Shown here piece by piece: positions 1 through 64,000 of a stretch of 64,000 nucleotides of DNA. The position numbers were made by a program, and so were the translations under genes. The notes under the pieces are model-generated. The model was not told the DNA's origin. It did no database searches and saw only the letters and a program-made list of their open reading frames with translations. Origin of the DNA: a virus; the IMG/VR virus record IMGVR_UViG_3300030329_003597, positions 2,676 through 66,675 of that record, one strand, 5' to 3'. Position 1 is the first letter of the stretch. The number at the start of each line of letters is the position of its first letter.

Positions 1-84
1 GTCTGATGGCGTATAGGTGTCAGGTAGTTCTACCTCGATTGTTGTGGTGTATGTACGCACCACTTCTATTTCAAATGTTTTCAT
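1..84 (-). CDS. hypothetical early protein, runs off window edge (MKTFEIEVVRTYTTTIEV...)
   Basis: Hand translation from ATG at 84; no stop before position 1. Confidence 0.6.
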   Translation of the reverse strand, partial: MKTFEIEVVRTYTTTIEVELPDTYTPSD

Positions 85-95
85 GATTGATGTAT

Positions 96-239
96 TTATT
101 CGTATTTAGTAATTCCAACTTCATCATACCCTCGTTCACTCCATTCGTATGCTATCATAGTGGCATCATCTAAGGTTAGTAAGTAGTCGTTTACTTCCGT
201 ACCACCTACCCATACTGAGTATTTTCTTTCTTTATCCAT
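96..239 (-). CDS. small hypothetical protein, 47 aa (MDKERKYSVWVGGTEVNDY...)
   Basis: Hand-translated ORF below the track cutoff; fills the gap in a tightly packed operon. Confidence 0.7.
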   Translation of the reverse strand: MDKERKYSVWVGGTEVNDYLLTLDDATMIAYEWSERGYDEVGITKYE

Positions 240-241
240 GT

Positions 242-589
242 TTATTGGTTTTTATATAATCCTTGTTTAATTAACTTATCCTCTAATTTTAACAAGGTTA
301 AAAAGACGTGGTCGTGAGGTGTTTCAAATGCTTCACCTTCTTCGTAATCCTGTTCATCATAGGTAGCTTTTAACTCCTCGTAATGTGTTTGTTCACTTTC
401 GTAATAATGCGTTACTACCTTCGTAGTAAGTGATTTAATTTCTTTTAACTCTTTACGAAGTAACTCATTTTCTTCACGTAAGTCCACAAGTGTGTTTCCT
501 GCTTCCCACTTGAGTTGCTCGTTTTCGGCACGTAGTTCTGTTATTAGCCTACCTTGTGCCTCTATTGTTTTGAATAGTTCTTTGCTCAT
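242..589 (-). CDS. hypothetical coiled-coil early protein
   Basis: 115 aa ORF with heptad-like N-terminal half; co-oriented packing. Confidence 0.75.
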   Translation of the reverse strand: MSKELFKTIEAQGRLITELRAENEQLKWEAGNTLVDLREENELLRKELKEIKSLTTKVVTHYYESEQTHYEELKATYDEQDYEEGEAFETPHDHVFLTLLKLEDKLIKQGLYKNQ

Positions 590-592
590 GTT

Positions 593-790
593 TTATTGGT
601 TTAATTTGTTTAACAATTCCGTATCCCACTGAATCTCGTCATAGCGTTCTGCGTAGTATTCGATATCTTCGGGGTGTATAGCTACGCTTACGTCTTCCGT
701 TACATTTACGTAGAGCATACCACCTACGGGAGAGGTTCGTATGTCGTGTTGTGCATTAAGCACGAATGATGCTTTTTCTAAGTTTGTCAT
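593..790 (-). CDS. hypothetical protein
   Basis: 65 aa ORF in early operon. Confidence 0.7.
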   Translation of the reverse strand: MTNLEKASFVLNAQHDIRTSPVGGMLYVNVTEDVSVAIHPEDIEYYAERYDEIQWDTELLNKLNQ

Positions 791-801
791 AGGTACGTAG
801 G

Positions 802-948
802 TTATGCAAGAATGTCTTCGACAATCATTTGCTCGTCAATAGATAGGTCGTTAAACTCTTGACAGTTGAATACATAAACGGGATTCATACCTGCGAATTG
901 GTGGTAAAGCCTCTCTCTTGTTTTTTGGTCGTAAAATAAATTATACAT
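802..948 (-). CDS. small hypothetical protein, 48 aa (MYNLFYDQKTRERLYHQF...)
   Basis: Hand-translated; fills the gap; A-rich leader. Confidence 0.6.
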   Translation of the reverse strand: MYNLFYDQKTRERLYHQFAGMNPVYVFNCQEFNDLSIDEQMIVEDILA

Positions 949-988
949 TTTGAATTGGTTTTAATATATATCTAATGGTCTGACGTTT

Positions 989-1351
989 TTATAGTTCAGC
1001 TTGTATGCTACAACCAAAATCAGGATTTTCTTCTAAGTATTCGAGTATCTGCCTACCCAATCGTAAGTCTGCATACTCGGATAAACCTTCTTTAGTAACC
1101 CCGTACTTCTTCATAGTTTCATTATTATAGCTCATGTTCTCGTCGAACATCTTATCTATGCGCTTGATTTGGTCAGCACTTTCGGTTTCGATTTGCTTGA
1201 CTTCCTCACGCACCTCATCAATTCTATCAGAGTCTATCCAATAGTCTATATAATCTTGATTTTCTACTGCACCAAATCTCTCAGGTGCGTTACTGCCTTG
1301 TACTGCGAACATGAACTTACCTTCGATGTCGCCTGAATAATATCTACCCAT
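989..1351 (-). CDS. hypothetical phage protein (MGRYYSGDIEGKF...)
   Basis: 120 aa ORF with a globular-looking sequence. Confidence 0.8.
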   Translation of the reverse strand: MGRYYSGDIEGKFMFAVQGSNAPERFGAVENQDYIDYWIDSDRIDEVREEVKQIETESADQIKRIDKMFDENMSYNNETMKKYGVTKEGLSEYADLRLGRQILEYLEENPDFGCSIQAEL

Positions 1352-1364
1352 GTTTTCTATTTAT

Positions 1365-1991
1365 TTATTTTGTTTCGTTGTAATAAAGTTCGTATTCTTC
1401 TTCAATTTCATCGCTATCTATATACTCTTGCAAGTATGAGTGTATCTGCCAATCGTCTTCTACTTTGAATAGCTTGGCATCGGTGTAACCACCACGTATA
1501 TCACACCCACCATGTATCTGCAAGAGTAGGTAGGTATCTCCGTCAGCGTCTTCTAACCATGCACCTTGCAACACTTGGGATAGGTCGCTATCTCCGTTGT
1601 AAGTGTTGAATTCGTACTTGCTTTCCATACCTATCAACTCAAGGAAGTCAGCACCTGATTGTGATACTCCGTAACCGATATCTCCGTCCCAATCGGGGCA
1701 GTCAGTATTGAGTTCGTTGAACTTATCGCACACGTGGTCGAGTTCAAGTTCGCTTAGGTAGTGAAATACTGAAACGTTACGCTCATACTCGGTGTGTATC
1801 TTCCCATCTTTGTCAGTCCATTCAGACTTTTCAATGGTTTGCTCTTGCTCATTATCAAAGTCTTCGATAGTCTTGGCTTGGTTTCGTTCCCAATTCCTAC
1901 CATATGCACCACCTGAATCAAGCATGTGCCTACCTGTGTTTTCCGTAAGCATAGCGTACACCAGCTTTTCCGTGTTTGTAAATTTTCTCAT
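1365..1991 (-). CDS. hypothetical acidic phage protein
   Basis: 208 aa with motif-like segments ENTGRHMLDSGGAYGRNWERN and QIHGGCDIRGGYT. Confidence 0.8.
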   Translation of the reverse strand: MRKFTNTEKLVYAMLTENTGRHMLDSGGAYGRNWERNQAKTIEDFDNEQEQTIEKSEWTDKDGKIHTEYERNVSVFHYLSELELDHVCDKFNELNTDCPDWDGDIGYGVSQSGADFLELIGMESKYEFNTYNGDSDLSQVLQGAWLEDADGDTYLLLQIHGGCDIRGGYTDAKLFKVEDDWQIHSYLQEYIDSDEIEEEYELYYNETK

Positions 1992-2209
1992 TTGATTTGG
2001 ATTTTTTCGATTAGTATTTTAATGTTGCTTTCACTACCCTCATAGTATATTGAACCTGCTCTCTTAGTGTATACGTTCTTGATGAAGTGATGATGCTCAT
2101 TTAGTTGGTCATCGTATGCCTTTTGAGCATCTTCGTACTTTGCAAATAGTTCTGTCTGACAATAGTCAAGGAGTGAGTCCAATACGTGGACGGCATATAC
2201 GTGTGTCAT
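1988..2209 (-). CDS. hypothetical protein
   Basis: 73 aa; ATGA overlaps with neighbours. Confidence 0.7.
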   Translation of the reverse strand: MTHVYAVHVLDSLLDYCQTELFAKYEDAQKAYDDQLNEHHHFIKNVYTKRAGSIYYEGSESNIKILIEKIQIK

Positions 2210-2331
2210 GATTTTTTAGCATTTCGTTTTTTAGCAATAACTTTAGCAAGTTCTCTTTGCCCCGTATAACGTGCCCATTCGTAAGGAGTGAAACTCCTTT
2301 TGTTAGGTGTAAGCCATGTTTTTTCGTTCAT
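2206..2331 (-). CDS. small basic protein, 41 aa (MNEKTWLTPNKRSFTPYEWARY...)
   Basis: Hand-translated; ATGA overlaps at both ends. Confidence 0.65.
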   Translation of the reverse strand: MNEKTWLTPNKRSFTPYEWARYTGQRELAKVIAKKRNAKKS

Positions 2332-2510
2332 TTTGCTTGGTTTTCTAAGGTTTCTAACTGATTTTCTAACCTATCTAAACGTGCCTCTGCCTCACGAATA
2401 ATAAGTTGTTGTCTTCTAATTTCTTCTTTCGTGCGTACTGATAGTTTTGCACGATGTTCCTTCCACTCACGGAAGTCCCGCTCTGATTGTGTTAATGATG
2501 TGTTTTCCAT
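2328..2510 (-). CDS. hypothetical coiled-coil protein
   Basis: 60 aa; first gene after a predicted promoter. Confidence 0.7.
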   Translation of the reverse strand: MENTSLTQSERDFREWKEHRAKLSVRTKEEIRRQQLIIREAEARLDRLENQLETLENQAK

Positions 2511-2532
2511 ACGAATTGGTTTTTGATTTGCG

Positions 2533-2564
2533 CTAATGTATAAACTTTGATTTAATTCTCCAAA
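2533..2564 (-). promoter_or_regulatory. Bacteroidota-type early promoter, TTTG-N20-TACATTAG
   Basis: Matches the -33 TTTG / -7 TAnnTTTG consensus with one mismatch and canonical spacing. Confidence 0.6.
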
Positions 2565-2588
2565 TTTGTTTCCGACTTTCTCGGTATT

Positions 2589-2652
2589 AAGTAGTATATG
2601 TATTATATATCTCTCATATTCTATGAGATATATAATACTATACTTCTAAAGG
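2589..2652. repeat. long AT-rich inverted repeat, copy 1
   Basis: GTATTATATATCTC (2600-2613) / GAGATATATAATAC (2625-2638), perfect 14 bp, plus an outer stem. Confidence 0.9.
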
Positions 2653-2999
2653 CTCAGCCTCTCTTCCTTACTGCGTATGTACGCTTGTTCAGGAGTTTCA
2701 CCATCTCTAATTTCTAAAGAAATCGCACATCTCGGAGATTTATAACTCGGCTCGACTTCACTCTTCAGGTACGTGGTACATATCTGAGTACGTGCTTGTC
2801 TATGCTCTAACCTTTGGTTATGGCTTAATCTCACCCTCGCTTTACGAGCAAGGTTTCTACCACTAAAATCCTCTACCACCTCTAAAGAGGTAATGTGAGC
2901 AGTCATCTCTTTGAGTAAGCGCATAGCTATACGCTTGTTTTTTGCGCTCGGTTGCTGTTTAGCTAATCGTACAGCTGAGCGTATCTCTGTGAATTTCAT
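2646..2999 (-). CDS. basic early protein, N-terminal paralog of 3197..3457
   Basis: 117 aa; SAV..A......K.IA..LLKE.TA....L.VV shared with the 3197 ORF. Confidence 0.75.
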   Translation of the reverse strand: MKFTEIRSAVRLAKQQPSAKNKRIAMRLLKEMTAHITSLEVVEDFSGRNLARKARVRLSHNQRLEHRQARTQICTTYLKSEVEPSYKSPRCAISLEIRDGETPEQAYIRSKEERLSL

Positions 3000-3010
3000 A
3001 GATGTACGTT

Positions 3011-3121
3011 TTATTGGTTTATTATTAGTGTTGCTATTATCGTAGAGATAATATATCCCATTAGGATAGAGAATGTTACAACACCTGCGACTATTAGTCC
3101 TGATTTTAATTTACTCATCAT
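3011..3121 (-). CDS. small membrane peptide, 36 aa (MMSKLKSGLIVAGVVTFSILMGYIISTIIATLIINQ)
   Basis: Hand-translated; one long hydrophobic stretch; starts 23 nt after the hammerhead cleavage site. Confidence 0.65.
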   Translation of the reverse strand: MMSKLKSGLIVAGVVTFSILMGYIISTIIATLIINQ

Positions 3122-3138
3122 AGCGTGTGAATTGAATT

Positions 3139-3196
3139 GTTACTGACTACCCCCCGAAGGGGGTAGTTTCGTCCATTCAGGACTCGTCAGAGTAAC
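3139..3196 (-). ncRNA. type I hammerhead ribozyme
   Basis: Minus strand reads GUUACU-CUGACGA-GUCC(UGAAU)GGAC-GAAA-CUACCCCC(UUCG)GGGGGUAG-UC-AGUAAC: full catalytic core, three perfect stems, GUC cleavage triplet. Confidence 0.95.
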
Positions 3197-3457
3197 TTAC
3201 TTGCTTAGCGTGGCTAAGTGCTCAAGCAGTTGCGCCTTCGTCATCTTCGATAGACCCTTGATTGGGGTTGGCTTTGACTTAGCTTTAGAAGTCTTCGACT
3301 TCTTCTTCTTAGGTACGACCACCTTTAAGGCTTCCACCTCAGCAGTCAGCTCCTTTAGGAGCTTCAAAGCGATAGCTTTCTTTTGCTTCGTGCAGTTGTA
3401 CATAGCCTTGTTTACTGCTGACTTTGTTTCAGCGATTAGGGATTTTGATTTTGCCAT
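3197..3457 (-). CDS. Lys-rich putative nucleic-acid-binding protein, first early gene
   Basis: 86 aa, very basic; C-terminal LSKMTKAQLLE resembles the first helix of Rho-N/HeH domains. Confidence 0.75.
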   Translation of the reverse strand: MAKSKSLIAETKSAVNKAMYNCTKQKKAIALKLLKELTAEVEALKVVVPKKKKSKTSKAKSKPTPIKGLSKMTKAQLLEHLATLSK

Positions 3458-3471
3458 TTGATTTGGGGTTT

Positions 3472-3540
3472 AAGTAGTGTATGTATTAAATATATCTCTC
3501 GTAAACTACGAGATATATTTAATACTACACTTCTAAGGGG
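3472..3540. repeat. long AT-rich inverted repeat, copy 2
   Basis: GTATTAAATATATCTC (3483-3498) / GAGATATATTTAATAC (3510-3525), perfect 16 bp, plus an outer stem. Confidence 0.9.
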
Positions 3541-3738
3541 GTCAGAGTGAGGTCAGGGGAGAGTAGTAGTATACTACTCTATATAGTAGGGTGGGAGTTG
3601 TCCCCGAGCCGTATAGGGCTACCTTCGGTAAACCAAAGCCAAACGCATATACACGTATCTACACCTACGCTACAACCGATTGGATTTAACTCATTGATTG
3701 ACAGTCAGTTAGAAAAAGCTGAAAAGTGTGGGCAAAAC

Positions 3739-3796
3739 TGCGTACGTTGTGCGTATGCGACTATGCAAGTGCGTTTCGGGTGCGTTTGCGTAGCGT
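3739..3796. repeat. cluster of TGCGT pentamers in the non-coding divergence region
   Basis: TGCGT at 3739, 3750, 3770, 3781 and 3787, plus variants. Confidence 0.6.
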
Positions 3797-3987
3797 CTGT
3801 ATTTACATATAATCCCCAAGCTCTATATTTCTCAAAAAAATTTTCACCAATTTTTTCTACAGGCGTGATTTTCGCCGTTTTTTCCTCTTTTGCGGCGGTT
3901 GCCGAAATCTTTACGATCAAAACTTTACATCAATAAGCCTTAAAAATCAGTTTGTTAGGAAATGGAGCTTAAAGTAAGAGTTTACTA

Positions 3988-4018
3988 TTGATTTTTAGTT
4001 TTTTCTGGGTTAACTTTG
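3988..4018 (+). promoter_or_regulatory. Bacteroidota-type promoter, TTG-N20-TAACTTTG
   Basis: Perfect -7 box at 4011-4018 with TTG at canonical spacing. Confidence 0.6.
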
Positions 4019-4129
4019 CTTTAGTTAATTAAACTATTAGTTATGTTTTTAGTGTATTCATAGAATATTAACTGATAATGTTTATTTAGCTGGGTTCTCA
4101 AGCCCAAGCTATACATAAATAATAGGTAC

Positions 4130-4153
4130 ACCTCCTTTATCAGGGGGTTTTTT
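4130..4153 (+). terminator. intrinsic terminator
   Basis: ACCTCCT-TTATC-AGGGGGT followed by a T run. Confidence 0.65.
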
Positions 4154-4159
4154 ATTCAT

Positions 4160-4167
4160 TATATTTG
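4160..4167 (+). promoter_or_regulatory. late promoter -7 box, TATATTTG
   Basis: TAnnTTTG consensus, 4 nt before ATG 4172. Confidence 0.7.
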
Positions 4168-4171
4168 CTAT

Positions 4172-4600
4172 ATGGACGAAGAAGAAATTTTACAATATCT
4201 ATACGATAACATGTGGCTGATCGAAGGAAGGGAGATAATAAATATAGACAAACATGGCAGTAAGCATGTATTTAAGGAAGGTTTTTCTCCAAAACAACCT
4301 TTACAGCTTGAAAGGATTGATCCTTTACCTTTAAGTAAAATTGAATCCCCAGATACAAAAGACATAGATATAAGAGATATAATTAGATCAGAGAGTATAT
4401 CACTACCTAAAGGGAAAGAACCTCAGCTTATTATGAAGAAATCTAATAAAACAAGAACAGGTCAAGAGCCAGCATACTATACGTATTGGGATAAAGATAA
4501 AAAGCAGTGGAAGAGAAGGCCAGTAGAAAAAGAAGAATATGATCGTTATATGAGGGAGAATCGTATACGAAACCCTCAAGTCATCAAAACTAGCTTTTAG
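4172..4600 (+). CDS. hypothetical protein, putative virion cargo
   Basis: 142 aa; N-terminus MDEEEILQY identical to the 41373 ORF. Confidence 0.75.
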   Translation: MDEEEILQYLYDNMWLIEGREIINIDKHGSKHVFKEGFSPKQPLQLERIDPLPLSKIESPDTKDIDIRDIIRSESISLPKGKEPQLIMKKSNKTRTGQEPAYYTYWDKDKKQWKRRPVEKEEYDRYMRENRIRNPQVIKTSF

Positions 4601-4608
4601 TATCTTTG
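4601..4608 (+). promoter_or_regulatory. late promoter -7 box, TATCTTTG
   Basis: Consensus match, 4 nt before ATG 4613. Confidence 0.7.
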
Positions 4609-4612
4609 TCTT

Positions 4613-5494
4613 ATGGCGACTCCTATCAAAAAAGACCCACCTGAAGAAGAGGGAATAGATATATTACAAGCACTTGCTAATATATATAATTGGAAAGAGA
4701 ATTTAGCTGAGAATATTAACCCAAGAGGTTATGATATGGACCTCGATGATGATGCTCCTGGGTACGATGACCCTATTTTAGGTAATCACCCATTACAGAG
4801 ATTATACAACGCTATTGTTTTAGATCGAAAAGAACCTCTAAGAGAAAAGGAAGAAGAATTTATACAGCTTGCTTCTATTTCTGAGGATCCTGATTATAGT
4901 GCTGATGCAATTCTTAATGCAGCTGGAGAAGCAGAAAGACAAGATCTTTTAAGTTTAATGTTGGGTCAAGATCAAAAACATGGTAGTATAGAACCTGCAA
5001 TATACAAGCCTACTAAATCAAAAGATCCTGATGCTGAATACTATCGTTCAAAAGTAACAGAACAACAGATAAAAAATGAACTAATGGACCCATACGTTCC
5101 AAGGTCTTTAAGAGGTAAGATGGGTTATAAGAGTGATAAAGAAGGTACTTACATTGGGAGAGGGGAAGATATTGCTGACCTTCTTATTGACTCGGATATT
5201 TATGGTGACGCTCTAGGAAACTTTATTTTAGATAAAGGAGTAGATGAAAAGGGCCATTATATCAGTTATTATGACATATGGGATGTAAACCCTTTGTCTT
5301 CTGGGGCAACTCAAGGAGATGAAGCATCGATAATGCCAAGAGGGTTAGATGATGTGATACAATCTGCTGTTGGTATTAAACCAGCAGAATTGTATGGTAG
5401 GGTTTATTATGATCCTAAGACTGGACTCCCTATAGAGGAGAAAAAGTATGGGGGTACTGTAAGGCCTCTTAAAAAATACAAAGTCTTAAAATAG
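4613..5494 (+). CDS. hypothetical acidic protein with basic GG tail, putative virion cargo
   Basis: 293 aa; GHYISYYDIWD motif; C-terminal KKYGGTVRPLKK. Confidence 0.8.
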   Translation: MATPIKKDPPEEEGIDILQALANIYNWKENLAENINPRGYDMDLDDDAPGYDDPILGNHPLQRLYNAIVLDRKEPLREKEEEFIQLASISEDPDYSADAILNAAGEAERQDLLSLMLGQDQKHGSIEPAIYKPTKSKDPDAEYYRSKVTEQQIKNELMDPYVPRSLRGKMGYKSDKEGTYIGRGEDIADLLIDSDIYGDALGNFILDKGVDEKGHYISYYDIWDVNPLSSGATQGDEASIMPRGLDDVIQSAVGIKPAELYGRVYYDPKTGLPIEEKKYGGTVRPLKKYKVLK

Positions 5495-5502
5495 TATCTT
5501 TG
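5495..5502 (+). promoter_or_regulatory. late promoter -7 box, TATCTTTG
   Basis: Consensus match, 4 nt before ATG 5507. Confidence 0.7.
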
Positions 5503-5506
5503 TTTT

Positions 5507-6919
5507 ATGGCAAGATCTAGGTTTAGAGAAGAGAAGATTAGAATCCTTATGAATGAGGGTTATCCGTTTAAACAAGCGGTAGCTATTGCCTATGATAAAG
5601 AAAAGAAAGGTGATGAGGGATTAACTACTGATCCTACCGATCCAAAGAAATCGGGAACCGCATCAGACAGTCTAAACGTAGCGTCTCTTAAATCTGGCAT
5701 TGCTCAAGTAGAAAGTGGGGGAGGCCAAGAGATATTTATGATAAATCCTGATCCTAACAGTACAGCTACTGGATTATATGGTCAAAGATTTAGCGAAATA
5801 GAAGATGAGTATGAGGGTAGTAGAACACAATTCTCTACAGACATACAAGCTCAAGAAGAATTTATGGATAAGAGAATAGAGGAGGGTATTAACGCACCTT
5901 CTTTAAGGCGTAATGCAATAGATCTTACTGCAGAATATAAAGATCAATTAGGTGATAAGTGGGATTATACTCAAAACGAGGTTGCTGCGTTGAGCCATTT
6001 CTTAGGGAGGCAAGGGACTAGAGAATATTTCGCAGCTATTCGTGATGGAAAGGATTTTGTAGTTCCAGGAACTAATAAAAGCCCTGAAGAGTATCTAGAA
6101 ACTTTTAATGAGGGGGAAGCAAAGATTAAAATGAGGGGTGGTATTGTAAGGCCTATTAAAAGAGGGGATAATGGTGTAACTACGGGAGAGGAAACTGAAG
6201 ATCCAAAAGACGATGATGTATACTCTGTAACTCATGAAGATATATATAATTATTTAGCTAGCAAAGATGTAAACCTTAAAGGGAGAGAAATAGCTAAAAC
6301 TAGAATTATGCCTGGAAGAGGAGAATATTTCCATTATGCAGATGCTCCAGGAGAAGAACATGATACCTTATTGGGTGTAAAGATGGGTAGAGGCGCAGAA
6401 GACACTAAAGATGGAGGATTTAGACAGCATCCTCTTATGATACATTCTAGTAGAGCTGGAGATGAAGATGTAAGGTTAGAAGAAGATATACATTCTATAC
6501 AACCTAAAGTAGGAACGCTTATTAAAGGTATGGGGGGTATAAAAAGGAAGTTAGCTAGAATGTTAAATAAGCAATACTTTACTTTCGACGAAGGTGTTGG
6601 AAATGAAAAATTTCAAGCTTTAAGCGATCAGGAAAAATCAGACCTATATAAAAGGGAGATGGTGGAAAAAAATTATGCTCTTAAAGGTGCTGGTAGTTCT
6701 ACTGAATTTGAGGCAAAACTGATTTCTGATAAAATGCAAATGATTGATCAAGGAGTTATAAATCCTAGCGGTAGAGTAACAAAAGATGATCTTCAGGCAA
6801 TACAACAATGGTATGAAAAGCAAAATCCACATGCCGCTTTCTTAAATCCATTATTTAAAAATATCGATGACTCCCCTAGATATACTAAAATTCTTCTTCA
6901 AGCTCTTAATAAAGCATAA
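5507..6919 (+). CDS. two-domain protein: lytic transglycosylase/lysozyme-like domain plus a degenerate zincin-like domain
   Basis: IAQVESGG...NP..STATGLYGQ resembles SLT motifs I and II; later EEDIHSIQ...EFEAKL. Confidence 0.6.
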   Translation: MARSRFREEKIRILMNEGYPFKQAVAIAYDKEKKGDEGLTTDPTDPKKSGTASDSLNVASLKSGIAQVESGGGQEIFMINPDPNSTATGLYGQRFSEIEDEYEGSRTQFSTDIQAQEEFMDKRIEEGINAPSLRRNAIDLTAEYKDQLGDKWDYTQNEVAALSHFLGRQGTREYFAAIRDGKDFVVPGTNKSPEEYLETFNEGEAKIKMRGGIVRPIKRGDNGVTTGEETEDPKDDDVYSVTHEDIYNYLASKDVNLKGREIAKTRIMPGRGEYFHYADAPGEEHDTLLGVKMGRGAEDTKDGGFRQHPLMIHSSRAGDEDVRLEEDIHSIQPKVGTLIKGMGGIKRKLARMLNKQYFTFDEGVGNEKFQALSDQEKSDLYKREMVEKNYALKGAGSSTEFEAKLISDKMQMIDQGVINPSGRVTKDDLQAIQQWYEKQNPHAAFLNPLFKNIDDSPRYTKILLQALNKA

Positions 6920-6931
6920 TAGATAATAACT

Positions 6932-6939
6932 TATATTTG
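6932..6939 (+). promoter_or_regulatory. late promoter -7 box, TATATTTG
   Basis: Intergenic consensus match upstream of 6952. Confidence 0.65.
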
Positions 6940-6951
6940 TAAAAATATCAC

Positions 6952-7380
6952 ATGGCAACACTAACGGTAACAATTAAAGAAGAATTAATCCTTAATGGGA
7001 AAGATGTAGGGTGTACTAATGTTGCTACTTATGGTGCTACTGAAGTTTATCACCGTATAGCAACTATAACAAATACTGAAAAAAGTATATTGTTATTTGG
7101 AGCTGCCGTAGAGGGTGGGACTATTAAAGATGCTCAACTTGATTACCTAAGGATTACAAACTTAGATTCGTCTGCTAATATAAAGCTTAGGATAAGAAAT
7201 GCTTCAGAGGAGTTTATGGTTCAGGTAGATCCTTTAGGTTCTTTCATCTTAACAGAAGATAAGTTAGATGCTGATGCTACAGGAAGTGATGAGACTATTT
7301 CATTAGCTCAAATAGACAGTATAAAAGCTGTTTCTGGAACTAGTAGTTCATTAATAGAAATATTTGCAGCGTCAGCATAA
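6952..7380 (+). CDS. putative virion structural protein, beta-rich
   Basis: 142 aa; MATLTVTIKE start and YLRITNLD motif, similar in style to the 20550-22560 family. Confidence 0.65.
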   Translation: MATLTVTIKEELILNGKDVGCTNVATYGATEVYHRIATITNTEKSILLFGAAVEGGTIKDAQLDYLRITNLDSSANIKLRIRNASEEFMVQVDPLGSFILTEDKLDADATGSDETISLAQIDSIKAVSGTSSSLIEIFAASA

Positions 7381-7994
7381 TGAAAGCCGTAAAAGCAAAT
7401 AAATATCAAGGGCTTTTAGATATACCTAAAATGGATGCAGGGGGGCAAACGAATCCTGTACATAAAGGTAGCAGAAGTGTAAGTAGAAAAAAGTTAAAAG
7501 AAATTGAAGAGAGGCAGATAGCTCCTATTGAAGCTCTATTAAGACGTATAGCTATGAGGCAGGAACTAAAAGAAGGTGAAAGTGAAGGAGATGCATTTAG
7601 CTCTGAAAGTGTAGATTTTGGTAGCGGATCAGAGGGAGAATCTTGTAGAGAGGTAGATGGAAAGATAGTTTGTGGGGCTTACGGTTACGATCAAGGAGAT
7701 GCAGCAGATTCAGCGGCAGGAGAAGATCGTGAGAAAAAACCTCTTTCTCTTGTGTTAGCGGATTTAATAAAAGAAGGGAGAGATGTAAGACAATCGAGCC
7801 TTAAGAAGAGATTGAAAAAGGTTGGTAAAAGAAGGGAGCTTGATTTAGATCCTTCTAGGTCTGAACAGAAATTAATAAGAAACCCACTTGCTAGGGCTAG
7901 GTATAAATCCTTACAAAGGAGACTAGCTAGATCTGAAGGAAGAGAAAAAGCAGGGGAAGATGGTGGATACCAGGTAATAAAGGCTTCTTTCTAA
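7380..7994 (+). CDS. hypothetical charged protein, putative cargo
   Basis: 204 aa; KMDAGG motif; C-terminal QVIKASF. Confidence 0.7.
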   Translation: MKAVKANKYQGLLDIPKMDAGGQTNPVHKGSRSVSRKKLKEIEERQIAPIEALLRRIAMRQELKEGESEGDAFSSESVDFGSGSEGESCREVDGKIVCGAYGYDQGDAADSAAGEDREKKPLSLVLADLIKEGRDVRQSSLKKRLKKVGKRRELDLDPSRSEQKLIRNPLARARYKSLQRRLARSEGREKAGEDGGYQVIKASF

Positions 7995-8126
7995 TTGAAT
8001 AAATATTACTTTAATCCTATAAGAAAAAGAAAAGATCCAGCAATAGAAGCTGAACGTATAAGACTAAACAAATTAAAAAATGAAACTCGAAGTAATAAGA
8101 TTCAACAAAGGGGAAGATTCAACTAA
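7995..8126 (+). CDS. possible small basic protein, 43 aa, TTG start
   Basis: Hand-translated MNKYYFNPIRKRKDPAIEAERIRL...; overlaps the next gene. Confidence 0.35.
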   Translation: MNKYYFNPIRKRKDPAIEAERIRLNKLKNETRSNKIQQRGRFN

Positions 8127-8604
8127 CGGGATATTATTTGATGTAACAGATGAAAGAAAATTTTTATGCTATACTCTCGAAGATGAGAGCCGTGAAGAAA
8201 AAGTTTACGGAGAGACTTGTATACCTGAAGGAGAGTATAAAGTCAAATTTAGAAATGAAGGCGGATACCACGCCAAATACTCTAAAAGATTTGCTGATAT
8301 ACATATGGGTATGCTTGAAGTGTGTGATGTCCCTAATTTTAAATATATCCTTCTTCATTGTGGTAATACTGATGAGGACACTGCGGGATGTTTATTATTG
8401 GGTGATACGCAAGAAAACAACAACATCAAAAAAAACGGTTTCATCGGCAGGTCGACGCAAGCGTATACAAGGGTCTACCCGAAAATCGCCAAAGCGCTCA
8501 AAGAAAAAGAAGAAGTAACTATTACATATAGAGACTTCTCTGAGTGTTTATTATTAACCCCTCTAGATGTAGCTACATTTGTAGGGGCTTCACAACCGCA
8601 TTAA
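8080..8604 (+). CDS. DUF5675-family protein, candidate cell-wall enzyme
   Basis: Motifs CYTLED, TCIPEGEY, VPNFKYILLHCGNT..DTAGCLLLG. Confidence 0.8.
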   Translation: MKLEVIRFNKGEDSTNGILFDVTDERKFLCYTLEDESREEKVYGETCIPEGEYKVKFRNEGGYHAKYSKRFADIHMGMLEVCDVPNFKYILLHCGNTDEDTAGCLLLGDTQENNNIKKNGFIGRSTQAYTRVYPKIAKALKEKEEVTITYRDFSECLLLTPLDVATFVGASQPH

Positions 8605-8606
8605 TT

Positions 8607-8966
8607 ATGTATACATATAATATAGAAGTTCTTAGAGTTATCGATGGGGACACAATAGATGCTAGTATAGATTTAGGTTTTGACGTAAAAATTAAGAAGC
8701 GTATAAGATTCATGGGTATTAATACTCCAGAGTCTAGAACACGAGATCTTGAAGAAAAGAAACGAGGGTTAGCAGCTAAACAAAGAGTTGCTGAACTTTT
8801 AGATACAGCTACAGAAGTGCAAGTTATATCGCACGGTGTAGGAAAGTTTGGGAGATGTTTAGGGGAAATAGATTTTTGCTGCCCAGATTCTTTAACAATG
8901 AAGAATCTAAATAAACAGCTAATAGAAGAAGGCCACGCTGTAGAGTATCACGGAGGTAAAAGATAA
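8607..8966 (+). CDS. thermonuclease (SNase-like) family protein
   Basis: RVIDGDTID, RIRFMGINTPE, GKFGRCLG motifs; likely true start MYTY at 8607. Confidence 0.85.
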   Translation: MYTYNIEVLRVIDGDTIDASIDLGFDVKIKKRIRFMGINTPESRTRDLEEKKRGLAAKQRVAELLDTATEVQVISHGVGKFGRCLGEIDFCCPDSLTMKNLNKQLIEEGHAVEYHGGKR

Positions 8967-9389
8967 TTACTTCTCTAAATCATTATAAAATCTTTGTACA
9001 AGCAGTCTAGCTTTTTGAGTTATGGCATATCTAACCCTATAGTTATATTTAGTTTCGTCTCTAAATAGATGATCTTCATATGTGTCTGATGGTGTTAATT
9101 TATCAAAGTGCTTGTATATATATCCAGCCTTAACTAAAGGCCATACGTATCTTTTCCCTATATTAGATTTACTGGTTTGAAAGTCTTTACTAGCGTAGTC
9201 TAATGTAAAGAATTGTAAATCGTACCCCCATAGAAGAAACTCAAGCTTAGAAAAGTCCATACCTAACTTTTCAGCATATTCATTCTTGATAACTTTTAAG
9301 TTTTTAAGATAGTTTTTTTTGATGTATATTCTATCTTGTTTAGCGAAGTCTCGAAATAGGCGCTCTTTAGGGATTCTACTTTTAGGCAT
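8967..9389 (-). CDS. putative winged-helix (MarR-like) regulator
   Basis: LEFLLW...PLVKAGYI...YAITQKARLLV pattern; the only convincing reverse gene in the late arm. Confidence 0.6.
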   Translation of the reverse strand: MPKSRIPKERLFRDFAKQDRIYIKKNYLKNLKVIKNEYAEKLGMDFSKLEFLLWGYDLQFFTLDYASKDFQTSKSNIGKRYVWPLVKAGYIYKHFDKLTPSDTYEDHLFRDETKYNYRVRYAITQKARLLVQRFYNDLEK

Positions 9390-9419
9390 TTGTATTAAAT
9401 TTGTATTAAAGCAAAACTA
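9388..9419. promoter_or_regulatory. overlapping divergent control region with a tandem 11-bp repeat
   Basis: ATTTGTATTAA twice (9388-9409); plus-strand TAAATTTG 9396-9403; minus-strand TAGTTTTG 9412-9419. Confidence 0.55.
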
Positions 9420-9736
9420 TGACAAAAGATTTCGAATTCTTACTTCACATGCAAAGGCTTATGTTTGAGGCAGAAGCTCTAGCAATACAATTTGGAGTTA
9501 AGGATAGGTTTTTATCTATTATGGTTGCTGGGTTACTACCTAAAGAAGATGAACTCCTTGATTCTGATACCCCAAGACTTAAAGCGATATATAGCTATAA
9601 TATAGATGATCTTAATGAATTAGATGAAGTACAAGAATTTATATATCACACGTACTACGAACCAGATAAAGAAGAATTAGATCAAAGAGATATAAATAAT
9701 TTATTAGGGGGTACTGGAATAGAATTAGAAGATTAA
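9419..9736 (+). CDS. hypothetical acidic protein
   Basis: 105 aa ORF. Confidence 0.75.
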   Translation: MTKDFEFLLHMQRLMFEAEALAIQFGVKDRFLSIMVAGLLPKEDELLDSDTPRLKAIYSYNIDDLNELDEVQEFIYHTYYEPDKEELDQRDINNLLGGTGIELED

Positions 9737-9741
9737 ATAAA

Positions 9742-9981
9742 ATGGAAGGGATTATTAGAAAAATTATTATCGGGAAAGACCCGAAGGACGCTATGGCGTA
9801 TTATATTGGCATGAGAGCTGGCACGGGAATAGTTAGTACTATAGTGCAGGATGAAGGATATTTGCATAGATATGGTAAAAATAGATATTTAGTATATTTA
9901 GAAGATGCAGATAAATCTCAAACTTTATGGAAAGCTATTGACAATATGCCTTGCATGTTGGAATTTGATTGTAATTTTTAA
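9742..9981 (+). CDS. hypothetical phage protein (IRKIIIGKDPKDAMAY motif)
   Basis: 79 aa; packed in the operon upstream of GroES-like and terminase. Confidence 0.8.
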   Translation: MEGIIRKIIIGKDPKDAMAYYIGMRAGTGIVSTIVQDEGYLHRYGKNRYLVYLEDADKSQTLWKAIDNMPCMLEFDCNF

Positions 9982-10259
9982 TGGTTAGAACAGAGCAATA
10001 TACTTCAGGAGGTGAATTTAAACTTCCAGATGGAACTAATTATGTGGGTGCTTATCACGTACATATAACTAAAGGCGCTATGGTGGGAGCCTATCACAAA
10101 GACACTCCTCACGATAGATTAATCCCATTGGATAGACAGTCTGAATTACTTCTTGAATCTATAATAAATCAGTTAAATCTACAGCAATCTACGCCTGCTC
10201 GTAGATCCACAGCTACTAGCAGTAGACCTACAAGAAGGTCAAGTGGCGGCGGTTATTAA
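9981..10259 (+). CDS. hypothetical protein (YVGAYHVH motif)
   Basis: 92 aa; TAATG coupling. Confidence 0.75.
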   Translation: MVRTEQYTSGGEFKLPDGTNYVGAYHVHITKGAMVGAYHKDTPHDRLIPLDRQSELLLESIINQLNLQQSTPARRSTATSSRPTRRSSGGGY

Positions 10260-10263
10260 TAAT

Positions 10264-10407
10264 ATGAAACCTACTAAAAGTAAAGGTCTTGGCGATACAA
10301 TAGCTAAGATTACAAAAGCTACAGGTCTTAATAAATTAGCACCCAAAGATTGTGGGTGTAAAAAACGACAATCTAAATTAAATAAAATATTTCCTTATAA
10401 AAAATGA
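10264..10407 (+). CDS. small basic protein with CGC motif, 47 aa (MKPTKSKGLGDTIAKITKATG...DCGCKKRQSKLNKIFPYKK)
   Basis: Hand-translated; ATGA overlap with 10404. Confidence 0.8.
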   Translation: MKPTKSKGLGDTIAKITKATGLNKLAPKDCGCKKRQSKLNKIFPYKK

Positions 10408-11000
10408 AAACTTTACATTTGTTTGTTGTCGAATTAGAAAAAACGATCAACGACACTATTAAAACCGATTCTGGTTTAGAGCTTTATGTAGACAATAGAT
10501 TTAACGAGTTTGAACATAGAGTTACTGAAGGGCCAGTAGTATGCGCCCCACGTAAATATAATACAGGAGTTAAAGAAGGCGATACTTTGTATTTTCACCA
10601 TTTAGTTGTGATTAATGAGGGTCAAGCATTAACTGGGCATGATAATCATTATTTAATAAAATATGATGATAAGCATACTATAAATAATCAGGCTATCGCA
10701 TATAAATGTCAAGACACTGGAGAAATAAAGCCTTTAGCAGGTTGGTCTTTGTTAAAGCCAGTAGAGCAAGAAGCTGAAGTAGTTTCTGGTATTATAGAAG
10801 TAATAAATACAGAAGATGAAAAGTTACCCACTAGGGGTGAAGTAGCTTTTGATGCGCCCTGGTTAGAAGAGCTGGGTGTAAAAAAGGGGGATATAGTGGG
10901 TTTTAAAAAGAATAGAGATTATCGTATAAAAATAGATGATCAAGAGTATTACCGTACTCGTGCAGAAGATTTAATGTATATAATTGAGGAAAATGTTTGA
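10404..11000 (+). CDS. GroES-like co-chaperonin with two tandem domains
   Basis: Two copies of G.V..P..GVK.GD...F; second begins IKPLAGWSLLKP. Confidence 0.7.
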   Translation: MKTLHLFVVELEKTINDTIKTDSGLELYVDNRFNEFEHRVTEGPVVCAPRKYNTGVKEGDTLYFHHLVVINEGQALTGHDNHYLIKYDDKHTINNQAIAYKCQDTGEIKPLAGWSLLKPVEQEAEVVSGIIEVINTEDEKLPTRGEVAFDAPWLEELGVKKGDIVGFKKNRDYRIKIDDQEYYRTRAEDLMYIIEENV

Positions 11001-11253
11001 TAAAGAAGAATTGTGGTTACATTTAGAGGATTACGGATGCTTACTTGCTGATGGATTTGATGATGCCATTATAGGCGTAACCTTTGGAGTAGAACCAAAA
11101 GCTGTATATAGTATATCAAAATGTTTAGATATACTTTTAGAAGAAGGTATGAGTATGGAAGATGCTATCGAACATCTTGAATACAATGTGGCTGGGAGTC
11201 ATGTAGGAGAAAAAACACCTATATGGGTGTATGATTATCAAGAAGATGAGTAA
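10984..11253 (+). CDS. hypothetical phage protein (LADGFDDAIIG motif)
   Basis: 89 aa; start may be the ATG at 10993. Confidence 0.75.
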   Translation: MRKMFDKEELWLHLEDYGCLLADGFDDAIIGVTFGVEPKAVYSISKCLDILLEEGMSMEDAIEHLEYNVAGSHVGEKTPIWVYDYQEDE

Positions 11254-11530
11254 ATTTACTACTGTATCAGCCTCAGAGCGTCTTATGAAAAGTATGGAGG
11301 TGGCTATTAATAATATGATAGAAGAGGTGAAAAAGCCTGTTGATCCAGAGATCAACGGTAGCGCTAGAAAAGCAGAACTTCAATCTATTAAACAGACAGC
11401 TACTGACTGTAAAGAGCTTATAATAGAAAGACAAAGGTTGGAGCAGATGGTTAAAGATCTTAAAACTAGCGGGCAGATAGACGAAGCTAAAGATTATACT
11501 GGAGGATTTGCTGAAAGGTTTTCTAAATAA
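11231..11530 (+). CDS. possible terminase small subunit
   Basis: Helical 99 aa protein upstream of TerL, ending GFAERFSK; positional inference. Confidence 0.45.
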   Translation: MIIKKMSKFTTVSASERLMKSMEVAINNMIEEVKKPVDPEINGSARKAELQSIKQTATDCKELIIERQRLEQMVKDLKTSGQIDEAKDYTGGFAERFSK

Positions 11531-11877
11531 TGGCTTATAAAAATAAAGAAGATCAAGCTGCAGCCTCTAAACGGCATTATGAGAATAATAAAGAGAAGGT
11601 AAAAGCTAGGTCTAAAAAAAGAAATATTAGACAAAGAGATATAAATAGAAAATACGTAGAGGATATAAAAAAGAAATCCAGCTGTATAGATTGCGGTGAA
11701 TCAAATCATCTTGTTTTAGATTTCGATCATATAGGAGGTGATAAATATAAATGTATATCTAATATGGTTTACGAATCTTACAGTATAGAAACAATACAAA
11801 AAGAAATAGATAAATGTGAAGTTAGATGTTCTAACTGTCATAGAATAATTACATATAATAGAAGAAATGAAAAATAA
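11530..11877 (+). CDS. HNH endonuclease-like protein
   Basis: CIDCG...LDFDH...KCEVRCSNCH. Confidence 0.8.
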   Translation: MAYKNKEDQAAASKRHYENNKEKVKARSKKRNIRQRDINRKYVEDIKKKSSCIDCGESNHLVLDFDHIGGDKYKCISNMVYESYSIETIQKEIDKCEVRCSNCHRIITYNRRNEK

Positions 11878-12100
11878 AATTGGTTATTTATTTGTAGGCT
11901 TATTTTGGTTTTTAATCATAGGTTTACTTACATCTTGCTCTGTGCAGAATCATCATAGACGATCTCAGGCTAATGATTACAGTCAATGCTGGTGTATTGA
12001 TCCATGGGATGGTGGCGCAGAATGGTGTTGTCCTGGAAGAGAACCTAAATATATGTCCCCTTATAAACATAAGAAAGGTTACACTAAAGCATCATTCTAA
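11867..12100 (+). CDS. small Cys-rich lipoprotein
   Basis: Signal peptide with LTS-C lipobox; mature part has CWC and WCC. Confidence 0.65.
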   Translation: MKNKIGYLFVGLFWFLIIGLLTSCSVQNHHRRSQANDYSQCWCIDPWDGGAEWCCPGREPKYMSPYKHKKGYTKASF

Positions 12101-12285
12101 TGGCGGATTATAAGTGTGATTGTAACGACGAAGTTGTAAGCAAGTCAGGCGTTACTATTAAATATATAGAAGGTAAGGGTGCAATTCATGATGTTAAATG
12201 CTCATGTGGCAAATACATGAAATTAGCAAACCCTAAAGTAGGAGCGCCTGGATTTAGGTCAAACAGATTTGGACAAACATATTGA
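12100..12285 (+). CDS. zinc-ribbon protein
   Basis: YKCDC...KCSCGK. Confidence 0.7.
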   Translation: MADYKCDCNDEVVSKSGVTIKYIEGKGAIHDVKCSCGKYMKLANPKVGAPGFRSNRFGQTY

Positions 12286-14402
12286 GTACATTACTAAACA
12301 TAGAGAAATATGAAGACCCTGTTGTTAAAATTTGTCCCAAGGGTACGGAAGGTGAAGTTATCGAACTCGGTGGGCTACTCATTTGTCTTCCGAAAAGGCC
12401 GCCGAAGAAGGAAATTTTCGGACATAAAGAATCAGACTCTATGCAGGTGTGGAAGAGGACACCTATGCCCAAGGAATTGTCTCGTATTAAATCTATGGAT
12501 GAGTGGGCGGAAATGCCAAGGGAGTTTAGAGAAAGGTTTCGTCCATATATCGAAGAAGAGTTTAGGCGTAGGCGTGAGGGTTTTTGGTTTTATAACAACG
12601 GTACACCTACATATATTACGGGGAGGCACTATATGATGCTTCAATGGACCAAGCTAGATATTGGTTATCCATTTTTCCTTAACTTTCAGCGTGAAATATT
12701 TCTACACATGGCTGCATGCGAGTCTGATCCTCGTTGTATCGGTCAGTTATATACTAAGTGTCGCCGTTCTGGGTACACTAATATCTGTAGTTCTGTTCTT
12801 GTGGACGAAGCTACACAGGTTAAAGACAAACTTTTAGGGATACAATCTAAGACTGGTAAAGACGCACAAGAAAATATATTTATGAAGAAGGTTGTCTATA
12901 TGTTTAGACATTATCCATTCTTCTTTAAGCCTATACAAGATGGTACTACTAATCCTCGTATGGAGTTAGCTTTTAGAGAACCATCTAAACGAATAACTAA
13001 AAAGAATAAAACCTCACAAACGGGTGAAGCTCTTAATACGGTTATTAACTGGAAAAACACAACTAATAACGCATACGATGGTGAGAAGCTACACATATTG
13101 TATTTAGATGAAGCAGGAAAATGGGAAAAACCTACAGACATAAGAGACGCATGGAGGATTCAGAGGACTTGTTTGATCGTCGGAAAAAAAATCGTCGGAA
13201 AAGCTCTGGTCGGAAGCACAGTAAATCCAATGGACAAAGGGGGTCAAGAATACAAGAGTCTATGGGAGGATTCGAATCCTTTGGAGAGGAATGCGAATGG
13301 GAGGACTAAAACTGGACTCTATAGATTATTTATTTCTGCAGAAGAGTCTCTAGAAGGATTCTTTGATATATATGGTAATCCTGTTATTAATGATCCTAAA
13401 GAAATTTTAGAAGGAATCGATGGGGATATGATACATTCTGGATCAAGAACATACTTGAAGAATGAGAGATCTGCATTAAAAGATAATGCTTCCGAAATGA
13501 ATGAGGTAATACGCCAATTCCCTTTTACTTCTGATGAAGCATTTAGAGATAGTATAGAAGGCAGCGTCTTTAATATAGGTAAGATATATGAGCAAATAGA
13601 ACATAATGATGAACTATTTCCAAATCCTGTAGTTTCTGGAAACTTTATATGGAAAGGTGGGGAAAAAGATACCGAAGTTATGTTTACTCCAGACCCTAAC
13701 GGTAGATTTAGAGTATCGTGGATGCCTCCTCAGGAGTTAAGAAATAAAAAAGCTTTTAATAGGGGTAAAAGAATTGCGCCTAATACAGATCTAGGATGTG
13801 GAGGCGTTGACTCCTATGATCTTGACGCTACTGTAGACGGAAGAGGATCTAAAGGTGCATTACATCTTTACAATAAATTCCATATGGATCATGCATCTAA
13901 TATGTTTGTTTTAGAGTATGCTTCTAGACCTCCTTTAGCTAAAATATTCTATGAAGATGTATTAATGGCTGCTGTATTTTATGGATACCCTATATTAATT
14001 GAGAACAATAAGTATGGGATTGCAAGATACTTTGAATCAAGAGGTTATGATGGTTATCTAATGGATAGACCTAAACATTTAAAAACTGGAACAGCGAAAG
14101 TGAAAGTTAAGACTAAAGGTATACCATCTAACTCTCAAGATATAATACAAGCTCATGCTCATGTTATAGAAGCTTATATACATAATTATGTAGGGTTAAA
14201 TTCAGAGACAGGTGAAGCTGGAAACATGTATTTTAATAAAACCCTTGAAGATTGGATAGGTTATAAAATAGATAATAGAACTAAGTTTGACCTTACTATT
14301 AGTTCAGGTCTAGCTTTACTTGCAGCACAAAAGGTTAAGAAAAAGAAAATCAGTAACTTTGATGAAAGGAAGTTTTTTAGGCGATACAAAGTCATCGGCT
14401 AA
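12282..14402 (+). CDS. terL: terminase large subunit
   Basis: Walker A-like KCRRSGYT, Walker B LYLDEAGKW, GSTVN coupling motif, nuclease GVDSYD; immediately upstream of portal. Confidence 0.92.
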   Translation: MSTLLNIEKYEDPVVKICPKGTEGEVIELGGLLICLPKRPPKKEIFGHKESDSMQVWKRTPMPKELSRIKSMDEWAEMPREFRERFRPYIEEEFRRRREGFWFYNNGTPTYITGRHYMMLQWTKLDIGYPFFLNFQREIFLHMAACESDPRCIGQLYTKCRRSGYTNICSSVLVDEATQVKDKLLGIQSKTGKDAQENIFMKKVVYMFRHYPFFFKPIQDGTTNPRMELAFREPSKRITKKNKTSQTGEALNTVINWKNTTNNAYDGEKLHILYLDEAGKWEKPTDIRDAWRIQRTCLIVGKKIVGKALVGSTVNPMDKGGQEYKSLWEDSNPLERNANGRTKTGLYRLFISAEESLEGFFDIYGNPVINDPKEILEGIDGDMIHSGSRTYLKNERSALKDNASEMNEVIRQFPFTSDEAFRDSIEGSVFNIGKIYEQIEHNDELFPNPVVSGNFIWKGGEKDTEVMFTPDPNGRFRVSWMPPQELRNKKAFNRGKRIAPNTDLGCGGVDSYDLDATVDGRGSKGALHLYNKFHMDHASNMFVLEYASRPPLAKIFYEDVLMAAVFYGYPILIENNKYGIARYFESRGYDGYLMDRPKHLKTGTAKVKVKTKGIPSNSQDIIQAHAHVIEAYIHNYVGLNSETGEAGNMYFNKTLEDWIGYKIDNRTKFDLTISSGLALLAAQKVKKKKISNFDERKFFRRYKVIG

Positions 14403-14407
14403 TTCCT

Positions 14408-14415
14408 TATATTTG
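14408..14415 (+). promoter_or_regulatory. late promoter -7 box, TATATTTG
   Basis: Intergenic consensus match before portal. Confidence 0.65.
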
Positions 14416-14434
14416 CAAATATATGCTTACATGA

Positions 14435-16861
14435 ATGAAAAATTATAGCGGCTCAAAAAATTTCCCAGATCCATTAACACCTCAAGATAAGAAAGAATCT
14501 AAGGCGTATGGATTGCAATATGCAAAAGCTATTGAATCTCAATGGGGCAGAAAAGCTGATAGTTCATCTCTTTTTTCTAAAAGATATCAAACTTTTACAA
14601 AAAATAAAGAGTATGCTAATGGCGTACAGGATACGAATATATATAAAAGGCTATTAAATAATCTTGATCCAAATACTGGGGATGGGAGTTTAATGAATCT
14701 AGATTTTACTCCTGTACCTATTCTACCAAAATTTGTTCGTATAGTAGTAAATAAAATATTAGGTAGAAACTTATACCCTAATTTAGAAGCTATAGATCCG
14801 TTATCTTCTTCAGAAAAGAATAGAGATAAAAAGCGTATAGAAATACAGGTCGCCTTAAAGAAACAACTTATGGCCTTTAAGGAGAAAACTGGAGCTACAA
14901 TTGGGATGGATCCTGATATAATTCCTGATAATGAAGCTGAAGCAGAAATATTTATTGGGGAGAACGTAAAAAGTGATGCTGAAATATCAGCTCAAATAGC
15001 TACAGATATGACTTTATCTTGGAATAATTTTGAAGATAATGTATTCCGTAGATGTGTAAATGATTTAGCTACTAACGGGATGGCTGTAGTTAAAAGATCT
15101 AATGATCCCAATTATGGTATTAAAACTAATTATGTAGCCCCAGAAGATTTTATACATAGTCAAACTGATGATCCTAGTTTTGACGACATTACTTATGCTG
15201 GTCATATAAAAAGCATGCCTATTCAGGAGTTAAAGAGAATAGCTAGTACAGAATTAGAAGAAGAGGATTTTGCTAAGATTGCAAAAAAAGTCAAGGGTAA
15301 AGATGGTAGTAGTCATAAGTTTGATGACAGATTGGGGAGAAATGTATATGATTACGATGAATACATGGTAGATGTATTAGAGTTTGAGTTCTTATCTACT
15401 GATTGTATGTTCTTTGAAGAAAAAGAAAACAGATTTGGTAACAGAAACTTTTTCTATGAAGGCTTTGGTTATAAAGAAAAGCCTGGTAGCGTTTATGAGA
15501 GAAAACCTCATAAAATGGAAATCGTAAATGTATATAAAGGTTATTATATATTAGGTACAGACTATATGTTTAATTATGGCAGGATGCATAATGTACCTAA
15601 AAATGTTTATGATATTAGTAAAGCTAATTTATCATATTCTGTTATAGCTACAAACTTAACAGACATGATGCCTAAATCTATGGTTAATGGATGTATAGGT
15701 TTTGCAGATATGTTGCAATTAACTCATTTAAAGATTCAACAAGCTATAGCTAAAGCGAAACCAGATGGATTAATTATAGATATAGAGGGGTTAGAAAATG
15801 TTCAATTAGGTAAAGGTGGTGAATTACAGCCTCTTGACCTTCATGATATATATGAGCAAACTGGTGTATTCTATTATAGAAGTAAAAATCCAGAAGGAGG
15901 ATTTCAAAATCCACCAATAAGAGAAATAGGTAATAGCATAAGGAATATTAATGAGCTTATAGGATTGTACAATCATTATTTAAGAATGATTCGTGATGCT
16001 ACAGGAATTAACGAAGTTGTAGATGCAAGTACTCCAAAATCAGAAGCCTTAGTAGGAGTTAGAGAGCAGGCTATAGCGGCATCTAATAATGCTACATATG
16101 ATATCACTAATGCATCTATGATACTATTTAAGAAAGTATGCACTGATGTAGTTAAATGCTTACAGATACTTCCTGAAGAATCTGTTATAATGGAAGTATA
16201 TAAAAATGCTATAGGTAAAACTAATATGGATGTTTTAACTAGCTTTTCTAAACTCCCTATGTATAATTTTGGAGTTCAAGTTCAAAAAGATATGGATGAT
16301 AAAGATCAAGCATATCTAGAACAAAGCATACAAATATCTTTAGGGCAAAAAGAAATAGATCTAGAAGATGCTATGGCTATAAGAGAGCTTAAAGATATAA
16401 ATCAAGCTGAAAGACTTCTTGTTGTTAGAAGAAAAAAGAGGAAGGAAGAACAACAAGCCATGCTTATGCAGCAACAGCAAATGCAAGCTCAGATGGCGCA
16501 ACAACAGCAACAAATGCAGATGCAAATGGAGGGTCAAAAGATGCAAGCTCAGGCACAAATAGAAGCGCAAAAAATGCAACTCGAAGCTCAATTAGAAGCC
16601 CAACTTGCAGCTATGAAGCATGAGTTTAATAAAGAAATAGAAACTATAAGAGCAACTGCTACTCTTGGATTTAAAGAAACTGATGAAGAATTTAAAGAAA
16701 AACTTGAAGTTCTTAAAGAAGATAGAAAAGATGATAGAGTAAAGAAACAAGCTATAGAGCAGTCTAAGCTTATATCTCAAAGGAAGGGGAATAGAACTGA
16801 ACTAAAAGAGGAGCAACAAAATCCAATGAGAAACATTTTAAATATGAACAATGTCCAATAA
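14435..16861 (+). CDS. portal protein, crAss-like
   Basis: 808 aa after TerL; LDFTPVPILPKFV, IRDATGINEV motifs; Gln-rich C-terminal coiled-coil barrel. Confidence 0.9.
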   Translation: MKNYSGSKNFPDPLTPQDKKESKAYGLQYAKAIESQWGRKADSSSLFSKRYQTFTKNKEYANGVQDTNIYKRLLNNLDPNTGDGSLMNLDFTPVPILPKFVRIVVNKILGRNLYPNLEAIDPLSSSEKNRDKKRIEIQVALKKQLMAFKEKTGATIGMDPDIIPDNEAEAEIFIGENVKSDAEISAQIATDMTLSWNNFEDNVFRRCVNDLATNGMAVVKRSNDPNYGIKTNYVAPEDFIHSQTDDPSFDDITYAGHIKSMPIQELKRIASTELEEEDFAKIAKKVKGKDGSSHKFDDRLGRNVYDYDEYMVDVLEFEFLSTDCMFFEEKENRFGNRNFFYEGFGYKEKPGSVYERKPHKMEIVNVYKGYYILGTDYMFNYGRMHNVPKNVYDISKANLSYSVIATNLTDMMPKSMVNGCIGFADMLQLTHLKIQQAIAKAKPDGLIIDIEGLENVQLGKGGELQPLDLHDIYEQTGVFYYRSKNPEGGFQNPPIREIGNSIRNINELIGLYNHYLRMIRDATGINEVVDASTPKSEALVGVREQAIAASNNATYDITNASMILFKKVCTDVVKCLQILPEESVIMEVYKNAIGKTNMDVLTSFSKLPMYNFGVQVQKDMDDKDQAYLEQSIQISLGQKEIDLEDAMAIRELKDINQAERLLVVRRKKRKEEQQAMLMQQQQMQAQMAQQQQQMQMQMEGQKMQAQAQIEAQKMQLEAQLEAQLAAMKHEFNKEIETIRATATLGFKETDEEFKEKLEVLKEDRKDDRVKKQAIEQSKLISQRKGNRTELKEEQQNPMRNILNMNNVQ

Positions 16862-17306
16862 AGTTAACTTAGATACTTCAGAGCAATTAGATATAACTTG
16901 CCGTCAAGGAGATACTTTTAGTCTTACATTAACTCTAAAGGATTCTTCTGGGAATGCATTAGCGTTATCTACTGATAATTATGAATTTGTAATGCAAGTA
17001 TGGGGTTCAGGTAGAGGGAGAAATGGATCTCCTTTAATAGCTAGTATTAACAAAGGGTTAAAAGGCCAAAACTTAAATACAGAAGAGATTCCTGGTTCTG
17101 CATATTTTGAGGAATTTGTTGTTGATGATAACGGTAATGTTACTATTACAGCTTCAGCAACTACAATGCGATCAGTTCCTGCAGGAAGACACATTTATGA
17201 TCTTCAATATATTTTACCTACAACTTCTGGGGTGGATACTCATACAACAGTATTAAGAGGAACTTTTACTATTAATGAGGATGTCACTAAAATGAGAAGA
17301 AGGTAA
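16851..17306 (+). CDS. fibre adaptor, BppU-N/LtfC-like Ig-fold protein
   Basis: DITCRQGDTF...YDLQ...LRGTFTINEDVT pattern, preceding a fibre gene. Confidence 0.6.
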   Translation: MSNKVNLDTSEQLDITCRQGDTFSLTLTLKDSSGNALALSTDNYEFVMQVWGSGRGRNGSPLIASINKGLKGQNLNTEEIPGSAYFEEFVVDDNGNVTITASATTMRSVPAGRHIYDLQYILPTTSGVDTHTTVLRGTFTINEDVTKMRRR

Positions 17307-19187
17307 ATGAGTGTAGACGTAACAACTAGTAGCGGAAACACTATTGATGTTTCTGTAAGTGGGAGTAATACTGTTAGTTTGACTCAATCGTCAACTAGTA
17401 TATCTGTATCTACACCTGCCGTATCTACTATTACTGTTACTGAAAAAGGTCCTAAAGGGGATACTGGGGCTACAGGCGCTACAGGTGCTACAGGGGCAAC
17501 GGGAGCTACAGGTGCTACAGCAACAGCAGGAGACGGAATAGATATTGCTGATGGCGAAGTAAGCACTGACTTAAAATCCAATGGTGGTTTAGTTATAGAG
17601 TCTACAGAATTAGCTGTTGATTTAGGGGCTTCATCTATTACGGGAACTTTAGCTGTTGGAGACGGAGGTACAGGGGCTACAAGTCTTACAGATAACGCTA
17701 TCCTTACTGGTACTGGGAGTAGTGCTATTACAGCTGAAGCTAATGCTGCTTATAATGGGAATGACCTTACATTAACAAGTTCTACTAGCGATAAACCAGT
17801 ATTAACTCTAAAAAATACAAATACTACTATTACTTCGGGCGCAGAACTTAAGTTTCTAAAAGACGCTGCTGACATATCTGCGGGAGAGACTTTAGGGTCG
17901 ATAGGGTGGTATGGTGATAATGATGCAGGTACTCCAGAGACAATACAGTACGCTAAAATTGTCACAAGAGCAGATGATATAGCAGATGGAGCAGAAGCAG
18001 GTCGACTGTATCTTCAAGTTGCAAATTATGACGGAGCTTTAACAAATGGAGTGTTTATTGATGGCGACACAGATGCTGATGACGAAGTAGATGTAACAAT
18101 AGGAGCTGGCGCTGCTTCAGTAACTACTATAGCTGGTACTCTTACTATGGGTAGTACAGCCGCTATGACTAATGCTGGACAATTATCTGTGGCCGCTCAA
18201 CCTAATATAACCACCATGACTGGTTTCTTAGGCGGTACCGCTAATGCGCTGATTACAGACGATGGTGATGGTACGGTTACATCCGAGGCTAACGCTACTT
18301 ACGCAAATGATTCATTACAGTTGTCGTCGTCGGTAACTCAAAAACCGACTTTAGAACTAATCAACTCAAACACAGACGCTGAGCCACCATATCTTATGTT
18401 TCAAAAAACAGCTAATGGAACAAATAATGATGGGCTTGGTATAATAAAGTTTAGAGGAGATGATGATGGGGGTAACATAACAGACTTTGCTAAAATAGAA
18501 GGTAAAATTGAAGCTGCGGCTGATGGGTCTGAAGAAGGTGAATTGAACATTACTGTTAATGCTCGTGGTAATATTAGAAACGGTTTTAGAGCACAGGGTA
18601 ATGGAACAGATATAGTTGATACAGATATAGGATACGGAACGACTTCAAAAACCACTGTAGCTGGCGTTTTACAAATTGATGGCAATGCTATATACGACGA
18701 TGATACCGCATTATGTATTCAGTTTGACTCTAGCGGTAATACAGAAATAAAAAATAAATTCAAGGCAGACACAAGAGAGTTTAATGTTCCTGGAACTAGT
18801 GATGGAGATCATGCCGCTGGAGATGTAGTGTTCTTTGGTAGTACTGAAGGTATGACTGCGGGTAAGATTTATTATTATACTAGTGGCGGGGCTTGGGCGG
18901 AAGCCAATGCTGGCGCTGATGCTACAGCTACTGGATTACTAGCTATTGCTTTAGGCAGTAGTTCAAATAACGATGGTATGTTATTAAGAGGTATGGTTAC
19001 TCCATCGGCTCCTGCAGGCAGCGATGATGAAGGTAAAAAAGTTTATCTAAGAGCTACGGATGGAGCCGTAACCACAACGGCGCCGTCGAGTAGCGGTAAT
19101 TTTGTAAGAATAGTAGGGTATATGCTTCACGCTAGTAACGATGCAATTTATTTCTGCCCTGATAATACATACGTAGAAATAGCGTAA
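17307..19187 (+). CDS. tail or head fibre protein with collagen-like segment
   Basis: 626 aa, G/T/A/D-rich; eight Gly-X-Y triplets; GTLAVGDGGTGATSLT fibre motif; internal duplication. Confidence 0.8.
   Translation: MSVDVTTSSGNTIDVSVSGSNTVSLTQSSTSISVSTPAVSTITVTEKGPKGDTGATGATGATGATGATGATATAGDGIDIADGEVSTDLKSNGGLVIESTELAVDLGASSITGTLAVGDGGTGATSLTDNAILTGTGSSAITAEANAAYNGNDLTLTSSTSDKPVLTLKNTNTTITSGAELKFLKDAADISAGETLGSIGWYGDNDAGTPETIQYAKIVTRADDIADGAEAGRLYLQVANYDGALTNGVFIDGDTDADDEVDVTIGAGAASVTTIAGTLTMGSTAAMTNAGQLSVAAQPNITTMTGFLGGTANALITDDGDGTVTSEANATYANDSLQLSSSVTQKPTLELINSNTDAEPPYLMFQKTANGTNNDGLGIIKFRGDDDGGNITDFAKIEGKIEAAADGSEEGELNITVNARGNIRNGFRAQGNGTDIVDTDIGYGTTSKTTVAGVLQIDGNAIYDDDTALCIQFDSSGNTEIKNKFKADTREFNVPGTSDGDHAAGDVVFFGSTEGMTAGKIYYYTSGGAWAEANAGADATATGLLAIALGSSSNNDGMLLRGMVTPSAPAGSDDEGKKVYLRATDGAVTTTAPSSSGNFVRIVGYMLHASNDAIYFCPDNTYVEIA
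17448..17519 (+). repeat. collagen-like 9-bp tandem repeat
   Basis: GPK GDT then (GAT) x6, degenerate at wobble positions. Confidence 0.9.
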
Positions 19188-19188
19188 T

Positions 19189-19734
19189 ATGGCGGATAAT
19201 ATGACGACAGACGAGTGGATGAATGGAGAGCTAACCAAAAAAGAAGATGGTTATTATATTGAAGGAGAAGATGAGTGTGTTTTATATCACCATGAACGTG
19301 AGGGGATAAAGAAAGGTGTTGAACTACTTTGTAAAGAATACGAGTTTGAATCTGTTTTAGAATTTGGATTTGGAAAAGGCTGGACGGCAACAGAGTTCCA
19401 AGAGCAAGGTGTAAAAAGACATGTTATTATAGAGCCGAACATCGGGATTTATAAGTCTGCGTTAGGGTGGAATAAAAACCATAATGCAGAAATATTAAAT
19501 ATGTTTAGTTGGGAATACGAACCAAAAGAAAAGTTTGATTTAGTTTATGATGATATCTTAGAATTTGGAAATACAAGCGATAGACACCATGAATATATAA
19601 ACAACTTTAAAGATCAGTGGTATGCTAGATGCATGCAACGAAAGTGTGTTTATAAAAACACGGTTCATGAAGATCCTTATATAGATTATACAGCAGGTGA
19701 AACTGAATATAGACAAGTAATACGAAAATTATAA
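19189..19734 (+). CDS. class I SAM-dependent methyltransferase (GAMT/RMT2-like)
   Basis: VLEFGFGKG motif I, HVIIE, FDLVYDD. Confidence 0.75.
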   Translation: MADNMTTDEWMNGELTKKEDGYYIEGEDECVLYHHEREGIKKGVELLCKEYEFESVLEFGFGKGWTATEFQEQGVKRHVIIEPNIGIYKSALGWNKNHNAEILNMFSWEYEPKEKFDLVYDDILEFGNTSDRHHEYINNFKDQWYARCMQRKCVYKNTVHEDPYIDYTAGETEYRQVIRKL

Positions 19735-20301
19735 ATGGCAACAGCATATTTAAATCCCGCAAGCGCTACTACTAACACTAATTGGGACGGTTCTGACGTA
19801 TCTGAGTTAGCCCAGGGAGAAACTAGTAATATATGGAATTCAACGGCAAATAGTGCGAGCTTAGATGTCACTCTTAGCGATTTTGATAACACAGGGGTTG
19901 CCTCTATTGACTCTGTTCAAGTAATATTAGTTGGTAGGTGGGGACAGCGATCAGGGTCTTGGACAGCTACAACACGTATACACGATGGCACTTCAACGTA
20001 TTACCTAGAAGCCCTTACAATGCCTGCTAACATGAATCAAGTAACAGTGGCTGGAACCGTAAGAACAACATCTGACGGTTCTACGGCTTGGACAGATAGT
20101 GATTTAGATGGGATGAAGCTGTGGGCGCTAGATACTTTAGGCAGTACCAGCACTCATGCAGATCTGTCTCAAATGTATATTAAGGTTGAATATACAGAAG
20201 TTTCTGGTTATAGTAATGATGTGAATGGTGTAGCTAGTGCCAATATAGGTAAAGTAAAAGGCGTGGCAACAGCTAGTATAGACAAAGTAATAGGAGTTTA
20301 A
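19735..20301 (+). CDS. putative fibre tip or structural protein
   Basis: 188 aa, S/T-rich beta protein; C-terminal repeat VNGVASANIGKVKGVATASIDKVIGV. Confidence 0.6.
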   Translation: MATAYLNPASATTNTNWDGSDVSELAQGETSNIWNSTANSASLDVTLSDFDNTGVASIDSVQVILVGRWGQRSGSWTATTRIHDGTSTYYLEALTMPANMNQVTVAGTVRTTSDGSTAWTDSDLDGMKLWALDTLGSTSTHADLSQMYIKVEYTEVSGYSNDVNGVASANIGKVKGVATASIDKVIGV

Positions 20302-20311
20302 ATAATAAGTA

Positions 20312-20506
20312 ATGGCAAAAGTTATAAAAAAGAAAAAGAAACTAAATATCTCCAACAAGAAGGTGTCTGTTGATCCACCAAAAGGTTATCATTGGATGGA
20401 GGAACAAGGAAGATACTATTTAATGGAGGGTGATTATAAACCACATCCAGGAGCTGTACAGAAGGCTTTATTCAAAACAGCCACTCATGGGAATAGCAAA
20501 AAATAA
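20312..20506 (+). CDS. small basic protein (PPKGYHWM motif)
   Basis: 64 aa ORF. Confidence 0.7.
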   Translation: MAKVIKKKKKLNISNKKVSVDPPKGYHWMEEQGRYYLMEGDYKPHPGAVQKALFKTATHGNSKK

Positions 20507-20523
20507 GACAAAGAAATAATAAC

Positions 20524-20531
20524 TATATTTG
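20524..20531 (+). promoter_or_regulatory. late promoter -7 box, TATATTTG
   Basis: Intergenic consensus match. Confidence 0.65.
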
Positions 20532-20549
20532 CATAAACAACTATAAACT

Positions 20550-20963
20550 ATGGCAACGACTACGGCAACAATTACACTAAACAGTCCTGATATTACTGGG
20601 GATCCTTTAAGCTTGACTAAAACGTCAACTTTAACAAAGGCTGGTACTGCTACTGGTTTAGATCAATTTACTGGGATTACTACTGTCATATATGCTGCTG
20701 CACAGACAGCAACTAATATTGTAGCTGCTGCTGATTATGCTGATACTACTACTTCTCATAAAGTATATATAAAGAATTCTGCAGAAGGGGCTAGTGATTT
20801 TGTTACAGTAGAACTTGGAGGTAGTAATGTATTTATGGGGAGGCTCTATCCTGGGGATTGGTGCTTTTTTCCTTATGATGGAACATTAGATGTGGATATA
20901 GACACTAGTGCTGCGGGAATGAAAGTTGAATATGGGGTTTTCTCACAATCAGCAGCATCATAA
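20550..20963 (+). CDS. structural protein, MATTTAT family paralog 1
   Basis: HKVYIKN and GRLYPGDW.F.PY shared with the next genes. Confidence 0.8.
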   Translation: MATTTATITLNSPDITGDPLSLTKTSTLTKAGTATGLDQFTGITTVIYAAAQTATNIVAAADYADTTTSHKVYIKNSAEGASDFVTVELGGSNVFMGRLYPGDWCFFPYDGTLDVDIDTSAAGMKVEYGVFSQSAAS

Positions 20964-20974
20964 TAATATAAACT

Positions 20975-21385
20975 ATGGCAACAACTACAGCGACATTAAC
21001 TTTAAACAGCCCAGATATTACGGGTCACAATTTTAGTATGACTCAAACGGCTACGCTAACTAAAGCTGGCAATTCATCTGGATTAGATGAGTTTACTGGT
21101 ATTACTAGTAGGATTTATTCTGCAGCTCAAACTGATACTGTTGTGGTTGCTGACGCTAATTATGCTTCTACTACTGTAGCGCATAAGGTTTACATTAGAA
21201 ATACAAGTACTGGAACAAGTGATTATATTCTTGTAGAATTAGAAGGAAACGTAATTATAGGGAGACTTTATCCAGGGGACTGGATGTTTATACCATATGG
21301 TGGTACTCTTGACGTACAAGTAACTACTGTTGCTACTGGGGTGACTATCGAATATGCTGTTTTCTCTCAATCCATAGCATCATAA
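20975..21385 (+). CDS. structural protein, paralog 2
   Basis: Colinear and highly similar to paralog 1. Confidence 0.8.
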   Translation: MATTTATLTLNSPDITGHNFSMTQTATLTKAGNSSGLDEFTGITSRIYSAAQTDTVVVADANYASTTVAHKVYIRNTSTGTSDYILVELEGNVIIGRLYPGDWMFIPYGGTLDVQVTTVATGVTIEYAVFSQSIAS

Positions 21386-21397
21386 TATATATAGATA

Positions 21398-22141
21398 ATG
21401 GCAACAACAACCGCAACAATTACATTATCTAGTACTGATTTGACTAGTAACAGCCTTAACTTATCTACAGAATCTGTATTAACAAAGGCTGCGACAATTA
21501 CTGGTATATCAGATACTACTGGTTTAGCACGAAGGACTACATCTTACGCTAGTTCGGGCGTTATTGATACCGTTGTACTTTATAGAGCTGACGACTATAC
21601 TGCTAATAAAGCTAATAAGGTTTATATAAAAAATATGTCATCGACTTCTGCAGAATATTTTACGATTTATTTAACCGCAGATAGAGCTGGTGAAACTCAT
21701 TCTGATGTTGATGGACTTACTGAAATAGGTAGGCTGTATGCAGGTGATTGGGCTTTCTTCCCATGGAGTGCTGTTGGCGGAACTAAAGAAGCCTTTACGG
21801 TAACTTTTGCAAATACATGGGCAGCTGGCGATACTTTTACATTTGACGGAGTTACTGTAATATCTGCAGGATCTGGATTGAATGAAATGGCTGCTGGAGT
21901 AGACGCTGCACAATTTCCTAATTGGACAACATCAGTATCTAGTGCGGTAGTTACATTTACTTCTAGATACTCTAGAGCTGATCTAGAGATTGATACTAGC
22001 GAGGCAGTTACAGTTACGGCTGGAGACGGAACGGGAGCTGTAGCAACTACTGTTACTGGAACAAAATCTGTATCAGATATATATATTAAACCCAGTGTTC
22101 ATACTGAGATGACGTTTGAGCATATGTTATTTTATGAATAA
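21398..22141 (+). CDS. structural protein, paralog 3 with inserted domain
   Basis: NKVYIKN and GRLYAGDWAFFPW, plus an insertion of about 90 aa. Confidence 0.8.
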   Translation: MATTTATITLSSTDLTSNSLNLSTESVLTKAATITGISDTTGLARRTTSYASSGVIDTVVLYRADDYTANKANKVYIKNMSSTSAEYFTIYLTADRAGETHSDVDGLTEIGRLYAGDWAFFPWSAVGGTKEAFTVTFANTWAAGDTFTFDGVTVISAGSGLNEMAAGVDAAQFPNWTTSVSSAVVTFTSRYSRADLEIDTSEAVTVTAGDGTGAVATTVTGTKSVSDIYIKPSVHTEMTFEHMLFYE

Positions 22142-22560
22142 TGGCAACAATTAAAGCAAATTTATCATTAACTAGTGCTGGGGTTTTAGCCAGTCCTCTT
22201 AGTATTTCTCAGGAATTTTCATCGTCTGTTGATTCTGGCAGCCTTATTAAAGCAAAAGTAAAGGGAACGGCTGTAGATACTAATGACATGATTGTATATC
22301 TAGCTAATGATAAAAGCGACAGAGCTTATTTATATATAAGGAATAATGAATCTGAATTAGAAAACTATATATATTTACGCAACGAAACTGAAAGCGATTC
22401 AGCTTTTGCTGCTAAAATTGGTGGCGGTGAGTTTGCTTTTATTCCTCTTGCCCCAGATAAAACTTATGCTGTACACGCTACAAGAGAAAATACTATTATT
22501 GAGTACGGCGTATTCGGAAACGACAATCCTTCTGTAATCCTTGGAGGTTCAGGAACATAA
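22141..22560 (+). CDS. structural protein, divergent paralog 4
   Basis: YLYIRN, AKIGGGEFAFIP, IEYGVF. Confidence 0.75.
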   Translation: MATIKANLSLTSAGVLASPLSISQEFSSSVDSGSLIKAKVKGTAVDTNDMIVYLANDKSDRAYLYIRNNESELENYIYLRNETESDSAFAAKIGGGEFAFIPLAPDKTYAVHATRENTIIEYGVFGNDNPSVILGGSGT

Positions 22561-22573
22561 TAAATAAAAAACT

Positions 22574-23101
22574 ATGGCATTTAAGACAGTAACATTAACT
22601 CCTACTTTAAGCACAGACGCATACGCTGATGGTGATGTTCTTTTTAATGAAGAAATAATGCTTCCTGCTAGAGGAGCTAAACTTATAGGTGGATGGATGA
22701 TTGACCAAACCAATAAGCTTAATGCTGAAAAAGTTTCTTTATTCTTTTTTGGTAAAAATGAAAATGCGTTTGGTACTGTAAATGCTACCGCTAATATCAG
22801 TAAGGCAAATCTTAGAACCAATCAATTTCAAGGTGTTATTAATGTAGCTGATTCTGCATATAGCTCACTAGGTTTTTCTGATATAGATAATGCACCTACT
22901 TTTAGACCGTTTGTTATATACAACGATGCTGATCCTACACTCGACGGAACTGATGATGCGGTAGATGTTTATGGTCCTGTTTTAAGTAGTGTAGAAACTG
23001 GAGGTAAAATATATGTAAGCGGTATTATACACGCTGCAGATGGTACATTAGCAGCTATGGCAGCAGATGAGCTAGACTTTGTATTTTACTTCGAATACTA
23101 A
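22574..23101 (+). CDS. putative structural protein
   Basis: 175 aa beta-rich protein; TPTLSTDAYADGDVLF start. Confidence 0.65.
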   Translation: MAFKTVTLTPTLSTDAYADGDVLFNEEIMLPARGAKLIGGWMIDQTNKLNAEKVSLFFFGKNENAFGTVNATANISKANLRTNQFQGVINVADSAYSSLGFSDIDNAPTFRPFVIYNDADPTLDGTDDAVDVYGPVLSSVETGGKIYVSGIIHAADGTLAAMAADELDFVFYFEY

Positions 23102-23126
23102 ATTGAATATTAATAATTAAATAATA

Positions 23127-24314
23127 ATGGAAGAAAATAAAGAAACCGTCGGAGGGTTTGAAGTGTTCAGCTCACCCGAAGAACTTTCTGCATCGATGAA
23201 TGCAGAACCACAACAGACAGAAACAATGACAGAAGAGGCTCCCCAACAGGAGTCTCAAGTAGTTTCTGAACCCGTGCAAGAACAAGCTGCCCCTCAGGTT
23301 GAATCTCAACCTCAAGAGCAGATTCAAGAACAGCAAGTAGAAGCGCAACCAGAACAAGTTCCTAATCAAGCGGAGCAGGTGTCTGAGCAGCCTCAACTTG
23401 AAACTCAAGAAGTAGAAAATATTCAACAGAGTTCATCTGCTGAAATAAATTATAGTGATAGTCAGATCGAAGAAGCAGTTATGTCTTATCTAAGCGAGAA
23501 GCTTGAAAGAGATGTATCGTCTTTAGATGATCTACTAACTCCACAGAACCCCGTTGACGAAAGGGTGGAAGCAATAGCTAATTTTGTTAGTGAGACTGGA
23601 AGGTCTCCACAAGAATGGTTTACTTATCAGTCACTGAATACATCTGAGATGGATGATTCGACTCTAGTAAAAGTAGACATGGCTATACAATATCCTAACC
23701 TTACAGCTAACGAGGTAAACACTCTTATTCAGAATAAGTACAAGTTAGATCCAAACAAGTTCTCTGAAGATGAAGTAAAAATTGGAAGCCTTCAAATGAA
23801 GGTAGATGCAGCAAACGCTAAGAAGCAGATAGAAGAGCAACGCATGAGATATGCAGCTCCTGAACCAAAGCAAGAAGCAGCAGAACCAGAAACCTTTATT
23901 AATGATGAGTGGATCTCAGAAATGAGAAAAGAGGCTAATGATTTGACTGGATTAGAATTTGACCTAGGCAATAACAAAACCTTTACTTTCGGATTGGATG
24001 ACCGATATAAACAAGAACTCGTGAACAAGAATGCTCGTCTTGATGAGTATTTTGATTCATATGTTCGAGATGACGGAAGTTGGGATTTTGATACATTAAA
24101 CTCACACCGTGCTATTGTTGACAATATCGATGCTATTATCTCGTCTACTTATAGGCAAGGGCTTAGTGACGGTCAAAAAAATGTAGTGCAGAATGCGTCT
24201 AATATTCAAGCTCAAGTTCCTAATCAGAGCACTCAAAATGATAACAATCCTTTAGAGGAACAATTAAAGAATATCATGGGTAAGGGCTCTAATAAACTTA
24301 CTTTTAAAATCTAA
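23127..24314 (+). CDS. putative capsid scaffolding protein
   Basis: E/Q/P-rich disordered N-terminus and helical C-terminus; directly upstream of the major capsid gene. Confidence 0.7.
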   Translation: MEENKETVGGFEVFSSPEELSASMNAEPQQTETMTEEAPQQESQVVSEPVQEQAAPQVESQPQEQIQEQQVEAQPEQVPNQAEQVSEQPQLETQEVENIQQSSSAEINYSDSQIEEAVMSYLSEKLERDVSSLDDLLTPQNPVDERVEAIANFVSETGRSPQEWFTYQSLNTSEMDDSTLVKVDMAIQYPNLTANEVNTLIQNKYKLDPNKFSEDEVKIGSLQMKVDAANAKKQIEEQRMRYAAPEPKQEAAEPETFINDEWISEMRKEANDLTGLEFDLGNNKTFTFGLDDRYKQELVNKNARLDEYFDSYVRDDGSWDFDTLNSHRAIVDNIDAIISSTYRQGLSDGQKNVVQNASNIQAQVPNQSTQNDNNPLEEQLKNIMGKGSNKLTFKI

Positions 24315-24328
24315 AATATTAAGAAAAT

Positions 24329-25738
24329 ATGGCTACTACTGCTGCTGCGGCTGCTGGTTTAGATAACGCTACTGCGAATCTGAGACTAACGCCCGAAACT
24401 TATACAACTATAGGTACTCTGCTCAAGGCTAACAAAGACTTTGTTATCCCTGAATTAGTAGAATCTTATGGTGATCAAGGAATCACTGGATTCCTTAAAT
24501 TAACAGGTGCTGTGATAAACGGAGGAACTTCTGACCAAGTTGATTGGTACGAAGGAGGTCGTCGTCACCGCCTTGTAACAGGATCTACAGACTCTGTGGA
24601 TGACGATCAGGCTACTTTAACTGTTTCTGCTGACTCTACTAACGGTACTCCAATCGGTCCTAACGATGTTGTTATGGACAGTGCTAACGGACAAAGATTT
24701 GTTTGTATCGACGTTACTGGAGCTCCTGGTGCTACAACTACTTTACAGCTTGCTACTCTAGATGGAGGTGCAGCTTCTGCTAACACAACTGACAGATCAT
24801 TTATTGTCTTAGGCAATATGTACGGACAGGGAACTGAGCAACCAGCTCACTTCACTGATGCTGACTTAGTTAAGCGTCAAAATCCGTTTATGATTGTTAA
24901 GGACCGTTACCAAGTAAATGGTTCTCAAGCAACTAATATCGGTTGGGTAAATGTTGGTGGTGGAGAATACCGCTGGTTTATGTACGGTGAGCAAGAAGCT
25001 CGTGCTCGTTTTGAGGACCGTCGTGAAATGATGATGCTATTTGCTGAAACAGGAAACGATGACAACTGGACTAATGTAACTTCTGCTACATACGATGGTG
25101 AGGCTCAAGAATCTGGAGTTGGTTCTGAAGGATATGTTTCTGCTGTTGAAAGCAGAGGTATCGTGGTTTCTAACGCTAACGCTAATCCACTTGATTCTTT
25201 CTCTGAGTTTGATGATATCATCGTTGAGCTTGACAAAAATGGTGCTGTTTCTGAATACGCTATGTACGTAAACAGAAAGCAAGATTTAGCTATTGATGAC
25301 ATGCTTGCGTCTGGTATCTCTACTGGAGTAACTGCTGGTCTAGCTGGACAGTTCGGTGCATTTAACAATGACGCTGATATGGCTGTAAAGCTTGGATTTA
25401 AGTCGTTCACTCGTGGTGGATATACTTTCCACAAGCATGATTGGAAGCTTCTAAACGATCCAACTCTTTTAGGTGCGTCTAACTATCTTCAAGGAGCTAT
25501 GATCCCTATGTCTCAAGTTACTGATGCTCGTTCAGGAATGAAAGCTCCTGCTCTAGCTATGTACCACAAAGAGGCTAACGGATACTCTCGTGAACTAGAG
25601 CACTGGGTAACTGGTGGTGGAGTTTTAGGATACAACAATAACGGAGATGCTGGTAAAGACGTTGCTACGTTCCACTACCGTTCTGAGTGTGCTCTTGTAA
25701 CTCGTGCTGCTAACCAACACGTTCTTATCAAAGGATAA
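24329..25738 (+). CDS. major capsid protein, crAss-like HK97 fold
   Basis: 469 aa; strong codon bias; LGFKSFTRGGYTFHKHDWKLLNDP and HYRSECAL motifs; position after scaffold. Confidence 0.9.
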   Translation: MATTAAAAAGLDNATANLRLTPETYTTIGTLLKANKDFVIPELVESYGDQGITGFLKLTGAVINGGTSDQVDWYEGGRRHRLVTGSTDSVDDDQATLTVSADSTNGTPIGPNDVVMDSANGQRFVCIDVTGAPGATTTLQLATLDGGAASANTTDRSFIVLGNMYGQGTEQPAHFTDADLVKRQNPFMIVKDRYQVNGSQATNIGWVNVGGGEYRWFMYGEQEARARFEDRREMMMLFAETGNDDNWTNVTSATYDGEAQESGVGSEGYVSAVESRGIVVSNANANPLDSFSEFDDIIVELDKNGAVSEYAMYVNRKQDLAIDDMLASGISTGVTAGLAGQFGAFNNDADMAVKLGFKSFTRGGYTFHKHDWKLLNDPTLLGASNYLQGAMIPMSQVTDARSGMKAPALAMYHKEANGYSRELEHWVTGGGVLGYNNNGDAGKDVATFHYRSECALVTRAANQHVLIKG

Positions 25739-25781
25739 TATAAGATTTGTTTTACTATATAACTTTTAAAAATTAGAAAAA

Positions 25782-26588
25782 ATGGCTGCAAAATATTTAT
25801 TTTTCGATGCTGACTCACATAACTCTGCTGTATTACCAGCAGATAAGTTGCTGGGAATGGATCAAACTGATGACACAAGCATAAGCTTGAAGTTTGCTGA
25901 TGTGGACGGGACCGATGGTCTTATCACGGAGGTAGACCTTACTATTGACACTGGAACAGAAAAAGCTGTAATGAAAGCTATTTCAGAAGCTATTGCTTTT
26001 GGAAAAGAGCAGTTTTGTGTTGTTGCTGATGACGTAAATAGCGATTACTTAAGTGCTTCAATTACTAACGTAGAGATTACTACTGGAGGTAGTGGTCTTT
26101 CTGCTGGAACTGGTATTACTTCTGGAACTGGTACAGTGTATAAAAGCTGGCAAGAGTCTCTTGGAAATGGAGTTATTAAGACTTCTATTTTCGTTGACTT
26201 AACTGGTCTAGCTGGTGGTGCTGATGGAGACATTATTGGAGCAGCTTCTGCTGCTAATTGTCACATTGGTCAATACACTGTTGCTAAATGTGGAACTCTT
26301 TTCGCTGCTAGTCTAAGATGTCTAGAGGTACCTCTTGTAGGTCCAGATGACATTGAGATTCACTCAGGTGATGAAGCTACAGGTACTGAAGATGCTGCAA
26401 TGTCAGGATTAACTAATAATACAACATTAGCTGCTGCGGGTGATGCATTTGCGGCAGCTCAGGGAGGTAATATTCCTTTCTCAGCTCTTCCTGCTGCTGA
26501 TCAATATTTATATATTGTTGATGGCGAGGGCGATACTGGAGTATATACAGCTGGACAGATTCTTATTGAACTGTACGGATCTAAGTAA
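25782..26588 (+). CDS. putative capsid decoration protein
   Basis: Follows the capsid gene before a terminator; N-terminal domain resembles that of 26670. Confidence 0.65.
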   Translation: MAAKYLFFDADSHNSAVLPADKLLGMDQTDDTSISLKFADVDGTDGLITEVDLTIDTGTEKAVMKAISEAIAFGKEQFCVVADDVNSDYLSASITNVEITTGGSGLSAGTGITSGTGTVYKSWQESLGNGVIKTSIFVDLTGLAGGADGDIIGAASAANCHIGQYTVAKCGTLFAASLRCLEVPLVGPDDIEIHSGDEATGTEDAAMSGLTNNTTLAAAGDAFAAAQGGNIPFSALPAADQYLYIVDGEGDTGVYTAGQILIELYGSK

Positions 26589-26609
26589 TTATTGATTTAC
26601 TACTACAAG

Positions 26610-26632
26610 AAAGGGGCTTCGGCCCCTTTTTT
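26610..26632 (+). terminator. intrinsic terminator
   Basis: AAAGGGGC-TTCG-GCCCCTTT followed by a T run. Confidence 0.92.
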
Positions 26633-26640
26633 ATTTGTCG

Positions 26641-26648
26641 TATATTTG
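26641..26648 (+). promoter_or_regulatory. late promoter -7 box, TATATTTG
   Basis: Consensus match immediately after the terminator. Confidence 0.7.
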
Positions 26649-26669
26649 TACGTAAATTTAATCTACTGA

Positions 26670-27956
26670 ATGAAGTTTTTCCTATTCAATATAAATGAAC
26701 CTACTGAAGGAAGCGAAAGAGCTTCAGACTCTGGTATAGGAGTAAGTACTTTCTGTGTGCCAGTAGACAAACTATGCAATATTACATCCTCTAAAGGATT
26801 TATTAATATGACGTTTGATAATGCTGGAATTTATGATGAAGCCCTTGTGAGGCCTGGAGAAGCTTTAAATAAAGTAAATGTTACTATAGCTTCTGATGAA
26901 AATCAAGAAGTACTATTAATAAAAAGTATTTTAAACTTTATAAGCGTAGAATCTGCTCAAAAGATTTTAACTTTTGATATTGTAGAAAAAACTTCTTTAT
27001 TTAGTGCAGCTAAAATAGAATCTATATCTGACATAAAGCTTAAAATACCAACTATGCCTATTAACATGGAAACAGGTAGGTTGTCTGCTGGTTCAGCTTC
27101 TGATGAATATCAAGATACTATTGCAGGTATAAATTTCCATGGCAATTTACCATCTCTTGACTTTAACCATGAAGGATTAGACTCTTTTGCTGATACGGCT
27201 GAAATAACATCATGGCGTAACGCAGGGACTGGTGGAGTTACTTACAGTATAGCTAGTAATGTAGGAACACCTAGTTGTGAAACTGATGCTGCAACAAGTG
27301 GGATAAATCAAAAATCAGTTTACCTACAGTTTGGAGAGAATTTTGTAATCCCTAATGCATTTAGTGTTAGAGGTGATTATACCTTATATTGCGTATTAGG
27401 GGCTTCAATTAGAGCAATGGTTTTATATGGTGACTCAGCAGGGGAAACAATGGGATTTGGAGGGGGTATGGTAAGTGGAGCTATAGATGACGCAAATGAT
27501 GTAAGCCCTAAAGCTCATTCTTTTACTGTTAGACATAGCGGAATGACTGGAGCTGCTGCTACTGTGCAGACAGACAATACAGATAATGGAACTATTAGTT
27601 ACAGATGGCCAGACTACTACGAAAGCGAACAAGATGTATCTAAAATGGATGTTGATGTGTGGATTATTAGAAGGGATAAAGACTATAATATATTTTTACA
27701 TAATAGAGATGGCGATATTATAGGATTTATACCAGCTAAAACTGAGTTTTTAGACGATACTTTATTAGCAACAACTCCAGGCAGAACAGATGGTGATTTA
27801 CTAATACAAGAGTTGGGAACAAGCGGTAGTGTTACTACAGCTTCATTTGCCTACTTTAGAGGATATATATCAAGATTTGGAGTAATACCTAATGATATAG
27901 GTGCTGCTAAGTCTGCTACATTAGCACAAGATTTATTTAAATTTTATAACCCTTAA
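26670..27956 (+). CDS. putative head fibre with ConA/LamG-like domain
   Basis: 428 aa; ITSWRNAGTGG...FRGYISRFGV pattern. Confidence 0.55.
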   Translation: MKFFLFNINEPTEGSERASDSGIGVSTFCVPVDKLCNITSSKGFINMTFDNAGIYDEALVRPGEALNKVNVTIASDENQEVLLIKSILNFISVESAQKILTFDIVEKTSLFSAAKIESISDIKLKIPTMPINMETGRLSAGSASDEYQDTIAGINFHGNLPSLDFNHEGLDSFADTAEITSWRNAGTGGVTYSIASNVGTPSCETDAATSGINQKSVYLQFGENFVIPNAFSVRGDYTLYCVLGASIRAMVLYGDSAGETMGFGGGMVSGAIDDANDVSPKAHSFTVRHSGMTGAAATVQTDNTDNGTISYRWPDYYESEQDVSKMDVDVWIIRRDKDYNIFLHNRDGDIIGFIPAKTEFLDDTLLATTPGRTDGDLLIQELGTSGSVTTASFAYFRGYISRFGVIPNDIGAAKSATLAQDLFKFYNP

Positions 27957-27968
27957 TTTATTTTAATA

Positions 27969-28829
27969 ATGGAAACAAAAACAAAAAGGTCTGCTGGGCG
28001 ACCTAAACCCCAGGTAAAAGCAGTTGAAGAAACTGTAGTAGAAACGCCAGTAATGGAAGCCCCACCAAAGGCTTCTACTAAGAAAAAAAAGATTATTAGG
28101 CGTGAAGTTGAGACTAATAAAGCTACTGAATTTGAAATTATAAAAGGTGGTGGTATAGTATTTATGTTACCTCAAAAAGGTGTTACTATATACGATAAAG
28201 AAATGGACACTGTAAGAGAAATTAGATATTGTCCTAATGAACCATCTATATTTGTTGATGAACAATCAGATAACGCTTTACGTAGTACTGTAGCATTTAG
28301 GGATGGCAAGATATTTGTCCCTAGAGAAAAACCCAACCTTAAGGCTTTTTTAGAAATACATCCAGCAAACAAAGCTAATGGCGGGAGCGTCTTCCGTGAA
28401 ATTAATAAAAGAAAAGAATCCTTAGAGGAATTAGAAAAAGAGTTCTTAGTTAATGACGCTATCTCTATTGTTAGAGATAGAGATATTAACGATCTTTTAG
28501 CTATATCTATGTACTTCGGGATTAATATTAATGCCCCAGTTTCTGAGATAAGGTACAATCTTTTAAGAATTGCTAAGTCTAAGCCATCTGAATTTATGCA
28601 ATCTCTTGACTCCCCTCAAGTTTCTTGCAGGTCTACAATTCAGCAAGCTAAAGAGTATCAAATCTTAAACTTAAAGAAAGATGGTGTTTATTGGTTCGAT
28701 TCTAATAAACTTATTGTATCTGTTCCTGTAGGTCAAGATGCTATTGATACCATGGTGAGGTTCTGCTTAACAGAAAAAGGTGCATCTACTTTAAGCCTTA
28801 TAGAAGAGAGATTAGATAAACTATCATAA
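27969..28829 (+). CDS. conserved virion-assembly-region protein
   Basis: 286 aa; REIRYCPNEPSIFVDEQ and FLEIHPANKANGG motifs; between capsid and ring genes. Confidence 0.7.
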   Translation: METKTKRSAGRPKPQVKAVEETVVETPVMEAPPKASTKKKKIIRREVETNKATEFEIIKGGGIVFMLPQKGVTIYDKEMDTVREIRYCPNEPSIFVDEQSDNALRSTVAFRDGKIFVPREKPNLKAFLEIHPANKANGGSVFREINKRKESLEELEKEFLVNDAISIVRDRDINDLLAISMYFGININAPVSEIRYNLLRIAKSKPSEFMQSLDSPQVSCRSTIQQAKEYQILNLKKDGVYWFDSNKLIVSVPVGQDAIDTMVRFCLTEKGASTLSLIEERLDKLS

Positions 28830-28851
28830 TTCATAATTACACTATTAAAAG

Positions 28852-28875
28852 GCCGCCTAAACAGGCGGCTTTTTT
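28852..28875 (+). terminator. intrinsic terminator
   Basis: GCCGCCT-AAAC-AGGCGGC followed by T6. Confidence 0.9.
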
Positions 28876-28881
28876 ATTTAG

Positions 28882-28889
28882 TATATTTG
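28882..28889 (+). promoter_or_regulatory. late promoter -7 box, TATATTTG
   Basis: After the terminator, 4 nt before ATG 28894. Confidence 0.7.
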
Positions 28890-28893
28890 TGTT

Positions 28894-29682
28894 ATGATAA
28901 ACATTATAGATGTATATAACGCTGTAAGAGACTTATGTAATAAAGATCAAAGAGGTTTTGTAACCCCAGAGGTTTTTAGCACATTTGCAGGCATTGCACA
29001 ACAGAATGTTTTTAACGAGATGTTTTCTGAATTACCTTTAGCTAATAAGGCTAGACAGGGTGGGTTAGATCCAGCTCGTGATAAGTCTTTATATAAAATG
29101 ATAGAGGAAGACTTAGCTTACTTCATAGAGCAAAGAGAGTTAAGTGATGCACAGCCAAACCCTCCTGAAGGGTGGGAGCCAGAAGAAGAAGATGGTGAAT
29201 GGGTAGATCCAGCTAACGATGACGCTAGTATTTTTAGTAAACCTACTGATCTAGCTAGAATAATATCTATTAGGAGAATGGATAACGCAACTTCATTAGA
29301 TTTAGTTTACAATTCTGAAACATCGGAAAGGATAATTAATAGCAATTTGTCAGCCCCAACAGCAGAATTTCCTGTAGCTATTATATCTAGATACATAGAG
29401 ATCTTCCCATATGATCTTAACTCTGTAATACTTAAATATTATAGACAGCCTAAATCTATTAATGCTTATACTGGAGAGGTAGATCTTAACTCTACTCCAA
29501 TATATATGGAAATGGAAATGGGAGCTGCTATTACCGTTCCAGACATGTTAAATTCTAGGCATTTTGAATTGCCAGATCATTATAAAAACGAAGTTATTAT
29601 TGAGATAACTAAAATGATAGGTATTAGATTAAGAGATAACTATCTTAGTTCTTTCAGTATAGCAGAAGAACAAGCTGAGTAA
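28894..29682 (+). CDS. tail ring/tubular protein
   Basis: NKDQRGFVTPEVF...YYRQPK...FELP pattern of podovirus ring proteins. Confidence 0.7.
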   Translation: MINIIDVYNAVRDLCNKDQRGFVTPEVFSTFAGIAQQNVFNEMFSELPLANKARQGGLDPARDKSLYKMIEEDLAYFIEQRELSDAQPNPPEGWEPEEEDGEWVDPANDDASIFSKPTDLARIISIRRMDNATSLDLVYNSETSERIINSNLSAPTAEFPVAIISRYIEIFPYDLNSVILKYYRQPKSINAYTGEVDLNSTPIYMEMEMGAAITVPDMLNSRHFELPDHYKNEVIIEITKMIGIRLRDNYLSSFSIAEEQAE

Positions 29683-30548
29683 TGCCATTTGTAGATATAT
29701 CAAATAATGGGATGAATTATATCACCCTACGTCAATTAATAAATGATTATATTATCACTTTAGATGGTGATGATTTTGCTAGTAACGCATCAGATGCTGC
29801 TATAAGAAACTTTGCTTTAAGAGGTATTCGTGAGTTTGGATTTGATGTTACATCAAGAGTTAAGTCTATAAAAAGAACTATAAATAGCAATAGCACTATT
29901 GATTTGCCAGACGACTATGTAGATATAGTTAAAATGGGACAAGTAGATGGCGATGGGATATTAAGAGTATTTAGGCAAAATAAAAACATTAATTATTCTC
30001 AAAGGATTTTTCAAGAAGACGGCATGGATACTACTTCTACATCTGATAGTGATGAAGGTCCTCTTGATATACCTAATAACCTTATACTTAACAGAGAAGA
30101 TGATAAATCTTCTACATCTGGTGGTGGAGCTGACGCAGGGGATTTAGATTTTTATATATTTGAAAACTATGTTCATCAGGGAGGTTTAGGTCAGTTATAT
30201 GGTGCTGGAGGTGCTCACGCTCCTGGACAGTATAGAATAAACCTAGATCAAAATAGAATAGAAATTGAGACAGGTTCTGGAACTGGAGATATCGTTTTAG
30301 AATATATCTCTGATGAAGCTAGGTCTACAAACCCAGTAATACATGTGTATGCAGAAGAGGCCTTAAGGTGTTATATATATTATAAGCTTTGTGAAAGAAA
30401 ATCTACGATTCCTGCTAATGAGAAGACTAGGGCTAGAGCTGAGTATTATAACGAGAGAAGAAAAGCAAAAGCTAGATTGTCAAACTTTAGCAAAGAGGAA
30501 GCGCTTAAGACTATTCGTAAAAACTTTATGCAGGCACCTAAGTATTAA
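29682..30548 (+). CDS. tail ring/adaptor protein
   Basis: LPDDYVDIVK, IVLEYISD, AEEALRCYI motifs. Confidence 0.7.
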   Translation: MPFVDISNNGMNYITLRQLINDYIITLDGDDFASNASDAAIRNFALRGIREFGFDVTSRVKSIKRTINSNSTIDLPDDYVDIVKMGQVDGDGILRVFRQNKNINYSQRIFQEDGMDTTSTSDSDEGPLDIPNNLILNREDDKSSTSGGGADAGDLDFYIFENYVHQGGLGQLYGAGGAHAPGQYRINLDQNRIEIETGSGTGDIVLEYISDEARSTNPVIHVYAEEALRCYIYYKLCERKSTIPANEKTRARAEYYNERRKAKARLSNFSKEEALKTIRKNFMQAPKY

Positions 30549-33500
30549 TGATAGATAAAGTAACACCACAGAGTTTAAATCAAGACTCAGACTCAAGAGT
30601 TAGGCCTTCAAATCAAATGATTGATGCGCTTAACCTTGTTTTTGAAGATAGCTTTAAAAATACCCCTATGACTGCTGGGGGAGCTAATAATGATTTTTCA
30701 GGAGATTATGCTGCAATAAAGCCATTACCTTCGAATAGAGACATAGAAGATATATTAGATTTAGATGACAACTATTTTGTTGATGATGACAGTAGGATCC
30801 GTGTTATTGGCTCAGTTACTGATGATGTTTTAAATGTTATTTACTTTTTTGTTTGGTCAGATGACGTAGATCAAATGGGTGTTTGGGCTTGGGATAGAGA
30901 TGCTATTTTGCCAGGAAACAATTTACCAGGATCTTACATAAAAGTATATACGTCTGAAAAATTTAATTTCCCTAGTGATGGATTTGTAAAAGGTGATGTT
31001 GTTCATATCGGTCAGAGATATGAATCAACGGGGGCAGCATCAGCGTTTATGCCTGCTACGGACCAAACTAATATTGGAGGAGCCGACATTAGTTATAGCT
31101 ACGATAAAAATGTAATTTTATATTTTACTGACAATAGAAATGAGCCCAAAAAGTTAGATGTATTTAGGGCTATGACATATGAAACATATATTGAACAACA
31201 ATATGATGATTATGATGAATTAGATTTTATTACTGCTTGTCCTAAAACCCCTTTAGATCCTATAACATTTGAGTTTGATATAGATCCTAATAGGTCAATC
31301 TCTCATTTTGTTGATATACCAGGAATGATATTTGCTTATCAGCATTTATATATAGGTGGCGTTGAAAGCGCTATTTCTACTCATTCTAAGTTAGCTGTCC
31401 CTAGAGGCCTTGTGTCTCAAGGAGTTAATACTGGAGTTACTGTTCAAGAAAATGTTTGCATATTAACTATTCCAGAAGTTTCACCACAAAACGAAAATAT
31501 TGTTAATAGAACAAAAGAGATTGAAAAAATAAGGATTCTTGTTAGGTTTGGTAATACTGGTGTGTTTAAAACTATTGATGAGATTGATCCAGTTCAATTA
31601 GGAGGGTTATTACCTGGCTATAGATTCTATAATGACAGAGTGTTAGTTTCTGTAGCCAGAAGAACTATTAATAAAAACTATGACAATTTACCTAGAGTAG
31701 CTCAAGCTCAAACTGTAATTAATGATAGGCTTGTATATGGTAACTATATAGAAGGATATGATGAGGTGGATGTTGATGCTACAATAAGCGCTATATATAA
31801 ACCAGAAAATGCTAATTTTCTTGATTTAGATATTAAGGTAACTGAATTTATTTCTGAACATACAAACTCTCCTGTAGTTTCTATTATGGGTAATCAAAGA
31901 GTCGCTGGATTTAAAATATCATTAGCTGAACTTCCAGATGCAATTCCTGAAGGCAGCGTGTTTAATTTAAGCTTTACGTGTAGGCCTGAAAGAGGGTTTC
32001 ATATATACAATCAATCTAGATCTTTTCATGGGAGCTCATTTAAGGGGGATATAAGAAATCCAGAAGAATATGCTTCATTTGGCGAAGATGCCGATTTTAA
32101 CAAGAATATTGATGGTGGAATTGTCAATGATTTTTATAAAAATGGTCTTTCTTTTTTTGGTAAAAATGAAGGCGTAAAGTTTATTGATCCAGACGATCCA
32201 AGCGGAGCATTATTATTTAATAAGTGGAGGTTTGATAATCCTACAGCACCTGCTGGTATAGAAGAACAAGAAGTAGTTTATGGGACTTCTGCAGCTAATC
32301 CGTTTATCATACAGAGCGGTCTTATGCAATTTGGCCTTACATTTTCTACTAATTATGGGGTGATGCAAGGTGGAAAAGATTTAATAAAGGAGGTAATTGC
32401 AGCTATATTTACTGGATCTCCATTACCAGAACCTGCGGGCGTGCCTTTTGCTCAAATACTTGGAGAACCTACAACCGAAACTGAATATGCATTTGATTTA
32501 GGGTTGGATCAAAATGGATCTAAAATTATGGTAGCCAATATGAATGGAGCTCAAGATGGTCTGTCTAGAAAAGATTTTGTCGTTGCTGTTGGCCATAAAG
32601 ATCATATATTTAATAATGGCCCAGAGAACGTCCCCCCTACAGGATATTTTATAATAAATAAAGCAACAGTTAGAATTGGTCTTGAGGTATTTCCCGATCT
32701 TAATCAAAGGTATCCTAATGATCCTGACGATATGTATGTAGGATTAGATATTAGAGAGATAAATGATGCTGAAATTAAAACGTGTATACCTCATATAAGG
32801 AAAGATTACATGGAATTTGCATCAAATGAAGATGATCCATATACCCCCGTTCTAGATGAAAATATGGAAGGAGGGTGGCAATGGCTAAATGAACAGGCTT
32901 TAATTGATGCGTACACCTGGATGACCTCTAGTGGTGCAAAAAAATTCCAAGCGGTAGGTATTTGGAATAATCTTTATATTGATTATTGGAAAACGTATTC
33001 TAGAAGTTATGTAGCGTCTTATGACGTAGAGACAATATTAGGTACTCCTGGTTCAAGCAATAATAATATATTCTTTTGGCGAGACTCAGAAATTCAAGAT
33101 GAATATGGATCCATTCAAGCTGACACTGGTGTAAACCTTACTGTTGGGACAATGCTTGGTTGGTTACAGCAACAACAAAACATAGAGCAACAGTTTCTAC
33201 CTGATTTTAGCTTTGCATCTCAACAAGCTAGTGAAACATGGAGGTTTAGAGTTGGTGGCTATTTAATAGGGCCTGGAGGAAATGCAAATACCCCAGTTCA
33301 ATTAATAAACTTTTCAGAAGAAATAGAGGATAAATATGAGGATTTAATGCAGTCATATATTGAAGGCAACTATCCTACTTATCCTGACCAATATAATATG
33401 TGGGAAGTGTCAGAATTTTGGTCAAGCAATATGCAAATAAAGCCTTTATGTCGTTTTAGTTTAATAGACGGTATAACTTCTGGAATGGGAGGCAGGAGGT

Positions 33501-36500
33501 GGGGTACTGTTCAACACCAACACGGCGAGCATCCTGAGACTGGAGCCCCTTTAATGCAGTGGCTAACAAGTATTCCTGCTCAAGGAAGTGTAAGCGGGCA
33601 AATAGCTTGGAGTGGACAAATACGTCAACGATTTCAGATACAATTACTAAATCTACCAGGAGCGTACTGGGGTAATGATACAGGATTTGGCATTCAACAT
33701 TTATCTGCTTGGCATTTAGAGTTTTTTTCTAATACTTCTTTTACTAGTCATATTGCTAGATTTAGTATTGAGGCGAGTAGCAATTTTGATGGAAGTGATT
33801 CTACTTGGAGTGATCCAACTTATGATTGGAGTGAAGGTGACATGAAATATATAACAGGTTTACCTCATGGGGGTCCTGGACAGTGGTATTTTACATCTTG
33901 GTATGAACAAATAGCAGATAATTATGCTGATTTTGCTACAACTGCTCTTGGTTTTGGGCTTGGGGCGGTGGATTATCAATCAAACGCTTGGGTAGAAATA
34001 AATACTCTTAGTCAGTTTGTAGAGTTAGGAGCTGAGTATGGTCATTTTGGATCATTTAAAAGTAAAGCTAATCATGAGTTTGCTGTTGTATATTACGATG
34101 AAAGGGGAAGAGCTGGGTTTGCTAATTATTTAGGAAATTTATATGTTGCTGGATATTCGTCTCAAGATATTGACAGGAATGGTTTTCAAGGTAGGGTAGA
34201 GGTTGAGATACGAATTTTAAATGATCCACCAGAATGGGCTCATAAATATCAAATTGTATATTCTGGAAATACAACGTATGATAATTTTATACAGTATACT
34301 ACTGGTGGAGCAACCGCAGAAAGACCACAAACGGGCGAATATATTACTAGTGATCAAGGAGTAATACACGTTAATTTAGGTTATCTACAGGGTAGTAATA
34401 TGATCTCATACTCTTCTGCTTATGGCGCTGTAAATAAAGAAGGGGGCAAGGATTTATATACATACAAAGAGGGGGATCAATTAAGAATACTTTCATATAG
34501 TCAAGGGGGAAGCGAAGAAAGATTTTATCCTCATGAATATGTTTTTGATATTTTGGGAGTACAACTTACATCAAAAGTACCAAGTGAAAATCCTTATCAT
34601 GCAGCTGTTTATAGTACAGATGGAGATGAAGGCACTGTTGATAGTAATTTAATTGGGCAATTCTTAATGTTAAGAAATAATCCTTCAACAGGAGGGTTTT
34701 CATATGATTCCGTTATTTCTGGCGAGCATTTATGGAATAACGGAACTATAGTTGAAATTTTTTCTAGGAAAAAGGGTAAAGACGAAGATGATAGAATTTA
34801 TTACGAAATAGGTGAAGTCTTTAATGTGATAAGAGATGATAATGGAAATCGTTACCATGAAACAAACCCTATTTTATTAAAAGATGGTGATATTTTTTAT
34901 AGAAAAGTTGCATTAAATTACCCCCCATTTGAAAATGGTCAATATGTTAATATCATTAACAATAACAGAAAAACCCCTAACTTTGTAAATTATTGGTTAG
35001 AATCTGAGACGTTTACCGATAAGCTTCCAGGATCTGATTCTAAAAATTTCGGTAAAGCTACATTTGTAGTTCCAGGAGCTACTGCAAGAAGGAAACTAGC
35101 TTCATTAATATATTCAGATAAAAATAATTACACTGCTAGGTTTAATAAATTTACAAACTTTAATGGTCCTGAATTAAACTTTAAAAATTTACCTAATGAG
35201 TATGGTGCTATAAATTACATATTAAACGATTACGATAATATTCTTGTTATACAAGAAAATAAAGCTAGTTCTGTTCCTGTTAGTAGAAATATTTTATCTA
35301 CAGCAGGCGGTAAAGAATCCTTAATAGCTTCAGATAAAATACTAGGTACGCAAAAGTATTATCCAGGAGATTATGGGGCTGACGGAAATCCAGAAAGCGT
35401 AACTAGAGCTGGAGAAAATGTATATTTTGCTCACAAAGGTAAAAGGCAAGTATATAAATGGAGTAGAGATAAAGGGGTGCAGGTTATATCTGATATTGGC
35501 ATGAAGTCCTATTTCAATAATATTTTTCAAAGGGCTATAGAGGATGAAGCTATGGGGGAAGGTCTAGTTAGAGTTGTAGGGGGATACGATCCATTAAGAG
35601 ATGAATTTATTTTATCCGTTCATAATATCCAAGATTTAAGAGAATATGAAAATGATTATGATCCTTTTGAGGAAGTTATAGATGATGATCCTGGTGGTGA
35701 TGATCCTGGGGGTGGTGACGATACTGATGAGTGTGACGAGTTGTGTGCTGAATTTCTTGTTGAAAGTAATAGCTCAATATTTACAAGCTCTATGGAATTT
35801 CAGCCTGGAGATCAGTTTCAAGTACATTATACAATAACGAATATTGGGGAGGGAATAGGAGGTTTTGCTAATGATGATTTTGCTTCTTATCCATTTAATC
35901 AAGAGGGTCAACCTACTGCTTATATGTTTGGAGACTGGATAGACTTTGTTGTTCAAGATGCAAGCGCTTTTGTTGTCTACCCTTCATATACTTATGATCC
36001 AGATAATGGTTCAATCCCTATAATGGATCAAGACCCAAATATAAATCTAACAACTATAGATCTTGGGTGGACAATAGAATATGAACCACCACTTAATGAG
36101 CAATTAGCATCTTACTATCCACAAAGTATACCTGCCGCTCCAGGTGGATGGCCATTATTATTCCCTGGAAACACGATGTCCCTTACAGTTACTTATCAGG
36201 TACCTATGGATTATACTCCTGGAGATTATAGTTTCTTTACATCGTTTAATTTTGCATCTTACGACATTGATTCATTTAATGCAGGATTTAACTTAAACCC
36301 TGATTATGGAATAGGAGGGTCAACAAGATATTTTGATATCCCCTGTTGTTACACTCAATCAAAAACAATTATTCATCGATTTACTGTCGATAAGCCACCA
36401 ACAGGCGGTGGCGGTCCTACATTGCCTTCAGATGATTATTCAGGCATTATTACTAATAATGATAATAAAAGATTAGGAAGTTCAGATGAAAAATCTATAA

Positions 36501-36646
36501 ATATATACGACACTAACGGTGATGGTGTTGTAAATCCTTTAGATATTATTGCTTCAGATCAAACAGAAAGAGAGAATCGTGAGGAACAAATAAATACCAA
36601 AACTACTGAGATAGAACAAGGAAAGGATAAAATAAGAAAGAAATGA
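30548..36646 (+). CDS. tail stabilization/muzzle protein (P22 gp10-like), N-terminal part with large insertions
   Basis: LNQDSD.R, LYFTDNRNEPKK, RLVYGNY, VVYYDERGR, NPESV...YFAH, GMKSYF, GGYDP motifs. Confidence 0.8.
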   Translation: MIDKVTPQSLNQDSDSRVRPSNQMIDALNLVFEDSFKNTPMTAGGANNDFSGDYAAIKPLPSNRDIEDILDLDDNYFVDDDSRIRVIGSVTDDVLNVIYFFVWSDDVDQMGVWAWDRDAILPGNNLPGSYIKVYTSEKFNFPSDGFVKGDVVHIGQRYESTGAASAFMPATDQTNIGGADISYSYDKNVILYFTDNRNEPKKLDVFRAMTYETYIEQQYDDYDELDFITACPKTPLDPITFEFDIDPNRSISHFVDIPGMIFAYQHLYIGGVESAISTHSKLAVPRGLVSQGVNTGVTVQENVCILTIPEVSPQNENIVNRTKEIEKIRILVRFGNTGVFKTIDEIDPVQLGGLLPGYRFYNDRVLVSVARRTINKNYDNLPRVAQAQTVINDRLVYGNYIEGYDEVDVDATISAIYKPENANFLDLDIKVTEFISEHTNSPVVSIMGNQRVAGFKISLAELPDAIPEGSVFNLSFTCRPERGFHIYNQSRSFHGSSFKGDIRNPEEYASFGEDADFNKNIDGGIVNDFYKNGLSFFGKNEGVKFIDPDDPSGALLFNKWRFDNPTAPAGIEEQEVVYGTSAANPFIIQSGLMQFGLTFSTNYGVMQGGKDLIKEVIAAIFTGSPLPEPAGVPFAQILGEPTTETEYAFDLGLDQNGSKIMVANMNGAQDGLSRKDFVVAVGHKDHIFNNGPENVPPTGYFIINKATVRIGLEVFPDLNQRYPNDPDDMYVGLDIREINDAEIKTCIPHIRKDYMEFASNEDDPYTPVLDENMEGGWQWLNEQALIDAYTWMTSSGAKKFQAVGIWNNLYIDYWKTYSRSYVASYDVETILGTPGSSNNNIFFWRDSEIQDEYGSIQADTGVNLTVGTMLGWLQQQQNIEQQFLPDFSFASQQASETWRFRVGGYLIGPGGNANTPVQLINFSEEIEDKYEDLMQSYIEGNYPTYPDQYNMWEVSEFWSSNMQIKPLCRFSLIDGITSGMGGRRWGTVQHQHGEHPETGAPLMQWLTSIPAQGSVSGQIAWSGQIRQRFQIQLLNLPGAYWGNDTGFGIQHLSAWHLEFFSNTSFTSHIARFSIEASSNFDGSDSTWSDPTYDWSEGDMKYITGLPHGGPGQWYFTSWYEQIADNYADFATTALGFGLGAVDYQSNAWVEINTLSQFVELGAEYGHFGSFKSKANHEFAVVYYDERGRAGFANYLGNLYVAGYSSQDIDRNGFQGRVEVEIRILNDPPEWAHKYQIVYSGNTTYDNFIQYTTGGATAERPQTGEYITSDQGVIHVNLGYLQGSNMISYSSAYGAVNKEGGKDLYTYKEGDQLRILSYSQGGSEERFYPHEYVFDILGVQLTSKVPSENPYHAAVYSTDGDEGTVDSNLIGQFLMLRNNPSTGGFSYDSVISGEHLWNNGTIVEIFSRKKGKDEDDRIYYEIGEVFNVIRDDNGNRYHETNPILLKDGDIFYRKVALNYPPFENGQYVNIINNNRKTPNFVNYWLESETFTDKLPGSDSKNFGKATFVVPGATARRKLASLIYSDKNNYTARFNKFTNFNGPELNFKNLPNEYGAINYILNDYDNILVIQENKASSVPVSRNILSTAGGKESLIASDKILGTQKYYPGDYGADGNPESVTRAGENVYFAHKGKRQVYKWSRDKGVQVISDIGMKSYFNNIFQRAIEDEAMGEGLVRVVGGYDPLRDEFILSVHNIQDLREYENDYDPFEEVIDDDPGGDDPGGGDDTDECDELCAEFLVESNSSIFTSSMEFQPGDQFQVHYTITNIGEGIGGFANDDFASYPFNQEGQPTAYMFGDWIDFVVQDASAFVVYPSYTYDPDNGSIPIMDQDPNINLTTIDLGWTIEYEPPLNEQLASYYPQSIPAAPGGWPLLFPGNTMSLTVTYQVPMDYTPGDYSFFTSFNFASYDIDSFNAGFNLNPDYGIGGSTRYFDIPCCYTQSKTIIHRFTVDKPPTGGGGPTLPSDDYSGIITNNDNKRLGSSDEKSINIYDTNGDGVVNPLDIIASDQTERENREEQINTKTTEIEQGKDKIRKK

Positions 36647-37914
36647 GACAGACTATAGCATTTAATAATAGCTTAGATTTTTGGAAAACTAGATACTCTT
36701 ACACGCCTTCATGTATGATGAATCTTAACAGATTATTTTTTACCTCTCCTAATCAAAAATTACCGCTTGATGGAAATAAAATGATTTGGAGACACAATGA
36801 CTCATCAAATGGTTTTAATACTTTTTATAATGAAGGTGGACATAATGGTCCATCTGCATTAGGAGTTAGTTTTAATGGGTATACAAATGCAAGTAGCACT
36901 TCAAGTGCTTCTAATTTAACGTCTAGCAATAAGATATACAAATCATTTTCCATACAAGGTGGAAATAATGTAGAAAATGTTCAAGGGGCTAGTTTGTTTA
37001 AGGTTAATAATAATTCTACAAACATCGCAGAAGATAGACATCTTATAGCTGATCTTCAATTTAAAGGGACTGCTATATATGGGGAGATAGGTAAAGAGGA
37101 TGCAATGTCTGGGATGAATATTAAAGCTATAGGTAGGATACGTAACGTATATAAATGGATGTCAATCGATCAGGATGGAAATAGTTATTGGAGGCATTTT
37201 ACAGGAGGGACTGCTGTTCAATCGTTAGTTGCTTTAGATGGCTTACATGTTGATGAAAATGGAAATAATGTAGCACCAGATTTGCCGTTTGTAACAGACG
37301 AACTTTATGCTTTTGAAATAGAATCATATATGTCCAACAATCCTATACCTTCAACGATAACTGGAGGTGATTTTAGTCAGTATGTTAAATTTTTTACTGG
37401 CAGGGCAAATGCCGATGGTACTGATATGCAATCTACTCCTTATACTACAATACCGTCTACTCCTCCATATCTACCTGCATTTGCTCAATATCAAGAAAAC
37501 TTTGCAGAGTCTGTTAATTTTGCAGATGGTCAAAATTATGGGAGTTATCTGTCATTTGGAGATCCTTATTTTGATGATAATAACGCTTTTAAAAAAGGAA
37601 ATTTTTTAATGATAAGGTATAATAGTTTAGCTACAACTCCACATGTTGCTTATGAAAACACTCCTGGTGCAAATGCGACAGCAAATAACTTTAGTGTTGC
37701 TGAGGGTGAGGATAATTTAGCGTTTCAGGGAAGAGAGGTGCTATTTGCTATGACTCCAGGGATTATAAATGGAGCAGACCCTCATGGGACATTTGCTGAC
37801 GCTTATGTTACATTAGGTAGTGCGGACTTTGAAGTAACATCTTTTAATGTAGAATATGAGCTAACAGAATACGATCACGGCGGAAGGTCGAGTAATCTTG
37901 TAAGTAAGAAATAA
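36643..37914 (+). CDS. probable C-terminal part of the muzzle protein
   Basis: TIAFN...WKTRYSYTP...IWRHN...NTFY...KIYKS motifs; ATGA coupling. Confidence 0.65.
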   Translation: MRQTIAFNNSLDFWKTRYSYTPSCMMNLNRLFFTSPNQKLPLDGNKMIWRHNDSSNGFNTFYNEGGHNGPSALGVSFNGYTNASSTSSASNLTSSNKIYKSFSIQGGNNVENVQGASLFKVNNNSTNIAEDRHLIADLQFKGTAIYGEIGKEDAMSGMNIKAIGRIRNVYKWMSIDQDGNSYWRHFTGGTAVQSLVALDGLHVDENGNNVAPDLPFVTDELYAFEIESYMSNNPIPSTITGGDFSQYVKFFTGRANADGTDMQSTPYTTIPSTPPYLPAFAQYQENFAESVNFADGQNYGSYLSFGDPYFDDNNAFKKGNFLMIRYNSLATTPHVAYENTPGANATANNFSVAEGEDNLAFQGREVLFAMTPGIINGADPHGTFADAYVTLGSADFEVTSFNVEYELTEYDHGGRSSNLVSKK

Positions 37915-37919
37915 TTCCG

Positions 37920-37927
37920 TAAATTTG
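37920..37927 (+). promoter_or_regulatory. late promoter -7 box, TAAATTTG
   Basis: Intergenic consensus match before the ejection-protein genes. Confidence 0.55.
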
Positions 37928-37960
37928 TAGTAATATGGATAAAACAAAAAACACTATAGT

Positions 37961-39340
37961 ATGATAGGTTGGGCAGCTTTAGCGGGTCAATTAATTGGCG
38001 CTGGAATAAACTATTTTGGCGGTCAGTCACAAGCTGCAGATGCTGAAAAAATGTACCAGCGTGGTAGACAAGATCTATTAGCGGCATCAAGACCTACTCA
38101 GGCTTTACTTGATTCAGTAGCTGAAGGTAAATCTATGGCTGCTGAAGCTGGGAGAACAGGGAGAGAGCAGTTAGATTCATCAGTATCTTCATTATTAGAT
38201 GCCCTTCAATCAGGAGATCAATCAGCAATTGCTTCATTTCAATCTGCAATGCCTAATATAGCACAAACATCGCAGGGTCTAGAGATGACTACAGCGCAGA
38301 ATATTGCTACAGCAAATCAACCTCTTGTTGATGCTGAACAAAAAGTACGTGATACTTACTCTGCTTTAGCTCAAATGGATATAGAGCAAGGAGCGGCAGG
38401 ATATCAAGCTGGAACTCAAAGACAAATGGATGCGATAGGTTCTGCTGTAAATATGCCTATGGATTTAGCTGCTTTACAGGTTTCTAATCCTTCTGGTTAT
38501 TCACAGCTATTTGGGAAAGATGGTGTAAAAATAGACAGAGCAGACAGAGGGGCTTTGATAAATGAAGATGTTATTAAGGAATTGATTGGGGGTGGGTTAG
38601 TTTATACTGGAACTGGCGCAGAGGTGACTTCTTTTAGGGATATCATAGAGAAAGAAGCGGCTAAAAAAAGCGGAGAGGAAGAAGAAGAGGAAGAAGAGGT
38701 AGTAGAAGAAGGGAAAGAAGAACAACAATCTACACCTCATTCAGAAAGAATGAAACAAGTTAAAGAAACGGAGGGAGAGAGGAAAATAAGTGAACAGATA
38801 GAAAGAGAAAGAAGACAAGGTAAAGGTGTGACAGGTAGGGACGGTATTAAAATAGAAGATTACAATAGGGGCGGTGCTACAGATAAGCCTACGAGTAAAG
38901 AACTTAAAGGTGATATAGAACTACTAAAACTACAACTAGAAAAAGAAAAAGTTCAAAAAGAGCTTAGTTCTTATGCTATGGGTGGTAAAATAGAAGATTA
39001 CATGAGTGGAGGTAGTACTTTATCTCAGCTTCTTCGTCCTGGTCAAAGCTTTAAAACAGGAGGTAAAGAAGATCATGATGTACAAGAGTACGATATATCA
39101 GATGCTGAAACAGGTGAAGTTGTTGCTAAAACCACTGGACAAGAAGATCATATGGTGAATGAAGATGGATCTCTTACTGTAATAAATAGTGAGCAGAACG
39201 AGTCTATCCATGATGCCTTTAAGGACATAGATGTAGAAATGGTTCTTAAAGCCTTAGAGAGGAACCCGCAAAAGAAAAACGTCAGGGAATTACTTTCAGC
39301 CCTTAATAAAGTCTTTAGACAAGAACAATTTCAGTCGTAA
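37961..39340 (+). CDS. putative ejection/internal virion protein 1
   Basis: Gly/Ala-rich amphipathic N-terminus; helical A/Q-rich body; repeated GG motifs. Confidence 0.65.
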   Translation: MIGWAALAGQLIGAGINYFGGQSQAADAEKMYQRGRQDLLAASRPTQALLDSVAEGKSMAAEAGRTGREQLDSSVSSLLDALQSGDQSAIASFQSAMPNIAQTSQGLEMTTAQNIATANQPLVDAEQKVRDTYSALAQMDIEQGAAGYQAGTQRQMDAIGSAVNMPMDLAALQVSNPSGYSQLFGKDGVKIDRADRGALINEDVIKELIGGGLVYTGTGAEVTSFRDIIEKEAAKKSGEEEEEEEEVVEEGKEEQQSTPHSERMKQVKETEGERKISEQIERERRQGKGVTGRDGIKIEDYNRGGATDKPTSKELKGDIELLKLQLEKEKVQKELSSYAMGGKIEDYMSGGSTLSQLLRPGQSFKTGGKEDHDVQEYDISDAETGEVVAKTTGQEDHMVNEDGSLTVINSEQNESIHDAFKDIDVEMVLKALERNPQKKNVRELLSALNKVFRQEQFQS

Positions 39341-41367
39341 TGGCGAATACACCAGGACCAATATATACGGGGTCAGGAGTACCCCTAAAAGGATTTGATA
39401 AGCTTATAGAAGCATCTATAGCTGGCGCTACTAATCAGCAAAGGAATGCTTTAGCTCTTCAGAGATCTCGTGAAGCTCAAAGAAATAGAATAGAAAAGAC
39501 ATTAAATGATGTATATGAAACTTCGGGACAAGAACTTGCCCCCTCTCTAAGGCCTTTTTGGGGGGAGTATGTAAATACGCTAGAGCAGCAGATGCAAAAT
39601 ATGCAGTTTCTTGACGGAACTCCTATAGAAACTATATCTGACGGTCAAAGGCTGCTTAGAGAAGCTCTTGCTTTTTATGATGAGCTTGAAGGTTATAACC
39701 ATTTTGAAGGTGATTATACGGGAGAAGAAAATATAAAATATTTAAATAGCCTAATAGGAAATCCTGAAAAAATAGCAGACTTAGAAAAAAATGCTCCAGT
39801 AGATGAGATATATAATCTTTATGATGAGAAGGAGGCTAATAGTCAATTAGCTCAAATGCAAGCTTACGCAGATTATGGATTTATGGGGGTAAAAGGAGAA
39901 GAGTTTGCAGATGGTACCTACATAAATGGTGGGTATAAAAATTATGGTAGAATAGATTATTCTACTGGAGTGCCTCATATGGTTATAACAAAACCTAATG
40001 GAATTGTTAGCAGTTCATCTCCACAACAATTTATTGAAGGTGAAACATATCTTACTGGTATTTCTATATATGGCCCAAATAATGCCGCTTTATTTAGTTT
40101 AGATAGGTTTAAGACTGATAGAGCTGCTATGACATTAGAAGCTGTCGGGCAGGAGTATCTACAGCCAATAGTTGAAGACGATAGAAAAGGTTTAGGGTGG
40201 TCTGAAGCATATGCTCAACAACACATTGATAACGTTATAAGAGATCCTGGTAAAAACGGTCAAAATGCTAGGTATGCTATGCTTGACTATTATAGATCTA
40301 GAAATCCAAACTTCTTAAACGAAGATCAGTGGCGTGGCTTCCTCTACAATCAACCTGAACTAGCATTTGGAAAAGACGACAAGGGTAAAACATTAGCTAC
40401 TCAGCCTGAACTTAATAATCTTCAAAAAAAGTATGAATCAATACTTAACAATGAAGATATGCGTCGTCAAATTATTAAGGGTAGTAACTACGATAGATTA
40501 ATTGCTGCTGACACAAAAGAAGATGAAAGGCAGCAAGGGTTGGAGAATACATTAGCTACAATGACTACAACTAACCCTAACGATATATTCTCTCTTGATC
40601 AAGTCTCTGATTTAATCAATAGCGGAAAACTTCTTATGGGTCAGGATGAAGCTGATGCATTTAATGGTGCCTATGCAAGGCTTCTTGCTAGAAATTACGC
40701 TACATTAGCTGGCGAAATAAGTCCACAGACTGAGTTCGCTGATATATTGATGGTGTCAGGCCCTTCATTTGCATTAGTTGGAACTCAACCAGATTCAGAT
40801 GCTGGTGTTACAAGACAATTCATAGAAAACTTTGAAAGCGGCGCAAGTCATCTACCTCAAACGATAGGTAATTTTGCGGTGAACATGAAGGGTTCTACTG
40901 AATATCAATTCTCACCACAAGACGGTGTTGAAGGTGGTGTAGACAATGTATTCTTTACAACAGATAATAACGGAAAGGTTAAGATTGGGGTTTCTTTAAA
41001 TAAGAGTGGAATAACAGGATATGGTGTAAGTTCTTCAGGAAAGGAAATTAAACCACTTGAAGGTAATATTCAATTCCAAGCTGGCGATCCATGGTTTAGC
41101 ATAGGCACAGAGTCAGATGGATCGAACTTTTTAGTAGACCAAGGAAGACTCGAACCTCAATCGACATTATTAAATAAAAATTATGGAACTGGTTCCCCAG
41201 ATTTAGTATTCTATTTCGATCCTACTAATCCTTCTGATATGTTTAGATTAGAGCAGTTAGGAAGTAAGCTAGATGAATTCTATGGATATAAAGGTCAAAA
41301 GTTTACTAATTCAATAAATGAAAACTTAGGCTATACGTTAAATGCTATGTTTGCTAAAACTCAGTAA
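39340..41367 (+). CDS. putative ejection/internal virion protein 2
   Basis: 675 aa; position between muzzle and the large virion protein. Confidence 0.6.
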   Translation: MANTPGPIYTGSGVPLKGFDKLIEASIAGATNQQRNALALQRSREAQRNRIEKTLNDVYETSGQELAPSLRPFWGEYVNTLEQQMQNMQFLDGTPIETISDGQRLLREALAFYDELEGYNHFEGDYTGEENIKYLNSLIGNPEKIADLEKNAPVDEIYNLYDEKEANSQLAQMQAYADYGFMGVKGEEFADGTYINGGYKNYGRIDYSTGVPHMVITKPNGIVSSSSPQQFIEGETYLTGISIYGPNNAALFSLDRFKTDRAAMTLEAVGQEYLQPIVEDDRKGLGWSEAYAQQHIDNVIRDPGKNGQNARYAMLDYYRSRNPNFLNEDQWRGFLYNQPELAFGKDDKGKTLATQPELNNLQKKYESILNNEDMRRQIIKGSNYDRLIAADTKEDERQQGLENTLATMTTTNPNDIFSLDQVSDLINSGKLLMGQDEADAFNGAYARLLARNYATLAGEISPQTEFADILMVSGPSFALVGTQPDSDAGVTRQFIENFESGASHLPQTIGNFAVNMKGSTEYQFSPQDGVEGGVDNVFFTTDNNGKVKIGVSLNKSGITGYGVSSSGKEIKPLEGNIQFQAGDPWFSIGTESDGSNFLVDQGRLEPQSTLLNKNYGTGSPDLVFYFDPTNPSDMFRLEQLGSKLDEFYGYKGQKFTNSINENLGYTLNAMFAKTQ

Positions 41368-41372
41368 TAGAT

Positions 41373-44300
41373 ATGGACGAAGAAGAAATTTTACAATACA
41401 TTCAAGATCAGCGTGACAGCGGAGTAGACGACGATAAAATCGGTATGCAGCTGCAGATGAAAGGTGTTGCTGATTTTGACACGTACTTAAAAAAAAAAGA
41501 CGATACTTCGATCTCGCCCTCTGCTTCGGAAGGGGAAGGTACGGAATCAGAGCAGATTACAAGTCAGCAAACAGGACAAGGAGCTGGTTCTTCGGTTGTA
41601 CCTGTAACTCAAGATGATCCTACTGTAAATACTATTGCTAGCGGCGAGCAAGACTCGTCTACTAATTCTATTACTGGTCAGGTAATAACTCCTTGGACAG
41701 ACACCCCTGAAAATAGAGCGAGATTAGAGATCGATCCAATGCATTATGACGGTTTTCAAAAGGGTGCATTTATAAAAACTATGGAGGTGTTAGATCCACA
41801 GTATATAACGCCAGAGATAGAGACATACTTTCATAATTTCGTTTCATCTAACGACTGGTGGTGGAATTCAGTAGGGGCTAATGTCAATGGTATAGCTGAA
41901 GAGCTTGCAAAAAATGAAGAATATCTATCTGCAAACGACATAAGCGTTCCTATGTTGGGAACACCAGTAGCAAGTCCTTATGGAGCTTATGCTCCACCTC
42001 GTAGTGAAGAGGATATAATGTTTGATAAAGTTGCTGCTGTAAAAAAACTTTTAACGCAAAATATTAATGACAGTGCTGTAGATCTTTTACAATCTAGAAT
42101 GCCTGCTGATATAAAGGAGAGCAAAGAAGCGCAGTTATATATGGAGCAATTTATGTTAGAAAATTATGGGGCGATGCTAGATCTAACTGGGGAAGGCGAA
42201 ATAGGTAATACTCCTTTTCTTCAGTTTGATGGGTGGCAACCTAGCACATATTATGGCGCTGCAGGTGGCCCAGGATTTAGGCCTAAATTTTCTGGGTATT
42301 TGGTAGATAGATATGATGCTGCAGGTATTGATTTAATAAATGGAATTTATAATTTCTTTGGTGGGGATGCGAAAACAGTAGTTGAAAATCGAGAGATTGC
42401 TGAAAAAATACGTGCTAATACGCTTCAGTTTGAAACTACTATGGTTGGCAGTTTTACAGATGGAGAGTTTTTGAGAGGGTTAAAACAAATGACAGGATTT
42501 GTAGCTGAAGCGACCCCAGTTATGTCAATATTAATACCAACTGCTACAGTTACTACAGTTGCTACTGGTGGGGTTGCTGCTCCATGGTGGGTTACGGCGG
42601 GCCTAATAGGTTTAGAAGGAGCAACATTAAGTACAACAATTGAAGCCGCTAGAACTCGTGAACACCCTATGTTTAAGAGGTATACGAAAGATGGGGTGAC
42701 TATAGGGTATTATGAAATGATGGAGGCTACTGGTGGTGATCCAGAGCTTATGGCTCAGTATGAATACAGCTTTGATGATTCAGCAAGATTAGGTCACTTA
42801 AGTACTGTCTTTGGAACTGACTTTGTTGCTTCAGGAGTTACATCATTCTTTTTCTTTAAAGCATTAAAAGGCGCTACAACTCCAAAAAATATAGGGCCTA
42901 ATATGAATAGCTGGTGGAATGCTCACCTTGCAAATATGGGTTATTCTGTACCTATTAATAGCGTAACTTCTTCTACCGCAGCTATGGTTCAATATATGAG
43001 TTTGAATCCAGATGCCACTCAAGAAGAAGTTTTTGAAGTTGGATTAGATGTAGCCTTAGGTACTGTCCCTATAACGATAGGGATAACAGGGACTGGTTCT
43101 GCTATTAATTATGCTCATACAAAAGCTACAGTAGCAAATGCTTTAGCTAGAGACGCAGTTGGAAGAAATGGTGGTAATGTTAAAATACATCAACAGCGTA
43201 AAGTGCTTTTAGAAACAATAAGAAAAAGCAAAGATCCAAATAGCGCTGAAGCAATAGCGGCTGAAAGGATGTTGGTTGATTTAGAAGAACAAAGACTCAG
43301 CACTATGACTACTGATGAAAACTTCTATTTGAATATGGATCCAGAAGATTATCATGCTATTGTGGATTTACATAGGAGTTATAATAGTAAACTTCGTCAA
43401 TTAAATCAGCTTGATGATCCTGACTCACCTATAGGTAGAGCCTTACAAAAAGAGCTAAATGAAAATATACAATTAAGGCAAAATATAGAAAAGCTTTATG
43501 AGACGGACCCTGTTGTAGATGCAGATCCTACTTCACCTAAGCCAGATATATTTCAACCTACTATCGAAGGGCCTGATGGGAAGCCAGTACCATTATCATT
43601 TACACCTGGACTATCTAAGTGGTGGTACGTTGAATTCTTTGATAAGTACGGTGATGTAAACATGCTACAAAGAAGTATTATGGAGGCTTTGGACACTGAA
43701 AACCAAGGTGCAAGACTTTCTTTAATGCAAGATTTTGAAGTGTTACAAAAGCTGTCTACCTCAAAAGCCGCTCATCAAATAGAAGAGATGGTAAATCTAA
43801 GATCTCAAGATGGTGGGCTGATAGATCAACTAAGGATTCTACAAAAAAATACACCTCAAGACCTTTATCAAAATCTACCAGAGGTATACTCTAAAGATAT
43901 TATAGGCCTTTATGATAGGTGGGCTGTTTCAAAATTTGCTCCAGAAAGAAACAAGCAAATACTTGCTGATAATAAAACGGAACTTAATGCTTTAAAAGCA
44001 AAAGAAAAGCCAACTTCTGCAGACAAGAAACGAATGGCTTTTCTTGAAGAGAAAATTGCAGAAAGAAGAGGTAGTGGTATGGCTGATGAAGAAGCTGCAG
44101 ACTTCTTAAATTCTTTACCTGAAGATTTGAAATTAGCTTTTGAAAAAGTTAGGGAGGAACACAGATCTATTCAGCAAAACACTAGAGACGCTGCTTTAGA
44201 GTATGGCTTTATAGATCAAGCTATGTACAATAAGCTTCAAGCTAACGCTGAAAACTACGTAACTCTTACTGGTGACGGCATGAAGTCTGTTGATGGTAGT

Positions 44301-46586
44301 ATATCTCTAATTGATAATGATATAGTAGCATCTATCTTCCCACAAAAGTCTCAACAAGGGGGTGTACCTGATGGTTTAAGAAAAGCTTCTGGTCGTAGCG
44401 ATGAAACAGGTAGTATATTAGGCAAGACTATAGATCAAAATACACAGATACATATAGCAGGGCAAAAGAATGTGGCTCTTAGGGGGTTGTACGAGATGCT
44501 GCTAAACAATCCAAACTCTAAACATTATTCTATATCTGACCAAGGTAACTCGTCAGCTAAAAATACAGTAATGGTTTACGTAGATGGTCAACAAAAGTTC
44601 ATCACGTTTGCTAACGAGGCATACGCAAAACCTTTTAAGACTCAAGCCCCTAGCGATAATGAAGCATACGTTAGGTGGGTTCAACCTATGCAGAGGTTAT
44701 TTAGTAATATACCAAAGATGTATACCCAATGGTCTACTTCATTCTGGGCAGGTAATAGTGCAAGAGACTTTCAAGGTTCTTTAGTAAACGCAATAAGTGC
44801 AGCAGAAAAAAAGTTTGGGTATGCTTTATATAACGCTGAAGGCAAACCTATAAATATAAAACAATTAGCAAAAGACTCTCACCTTGTAGGTAGAGGTGAA
44901 TTCTTTAAAGCTTTTAAAGCTATTGCAGCCGATGAGTTTGGCCCTGGAAATAATTATAGGGGTGCAGATAATGCGCTATATCAAGAATATAAAGCTCACG
45001 GAGGAAAAACTGGTTGGGCTTTTAGAACACCTTTAGAAGATCTTCAAAAAACATTACAAAGAGAAGTTGATTCTGGAGTAAAGGGTCAGAAAGCAACAGA
45101 GTGGATGTATAAAAATACATTTGGCCTTATTGAGTCTTTTAATAATACATTTGAAAACGCTTTTAGATTTCAAGTATATAAAGGTTTAAGAAATCAAGGT
45201 GTTGCCCCAGACTATGCCGCAGCTGTAGCAAAAGATGTAAGTATAGACTTTAATAGATCGGGTAATACTACCCCGATGTTAAGCTCTATGAAGTTCTTCT
45301 TAAACGCTAGTTTGCAAGGTGCTGACATGACTGTACAAACTAGTACTGCATTAAGACCTAAAGTAGATTTTGAGGGTAATGTAAGGAACCCTTGGCAGAG
45401 GATGACAAATTCTCAAAAAATTCTTGGAGGAGCTGTTGGGTTTACCTACATGTTAACTCAATGGAACCAAGGCGTTAGTGAAATAGATGATGATGGAGTT
45501 TCTTTTTACGACAAAATACCTGATCAAGTAAAACAAAGAAATCTTATTATTATGCATCCTGGATCTCCAACTGGGGAAAGAACTCTTATCCCTAAGTGGT
45601 ATGGATTTGGCACGTTCAATGATATGGGAATGATGATAGCTGAGGTTCAAAGCGGTGAAAGAAGCGCTAGTGATGCAGCTTGGTTTTGGGCTTCTTCTAC
45701 TGTAACAAATATGTCGCCAGTACACTTTGGAGGTGTAGCTAGCGAAGAAGATCCTACAAAAGGTGTAGATCCAGTAGATCAGCCAGGACTTGTTATCGGG
45801 GCGTTATCTCAAGTAGATCCTTTAGCTCCTATTATTGATGTTGCTACTAATGTAGATGGTTTTGGTAATCAAATAGCTGCAGAAGATAAACCTGGAGAAG
45901 CTAGATCTTCTCAGGGGTATGATTCCCCAATAGTTCTTGAACAGATCGCTCAGGTTTTAAATTCAGCCACTGGTGGTAGCGATGAGGTGAGTGGTGATAT
46001 TGACTTCAATCCTGACAAATTAAATTACTTACTTCAAAATTATCTGGGTAGTACTTATATGATGTTTGGGGATGCTGCAGAAGGAATTTTAGAATTAGCA
46101 GCTGATCAAGACAATCTAGATACGTGGCCTATAATAAAAAAGTTCTATGATGAAGACTACGAAAAATCTGCTTATGGGAATTATTATTCAGCAAAACAAG
46201 TTGTAAATACATACTTGGCTGAATTTGGTAATATAGAAGATCTTCGTGAAAATAAAGATAAGCCTTTGCCGAGTCGTGACGAAAGACTAGCCGACTATGA
46301 AGCTGTAGAGGAAGAAGCGGGGAGTGCTAAACAGAGATATGGTTATGCTATGGCTATGGATGAAATATTTACAAAAATAGATGGTGATATGCAAGAGATA
46401 ACAGAAGCTAAAAAATTATTACAAAATAAACAAGACGCTTTAGAGTATCATATGTTCAATCTTGAAGTGGCAGATGAGTGGGGGGCGCTAGAAGATAAGA
46501 TATACAAACTAGAGCTAGCTGAAATGGAATTAATGGAAAACGCATTAAAACAATATTATAAATTTTACAGAAAACCTGAAGAATAA
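41373..46586 (+). CDS. large ejection protein with LPD38-like C-terminal region
   Basis: 1737 aa; hydrophobic segment near residue 400; ENAFRF..Y, AKDVSIDFNRSG, FFLNASLQG, IPKWYG motifs. Confidence 0.75.
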   Translation: MDEEEILQYIQDQRDSGVDDDKIGMQLQMKGVADFDTYLKKKDDTSISPSASEGEGTESEQITSQQTGQGAGSSVVPVTQDDPTVNTIASGEQDSSTNSITGQVITPWTDTPENRARLEIDPMHYDGFQKGAFIKTMEVLDPQYITPEIETYFHNFVSSNDWWWNSVGANVNGIAEELAKNEEYLSANDISVPMLGTPVASPYGAYAPPRSEEDIMFDKVAAVKKLLTQNINDSAVDLLQSRMPADIKESKEAQLYMEQFMLENYGAMLDLTGEGEIGNTPFLQFDGWQPSTYYGAAGGPGFRPKFSGYLVDRYDAAGIDLINGIYNFFGGDAKTVVENREIAEKIRANTLQFETTMVGSFTDGEFLRGLKQMTGFVAEATPVMSILIPTATVTTVATGGVAAPWWVTAGLIGLEGATLSTTIEAARTREHPMFKRYTKDGVTIGYYEMMEATGGDPELMAQYEYSFDDSARLGHLSTVFGTDFVASGVTSFFFFKALKGATTPKNIGPNMNSWWNAHLANMGYSVPINSVTSSTAAMVQYMSLNPDATQEEVFEVGLDVALGTVPITIGITGTGSAINYAHTKATVANALARDAVGRNGGNVKIHQQRKVLLETIRKSKDPNSAEAIAAERMLVDLEEQRLSTMTTDENFYLNMDPEDYHAIVDLHRSYNSKLRQLNQLDDPDSPIGRALQKELNENIQLRQNIEKLYETDPVVDADPTSPKPDIFQPTIEGPDGKPVPLSFTPGLSKWWYVEFFDKYGDVNMLQRSIMEALDTENQGARLSLMQDFEVLQKLSTSKAAHQIEEMVNLRSQDGGLIDQLRILQKNTPQDLYQNLPEVYSKDIIGLYDRWAVSKFAPERNKQILADNKTELNALKAKEKPTSADKKRMAFLEEKIAERRGSGMADEEAADFLNSLPEDLKLAFEKVREEHRSIQQNTRDAALEYGFIDQAMYNKLQANAENYVTLTGDGMKSVDGSISLIDNDIVASIFPQKSQQGGVPDGLRKASGRSDETGSILGKTIDQNTQIHIAGQKNVALRGLYEMLLNNPNSKHYSISDQGNSSAKNTVMVYVDGQQKFITFANEAYAKPFKTQAPSDNEAYVRWVQPMQRLFSNIPKMYTQWSTSFWAGNSARDFQGSLVNAISAAEKKFGYALYNAEGKPINIKQLAKDSHLVGRGEFFKAFKAIAADEFGPGNNYRGADNALYQEYKAHGGKTGWAFRTPLEDLQKTLQREVDSGVKGQKATEWMYKNTFGLIESFNNTFENAFRFQVYKGLRNQGVAPDYAAAVAKDVSIDFNRSGNTTPMLSSMKFFLNASLQGADMTVQTSTALRPKVDFEGNVRNPWQRMTNSQKILGGAVGFTYMLTQWNQGVSEIDDDGVSFYDKIPDQVKQRNLIIMHPGSPTGERTLIPKWYGFGTFNDMGMMIAEVQSGERSASDAAWFWASSTVTNMSPVHFGGVASEEDPTKGVDPVDQPGLVIGALSQVDPLAPIIDVATNVDGFGNQIAAEDKPGEARSSQGYDSPIVLEQIAQVLNSATGGSDEVSGDIDFNPDKLNYLLQNYLGSTYMMFGDAAEGILELAADQDNLDTWPIIKKFYDEDYEKSAYGNYYSAKQVVNTYLAEFGNIEDLRENKDKPLPSRDERLADYEAVEEEAGSAKQRYGYAMAMDEIFTKIDGDMQEITEAKKLLQNKQDALEYHMFNLEVADEWGALEDKIYKLELAEMELMENALKQYYKFYRKPEE

Positions 46587-47020
46587 TGAGTAAGAAAAAA
46601 ATAAAAGACACCAAGCTTGGCTCTTGGTTGGCAGAAAAAGCACCTCAAGTATTAGGTGTAGTAGGAGACCTTCTACCTGATAGCGGTGGATTAGGCATAG
46701 TAAAAAACCTTATTGATCAAGACCCGAAAGTAGATTCTGAAGAAGCTCAACGCATCATTGATGCAGAGGTTCGCTTTCAAGAGAACGTCACAGAGCGCTG
46801 GAAGGCTGATATGGGTAGTGATGTTAAGTTAGCTAAGATGATACGCCCAGTAACGCTTATATGCCTTATGGGTATGTTTATGATTACTATGTTTATAGAC
46901 AGTATGGATAACGTCGCATTTAACGTAAAGGACTCTTATGTATCTTTGCTTGAGCTACTTATGCTTACTGCTTTTGGTGCATACTTTGCTGGAAGAACTA
47001 TAGAAAAGAAATCTAAATAA
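46586..47020 (+). CDS. putative holin (GTA 3TM-holin-like)
   Basis: ERWKADM.SD..L.K.IRP followed by hydrophobic helices; AYFAGRTIEK end. Confidence 0.7.
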   Translation: MSKKKIKDTKLGSWLAEKAPQVLGVVGDLLPDSGGLGIVKNLIDQDPKVDSEEAQRIIDAEVRFQENVTERWKADMGSDVKLAKMIRPVTLICLMGMFMITMFIDSMDNVAFNVKDSYVSLLELLMLTAFGAYFAGRTIEKKSK

Positions 47021-49236
47021 TGATTCGCAAGCTACTGACAATCACTCTATTAGCCTTACTTACTTTAAGTAATGCTTTTGCTCAACCAGATGATGCTAGT
47101 TGGGTAAATGTAACAATACAGACAGACAACTATGGTGGTGAATCATCGTGGGAGATCTTAAATAATGATAATATAGCAGTAGCAGTTAGTCCACCACTTC
47201 AAAACAATACTCTCGTTAACACAATGGTTTTTTTACCTGCTGGTGAGTATGTATTTGTTATGTATGATTCGTTTGGTGACGGTATATGCTGTTCCTTTGG
47301 GCAAGGCTTCTTTGGGTTAACAAACACTTGTGGGTTAGAAGAATTTAACTATGAATTTGATTCAGCTATAGATAGTATACCATTTGTATTAGAACCTTGT
47401 TTACCAGTATTGCTTGGCTGCATGAACGAAGCTGCGGACAACTACAACCCATGGGCTAATCAAGATGACGGTAGTTGTGAAATCGTTGATTGCGACTCTC
47501 TCGAAACTCAAGTGTCTATGGAGTTAACGCTCGATACATGGCCTGGTGAAACTGGATTTACATTAGTTAATATAGCTAATGGTCAACCGTATGAACAGGT
47601 TATACCTGGTGAGTTTGATTTTGGTGATCAGCTCATTACATACACCTATAACTTTTGTGTGTCGCTAGGTTTTGAATTAATATTGGTGGACGAATATGGT
47701 GACGGATTAAACGGCTCTACTTCAGGAGGAGAAGATGGGGCTTGTGTTATAACTGCCTGTGATAGTGTTATATGGGAGTTAGAAGATTTAGCTTTCACAG
47801 AGTTCGATGATGGTAATACGATGTATTCTGGCGCTATTTTTACAGAGCCTTGTCCACCTGTACCTCCTATAGTGGGGTGTATGGATGATGATTATGTAGA
47901 CTATAACCCTGATGCAACAGCTCAAGACACCTGTATGACATTACACACATGGGGTTGCACAGATCCAGAAGCCATGAATTACGATAGTACTGCAACAATA
48001 GACGACCTAAATAGTCCTTGTAGTATACAGATTATTCTAGAAGATGATGCTGGTGATGGATGGGGCATGTCTGGGATAGGTATGAAGCAAGGTGATCAAC
48101 AATGGTTATTTACTGTAGGTCCTGGCGTATTTTTAGAGTCGTGGGATATTATGCTTGATTCAGACGAGGAGGTGGATATATATTATTTCCAAGATGGAGG
48201 TCAACAATCATCTGCTCAAGAGTTAGCATTCCAAACATTGCATAACTCTGTATATGCAATTAATCAAGCTGGGGATACTTTATTATCTGAAGGTTCTAAT
48301 CCATTCTTAAATAATGGTCAAAGCGCTTTACAACCATTTAGCGCACCAGAATGGAAAGTGTATCATTTCACTCCGTATTGTGGAGATAGCTGCATACCTT
48401 ATATATACGGCTGCACAGATGATACTGCTTGTAACTACGATGCTGAAGCTAATACAAATGTTGATTGCAACTATCCAGTACAGTATTACGACTGCAATAA
48501 CAGCTGTGTTAATGATTATGATGGAGACGGAGTGTGCGATGAGTTAGAGGTAGTAGGTTGTCAAGATCCGACTGCATTTAACTATAACTCAGCAGCTACA
48601 GATCCTGGAGAGTGTATCCCAGTGATATTTGGCTGTACTGATCCTACTCAGTTTAACTACAACCCAGATGCTAACACAGAAAACGGAAATTGTATACCTT
48701 TTATATACGGTTGTATGAATCCAGATGCATTTAACTACAATCCAGATGCCAACACAGAACTTGAAGACTCTTGCATTGAAGTAGTGGTTGATTGCATGGA
48801 CCCTAACGCATTTAATTATAACGAATTAGCCAACACTCCTGATGAAGAAGCTTGCCTATATGATGCTGGATGTATTACAGGGCCTGGTAATCCGTATTGG
48901 TACAACGATGGGTGCTATGCATGGATTATAGATATTGATCCATACTGTTGTGAAGTAGGTTGGGATGATACATGTGCAGAGTTATACTCATATTGCGAGC
49001 AAGGTTGGCCACAAGGTGTATATGATATACATGATGTATATAATGTATATCCTAATCCTGTGGATGATATACTTTACATTCAATCTCCAATAAATACAGA
49101 AGCTATTATATATAATTCTTTAGGGCAGATTGTTGTATCTTCTACTAAGGAAAAAAGAATTGACATGACTCATTTACCCAATGGTATATACAATGTTGTC
49201 ATTAATCATATAAATAAAATAATAATTAAATCATGA
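47020..49236 (+). CDS. secreted Cys-rich repeat protein with T9SS type A C-terminal sorting domain
   Basis: Sec signal peptide; about eight GC(T/M)DPxAxNY repeats; C-terminal VYPNPV...YNSLGQ...LPNGIY...KIIIK. Confidence 0.88.
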   Translation: MIRKLLTITLLALLTLSNAFAQPDDASWVNVTIQTDNYGGESSWEILNNDNIAVAVSPPLQNNTLVNTMVFLPAGEYVFVMYDSFGDGICCSFGQGFFGLTNTCGLEEFNYEFDSAIDSIPFVLEPCLPVLLGCMNEAADNYNPWANQDDGSCEIVDCDSLETQVSMELTLDTWPGETGFTLVNIANGQPYEQVIPGEFDFGDQLITYTYNFCVSLGFELILVDEYGDGLNGSTSGGEDGACVITACDSVIWELEDLAFTEFDDGNTMYSGAIFTEPCPPVPPIVGCMDDDYVDYNPDATAQDTCMTLHTWGCTDPEAMNYDSTATIDDLNSPCSIQIILEDDAGDGWGMSGIGMKQGDQQWLFTVGPGVFLESWDIMLDSDEEVDIYYFQDGGQQSSAQELAFQTLHNSVYAINQAGDTLLSEGSNPFLNNGQSALQPFSAPEWKVYHFTPYCGDSCIPYIYGCTDDTACNYDAEANTNVDCNYPVQYYDCNNSCVNDYDGDGVCDELEVVGCQDPTAFNYNSAATDPGECIPVIFGCTDPTQFNYNPDANTENGNCIPFIYGCMNPDAFNYNPDANTELEDSCIEVVVDCMDPNAFNYNELANTPDEEACLYDAGCITGPGNPYWYNDGCYAWIIDIDPYCCEVGWDDTCAELYSYCEQGWPQGVYDIHDVYNVYPNPVDDILYIQSPINTEAIIYNSLGQIVVSSTKEKRIDMTHLPNGIYNVVINHINKIIIKS

Positions 49237-49433
49237 GTTACAAAACAAACAAAACAACTAAAAAACGTATTGATAAGCTTTTAACTAAGAATGCTCAATA
49301 CCAAGCTGCAAATGTCTGCGTGACAAACAGTAAGACAAAGAGGCAAGAAATTAATAGGTATTGTCGTGTTAATTTTATCAATCCTATTAAAGATATAGAT
49401 TTAGAATTTTATAACCGTGTAATTTTAGCGTAA
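49233..49433 (+). CDS. small basic hypothetical protein
   Basis: 66 aa; translationally coupled. Confidence 0.7.
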   Translation: MSYKTNKTTKKRIDKLLTKNAQYQAANVCVTNSKTKRQEINRYCRVNFINPIKDIDLEFYNRVILA

Positions 49434-49615
49434 TGAAAATAGATTGGATAAACAGCTGGAACGCTGGAAACAAAAAAGAGAAGTATGAGATTAATTTAAG
49501 ATTAGGCACAGTGACTGTGCTTGAAATTTCATTTTGTCCATGCCCTAGTTGTGAAACAAAAGGACATTGTAAGAGATTTAGATTTATGATTTTAAACTTT
49601 GGATTCGAGCTGTGA
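49433..49615 (+). CDS. small protein with CPCPSC motif
   Basis: 60 aa; coupled; ends ILNFGFEL. Confidence 0.7.
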   Translation: MKIDWINSWNAGNKKEKYEINLRLGTVTVLEISFCPCPSCETKGHCKRFRFMILNFGFEL

Positions 49616-50685
49616 TGGTAGAACGAAAGGATCTTACTCCAGTTGTATATGCTCTAATAATGCTAGGGGTGTTTCTTCTTGCATCATTTACAGCCAATGG
49701 ACAAACTCTAAAAAAGACGTTTAAGTTTGCTACATTCTATACTGCCTTCAGTGGTGGTAACTCCATAGCTGATGATAACATATACTCTGTAACTAATGGG
49801 TTACAGACTGATGTATTAGAAACTCCTTTCGATTATTCGTTTACAGCTGGTGTTCGTAAGATTGCTAGGTTTGGGTATGAGAACCGAGCTAATGTATTCT
49901 ATGATGGAACAGAGAAGTCTTATAGCGATGCTGCTACCATTGGTAAAGTAAAAGGGTTTGAATTCTTATTTGAAGCTGACTGGCGTAGACAACAAGGCAG
50001 AAACTTTATTGATCAGGATTATTTCTTACGTTATGTAGCTAAAAACTGGATAGCTAAGGTTGAATATCTACAAGATGGGTTTGCCGATGTTGAGTATTTT
50101 GAGGGATCCCAAAGGCTTCGACTCAATGCTAATGATAAACTTAGCTTTAATATTGGGGTGGCTCAACGTATATCTGAACCATATGGGTATAATCCTTTAG
50201 AAGAATGGGTGTTGTCAAATAATAACATACACTATACAAGTCTTGCTATACAAGAGGGGTATACTGTAGATGTACAAGCTGGTGAATATTTCTCTCCAGA
50301 CGGTGAGCTTGTAGCTAATAGTGTTGATGTATGGGAGCAGGTTGTTATACCTGAAGTTATTGATGATTATGTTGCTAGAAAAAGAAATGAACTACCTAAT
50401 GTATGGAACTATTCTGTAGTTGTTGGGTATGATTACTATAAGTATTCTAAAGAATTTTGGATGCACAATTGGGTAAGTGTAATGCCTTATCATCTTAAGA
50501 CAGATGACGAGTATTCTTACTTTGAAACCACCGAAGGGGGGCAATGGCTAGATTACGGCGCAGGCCTTATCTTTGGGTGGAGATTAAACAAGAGTCTTGG
50601 TGTGTTTTTAGAGGGAAAATACAATAAGTATTGGAATCGAGAATGGCATGACTTCTCAGTTGGATTAAATTACGTAATATTATAA
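49612..50685 (+). CDS. putative outer-membrane beta-barrel protein
   Basis: Signal peptide ending ANG; alternating aromatic beta strands; terminal strand FSVGLNYVIL. Confidence 0.7.
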   Translation: MMVERKDLTPVVYALIMLGVFLLASFTANGQTLKKTFKFATFYTAFSGGNSIADDNIYSVTNGLQTDVLETPFDYSFTAGVRKIARFGYENRANVFYDGTEKSYSDAATIGKVKGFEFLFEADWRRQQGRNFIDQDYFLRYVAKNWIAKVEYLQDGFADVEYFEGSQRLRLNANDKLSFNIGVAQRISEPYGYNPLEEWVLSNNNIHYTSLAIQEGYTVDVQAGEYFSPDGELVANSVDVWEQVVIPEVIDDYVARKRNELPNVWNYSVVVGYDYYKYSKEFWMHNWVSVMPYHLKTDDEYSYFETTEGGQWLDYGAGLIFGWRLNKSLGVFLEGKYNKYWNREWHDFSVGLNYVIL

Positions 50686-50687
50686 AA

Positions 50688-50972
50688 ATGGCAAAGCAGA
50701 TTGGAGAGGATACTAAAGTAACATTTGACCTTAAAACAATAGGGTTGGGTGTAGCAGGGCTTGCAGCCTTAATAGGAATGTGGTTTACGCTACAAGCTGA
50801 TATAGCAGAAGCAAAAGAGTTGCCAGAGCCATTGCCTCCAGACATTACACGTATGGAGTTTGATATGAAGGACCAGCTAGTACGTCAAACAATTATGACA
50901 ACTCAAGAAGATGTATCAGAACTTAAAGAAGATCTAGATCGTATTGAGGAAAAAATAGATAAACTACAGTAA
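50688..50972 (+). CDS. single-pass membrane protein with coiled coil
   Basis: Transmembrane IGLGVAGLAALIGMWF, Pro-rich linker, C-terminal heptads. Confidence 0.75.
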   Translation: MAKQIGEDTKVTFDLKTIGLGVAGLAALIGMWFTLQADIAEAKELPEPLPPDITRMEFDMKDQLVRQTIMTTQEDVSELKEDLDRIEEKIDKLQ

Positions 50973-50974
50973 TT

Positions 50975-51370
50975 ATGAAGCCATTAAAAAGAAAAAAACT
51001 TACAGAAGAAAAAAACGTGCCAATAGGCATTACTGAATTTAAGAAAGGTGATAAAACAACTGAGTATGTGAAGAGTGTTCAACCTGGTAAAGTCCTTAAA
51101 AAGAAATATAAAAAAGGCAAACCAGCAAAATCAAAATATATATCAGAAAAGAAAGCTGAACGTCAGATAAAGCGTAAAAGAAGAAGAGCAGCAAAAGATG
51201 AGTACGGGGGAAGACATTATAGGCTCAGGAAAAAAGCAAAGAAGTTAGAGGATAAGGCTATGAACTTCCCTGGCGAAAAACAAGTATCTAAGAAAAGGTC
51301 TGAGAAACTAATGACAAAAGCTCAAACAAAACGTCAAAAAGCTAGGGATATTAGGGCAAAGAAAAGTTAA
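50975..51370 (+). CDS. highly basic protein
   Basis: 131 aa, very K/R-rich; contains EYGG. Confidence 0.65.
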   Translation: MKPLKRKKLTEEKNVPIGITEFKKGDKTTEYVKSVQPGKVLKKKYKKGKPAKSKYISEKKAERQIKRKRRRAAKDEYGGRHYRLRKKAKKLEDKAMNFPGEKQVSKKRSEKLMTKAQTKRQKARDIRAKKS

Positions 51371-51382
51371 ATAATTTAATAA

Positions 51383-51721
51383 ATGAAACATTTAATCTAC
51401 ATATGTTTATTTGCAATGACATCTCTTGGTATGACTATACCAGATTCAGGAGTATGCGTCGTTGAGTTTAACGCAAGTTTTAACTCAGCAAATAGTGTTG
51501 ATTGGATTGATGAGTTGAGTGATTGTAAAGGGAAGAGGGTGGATATTGTTGCTAGCCCTGAATTACAAAAAGAACATAAAATTGTAGTAGTACCTACTGT
51601 TATCGTGTTTAACGATGGGGAAGAGGTGGAGAGATTTCAAGCAAACATCATGATGCAGCTTGAAGCAACGAAAGATGAGGTTCAGGAAGCGGTTGATGAA
51701 ATTATAATGAGTGCATTCTAA
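51383..51721 (+). CDS. exported thioredoxin-fold protein lacking CxxC
   Basis: VVEFNASFNSAN in place of VDFxAxWCxxC; VVPTVIVFNDGEEVERF; N-terminal signal. Confidence 0.75.
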   Translation: MKHLIYICLFAMTSLGMTIPDSGVCVVEFNASFNSANSVDWIDELSDCKGKRVDIVASPELQKEHKIVVVPTVIVFNDGEEVERFQANIMMQLEATKDEVQEAVDEIIMSAF

Positions 51722-52074
51722 TGAGGGCAATTAAAGGAAGAAATCCTGAGCTGATAAGTCAAGCTGATATAGACAAAATTAAAGGGTGGAGGACATCTCA
51801 TAGAGACAATCCAGGTGGTGGTCGTTCTACTCATCTTATGGCTAGTTCAGATAATTTAGTTTTCCCTACGTTATTTCAGGAGGATGATGGATCGTGGACA
51901 GAGTATGAAAAAGATGAATGGAGAGAGGCTCTTGAAAGGGCTAAAAGAGAAGGTACGGTTCATAAAGCAGCAAACCCACAAGCTGCTAATCTTATAGCTG
52001 AGGGAGCATGGAAAGGACTACATACTGAAGGCGGATTAATGGATGTTTTAAGTGAATGGGGTAGAAACAGATGA
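51721..52074 (+). CDS. hypothetical protein, putative cargo
   Basis: 117 aa; STHLMA...VFPTLF...AEGAWK. Confidence 0.7.
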   Translation: MRAIKGRNPELISQADIDKIKGWRTSHRDNPGGGRSTHLMASSDNLVFPTLFQEDDGSWTEYEKDEWREALERAKREGTVHKAANPQAANLIAEGAWKGLHTEGGLMDVLSEWGRNR

Positions 52075-54038
52075 ACACGGTTAAGAAAAAAAAAGGCACT
52101 AGAGTTAGGAAGCTAGCTAATGGAGGTAACGGGAATGGCAACGGCGATCCAGTAAAAGAAACTACAGCAACACCCCCTCAAATTATTTATGCTGATTATG
52201 ACGAAGATGTTATAGTTCCAGAAGGTGCTACAGTAGTTCGAACAAACAAACCTCCTGAACCAGGATCTTTTGAGAGTGTATTAAATGATCCATACCTAAC
52301 ACAATATGGTGGCTCAAATTACCAAAGCACACCTTTGGTTGATCTTACTCTTGCTCTTGGCGCATACGGTTTAGGAAGTGCCTTGCCAGCGATTGGAGAA
52401 GGTTTGGCAGCAAGTTGGAGAGGATTAACTGGGGTTGGAGAGAGTGTGTATAGCACTCTTAGTGGGCCTTTTAGTACGGTATTTAGATCACCTTTAGTAA
52501 ACCCAGTAACAGGGAATCCTGTAGCTGGCGGTGCAATAACTGGGGAAGGTTTAATTAACTCATACTTCGCAGCACACGGGGCTATGAACTTGCCTGGGGA
52601 TATAAAGGCCTTTATTGATGACCCTTCATGGGAGGCTGCAGGCGATATTGGGATAGATGTACTTGAGATGCTTCCTGTTGCTATAGACTACTTCCTGCCA
52701 AAATTCTATAGTGCTGTAAAAAATACAGTATCCGCCGAGTCTAAAACCGCTACCGCTGAAACACCCGTAATATCTCTTGAGTCTTCTACTACAGGTGCAA
52801 GGGGAACAGATGCGGTTTTAAATGCTTTAAGAGAACAGGAGTTAAAAAGAATATATACCTCTCATTTCGCTGATCAAGTAAAAGGTGTAAAAGCAAGAGG
52901 TGCTGCAGGTATATTAACTGAAGCAGAAGTTGAGGCAGAAATAGCTACAGTTCTTGCATATCAAAACGAATATCTATCTCACCCAAGATTTTTACAAAAA
53001 TTAGAAGAGGCACAAAAGATTGCGGAGCTTCAAACTCAAGTTATACCTGGAACAAAAATACTCACCCCTCAAGCTAATGCTGCTATAGCTGAGTTTGGGG
53101 GCGTTAGTAAGTTTGGCTTTATGGGTGAGGTAAAAGTTGCAGAAGGTGTTTATGAATGGCAATTAATCCCCTTTGCTGACGCAAAAACTACAGCATTTAA
53201 AATGGTTGAGGAAATGCAGAAGGGTGATGATGTTTTGAGAAATGCAATAGGTAGAGCTAAAGATGAAATATTTACAACTTATATAGATCCAGCAACAGGT
53301 GTATTACAAAAACAAGAAGCAAGAGGTCTGTACACAGCAGGAGGGGAAGCAGTTCAAGGTGAGGGTATGGCTTTTGATGCTGCTGAAATAGCGTATCTAA
53401 ACACACTAAGCCCAGAAGACCTTCTTAAGGTTTTAGCTCACGAAGATAATCACGCTAGATTAATACCATTTTTAGAGTTCACCTTAAATACTTATAACAC
53501 AAGAAGGTTTACTTATTTAGATGATATTTATATCCCACCTGGTGGTAGAGCTGCTACAGACGGTTCTATTAAACCAGGAACGGAGTTGTTTAAAATCTTT
53601 ATGAACCCAAGAATAGGTCTTTCTGAAAGAAATTTAACATACCTGGCGGATGAGGCAGAGTTAGCTGCAAGAATGGGGGAGATAAAAATTAATTGGTGGG
53701 AACAGCAAATGAAAGCTGGGGAAGCTGGATTGTCTATGGATGAGTGGATGTACAATTGGACTCCAGACATGGCTAGGAAAGCATATGAATTGTGGGATCC
53801 AACGGGTGGACATTCACTATGGTTGGTTATTAAAGGAGCTAATGAAAAAGAAAAGTTTCAAAATATAACAAATCTTCTTAATAATTTACTTACACCTTCT
53901 GTGCCCATAGCTGTTGCTGGTGGTATAGGTGTAGCAGCTACGTCTACTGAGGCTGCTATAGAAGAAGCCCCCACGAGTAACAAACGTGGAGGCTTCATAT
54001 CAAAGAAAAAAAGACGTAAAGGCTATAGATTAATTTAA
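52071..54038 (+). CDS. putative virion cargo protein with zincin metallopeptidase motif
   Basis: AHEDNH (HExxH) plus downstream YL...E..AR; GG tags at both termini. Confidence 0.65.
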   Translation: MNTVKKKKGTRVRKLANGGNGNGNGDPVKETTATPPQIIYADYDEDVIVPEGATVVRTNKPPEPGSFESVLNDPYLTQYGGSNYQSTPLVDLTLALGAYGLGSALPAIGEGLAASWRGLTGVGESVYSTLSGPFSTVFRSPLVNPVTGNPVAGGAITGEGLINSYFAAHGAMNLPGDIKAFIDDPSWEAAGDIGIDVLEMLPVAIDYFLPKFYSAVKNTVSAESKTATAETPVISLESSTTGARGTDAVLNALREQELKRIYTSHFADQVKGVKARGAAGILTEAEVEAEIATVLAYQNEYLSHPRFLQKLEEAQKIAELQTQVIPGTKILTPQANAAIAEFGGVSKFGFMGEVKVAEGVYEWQLIPFADAKTTAFKMVEEMQKGDDVLRNAIGRAKDEIFTTYIDPATGVLQKQEARGLYTAGGEAVQGEGMAFDAAEIAYLNTLSPEDLLKVLAHEDNHARLIPFLEFTLNTYNTRRFTYLDDIYIPPGGRAATDGSIKPGTELFKIFMNPRIGLSERNLTYLADEAELAARMGEIKINWWEQQMKAGEAGLSMDEWMYNWTPDMARKAYELWDPTGGHSLWLVIKGANEKEKFQNITNLLNNLLTPSVPIAVAGGIGVAATSTEAAIEEAPTSNKRGGFISKKKRRKGYRLI

Positions 54039-54899
54039 GTAGCTTAATAATAATTTGTGACGACTTGAGTGCTTGAGTCGCTTCAAAGCACGGTCACGTA
54101 TTTGCCTTACTCTCTCGGAAGAGAGATCAATCATCTCTGATATTTCTTCTAATGTCTGAGGGTGTTCAATACCTATACCAAAATAAAGCTGTAAGATTCT
54201 AGACTCTCTAGGGGTAAGGCCTCTTAAAGCTGATTGCACTTCTTGCTTTAGACTTTCATCAACTAATCCTTGATCAGGATCATCAAGTGATGTATCCGCC
54301 ATAAAATCCCCTATCTTACTTGACTTATCTTCATCGCTACTTGCAGGCGCATCTAAACTCATGTGTCTGTTAGCATTTTCGAGAATTATTTTAACATCTT
54401 TAGCCGTCATGTCTAACTCGGCAGCTATCTCTAAAATCGTTGGGGCTCTCTCAAGGTTCTGCTCTAGAGACGCATAGATTCTTTTAATTTTTATTAAAGA
54501 TCCTATTTTGTTTTGAGGCAGCCTCACCAACCTTGCGTGATCGGAAAGCGCAGATAATATATTTTGTCTCACCCACCATACGGCATAAGATATAAACTTA
54601 AAACCACGAGTCTCATCAAACCTTTGGGCTGCACGAATCAATCCCAGATTACCTTCACTAATTAAGTCAGGTAGGCTAAGTCCTTGATTTTGATACTGTT
54701 TAGCAACAGAAACAACGAATCTTAAGTTCGCTCTAGTTAACTTATCTAGTGCCTGCTTGTCCCCATTACGTATCCTTCTAGCTAATTCCGTCTCCTGATT
54801 TATATCAACCATATCCTCCTTAGATACGTCTGATAAATATCTATCAAGGCTAGGTTGTGACCTGTCAGTTATTTGCTGTGTAATTTTAAGCTGTCTCAT
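54030..54899 (-). CDS. rpoD: sigma-70 factor of the Bacteroidota primary (RpoD/SigA) type
   Basis: MRQLKIT start, ANLRFVVSVAKQY, FDETRGFKFISYAVWW, region 4 TLEEI...ERVRQI; no region 1.1, as in Bacteroidota. Confidence 0.93.
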   Translation of the reverse strand: MRQLKITQQITDRSQPSLDRYLSDVSKEDMVDINQETELARRIRNGDKQALDKLTRANLRFVVSVAKQYQNQGLSLPDLISEGNLGLIRAAQRFDETRGFKFISYAVWWVRQNILSALSDHARLVRLPQNKIGSLIKIKRIYASLEQNLERAPTILEIAAELDMTAKDVKIILENANRHMSLDAPASSDEDKSSKIGDFMADTSLDDPDQGLVDESLKQEVQSALRGLTPRESRILQLYFGIGIEHPQTLEEISEMIDLSSERVRQIRDRALKRLKHSSRHKLLLSYLN

Positions 54900-55332
54900 T
54901 TGCTGTTTCTCTTTCTAACTTTTTTAATAATCTTTTCTTAGTTAATTTAAGTGTATTAATTCTTGAATCAATTGAATCTAATTGAGTCCTTAATAAGTAA
55001 TCTTCAAGTATGTTATCTACTATATCTTTAACTACCTTATATGTGTCAGCATATCCTGGCCAATAGTCTAGGTTTGGAAAATGCTTTCCCGTGTAATAAC
55101 TACAGGTAGACCTATCTACACCTATAGCATCACCTATCTCCATTGTAGTGCAATAAGGTGTAAGAGCTACACCTATAGCTGCTCTAACTTGTACGTGATG
55201 CCGTACACGAGATTTACTTCTCACAATACCTAAGGTTTCATATACCTCAGTTACTGCTTGAGTTATAGCGTCTGTTCTTTTCATTTTATTAAATTTTATT
55301 TTTTGACAGTTTGTTACATAATATATCTTCAT
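54886..55332 (-). CDS. HTH protein, DnaA C-terminal-like
   Basis: KSRVR..VQVR...TTMEIGDAIGVDRST; start may be the internal MKRTD. Confidence 0.55.
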   Translation of the reverse strand: MKIYYVTNCQKIKFNKMKRTDAITQAVTEVYETLGIVRSKSRVRHHVQVRAAIGVALTPYCTTMEIGDAIGVDRSTCSYYTGKHFPNLDYWPGYADTYKVVKDIVDNILEDYLLRTQLDSIDSRINTLKLTKKRLLKKLERETANETA

Positions 55333-55348
55333 AAAATGAAGAGATATA

Positions 55349-55870
55349 TTATATAACTAACCTCTCTTCTGTATCTGGATGGATGTAAGATTTTTTGTAA
55401 TTTATTATCTCGCAACTTTTTAATTGAAGTAAATCATTTAATACGAGCATAGTTATTTTATCTTTTCTATCCTTCCGTTGATATATTTTTTTGTATGCGT
55501 CTTTTTTATATAAGACGTAATCGTTAAAGTCTACGTTGCCTAAACACCAATCTAAAAGTTCTTTTCTTTCTACACGCACGAACCCCCCTACCTCACATAT
55601 TTCAAAAGCTATCCATTTTGCTTCACCTAATAGCCATCCGAGATCACCATGCACGTTTCTAAACTCCACCCATATTTCATCAGGTAAATTATTACCTTTT
55701 ACATCAACACCATCAGGCCCATGCCAAAAATCTACATGAAGCTCTATATCTTCATCACGGGTAGACTTATTTATACCGCTAAATATTCTTGCATATCTAG
55801 TAGCACAAACTCCACCATCTTTCCAAGACTGCTTTCGCCTCTCGTTAAAAAGGTTGTTTATATTGCTCAT
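55349..55870 (-). CDS. PD-(D/E)xK nuclease-like protein
   Basis: HVDFW...VDVKG...IWVEF...GWLLGEA. Confidence 0.6.
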   Translation of the reverse strand: MSNINNLFNERRKQSWKDGGVCATRYARIFSGINKSTRDEDIELHVDFWHGPDGVDVKGNNLPDEIWVEFRNVHGDLGWLLGEAKWIAFEICEVGGFVRVERKELLDWCLGNVDFNDYVLYKKDAYKKIYQRKDRKDKITMLVLNDLLQLKSCEIINYKKSYIHPDTEERLVI

Positions 55871-56072
55871 ATTCTTTTGAGATTTCTTTAATTAGATCTA
55901 ATTCAGTATTTACCCAAACTCTAAAGTCCTTTATATTACTCATTACATCTTCAATCTCAGTAAGAATATCAGAACCATCTTCACTATAAAGGCTTTCATG
56001 CAAAGTGCTTGTTGCTTGGTGAATTCTTTCACATGCCTCCATATAGAAAACGCTTACTTCCTTCTCAGTCAT
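55845..56072 (-). CDS. hypothetical protein
   Basis: 75 aa helical ORF. Confidence 0.7.
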   Translation of the reverse strand: MTEKEVSVFYMEACERIHQATSTLHESLYSEDGSDILTEIEDVMSNIKDFRVWVNTELDLIKEISKEYEQYKQPF

Positions 56073-56517
56073 TATCTATAGATTTTTTTATCTCTTGTAT
56101 TGCTTGATCTACTTGTAGTCTGTTTTTAGCTAAGTAAACTTCACAATCCATTTCGTTATCCATGATGTACTTCAGAAAAAGCTTCCAACGCATAGGGAAA
56201 TCATGATGCGACGGTAAGTAACCTTTTGTTTCTATAATCCAGGTAGAATCCTTACAAACAAAATCAGGTGTGTATCGTATAGGGTGTTGAATTGAATTGG
56301 TCCTATCAGACATGTCCTTTTTTTTGTTTGTCATCTTAAAATACTTATGCTCAAACCTAAAGGATTCCACTAAAGTAAATTGTTCTTCTTCATATGAAAA
56401 ACCTATACCATGTTGACGCAGTTGATCCGCACAATACTTTTCAATTGATGACTTATACTTTCCTAGTTGTTTTTTTTTAGATTTAGAAGTTCTCTTATTC
56501 CTTTTCTTTCTCATCAA
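56065..56517 (-). CDS. T7 endonuclease I-like Holliday junction resolvase
   Basis: YKSSIE...YE...YTPDF...IIETKG. Confidence 0.8.
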   Translation of the reverse strand: MMRKKRNKRTSKSKKKQLGKYKSSIEKYCADQLRQHGIGFSYEEEQFTLVESFRFEHKYFKMTNKKKDMSDRTNSIQHPIRYTPDFVCKDSTWIIETKGYLPSHHDFPMRWKLFLKYIMDNEMDCEVYLAKNRLQVDQAIQEIKKSIDND

Positions 56518-56536
56518 GAGTAAAGTTACTCTATAA

Positions 56537-58345
56537 TTAATTGTTAGACGATAAAATAGTTGAAAAATTTATAGATTCTTGTTTATCTGATTGAAAATGA
56601 ATTGATTTGAATAAAGGTTTCTTTCTTATCCAAGATACAAATCCTGTTTGAGACATATTCATTATAAGTTTATGTGGCTCTTCTATAGGTGTAGGATAAC
56701 CACCAGTTTCAGTCTCTCGGACTTTCCTAACATGTAACTCAGTGAGTTTCCGTATGTTATGGTCTGGAGCTTGAACCTTTCGATGAATTGTAAGGAAGCA
56801 ATCTGCTCTGTTTACGAATTTTCCACCACCTTCAGTGTCTTCAGCGTAAGGGGCTACAGGTAATCCATCAGCACCTTTACGTCTTTGAGCTTCAGTAAAT
56901 GCATGCATGTTTAACCATACTGCTACATTGTTAGCTTTTGAAAATGTTAAGAATGAACTAGCAGATTCATAATGATAATCATGGACACCTATATTACTAC
57001 CTTTCATATCTAACTTCAAGCTATTGTAAGGATCTACAAATATCCCATCAACAGGTTGTTGTCTTAGTATTTTTTCCATAAAAAGGATTATATCACTATA
57101 ACTGTATACTTGATTATTACTAATCACAGTAAAATGTTCGTTCACCCATTCATATGCAGATTTTCTTTCATAATAATTCATATCTGATATCTTTTTATCA
57201 GAGGCAAATTGCATTAACTGCATTTTAATTGAGGCGGTTCTATTTTCAGAAGAATATAGAATCCATTTCCAGCTATGCCTGATAACTGAATTAACTATTA
57301 AATACAAAGCGGTTGTAGTTTTACCTACATTGCTATGACCATTCATAATAACGAATTCCTTCTTGTATCTGAAGTATTCGTCAAGACTCGAATCTCCTGT
57401 GTCTAATCCTATTTCTATTTTACCTTGAGAGAAATCATCAATCCACCTGAAGTCTTCATCATCAGAAGATATAAAAGACATATCTCCGTCGTTAATTAAT
57501 AAATCTCTTTCTGCTGAGTTTTCGTTATCTATTAACGCTTTAATAGGCATTTGTTTACCTTTTTCAATTCCGTCAAGAATTGTAATCTTAGCATGATCAA
57601 TAGAATCAAGATCTCTTTTCTCTATTTCTCTAATAAGGATTCTTATAACTTCATCTTCCTCCATACGTCCAGCAGATATGTATCCACCGCATAATATAGA
57701 AGCCTTATTTAGAGTGATCCATTTCTCTCCATCTTCAGCATTACGTATCATACGTGCAGCTAAGTTTAGCTTCATATAATCCGTGTAAGAATATGATTCG
57801 TTTTCAGGTGTCTGTTTTTCTGCGAATTCTGTAGTGAAAGCACCAAACTTATCGTAAGAATCTTTGATTATTATGTCGGGATCATGAGATTCAAAGCAAG
57901 CCCTTGACTCATTTATTCCAGACTCATCTACTTCAAGACAGTATTGTTTTTGAAAATAGTTACATAACGCTCTAAAATGATCCCTATGTCTTTCGGGATT
58001 TGTAATCTTTACTAAGGCTTTTATCCCATCACCTGAAGGTGATACCCAGCAAGAATATATATACTGATCTGTAGCTAAAGCTTTCTTTACCTCTTTTACA
58101 TTAACGTGGTCGAAATCTAAAACTATAAAACCTGAATGTTCAAATAAAGCATCATCGTTTCTAGACGAAAACTCCCCACTGAAACAAACAATGGGGAGCT
58201 CTTTCTTTTTAGACTTATCTCCTGATCTAATCCTCTTGATAAGAGACTTTGACTTGCCCTCCTGTATGCGTTGAAGTGCAGTCGGCATCATTATATGATG
58301 AGGACTTTTTATTTCTTTTATACTTTTGAAAATTGTTACTTTCAT
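56537..58345 (-). CDS. primase-helicase fusion (VirE-N/BT4734-like primase domain plus DnaB-like helicase)
   Basis: LDFDH, SPSGDGIK, SRACFES; P-loop GHSNVGKT; FVDPYN; KVRETETGG. Confidence 0.85.
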   Translation of the reverse strand: MKVTIFKSIKEIKSPHHIMMPTALQRIQEGKSKSLIKRIRSGDKSKKKELPIVCFSGEFSSRNDDALFEHSGFIVLDFDHVNVKEVKKALATDQYIYSCWVSPSGDGIKALVKITNPERHRDHFRALCNYFQKQYCLEVDESGINESRACFESHDPDIIIKDSYDKFGAFTTEFAEKQTPENESYSYTDYMKLNLAARMIRNAEDGEKWITLNKASILCGGYISAGRMEEDEVIRILIREIEKRDLDSIDHAKITILDGIEKGKQMPIKALIDNENSAERDLLINDGDMSFISSDDEDFRWIDDFSQGKIEIGLDTGDSSLDEYFRYKKEFVIMNGHSNVGKTTTALYLIVNSVIRHSWKWILYSSENRTASIKMQLMQFASDKKISDMNYYERKSAYEWVNEHFTVISNNQVYSYSDIILFMEKILRQQPVDGIFVDPYNSLKLDMKGSNIGVHDYHYESASSFLTFSKANNVAVWLNMHAFTEAQRRKGADGLPVAPYAEDTEGGGKFVNRADCFLTIHRKVQAPDHNIRKLTELHVRKVRETETGGYPTPIEEPHKLIMNMSQTGFVSWIRKKPLFKSIHFQSDKQESINFSTILSSNN

Positions 58346-58598
58346 TGTCTAATGCAATCATTAAGAGTATTAAGTAGCCAGCTAGATCCATAACTGAATC
58401 CTCTGTATCACCATGAACACCCTTATATTTAATTCTATTTAATTTATCGTCAATTCTAGATTTTATAGCTTCCATCGGGTCTAATCTAGAAAATATACCG
58501 CCAGGAGTTAATGCGCTATCTCCATATGATTTATTTTTAGACAAAAGAAGTTTTTTTAATTCTTCGCATTTATCTATTATAAGTTCTCTTGTGTTCAT
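58227..58598 (-). CDS. DUF1599/Nmad1-like nucleotide-modification-associated protein
   Basis: KNKSYGDS...RIDDKLNRI...DSVMDLAGYLIL. Confidence 0.75.
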   Translation of the reverse strand: MNTRELIIDKCEELKKLLLSKNKSYGDSALTPGGIFSRLDPMEAIKSRIDDKLNRIKYKGVHGDTEDSVMDLAGYLILLMIALDNESNNFQKYKRNKKSSSYNDADCTSTHTGGQVKVSYQED

Positions 58599-58830
58599 CT
58601 AATGTTATTTGTGATCGTGATAACTCCACACTATCTAATATCTCACGTATGATAATATCCTTATTTTTAGCTTTAGGAGTGAAATATTTATCACGTAGTC
58701 GAGATATTACTTTAGTATCATAACGCATGATATCAGATGGTGTGTCGTATATAGTGACTATCCACTCCTTACGCTCGTGTACTACATTCCGTTTCTTGAA
58801 TGCGACACGAACATAAGAGTGTTTTATCAT
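58570..58830 (-). CDS. hypothetical basic protein
   Basis: Likely start MIKHSY at 58830, which avoids overlap with SSB. Confidence 0.65.
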   Translation of the reverse strand: MIKHSYVRVAFKKRNVVHERKEWIVTIYDTPSDIMRYDTKVISRLRDKYFTPKAKNKDIIIREILDSVELSRSQITLDEHKRTYNR

Positions 58831-58837
58831 GGGTTTA

Positions 58838-59140
58838 TCAGAACGGCATGTCATTAGACACAGCCTCTGCTTTTGCCTCTCTAGCCGCTCTATCCTCTTT
58901 AGCTTTTTCGCTGTTCGGATCGAACACGGTAGTGTATGGCTTACCATTTTTAGAGATAGCTGTTCTACAAAAAACATTTCCACCATCTCCATTTTCCTGG
59001 ACAGGTGTAGCGTATTTGTCAATCATCTCCTGAAGCTCAGTAACTTTGTACTTTACTGTAACTCCTGCGAACTTGCCATCATAAAAACGTGGCTCTTCTG
59101 TGTACCCTACGAGTACTGAATCATACTTTGTATCACTCAT
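58838..59140 (-). CDS. putative single-stranded DNA-binding protein
   Basis: 100 aa; acidic-aromatic tail NDMPF; replication context. Confidence 0.7.
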   Translation of the reverse strand: MSDTKYDSVLVGYTEEPRFYDGKFAGVTVKYKVTELQEMIDKYATPVQENGDGGNVFCRTAISKNGKPYTTVFDPNSEKAKEDRAAREAKAEAVSNDMPF

Positions 59141-59192
59141 GTTAAAATAATTTATAAATTATATTGAAAGCAAACGATTTGCTTTTACAACC

Positions 59193-59975
59193 TTATACTT
59201 CGAAAACTGCATAATGCGTTTCCGTTTTATGCCCATTAGCTAACCACTCTTTTATATTAGTGAGCGCTTCATGGAACTTCATTTCACCCCTGAGCATTGT
59301 TTCGTCAGTGCACTTAACTAGTGCTGGGTAATATGGGTATGCTTTTTCTTGCACCACCCAATAATAATCTTCTATACCAAAAACTTTTGTATATATGTAT
59401 GCTTGTATATCATAAGACCAACTATTGACATCGTACTTGAATTTATTTACACTACGTGCACTCTTGCTGTCCGTAATAAATCCGTCACCTAGGCAATCAA
59501 GAAATCCTTTAACAGGTACGCCGTCTATATCTTCATTAAATTCAACCTGATATTGACCATTTAGGTATGTATCTAATAATCCACATGTATCTAACCTTTC
59601 GATCATATCATTAGCTTGCTGCCAATCCTCTTCAGAACAAACTTCTTTACCTTCTGCGGTGATTTGTTCAACCATGTCAGCTTTTATAGCTTTATATTCA
59701 GAAGTCATAGCAGGTTTTTTAGAGTTAATAGTTTTTTCGCTACAATTACTAAGTATCGTATCAGAGTTTAGAACTACGTATGTCTCTATGGCTTTATCTC
59801 TTTCGAAAAGCAGCATATCGTAGAGTGTGCCAAACGTCAAAGCATCGGACTGTTTCTTTAACTGCCCTCTCATATACATCTCCCAGAGACGCATATCTCC
59901 AAGAGCATACTTAATAGACGAGTACGAAAGATGTCCTTTACCTACACTGTCTGTAAGTTGTTGTCTTAAATTCAT
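59193..59975 (-). CDS. RecE/exonuclease VIII-like PD-(D/E)xK nuclease (DUF3799-like)
   Basis: LSYSSIK, FGTLYD, KGFLDC...DSKS, YDIQAYIY, VVQEK. Confidence 0.82.
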   Translation of the reverse strand: MNLRQQLTDSVGKGHLSYSSIKYALGDMRLWEMYMRGQLKKQSDALTFGTLYDMLLFERDKAIETYVVLNSDTILSNCSEKTINSKKPAMTSEYKAIKADMVEQITAEGKEVCSEEDWQQANDMIERLDTCGLLDTYLNGQYQVEFNEDIDGVPVKGFLDCLGDGFITDSKSARSVNKFKYDVNSWSYDIQAYIYTKVFGIEDYYWVVQEKAYPYYPALVKCTDETMLRGEMKFHEALTNIKEWLANGHKTETHYAVFEV

Positions 59976-60229
59976 TTTTTAATTAGTGTATGCCCGATTG
60001 AATGTATCATTTTATCTATACGATCCATCTCAGTCTTAGTTGTTTCTATTTTACTATCATTACGTACATCATCCCATTCAGTTGACATAAACGAAACTAG
60101 GGGTAATATCTCCAAAGCTTCACAATACATATGGTTTTTAAGAAATATATCATATTTACGAGACAACTCTGAACGAGTTATTGTACCCTCGTTCAATTCC
60201 TCTACCCATGCTTTAGTATTTCTATACAT
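59972..60229 (-). CDS. hypothetical protein
   Basis: 85 aa; coupled. Confidence 0.7.
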   Translation of the reverse strand: MYRNTKAWVEELNEGTITRSELSRKYDIFLKNHMYCEALEILPLVSFMSTEWDDVRNDSKIETTKTEMDRIDKMIHSIGHTLIKK

Positions 60230-60759
60230 TAAACGAACTTCTTTAATCCCTCCTTCTGCCTATCTGTTAGATCATCACCATACTTAGACAATACATTATC
60301 GTATGCCTTCTTTTTATCAGTAGCTGATTTGATGTAACCAACAGCGCTATCCATGATATTTACTTTAGCTTTACTTTTAGGTGAAGCCTTAGCCATGTTG
60401 TCTTGTTGGTGTATAGCATCTGCAACCTCACCTGCAGAAGCCATAGAATCGTCTACACCAATACCCATTATAGCAAGTGCTCTACCTACGGCTGAAGTTT
60501 CGCAATTCTCTATGTAAGATGTTTTGTTGATGTTTCCGTTAGCCTGAACTTCATGCGCATGACCTGTAGCTACAACTCTCTGCGCTTGATCCGCAATTGT
60601 TGCTTTGCATACGCAATGCTCCGAATCTAACACTGGAAATTCTGTTGCGATTGTCCAGTTCTCGTACTTTTTTTCTTGGCGGAAGTACTTAACACGCTCC
60701 TTCACCTCGACATATTGTTTGCCTCGGATGTTTACTGTTTTGAACTTGTATGTTCCCAT
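60229..60759 (-). CDS. putative single-strand annealing protein (Rad52/Sak-like)
   Basis: GKQYVEVKER...ATGHAHE...ENCETSAVGRAL; next to the exonuclease and SSB. Confidence 0.65.
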   Translation of the reverse strand: MGTYKFKTVNIRGKQYVEVKERVKYFRQEKKYENWTIATEFPVLDSEHCVCKATIADQAQRVVATGHAHEVQANGNINKTSYIENCETSAVGRALAIMGIGVDDSMASAGEVADAIHQQDNMAKASPKSKAKVNIMDSAVGYIKSATDKKKAYDNVLSKYGDDLTDRQKEGLKKFV

Positions 60760-60779
60760 AATAAATTAAATTTTGTGTG

Positions 60780-60809
60780 TAAAATTACGAATAATATGTT
60801 AATAATCAA
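60780..60809 (-). promoter_or_regulatory. Bacteroidota-type promoter, TTG-N19-TAATTTTA
   Basis: Near-consensus boxes with canonical spacing upstream of the recombination operon. Confidence 0.5.
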
Positions 60810-61251
60810 CTCTTTCTTGAATACTTTTTTTCCTATCTCTTAATATATTTATCTGTCTATCAATGAATTGCACCTGCATAGCTCTTGACTTTACCCAACC
60901 CTCTGTAACCATCTTAATGCCCACAGTTTCAGTCATTTCGTAAAGTGACTTAAAGACTTTGTTTAACTCCAAATCATTTTTTGCTTTATCGTGCATGCCT
61001 TTGATCTGCCACTTTGTATAGTCGTTAAAATATTCTGCTATTGCAGTATTAGTTTGTTTCCCATATCTATACATATGCTCATTACAAAACAATATGTAAA
61101 CCATATATGACATTTTTTTATATTTAGAGTATTGACTTTCTTCACGCATTTCAAATGGTCGCTTTAGAAAAATGCTCATAAGAGCATTAACTTCTCTTTC
61201 TAAATCTCTAAAATCTCGTATTGCTTTATCAGTAAGTATTTCTTTCTTCAT
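60799..61251 (-). CDS. hypothetical helical protein, possible HTH
   Basis: 150 aa; TNTAIAEYFN. Confidence 0.65.
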   Translation of the reverse strand: MKKEILTDKAIRDFRDLEREVNALMSIFLKRPFEMREESQYSKYKKMSYMVYILFCNEHMYRYGKQTNTAIAEYFNDYTKWQIKGMHDKAKNDLELNKVFKSLYEMTETVGIKMVTEGWVKSRAMQVQFIDRQINILRDRKKSIQERVDY

Positions 61252-61621
61252 CGTATTGTATTTTAATAAATTCGTGTATTCTGTGGTATCTATGTAGTAC
61301 TCGAAACATTTTTATAGACGAAAGTGCAAGTTTTTTAGATTCTTCTAATGTATTTACTCTTTCGTTTTGATCTACACCTAAGACTTCATCTATAAGGTAT
61401 TCACCTACTTGTTGAGATTCTATTTCATCAACTAATTCTCCTACAGAATCTTCAGCCATTTCTAAAAAAATTTTAGCTATACCTATAGGTGTCCATCTCA
61501 ACCAGTTCTTAAGACCATAATTTTCTATATCGTGTACACATAGATCTACAGCGCAGTCAGACATAGGATCGTCTTTTAATCTCATGGATCTCACCCATGC
61601 TAAGGCTTGTTTCTCTGTCAT
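61229..61621 (-). CDS. hypothetical protein
   Basis: 130 aa. Confidence 0.7.
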   Translation of the reverse strand: MTEKQALAWVRSMRLKDDPMSDCAVDLCVHDIENYGLKNWLRWTPIGIAKIFLEMAEDSVGELVDEIESQQVGEYLIDEVLGVDQNERVNTLEESKKLALSSIKMFRVLHRYHRIHEFIKIQYDEERNTY

Positions 61622-61812
61622 TAGAATCCAAAGTTTTTACATGTGTCGTATACGCTTGACATTCTGTTTACTAGCTTGTGGTTGGTTACGCTAGAGTCCC
61701 ACCTAGCAGCCTCATATTCTTTTACAAATAGTTTGACAAGATGCATAGCATCCACGTGCTTGGGTGTTAGTTGCATGGTTGGTGGTATTAAAAATTCTGT
61801 TGTGTTACTCAT
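61621..61812 (-). CDS. hypothetical protein
   Basis: 63 aa; coupled. Confidence 0.65.
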   Translation of the reverse strand: MSNTTEFLIPPTMQLTPKHVDAMHLVKLFVKEYEAARWDSSVTNHKLVNRMSSVYDTCKNFGF

Positions 61813-61885
61813 CTTTATTGCATTGATAGGTTAGATAAAAAGCACCGATTATATAGAATAGTGCTATGGGAATTAGTATATTCAT
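61805..61885 (-). CDS. small membrane peptide, 26 aa (MNILIPIALFYIIGAFYLTYQCNKDE)
   Basis: Hydrophobic 3' part of the tracked 61805..61987 ORF, with its own AT-rich leader. Confidence 0.5.
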   Translation of the reverse strand: MNILIPIALFYIIGAFYLTYQCNKDE

Positions 61886-61900
61886 GTTAATTAAATTAGT

Positions 61901-61995
61901 GTGAGTGAGGGGAATCGAACCCCTCTGCATAACCAAATAAAAAGCAGTTAATCGGGTAGGGACATCACCCCCTAGCGGATTATCCAAACACTCAC
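61901..61995 (-). ncRNA. tRNA-like RNA, non-canonical
   Basis: 7-bp acceptor stem GTGAGTG/CACTCAC and T-arm AGGGG-TTCGATT-CCCCT; D and anticodon arms atypical. Confidence 0.65.
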
Positions 61996-62000
61996 TATGT

Positions 62001-62609
62001 TTAATGCATAATCAATCCAACCTTGTTTGAACGATTAAACCATTTTGTTGCCATAACATCAGAATCCATAGCACAAACATAACCTGCACTATTCAAGGAC
62101 TCTATGTCGTTAAATATCTTACAATGCCTATCCTTAGAATAATCAATTAGATCATCACGAGTACCCCCTTCACTATATATGATGTCAAAATTGCTCGGCA
62201 TATCTTGATCAAGGAATAGAGGGATAGACTTTGTGTACGAATAGAACTTAACATCAGGTAAAGCCTTAGCTATAGCCACCCATTTGTTTATGTATTTTTT
62301 AGAGTAGTAATCCCCTGAATCGTGAACCCTAAGCATATCAACATTTTTCTTTTTAATCTCTGCTATCATTTTATCTACAAATGAATCGCATTTTGTCGCT
62401 AAGTATCTGTGTTGAAATGCAGGTGATACGTTACTCCAAATATACGCACCTTTTTGAGCATAACAATATTTTGCACAAGACCCAGCAAAAGGGCAAGTTC
62501 TTTTACCTTCCGAATCTTCAAAGGCAGGTATTCCAAAATTAAATACTCTTTGCCCAATAATCTTGCTAGTCTTTTTCAGCTTAGTATTTTGTGTTATTAA
62601 ATGTGGCAT
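62001..62609 (-). CDS. GP88-family protein (Cys-triad, radical-SAM-like)
   Basis: TCPFAGSCAKYCYA, RVHDSGDYY, FYSYTKS. Confidence 0.8.
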   Translation of the reverse strand: MPHLITQNTKLKKTSKIIGQRVFNFGIPAFEDSEGKRTCPFAGSCAKYCYAQKGAYIWSNVSPAFQHRYLATKCDSFVDKMIAEIKKKNVDMLRVHDSGDYYSKKYINKWVAIAKALPDVKFYSYTKSIPLFLDQDMPSNFDIIYSEGGTRDDLIDYSKDRHCKIFNDIESLNSAGYVCAMDSDVMATKWFNRSNKVGLIMH

Positions 62610-62617
62610 TGATTTTT

Positions 62618-62677
62618 CCTTTAGATGTAGTGTATTATATATAATTCATACTGAATTATTATATATAATACTACTAC
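62618..62677. repeat. long AT-rich inverted repeat, copy 3, inverted relative to copies 1 and 2
   Basis: GTATTATATATA.../...TATATATAATAC, inner ATAATTCA-TAC-TGAATTAT; flank TCTAAAGG on the minus strand matches the copy 1 flank. Confidence 0.8.
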
Positions 62678-62811
62678 AATTCCCAATCTTTATCTTCGTT
62701 CATGTCATTCCAGTACCCCCCAGCACAATCCTTAGAGCAAAATTGCCCTTCTTTCTCCACCCTGTATTCATCACAATAAGCGCATAGGTGTATTTCTTCT
62801 TCATTCTCCAT
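62674..62811 (-). CDS. small zinc-finger protein, 45 aa (CAYC...FCSKDC)
   Basis: Hand-translated. Confidence 0.7.
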   Translation of the reverse strand: MENEEEIHLCAYCDEYRVEKEGQFCSKDCAGGYWNDMNEDKDWEL

Positions 62812-62971
62812 GATATTCTAACTTAAAATTGTAATAATTAGCTGACGCTTTTAATAATATATCTACGTAATGTCTAGGATCTTGTCGCAAATCTTCTGCG
62901 AATCCATGAACGTGAAAATACATTATAGCATCTTGCACTTCTTCTTTTGTAACTTTATTTGGTTTGCTCAT
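62801..62971 (-). CDS. small hypothetical protein, 56 aa (MSKPNKVTKEEVQDAI...)
   Basis: Hand-translated; overlaps neighbours slightly. Confidence 0.65.
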   Translation of the reverse strand: MSKPNKVTKEEVQDAIMYFHVHGFAEDLRQDPRHYVDILLKASANYYNFKLEYHGE

Positions 62972-63131
62972 CTTTATTTTCTTTTAATTCATCTAATTCT
63001 TTTTTGTATTGACCTGCGAGCACTTCCCATGCAAGGGCTTTACTCAGCAATTCTCTCTTGCTATGTTGTTTTAACACAATCTTAATTTGTTCTTTTGGTA
63101 GAAGGTCTAATGGGTTAAATTCTTTTTTCAT
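62955..63131 (-). CDS. small hypothetical protein, 58 aa (MKKEFNPLDLLPKE...)
   Basis: Hand-translated. Confidence 0.65.
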   Translation of the reverse strand: MKKEFNPLDLLPKEQIKIVLKQHSKRELLSKALAWEVLAGQYKKELDELKENKDEQTK

Positions 63132-63393
63132 TGTTATACTCTTTAATAAATTCTACGACTGCATCGTACACTCCTGACATATTGCATACCAATAGTTGGC
63201 GCTTGAGTGTATCAGTCATTGGTTCTCCGTATTCCACTCTCTCTAAGCACGATTCAACTACGGGCATCAACCAATCCCATGACTTATCGAATTGCATAGG
63301 TGCAATCGTGCCATCGTTGTACTTAGGTGAGTAGCATTTACCATGCTTCACTTCGCACCCCATAAATTCTGCTATTAGTTTATTGTCCGTCAT
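63115..63393 (-). CDS. NKLIAEFMG/WDWLMPV family protein, paralog A
   Basis: 92 aa; shares conserved blocks with the adjacent gene. Confidence 0.8.
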   Translation of the reverse strand: MTDNKLIAEFMGCEVKHGKCYSPKYNDGTIAPMQFDKSWDWLMPVVESCLERVEYGEPMTDTLKRQLLVCNMSGVYDAVVEFIKEYNNEKRI

Positions 63394-63670
63394 AATAAGT
63401 TACTTTATTGTAATCGGTGGTACGATTATATTCTTTAATAAATTCTACTACTCTGTCGTACACTACCTCAATGTTACACGTTAGTAATGCATCGTTAATA
63501 AAGTAATGTTGTCCATCGCTCGGCTCATCTGTCGTTAAGCATTTCTCTGCTACGGGCATCAACCAATCCCATGATGTATGGTATTGTAGTTCTTTATTAT
63601 TCTCTAGGTATGTGTCAATATCTACATAATCAACACCCATAAATTCTGCTATTAGTTTATTGTCTTTCAT
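63380..63670 (-). CDS. NKLIAEFMG/WDWLMPV family protein, paralog B
   Basis: 96 aa; same conserved blocks. Confidence 0.8.
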   Translation of the reverse strand: MKDNKLIAEFMGVDYVDIDTYLENNKELQYHTSWDWLMPVAEKCLTTDEPSDGQHYFINDALLTCNIEVVYDRVVEFIKEYNRTTDYNKVTYYDGQ

Positions 63671-63834
63671 TTCGTATGTGATTTAATTGCGTCAATAAGC
63701 ATTTCTCTTGCGTGTGTCGGATCTGATATCACCGCACGTACTAGCCATTCGAATTCACTGATGAATGTTTCAGTGTCGCATTCATAGAAGTTATCTATGT
63801 ATTGTTCCATTTGTTTTTGTGTCGTGTAACTCAT
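63667..63834 (-). CDS. small hypothetical protein, 55 aa (MSYTTQKQMEQYIDNF...)
   Basis: Hand-translated; ATGA overlaps. Confidence 0.65.
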   Translation of the reverse strand: MSYTTQKQMEQYIDNFYECDTETFISEFEWLVRAVISDPTHAREMLIDAIKSHTK

Positions 63835-64000
63835 TTTGTTTTGGTTTTAGTGTTTATAGTGTCCCTCAATATTTCTTCTAGGTATTGGTTTTTTAACTCT
63901 AGTTTTTCAATAACAGCTTTTAGTTCTGCCACCTCTTGCTGTGTCTTTCCTAGCCCTAACTCGTGGTAAAAATCATACCCACACTCTTGTATTATCTCGT
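63831..64000 (-). CDS. 3' end of a coiled-coil protein starting outside the window
   Basis: Open frame ...QQEVAELKAVIEKLELKNQYLEE... to a TGA overlapping the next ATG. Confidence 0.55.
   Translation of the reverse strand, partial: EIIQECGYDFYHELGLGKTQQEVAELKAVIEKLELKNQYLEEILRDTINTKTKTK

Follow-up and report, generated by a model that had tools for sequence, protein, structure and literature searches.

Two-component spanins are among the known devices that the locus reported here most resembles. Exemplified by Rz/Rz1 of phage λ and PseT.3/PseT.2 of phage T4 (Kongari et al. 2018, PMC6139136), they consist of one inner-membrane-anchored helical protein and one small outer-membrane lipoprotein, with the corresponding genes lying beside those of the holin and endolysin. 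In the same study 91 of 677 phages lack a recognisable spanin, and how these phages, about one in seven of those with Gram-negative hosts, open the outer membrane is a standing question of the field. A second point of comparison comes from phages of Bacteroidota, for which proteins destined for the host type IX secretion system (T9SS) have been reported twice, as type A cargo among the variable genes of the “Cryophage” (Bellas et al. 2020, PMC7468147) and as ORFs with T9SS sorting domains on crAss-like contigs (de Jonge et al. 2019, PMC6949934). As far as the available portions of these two reports go, the cargos are enzymes (endoglucanase, GH39) or PA14/BACON proteins, each encoded by a single variable gene. 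The gene set described below shares features with both systems and may represent an undescribed way of breaking the outer membrane.

The window, that is, the whole stretch of 64,000 nucleotides analysed, was drawn from the complete 66.7 kb record of an uncultured marine phage (IMG/VR record IMGVR_UViG_3300030329_003597), whose putative hosts are Flavobacteria-type bacteria; by terminase comparison, the closest cultured phages (42-48% identity) have Flavobacterium, Cellulophaga, Tenacibaculum and Maribacter as hosts. The genome looks lytic. A PF00589 search for tyrosine integrases across the whole record gave no match, and no integrase or repressor family came up when ORFs of 90 aa or more were scanned with Pfam and PHROG, in agreement with an earlier note on this DNA that had recognised no integrase or CI-type repressor. 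The genes follow the order giant virion protein, holin, cargo, barrel, helix protein and thioredoxin, with overlapping junctions, and from the 1737-aa gene through the 655-aa gene all junctions either overlap or leave gaps of at most 12 nt. The last four of these genes had been described in that note as a tightly packed run directly after the holin, and they were indeed found there, all on the + strand. The holin-like protein itself (144 aa; 46586..47020, + strand) matches phrog_3427 “holin” with E 3.2e-22, its homologues being annotated as “holin” in 5 of the 8 matched phage records; the C-terminal half is hydrophobic (windows at residues 82-107), and the stop of its gene overlaps the start of the cargo gene. 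The sole candidate cell-wall enzyme recognised in the window, a 174-aa DUF5675 protein (8080..8604, + strand; PF18925, E 5e-28), is distant from the holin. This family is termed C82-peptidase-like in a lysin-discovery preprint (10.64898/2026.04.11.717860), and its homologues occur near the gene set in 10 of 80 loci.

The outer-membrane component is a 357-aa beta-barrel with a signal peptide (49612..50685, + strand, the ATG at 49615 being the likely true start). Its AF2 model (pLDDT 77) has its best VIA matches among outer-membrane-type barrels (Omp33, Z 10.6; KdgM, Z 10.2; Tsx, Z 9.8), which bears out the barrel predicted in the earlier note. The closest folds are small substrate channels of 12-14 strands (KdgM, NanC, Tsx and OmpG, Z 9-10), whereas FadL, TodX and a FadL homologue stay below these small porins (Z 7.2-8.0 as against about 10). 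The N-terminus is hydrophobic at residues 6-30 and signal-like, and the family consensus ends in an aromatic residue (F), the window copy ending in L; signal peptide, modelled fold and family C-terminal aromatic together mark the protein as a probable BAM substrate. It contains no Cys and no lipobox. Within the window's own group of phages (group 1) barrels are 54-97% identical, with many invariant charged and aromatic residues, and the strand at residues 116-125 alternates aromatic with conserved charged positions. No sequence match to porin families was obtained, and none of 46 barrel homologues matched the PorV, PorQ, PorP/SprF or PorT models of Pfam and NCBIfam at E values up to 1. The family is phage-only: it has 465 viral-contig matches and at least 3841 metagenome protein clusters, and a search of 185,579 species genomes gave only 7 matches, all on MAG contigs of mixed taxa. 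In BFVD the sole clear relative is one viral protein (E 1.3e-25, 23% identity).

Phage-encoded outer-membrane proteins are familiar from Lom and Bor of phage λ. Like these, the Pfam family Phage_OMP (PF24653) and the porin-like entries of BFVD, the barrel would place a phage product in the host outer membrane; unlike it, they are single moron-type genes, often of temperate phages, and bear no sequence relation to it. The T9SS, in turn, has cargo-barrel pairs of its own, namely PorU-PorV, PorZ-PorQ and the type B CTD proteins with PorP/SprF-like partners. These resemble the window in that the gene of a CTD-bearing protein adjoins that of an outer-membrane barrel, but the phage barrel matches none of their families at E values up to 1, FadL-type folds rank lower among its matches (Z 7.3-8.0 against 10.6) and the order of barrel and cargo is not fixed.

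The earlier note had further described a single-pass coiled-coil protein and an exported, redox-dead thioredoxin fold, and both genes were confirmed. The former (94 aa; 50688..50972, + strand), recognised by hydrophobicity and family alignment, has a short N-terminus, one hydrophobic span at about residues 17-36 and a conserved acidic helical C-terminal part, with about 58 residues predicted to lie in the periplasm. Its topology, in the predicted orientation, is that of an i-spanin, and its size is near that given for the T4 i-spanin PseT.3 (117 aa) in PMC6139136; in other phage groups the longer homologues (208-230 aa) have extended C-terminal parts. The thioredoxin-like protein (112 aa; 51383..51721, + strand) was identified by family profile and alignment, the profile matching solved PDB thioredoxins with E 6.5e-8, while the single sequence scores 18.6 bits, below the Pfam curated cut-off of 23.5. 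With the thioredoxin families PF00085 and TIGR01068 it shares the fold and the cis-Pro loop, and it differs from them by its export signal, by single-sequence scores below their cut-offs and by the loss of CXXC, which in the rows shown of a 46-member alignment is replaced by an invariant N-A..N (N/A/N) motif with the cis-Pro retained. The N-terminus is signal-like in all 23 of those rows, and the protein is probably a redox-dead periplasmic subunit.

The set is conserved well beyond the window. All four genes lie on one strand in 49 of 49 amply flanked viral loci, a co-occurrence that the earlier note had proposed to look for, and only two orders were seen, with the cargo first (30 loci) or last (19 loci). 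The barrel gene is followed by the helix-protein and thioredoxin genes in each of the 66 loci with at least 2.5 kb downstream, the helix-protein gene always standing after the barrel in groups 1 and 2, and the three constitute a fixed phage-only core. In group 1, for which 80 loci entered the neighbour survey, 29 have a holin or lysin-type gene nearby. In 26 others the set stands between portal and capsid genes, and a 6-kb neighbourhood contains no lysis gene that was recognised; the remaining 25 fit neither description. In group 2 (loci L128-L158), where the barrel is about 31-40% identical, the set is flanked solely by endolysin and holin genes, in the order barrel, helix protein, thioredoxin, a 175-aa protein, Peptidase_M15_3 and a holin-type gene. 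Among the 22 group 2 loci with at least 3.5 kb downstream, the M15 enzyme is present in 13 and the downstream holin-type gene in 15, a holin lies directly upstream in 5, and an adjacent holin-type gene is found in 20. Group 3 (loci L111-L127) has only a helix-protein homologue of 213-230 aa and the barrel, with a PF00959 lysozyme 0.8-1.6 kb upstream in all 16 loci having upstream sequence, which reduces the minimal conserved pair to one inner-membrane and one outer-membrane protein. The constant part is thus the barrel with the helix protein, usually accompanied by the thioredoxin, and in three divergent phage groups this part adjoins endolysin and/or holin genes.

The fourth member is variable. 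In the window it is a T9SS cargo of 738 aa (47020..49236, + strand; PF18962, TIGR04183 and AF2 model). Behind a putative signal peptide (residues 1-21) come three beta-sandwich domains and the Cys-bounded repeats, followed by a helical domain rich in Cys and, at the C-terminus, the type A sorting domain. By eye, its N-terminus is Sec-like: basic residues come first, then a hydrophobic stretch, then an A-x-A-type site near residue 21; the mature protein has 37 Cys and, by regular expression, seven Cys-bounded NYN-type repeats. The sorting domain (residues 676-738; 49045..49233, + strand) exceeds the cut-offs of both PF18962 (35.9 bits against 27) and TIGR04183 (28.9 bits against 23). Its match runs from residue 676 to 735 and covers profile positions 1-68 of 75, so that the CTD, called short in the earlier note, which had assigned its type correctly, is not notably short. 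The fold concurs: residues 670-738 of the AF2 model align with the RgpB CTD (Z 8.5, rmsd 1.8 Å, 62 residues aligned), with the translocon-bound cargo CTD of NucA (8glk_D; Z 8.0, rmsd 2.1 Å, 66 aligned) and with the PorZ CTD (Z 8.2). The tag is not constant, however: of 55 cargo homologues compared with PF18962, 34 reach 27 bits and 44 match with E <= 0.01, whereas 11 give no match, as do all 16 of the small (175-aa) homologues of group 2. The latter protein corresponds to the first domain of the cargo (hhalign Prob 95.5, E 1.4e-8) and is present in 19 of the 22 group 2 loci. The 55 homologues combine beta-sandwich, CBM-like, MAM (5 of 55) and CBM48-like (1 of 55) modules, and no enzyme fold was recognised in the cargo or among them. 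A short C-terminal tail found in all versions of the cargo resembles, by eye, the final strands of the sorting domain.

Set against the published phage cargos, as far as the available text of those reports allows, the window cargo likewise comes from a phage of a Bacteroidota host, has a Sec signal and a type A sorting domain predicted from sequence, and varies between close phage variants; it departs from them in belonging to a conserved four-gene set and in having untagged homologues in other groups. T9SS cargo encoded by phages was already in print (2019, 2020). The earlier note, which was aware of no characterised equivalent, was right as to the set, our literature search having turned up no publication on its core of barrel, helix protein and thioredoxin.

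We propose, with a probability of roughly 0.45, that the set completes lysis in the manner of a spanin, its outer-membrane subunit being a beta-barrel. In this scenario the infected cell itself would install a phage-only envelope set: the barrel would reach the outer membrane via Sec and then BAM, the 94-aa protein would sit in the inner membrane and extend its conserved helix into the periplasm, and the thioredoxin-like protein would act there as a redox-dead subunit. The fourth protein would be exported and, in the window lineage, directed by its type A sorting domain through the host T9SS to the cell surface or outside. Barrel and helix protein would be the functional analogue of a two-component spanin, an integral beta-barrel taking the place of the lipoprotein, with accessory roles for the thioredoxin fold and the GDG-motif/cargo protein. 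The analysis showed the folds, targeting signals, co-occurrence, phage-only distribution and place beside lysis genes; the locations of the proteins, any contact between them and the role in lysis are predictions.

Several observations favour a lysis role. The minimal pair sits beside different, non-homologous endolysins, as spanin genes do, and a place in the lysis cassette, typical of spanins, was found in the window, with the holin one gene upstream, in 20 of 22 group 2 loci and in all 16 of group 3. The fixed linkage of the genes, their order and overlapping junctions in the window, the i-spanin-like shape of the helix protein and the restriction of the barrel family to phages speak for it as well. 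No ORF of the lipoprotein type (lipobox) occurs on either strand of the window between 40 and 55 kb, and PHROG scans gave no spanin family. Against such a role, the link to lysis genes is partial in group 1 (29 of 80), and adjacency is weaker evidence here than it would be in a bacterium because all genes sit in long late operons. The hallmark of an o-spanin, an outer-membrane lipoprotein, is replaced by a barrel without lipobox, this barrel is far more conserved than is usual for spanins, and the periplasmic part of the 94-aa protein is short for bridging the periplasm. The set also differs from spanins in its two extra exported proteins and in that its membrane-fusion or lysis activity is putative. 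A lysis role leaves unexplained why the fourth protein should be large, lectin-like, exchangeable and directed to the cell surface.

A second reading is a surface complex, close to what the earlier note had envisaged. The barrel would then anchor or partner the exported fourth protein on the infected cell, perhaps via its C-terminal tail, to mask or bind the phage receptor, serving superinfection exclusion or keeping progeny off debris, with the helix protein and thioredoxin fold as assembly or anchoring factors. The genuine type A sorting domain, the binding-type modules without an enzyme fold and the tail kept in all versions agree with it, as does the persistence of the first-domain homologue with the trio even in distant group 2. 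Moreover, among 34 loci with barrels 77-97% identical, 14 have another sequence in place of the N-terminal third of the cargo, as would be expected of a protein facing a variable surface. However, exclusion genes are usually early, and this set stands in a late operon beside lysis genes; group 3 has only the helix protein and the barrel, the fourth protein is missing from 3 of the 22 loci in group 2, the small homologues are untagged and the barrels match none of the T9SS partner models. Export signals and co-occurrence sustain part of the earlier proposal, and the position of the constant part beside endolysin and/or holin genes in three groups speaks for the lysis step more strongly than for superinfection exclusion early in infection, for adhesion or for nutrient capture; we consider the surface complex the less likely reading. 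Of the envelope routes, Sec, T9SS, BAM, an inner-membrane anchor and a periplasmic thioredoxin fold are all readable from the sequence, and the T9SS tag is inconstant within the set.

It is considerably less probable that the barrel is an auxiliary uptake channel, a phage porin raising nutrient or ion flux during infection among unrelated neighbours. Its fold and the charged and aromatic strand at residues 116-125 would suit a channel, and porin-like phage proteins do exist (BFVD, PF24653), but it would go unexplained why the barrel gene is always linked to that of the helix protein and why it stands beside endolysins in three groups, and the barrel resembles no porin family in sequence. That the four proteins are ordinary virion components, such as a Cys-repeat fibre or decoration, can hardly be credited. 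In many relatives the genes do have structural and fibre-like neighbours (portal, crAss tail ring proteins, LamG-type and collagen-like fibres), and the cargo shares its modular build and variability with receptor-binding proteins. However, every cargo, barrel and thioredoxin homologue displayed or inspected has an N-terminal export signal, which would remove these proteins from the cytoplasm, the site of tailed virion assembly; the barrel fold is that of a membrane protein, and none of the four matches a PHROG structural family.

The phage-only pair of barrel and helix protein, found beside three kinds of cell-wall enzyme, on hundreds of viral contigs and in thousands of metagenome protein clusters, is a concrete candidate for the outer-membrane step in phages without a recognisable spanin. 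It would also be a large conserved case in which an apparently lytic phage exploits Sec, BAM and T9SS of its host to put its own proteins in every envelope layer, and the variable surface protein may affect phage-host dynamics in the ocean. In a bolder and rather doubtful extension, phages of marine Bacteroidota, perhaps along with others, would get through the outer membrane by means of a new envelope-spanning machine made of an integral barrel, a short inner-membrane helix protein and a dead thioredoxin. Some lineages would have recruited the host T9SS to display a lectin-like, hypervariable protein on the cell as it dies and would thereby link lysis with masking of the receptor or release of progeny.

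Three further ORFs are interspersed with the set. The very basic one between the helix-protein and thioredoxin genes (131 aa with 50 K+R; 50975..51370, + strand) had no tblastn match among 101 related loci and is an insertion outside the conserved set. The other two, from the ORF list and with no function assigned, recur among relatives: the cluster of a basic 66-aa product (49233..49433, + strand) is found in a subset of 14 loci, and that of a Cys-containing 60-aa product (49433..49615, + strand) in 39, often adjoining the barrel gene.

The holin-like gene of the window (46586-47020, + strand; PHROG 3427 'holin', E 3e-22) has a stop that overlaps the start of the gene for a 738-aa protein carrying a type A C-terminal sorting domain (CTD) of the T9SS (type IX secretion system), hereafter the cargo (47020-49236). 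On the same strand follow the genes of a predicted outer-membrane beta-barrel (357 aa, 49612-50685), a single-pass helix protein (94 aa, 50688-50972) and an exported thioredoxin-like protein (112 aa, 51383-51721). Every element that an earlier note had listed for this region was found, namely the holin, the Cys-repeat T9SS cargo, the barrel, the single-span helix protein and a thioredoxin fold devoid of CXXC. The run also includes two small ORFs and a third, very basic, of 131 aa, which has no counterpart among related loci. Because the gene junctions throughout the run either overlap or leave gaps of at most 12 nt, these genes probably share one late transcript with the virion genes and the holin.

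Judged by eye, the cargo begins with a signal-like sequence; its mature form contains 37 Cys residues and seven regex-matched Cys-bounded repeats. The proposed type A sorting domain was borne out, with the C-terminal domain exceeding the curated cut-off of PF18962 as well as that of TIGR04183. An AF2 model built with 33 homologues (pLDDT 75) contains, besides the repeats and a small helical domain rich in Cys, three beta-sandwich domains and a sandwich at the C-terminus. The last superposes on solved sorting domains (RgpB, Z 8.5, rmsd 1.8 A; translocon-bound NucA, Z 8.0), and the first sandwich is similar to CBM60 (Z 7.5). A Foldseek search with the whole cargo returned low-TM multi-domain matches only, the domain-level matches coming from a separate search, and in neither was an enzyme fold recognised.

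Among 55 non-redundant cargo homologues, PF18962 was matched by 44 at E <= 0.01 and by 34 at the 27-bit cut-off. The remaining 11 had no PF18962 match, were not detected by a custom CTD HMM and carry a shorter C-terminal tail (about 45 residues), which by eye only resembles the end of the sorting domain. The N-terminal modules also vary (MAM in 5/55, CBM48-like in 1/55). Of 34 loci with barrels 77-97% identical to the window's, 14 have exchanged the N-terminal third of their cargo, where identity falls to 29-35%. The cargo is thus the variable member of the set.

The barrel model (pLDDT 77) has outer-membrane-type beta-barrels as its top structural matches (Omp33, Z 10.6; KdgM, Z 10.2; Tsx, Z 9.8), with NanC matched by Foldseek at E 1e-5. 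An aromatic residue closes the family consensus, and there is an insertion of 75 residues at about residues 189-263; searches of Pfam and NCBIfam gave no family match. The helix protein presents one hydrophobic span, presumably in the inner membrane, followed by an acidic helical C-terminal part that is strongly conserved. The thioredoxin-like protein was assigned to its fold by profile (E 6.5e-8 against solved thioredoxins), carries invariant Asn/Ala residues in place of CXXC, and has a signal-like N-terminus in every homologue displayed. A complex prediction with barrel residues 32-357, thioredoxin residues 20-112 and helix protein residues 36-94 as partner scored 0.01 against a mark of 0.32, which is uninformative either way. 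The ESM Atlas yielded viral unnamed clusters and weak leads only.

Relatives of the barrel number 465 in viral contigs and at least 3841 among metagenome protein clusters. The loci analysed as the window's own group (group 1) are the best 80 of the 465, and since they were chosen as the closest relatives they do not sample the whole barrel family. The earlier note had made co-occurrence of the four genes a point to be checked, and it holds: the barrel is followed by helix-protein and thioredoxin genes in 66/66 of these barrel-selected loci with at least 2.5 kb downstream, and all four genes lie on one strand in each of the 49 with ample flanks. Two gene orders only were observed, cargo-barrel-helix-thioredoxin (30 loci) and barrel-helix-thioredoxin-cargo (19 loci). 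The set stays intact though its genome position shifts: in some genomes, the window's included, the giant protein and holin precede it, and in others it is flanked by the portal and capsid genes. Among 50,697 phage records neither the region nor the cargo nor the barrel gave a DNA or protein match, and no cultured model phage carries the set. In one-genome-per-species collections the barrel had only 7 matches among 185,579 species, all on MAG contigs assigned to unrelated taxa. These contigs (L103-L109, 4-120 kb) are filed under the MAG names Parvibaculum, Nitrosopelagicus, Rickettsiales, Maricaulis, Sphingobacteriales and Flavobacteriales, and most likely represent phage sequence wrongly binned with unrelated genomes.

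When 1.84 billion representatives were searched with a profile, 413 matches at E <= 0.001 emerged, including about 20 full-length clusters, two of which (queries P0271 and P0258) led to further viral loci; distant-relative scans with P0294 and P0369 found none. In the first distant group (group 2, L128-L158) the barrel is followed in turn by a helix protein of 91-92 aa, the thioredoxin fold, an exported protein of 169-196 aa, a Peptidase_M15_3 enzyme and a holin-type gene. Where downstream sequence reaches at least 3.5 kb (22 loci), the M15 enzyme occurs in 13 and a downstream holin-type gene in 15; five have the layout of the window (giant protein, holin, barrel, helix protein, thioredoxin, small protein), and in two no holin-type gene is visible. 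The small exported protein, present in 19/22, has a putative signal peptide and a single domain, which hhalign aligns to domain one of the cargo family of the window (Prob 95.5, E 1.4e-8, 63 columns). Its tail is similar by eye to the short tails of the PF18962-negative cargos, and PF18962 itself was detected in 0/16 of these proteins even at E 10. Barrel, helix protein and thioredoxin can accordingly stand among lysis genes with no tagged cargo, though a small cargo homologue usually accompanies them.

In the second distant group (group 3, L111-L127), a helix-protein homologue of 213-230 aa immediately precedes the barrel, and in all 16 loci with upstream sequence a PF00959 lysozyme is encoded 0.8-1.6 kb upstream; homologues of the thioredoxin and the cargo were not detected in this group. 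These long homologues (L118:5942-6586 and relatives) are extended at the N-terminus by about 75 residues, predicted to be cytoplasmic, in which a repeated helix-hairpin-like motif can be seen by eye, and they match the coiled-coil family DUF7365 weakly (26.5 against a cut-off of 27 bits). In one further locus, L110, the barrel, a 208-aa helix protein, a thioredoxin and an M15 enzyme are encoded in a row.

The constant part of the system would therefore be an inner-membrane helix protein paired with an outer-membrane barrel. Its neighbours are holins and cell-wall enzymes of three unrelated kinds, the M15 peptidase, the GH24-type lysozyme and, near some group 1 loci, DUF5675. A published account describes the same behaviour for spanin genes, which in mosaic lysis cassettes stand beside differing cell-wall enzymes (PMC6139136). 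Moreover, a lipobox scan revealed no credible lipoprotein-type ORF near the holin of the window. From this we infer, as for every functional statement made here, a spanin-like role in outer-membrane disruption, which is ranked first with a probability of 0.45. The parallel concerns the way of working and not kinship, since the outer-membrane subunit of the set is no lipoprotein and the set thus falls outside the spanin families.

Against a role in lysis, a lysis-type gene was seen in only 29/80 group 1 loci within the fetched flanks, another 26 having portal-side neighbours. A role in lysis also sits poorly with the short periplasmic part of the 94-aa helix protein and the unusual conservation of the barrel, and it leaves unexplained the large, exchangeable, surface-directed fourth protein. 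These last features leave room for a surface complex that would mask receptors, exclude other phages or keep progeny off debris, a rather unlikely reading when set against the spanin-like role, although both could be true together.

The earlier note knew of no characterised equivalent. For the barrel/helix/thioredoxin set this stands, no description having been found in the searched open-access library. Phage T9SS cargo as such, however, has appeared in print, as two papers report a putative cargo in 'Cryophage' of cryoconite holes, termed there a unique occurrence (PMC7468147), and sorting-domain ORFs, also putative cargo, on crAss-like gut contigs (PMC6949934).

The window takes up 64,000 bases of an IMG/VR virus record that is 66,675 bases long and rated complete by CheckV. 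The genes from about 4 to 54 kb are on the + strand. Among their products are the terminase (12282-14402), the portal (14435-16861) and virion proteins, as well as two giant late proteins, one of 2032 aa (30548-36646) and one of 1737 aa (41373-46586, with an LPD38 domain), both possibly ejected internal proteins. Over about half of its length the 1737-aa protein shows 23-27% identity to large Vibrio-phage and Stx-converting-phage proteins. From 54 to 64 kb the - strand encodes a sigma-70-type factor, primase-helicase and nucleases. The whole record yielded no tyrosine integrase, and the window no tRNA and no Rfam match at gathering score. A promoter/terminator scan gave 47 promoter-like sites against 46.7 expected, an uninformative result, as the consensus used is the wrong one for Bacteroidota.

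The terminase shares 42-48% identity with its counterparts in phages of Flavobacterium, Cellulophaga, Tenacibaculum and Maribacter, so a Flavobacteriia-type host is likely on sequence grounds, which fits the use of T9SS. Part of the phage group is crAss-like, because some relatives encode crAss tail ring proteins. The 289-aa sigma-70-type factor (54030-54899, - strand) is a full one with regions 1.2, 2, 3 and 4, and its gene heads the leftward replication module, convergent with the end of the late operon. A 198-aa protein (10404-11000, +) has a GroES/Cpn10 co-chaperonin domain as its C-terminal half (PF00166, E 4e-8; phrog_13932, E 6.5e-52). Tandem paralogues of about 130-140 aa (20550-22141, +) recur in many related loci, where they often adjoin the envelope set; their cluster, c2, comprises 95 ORFs in 52 loci.
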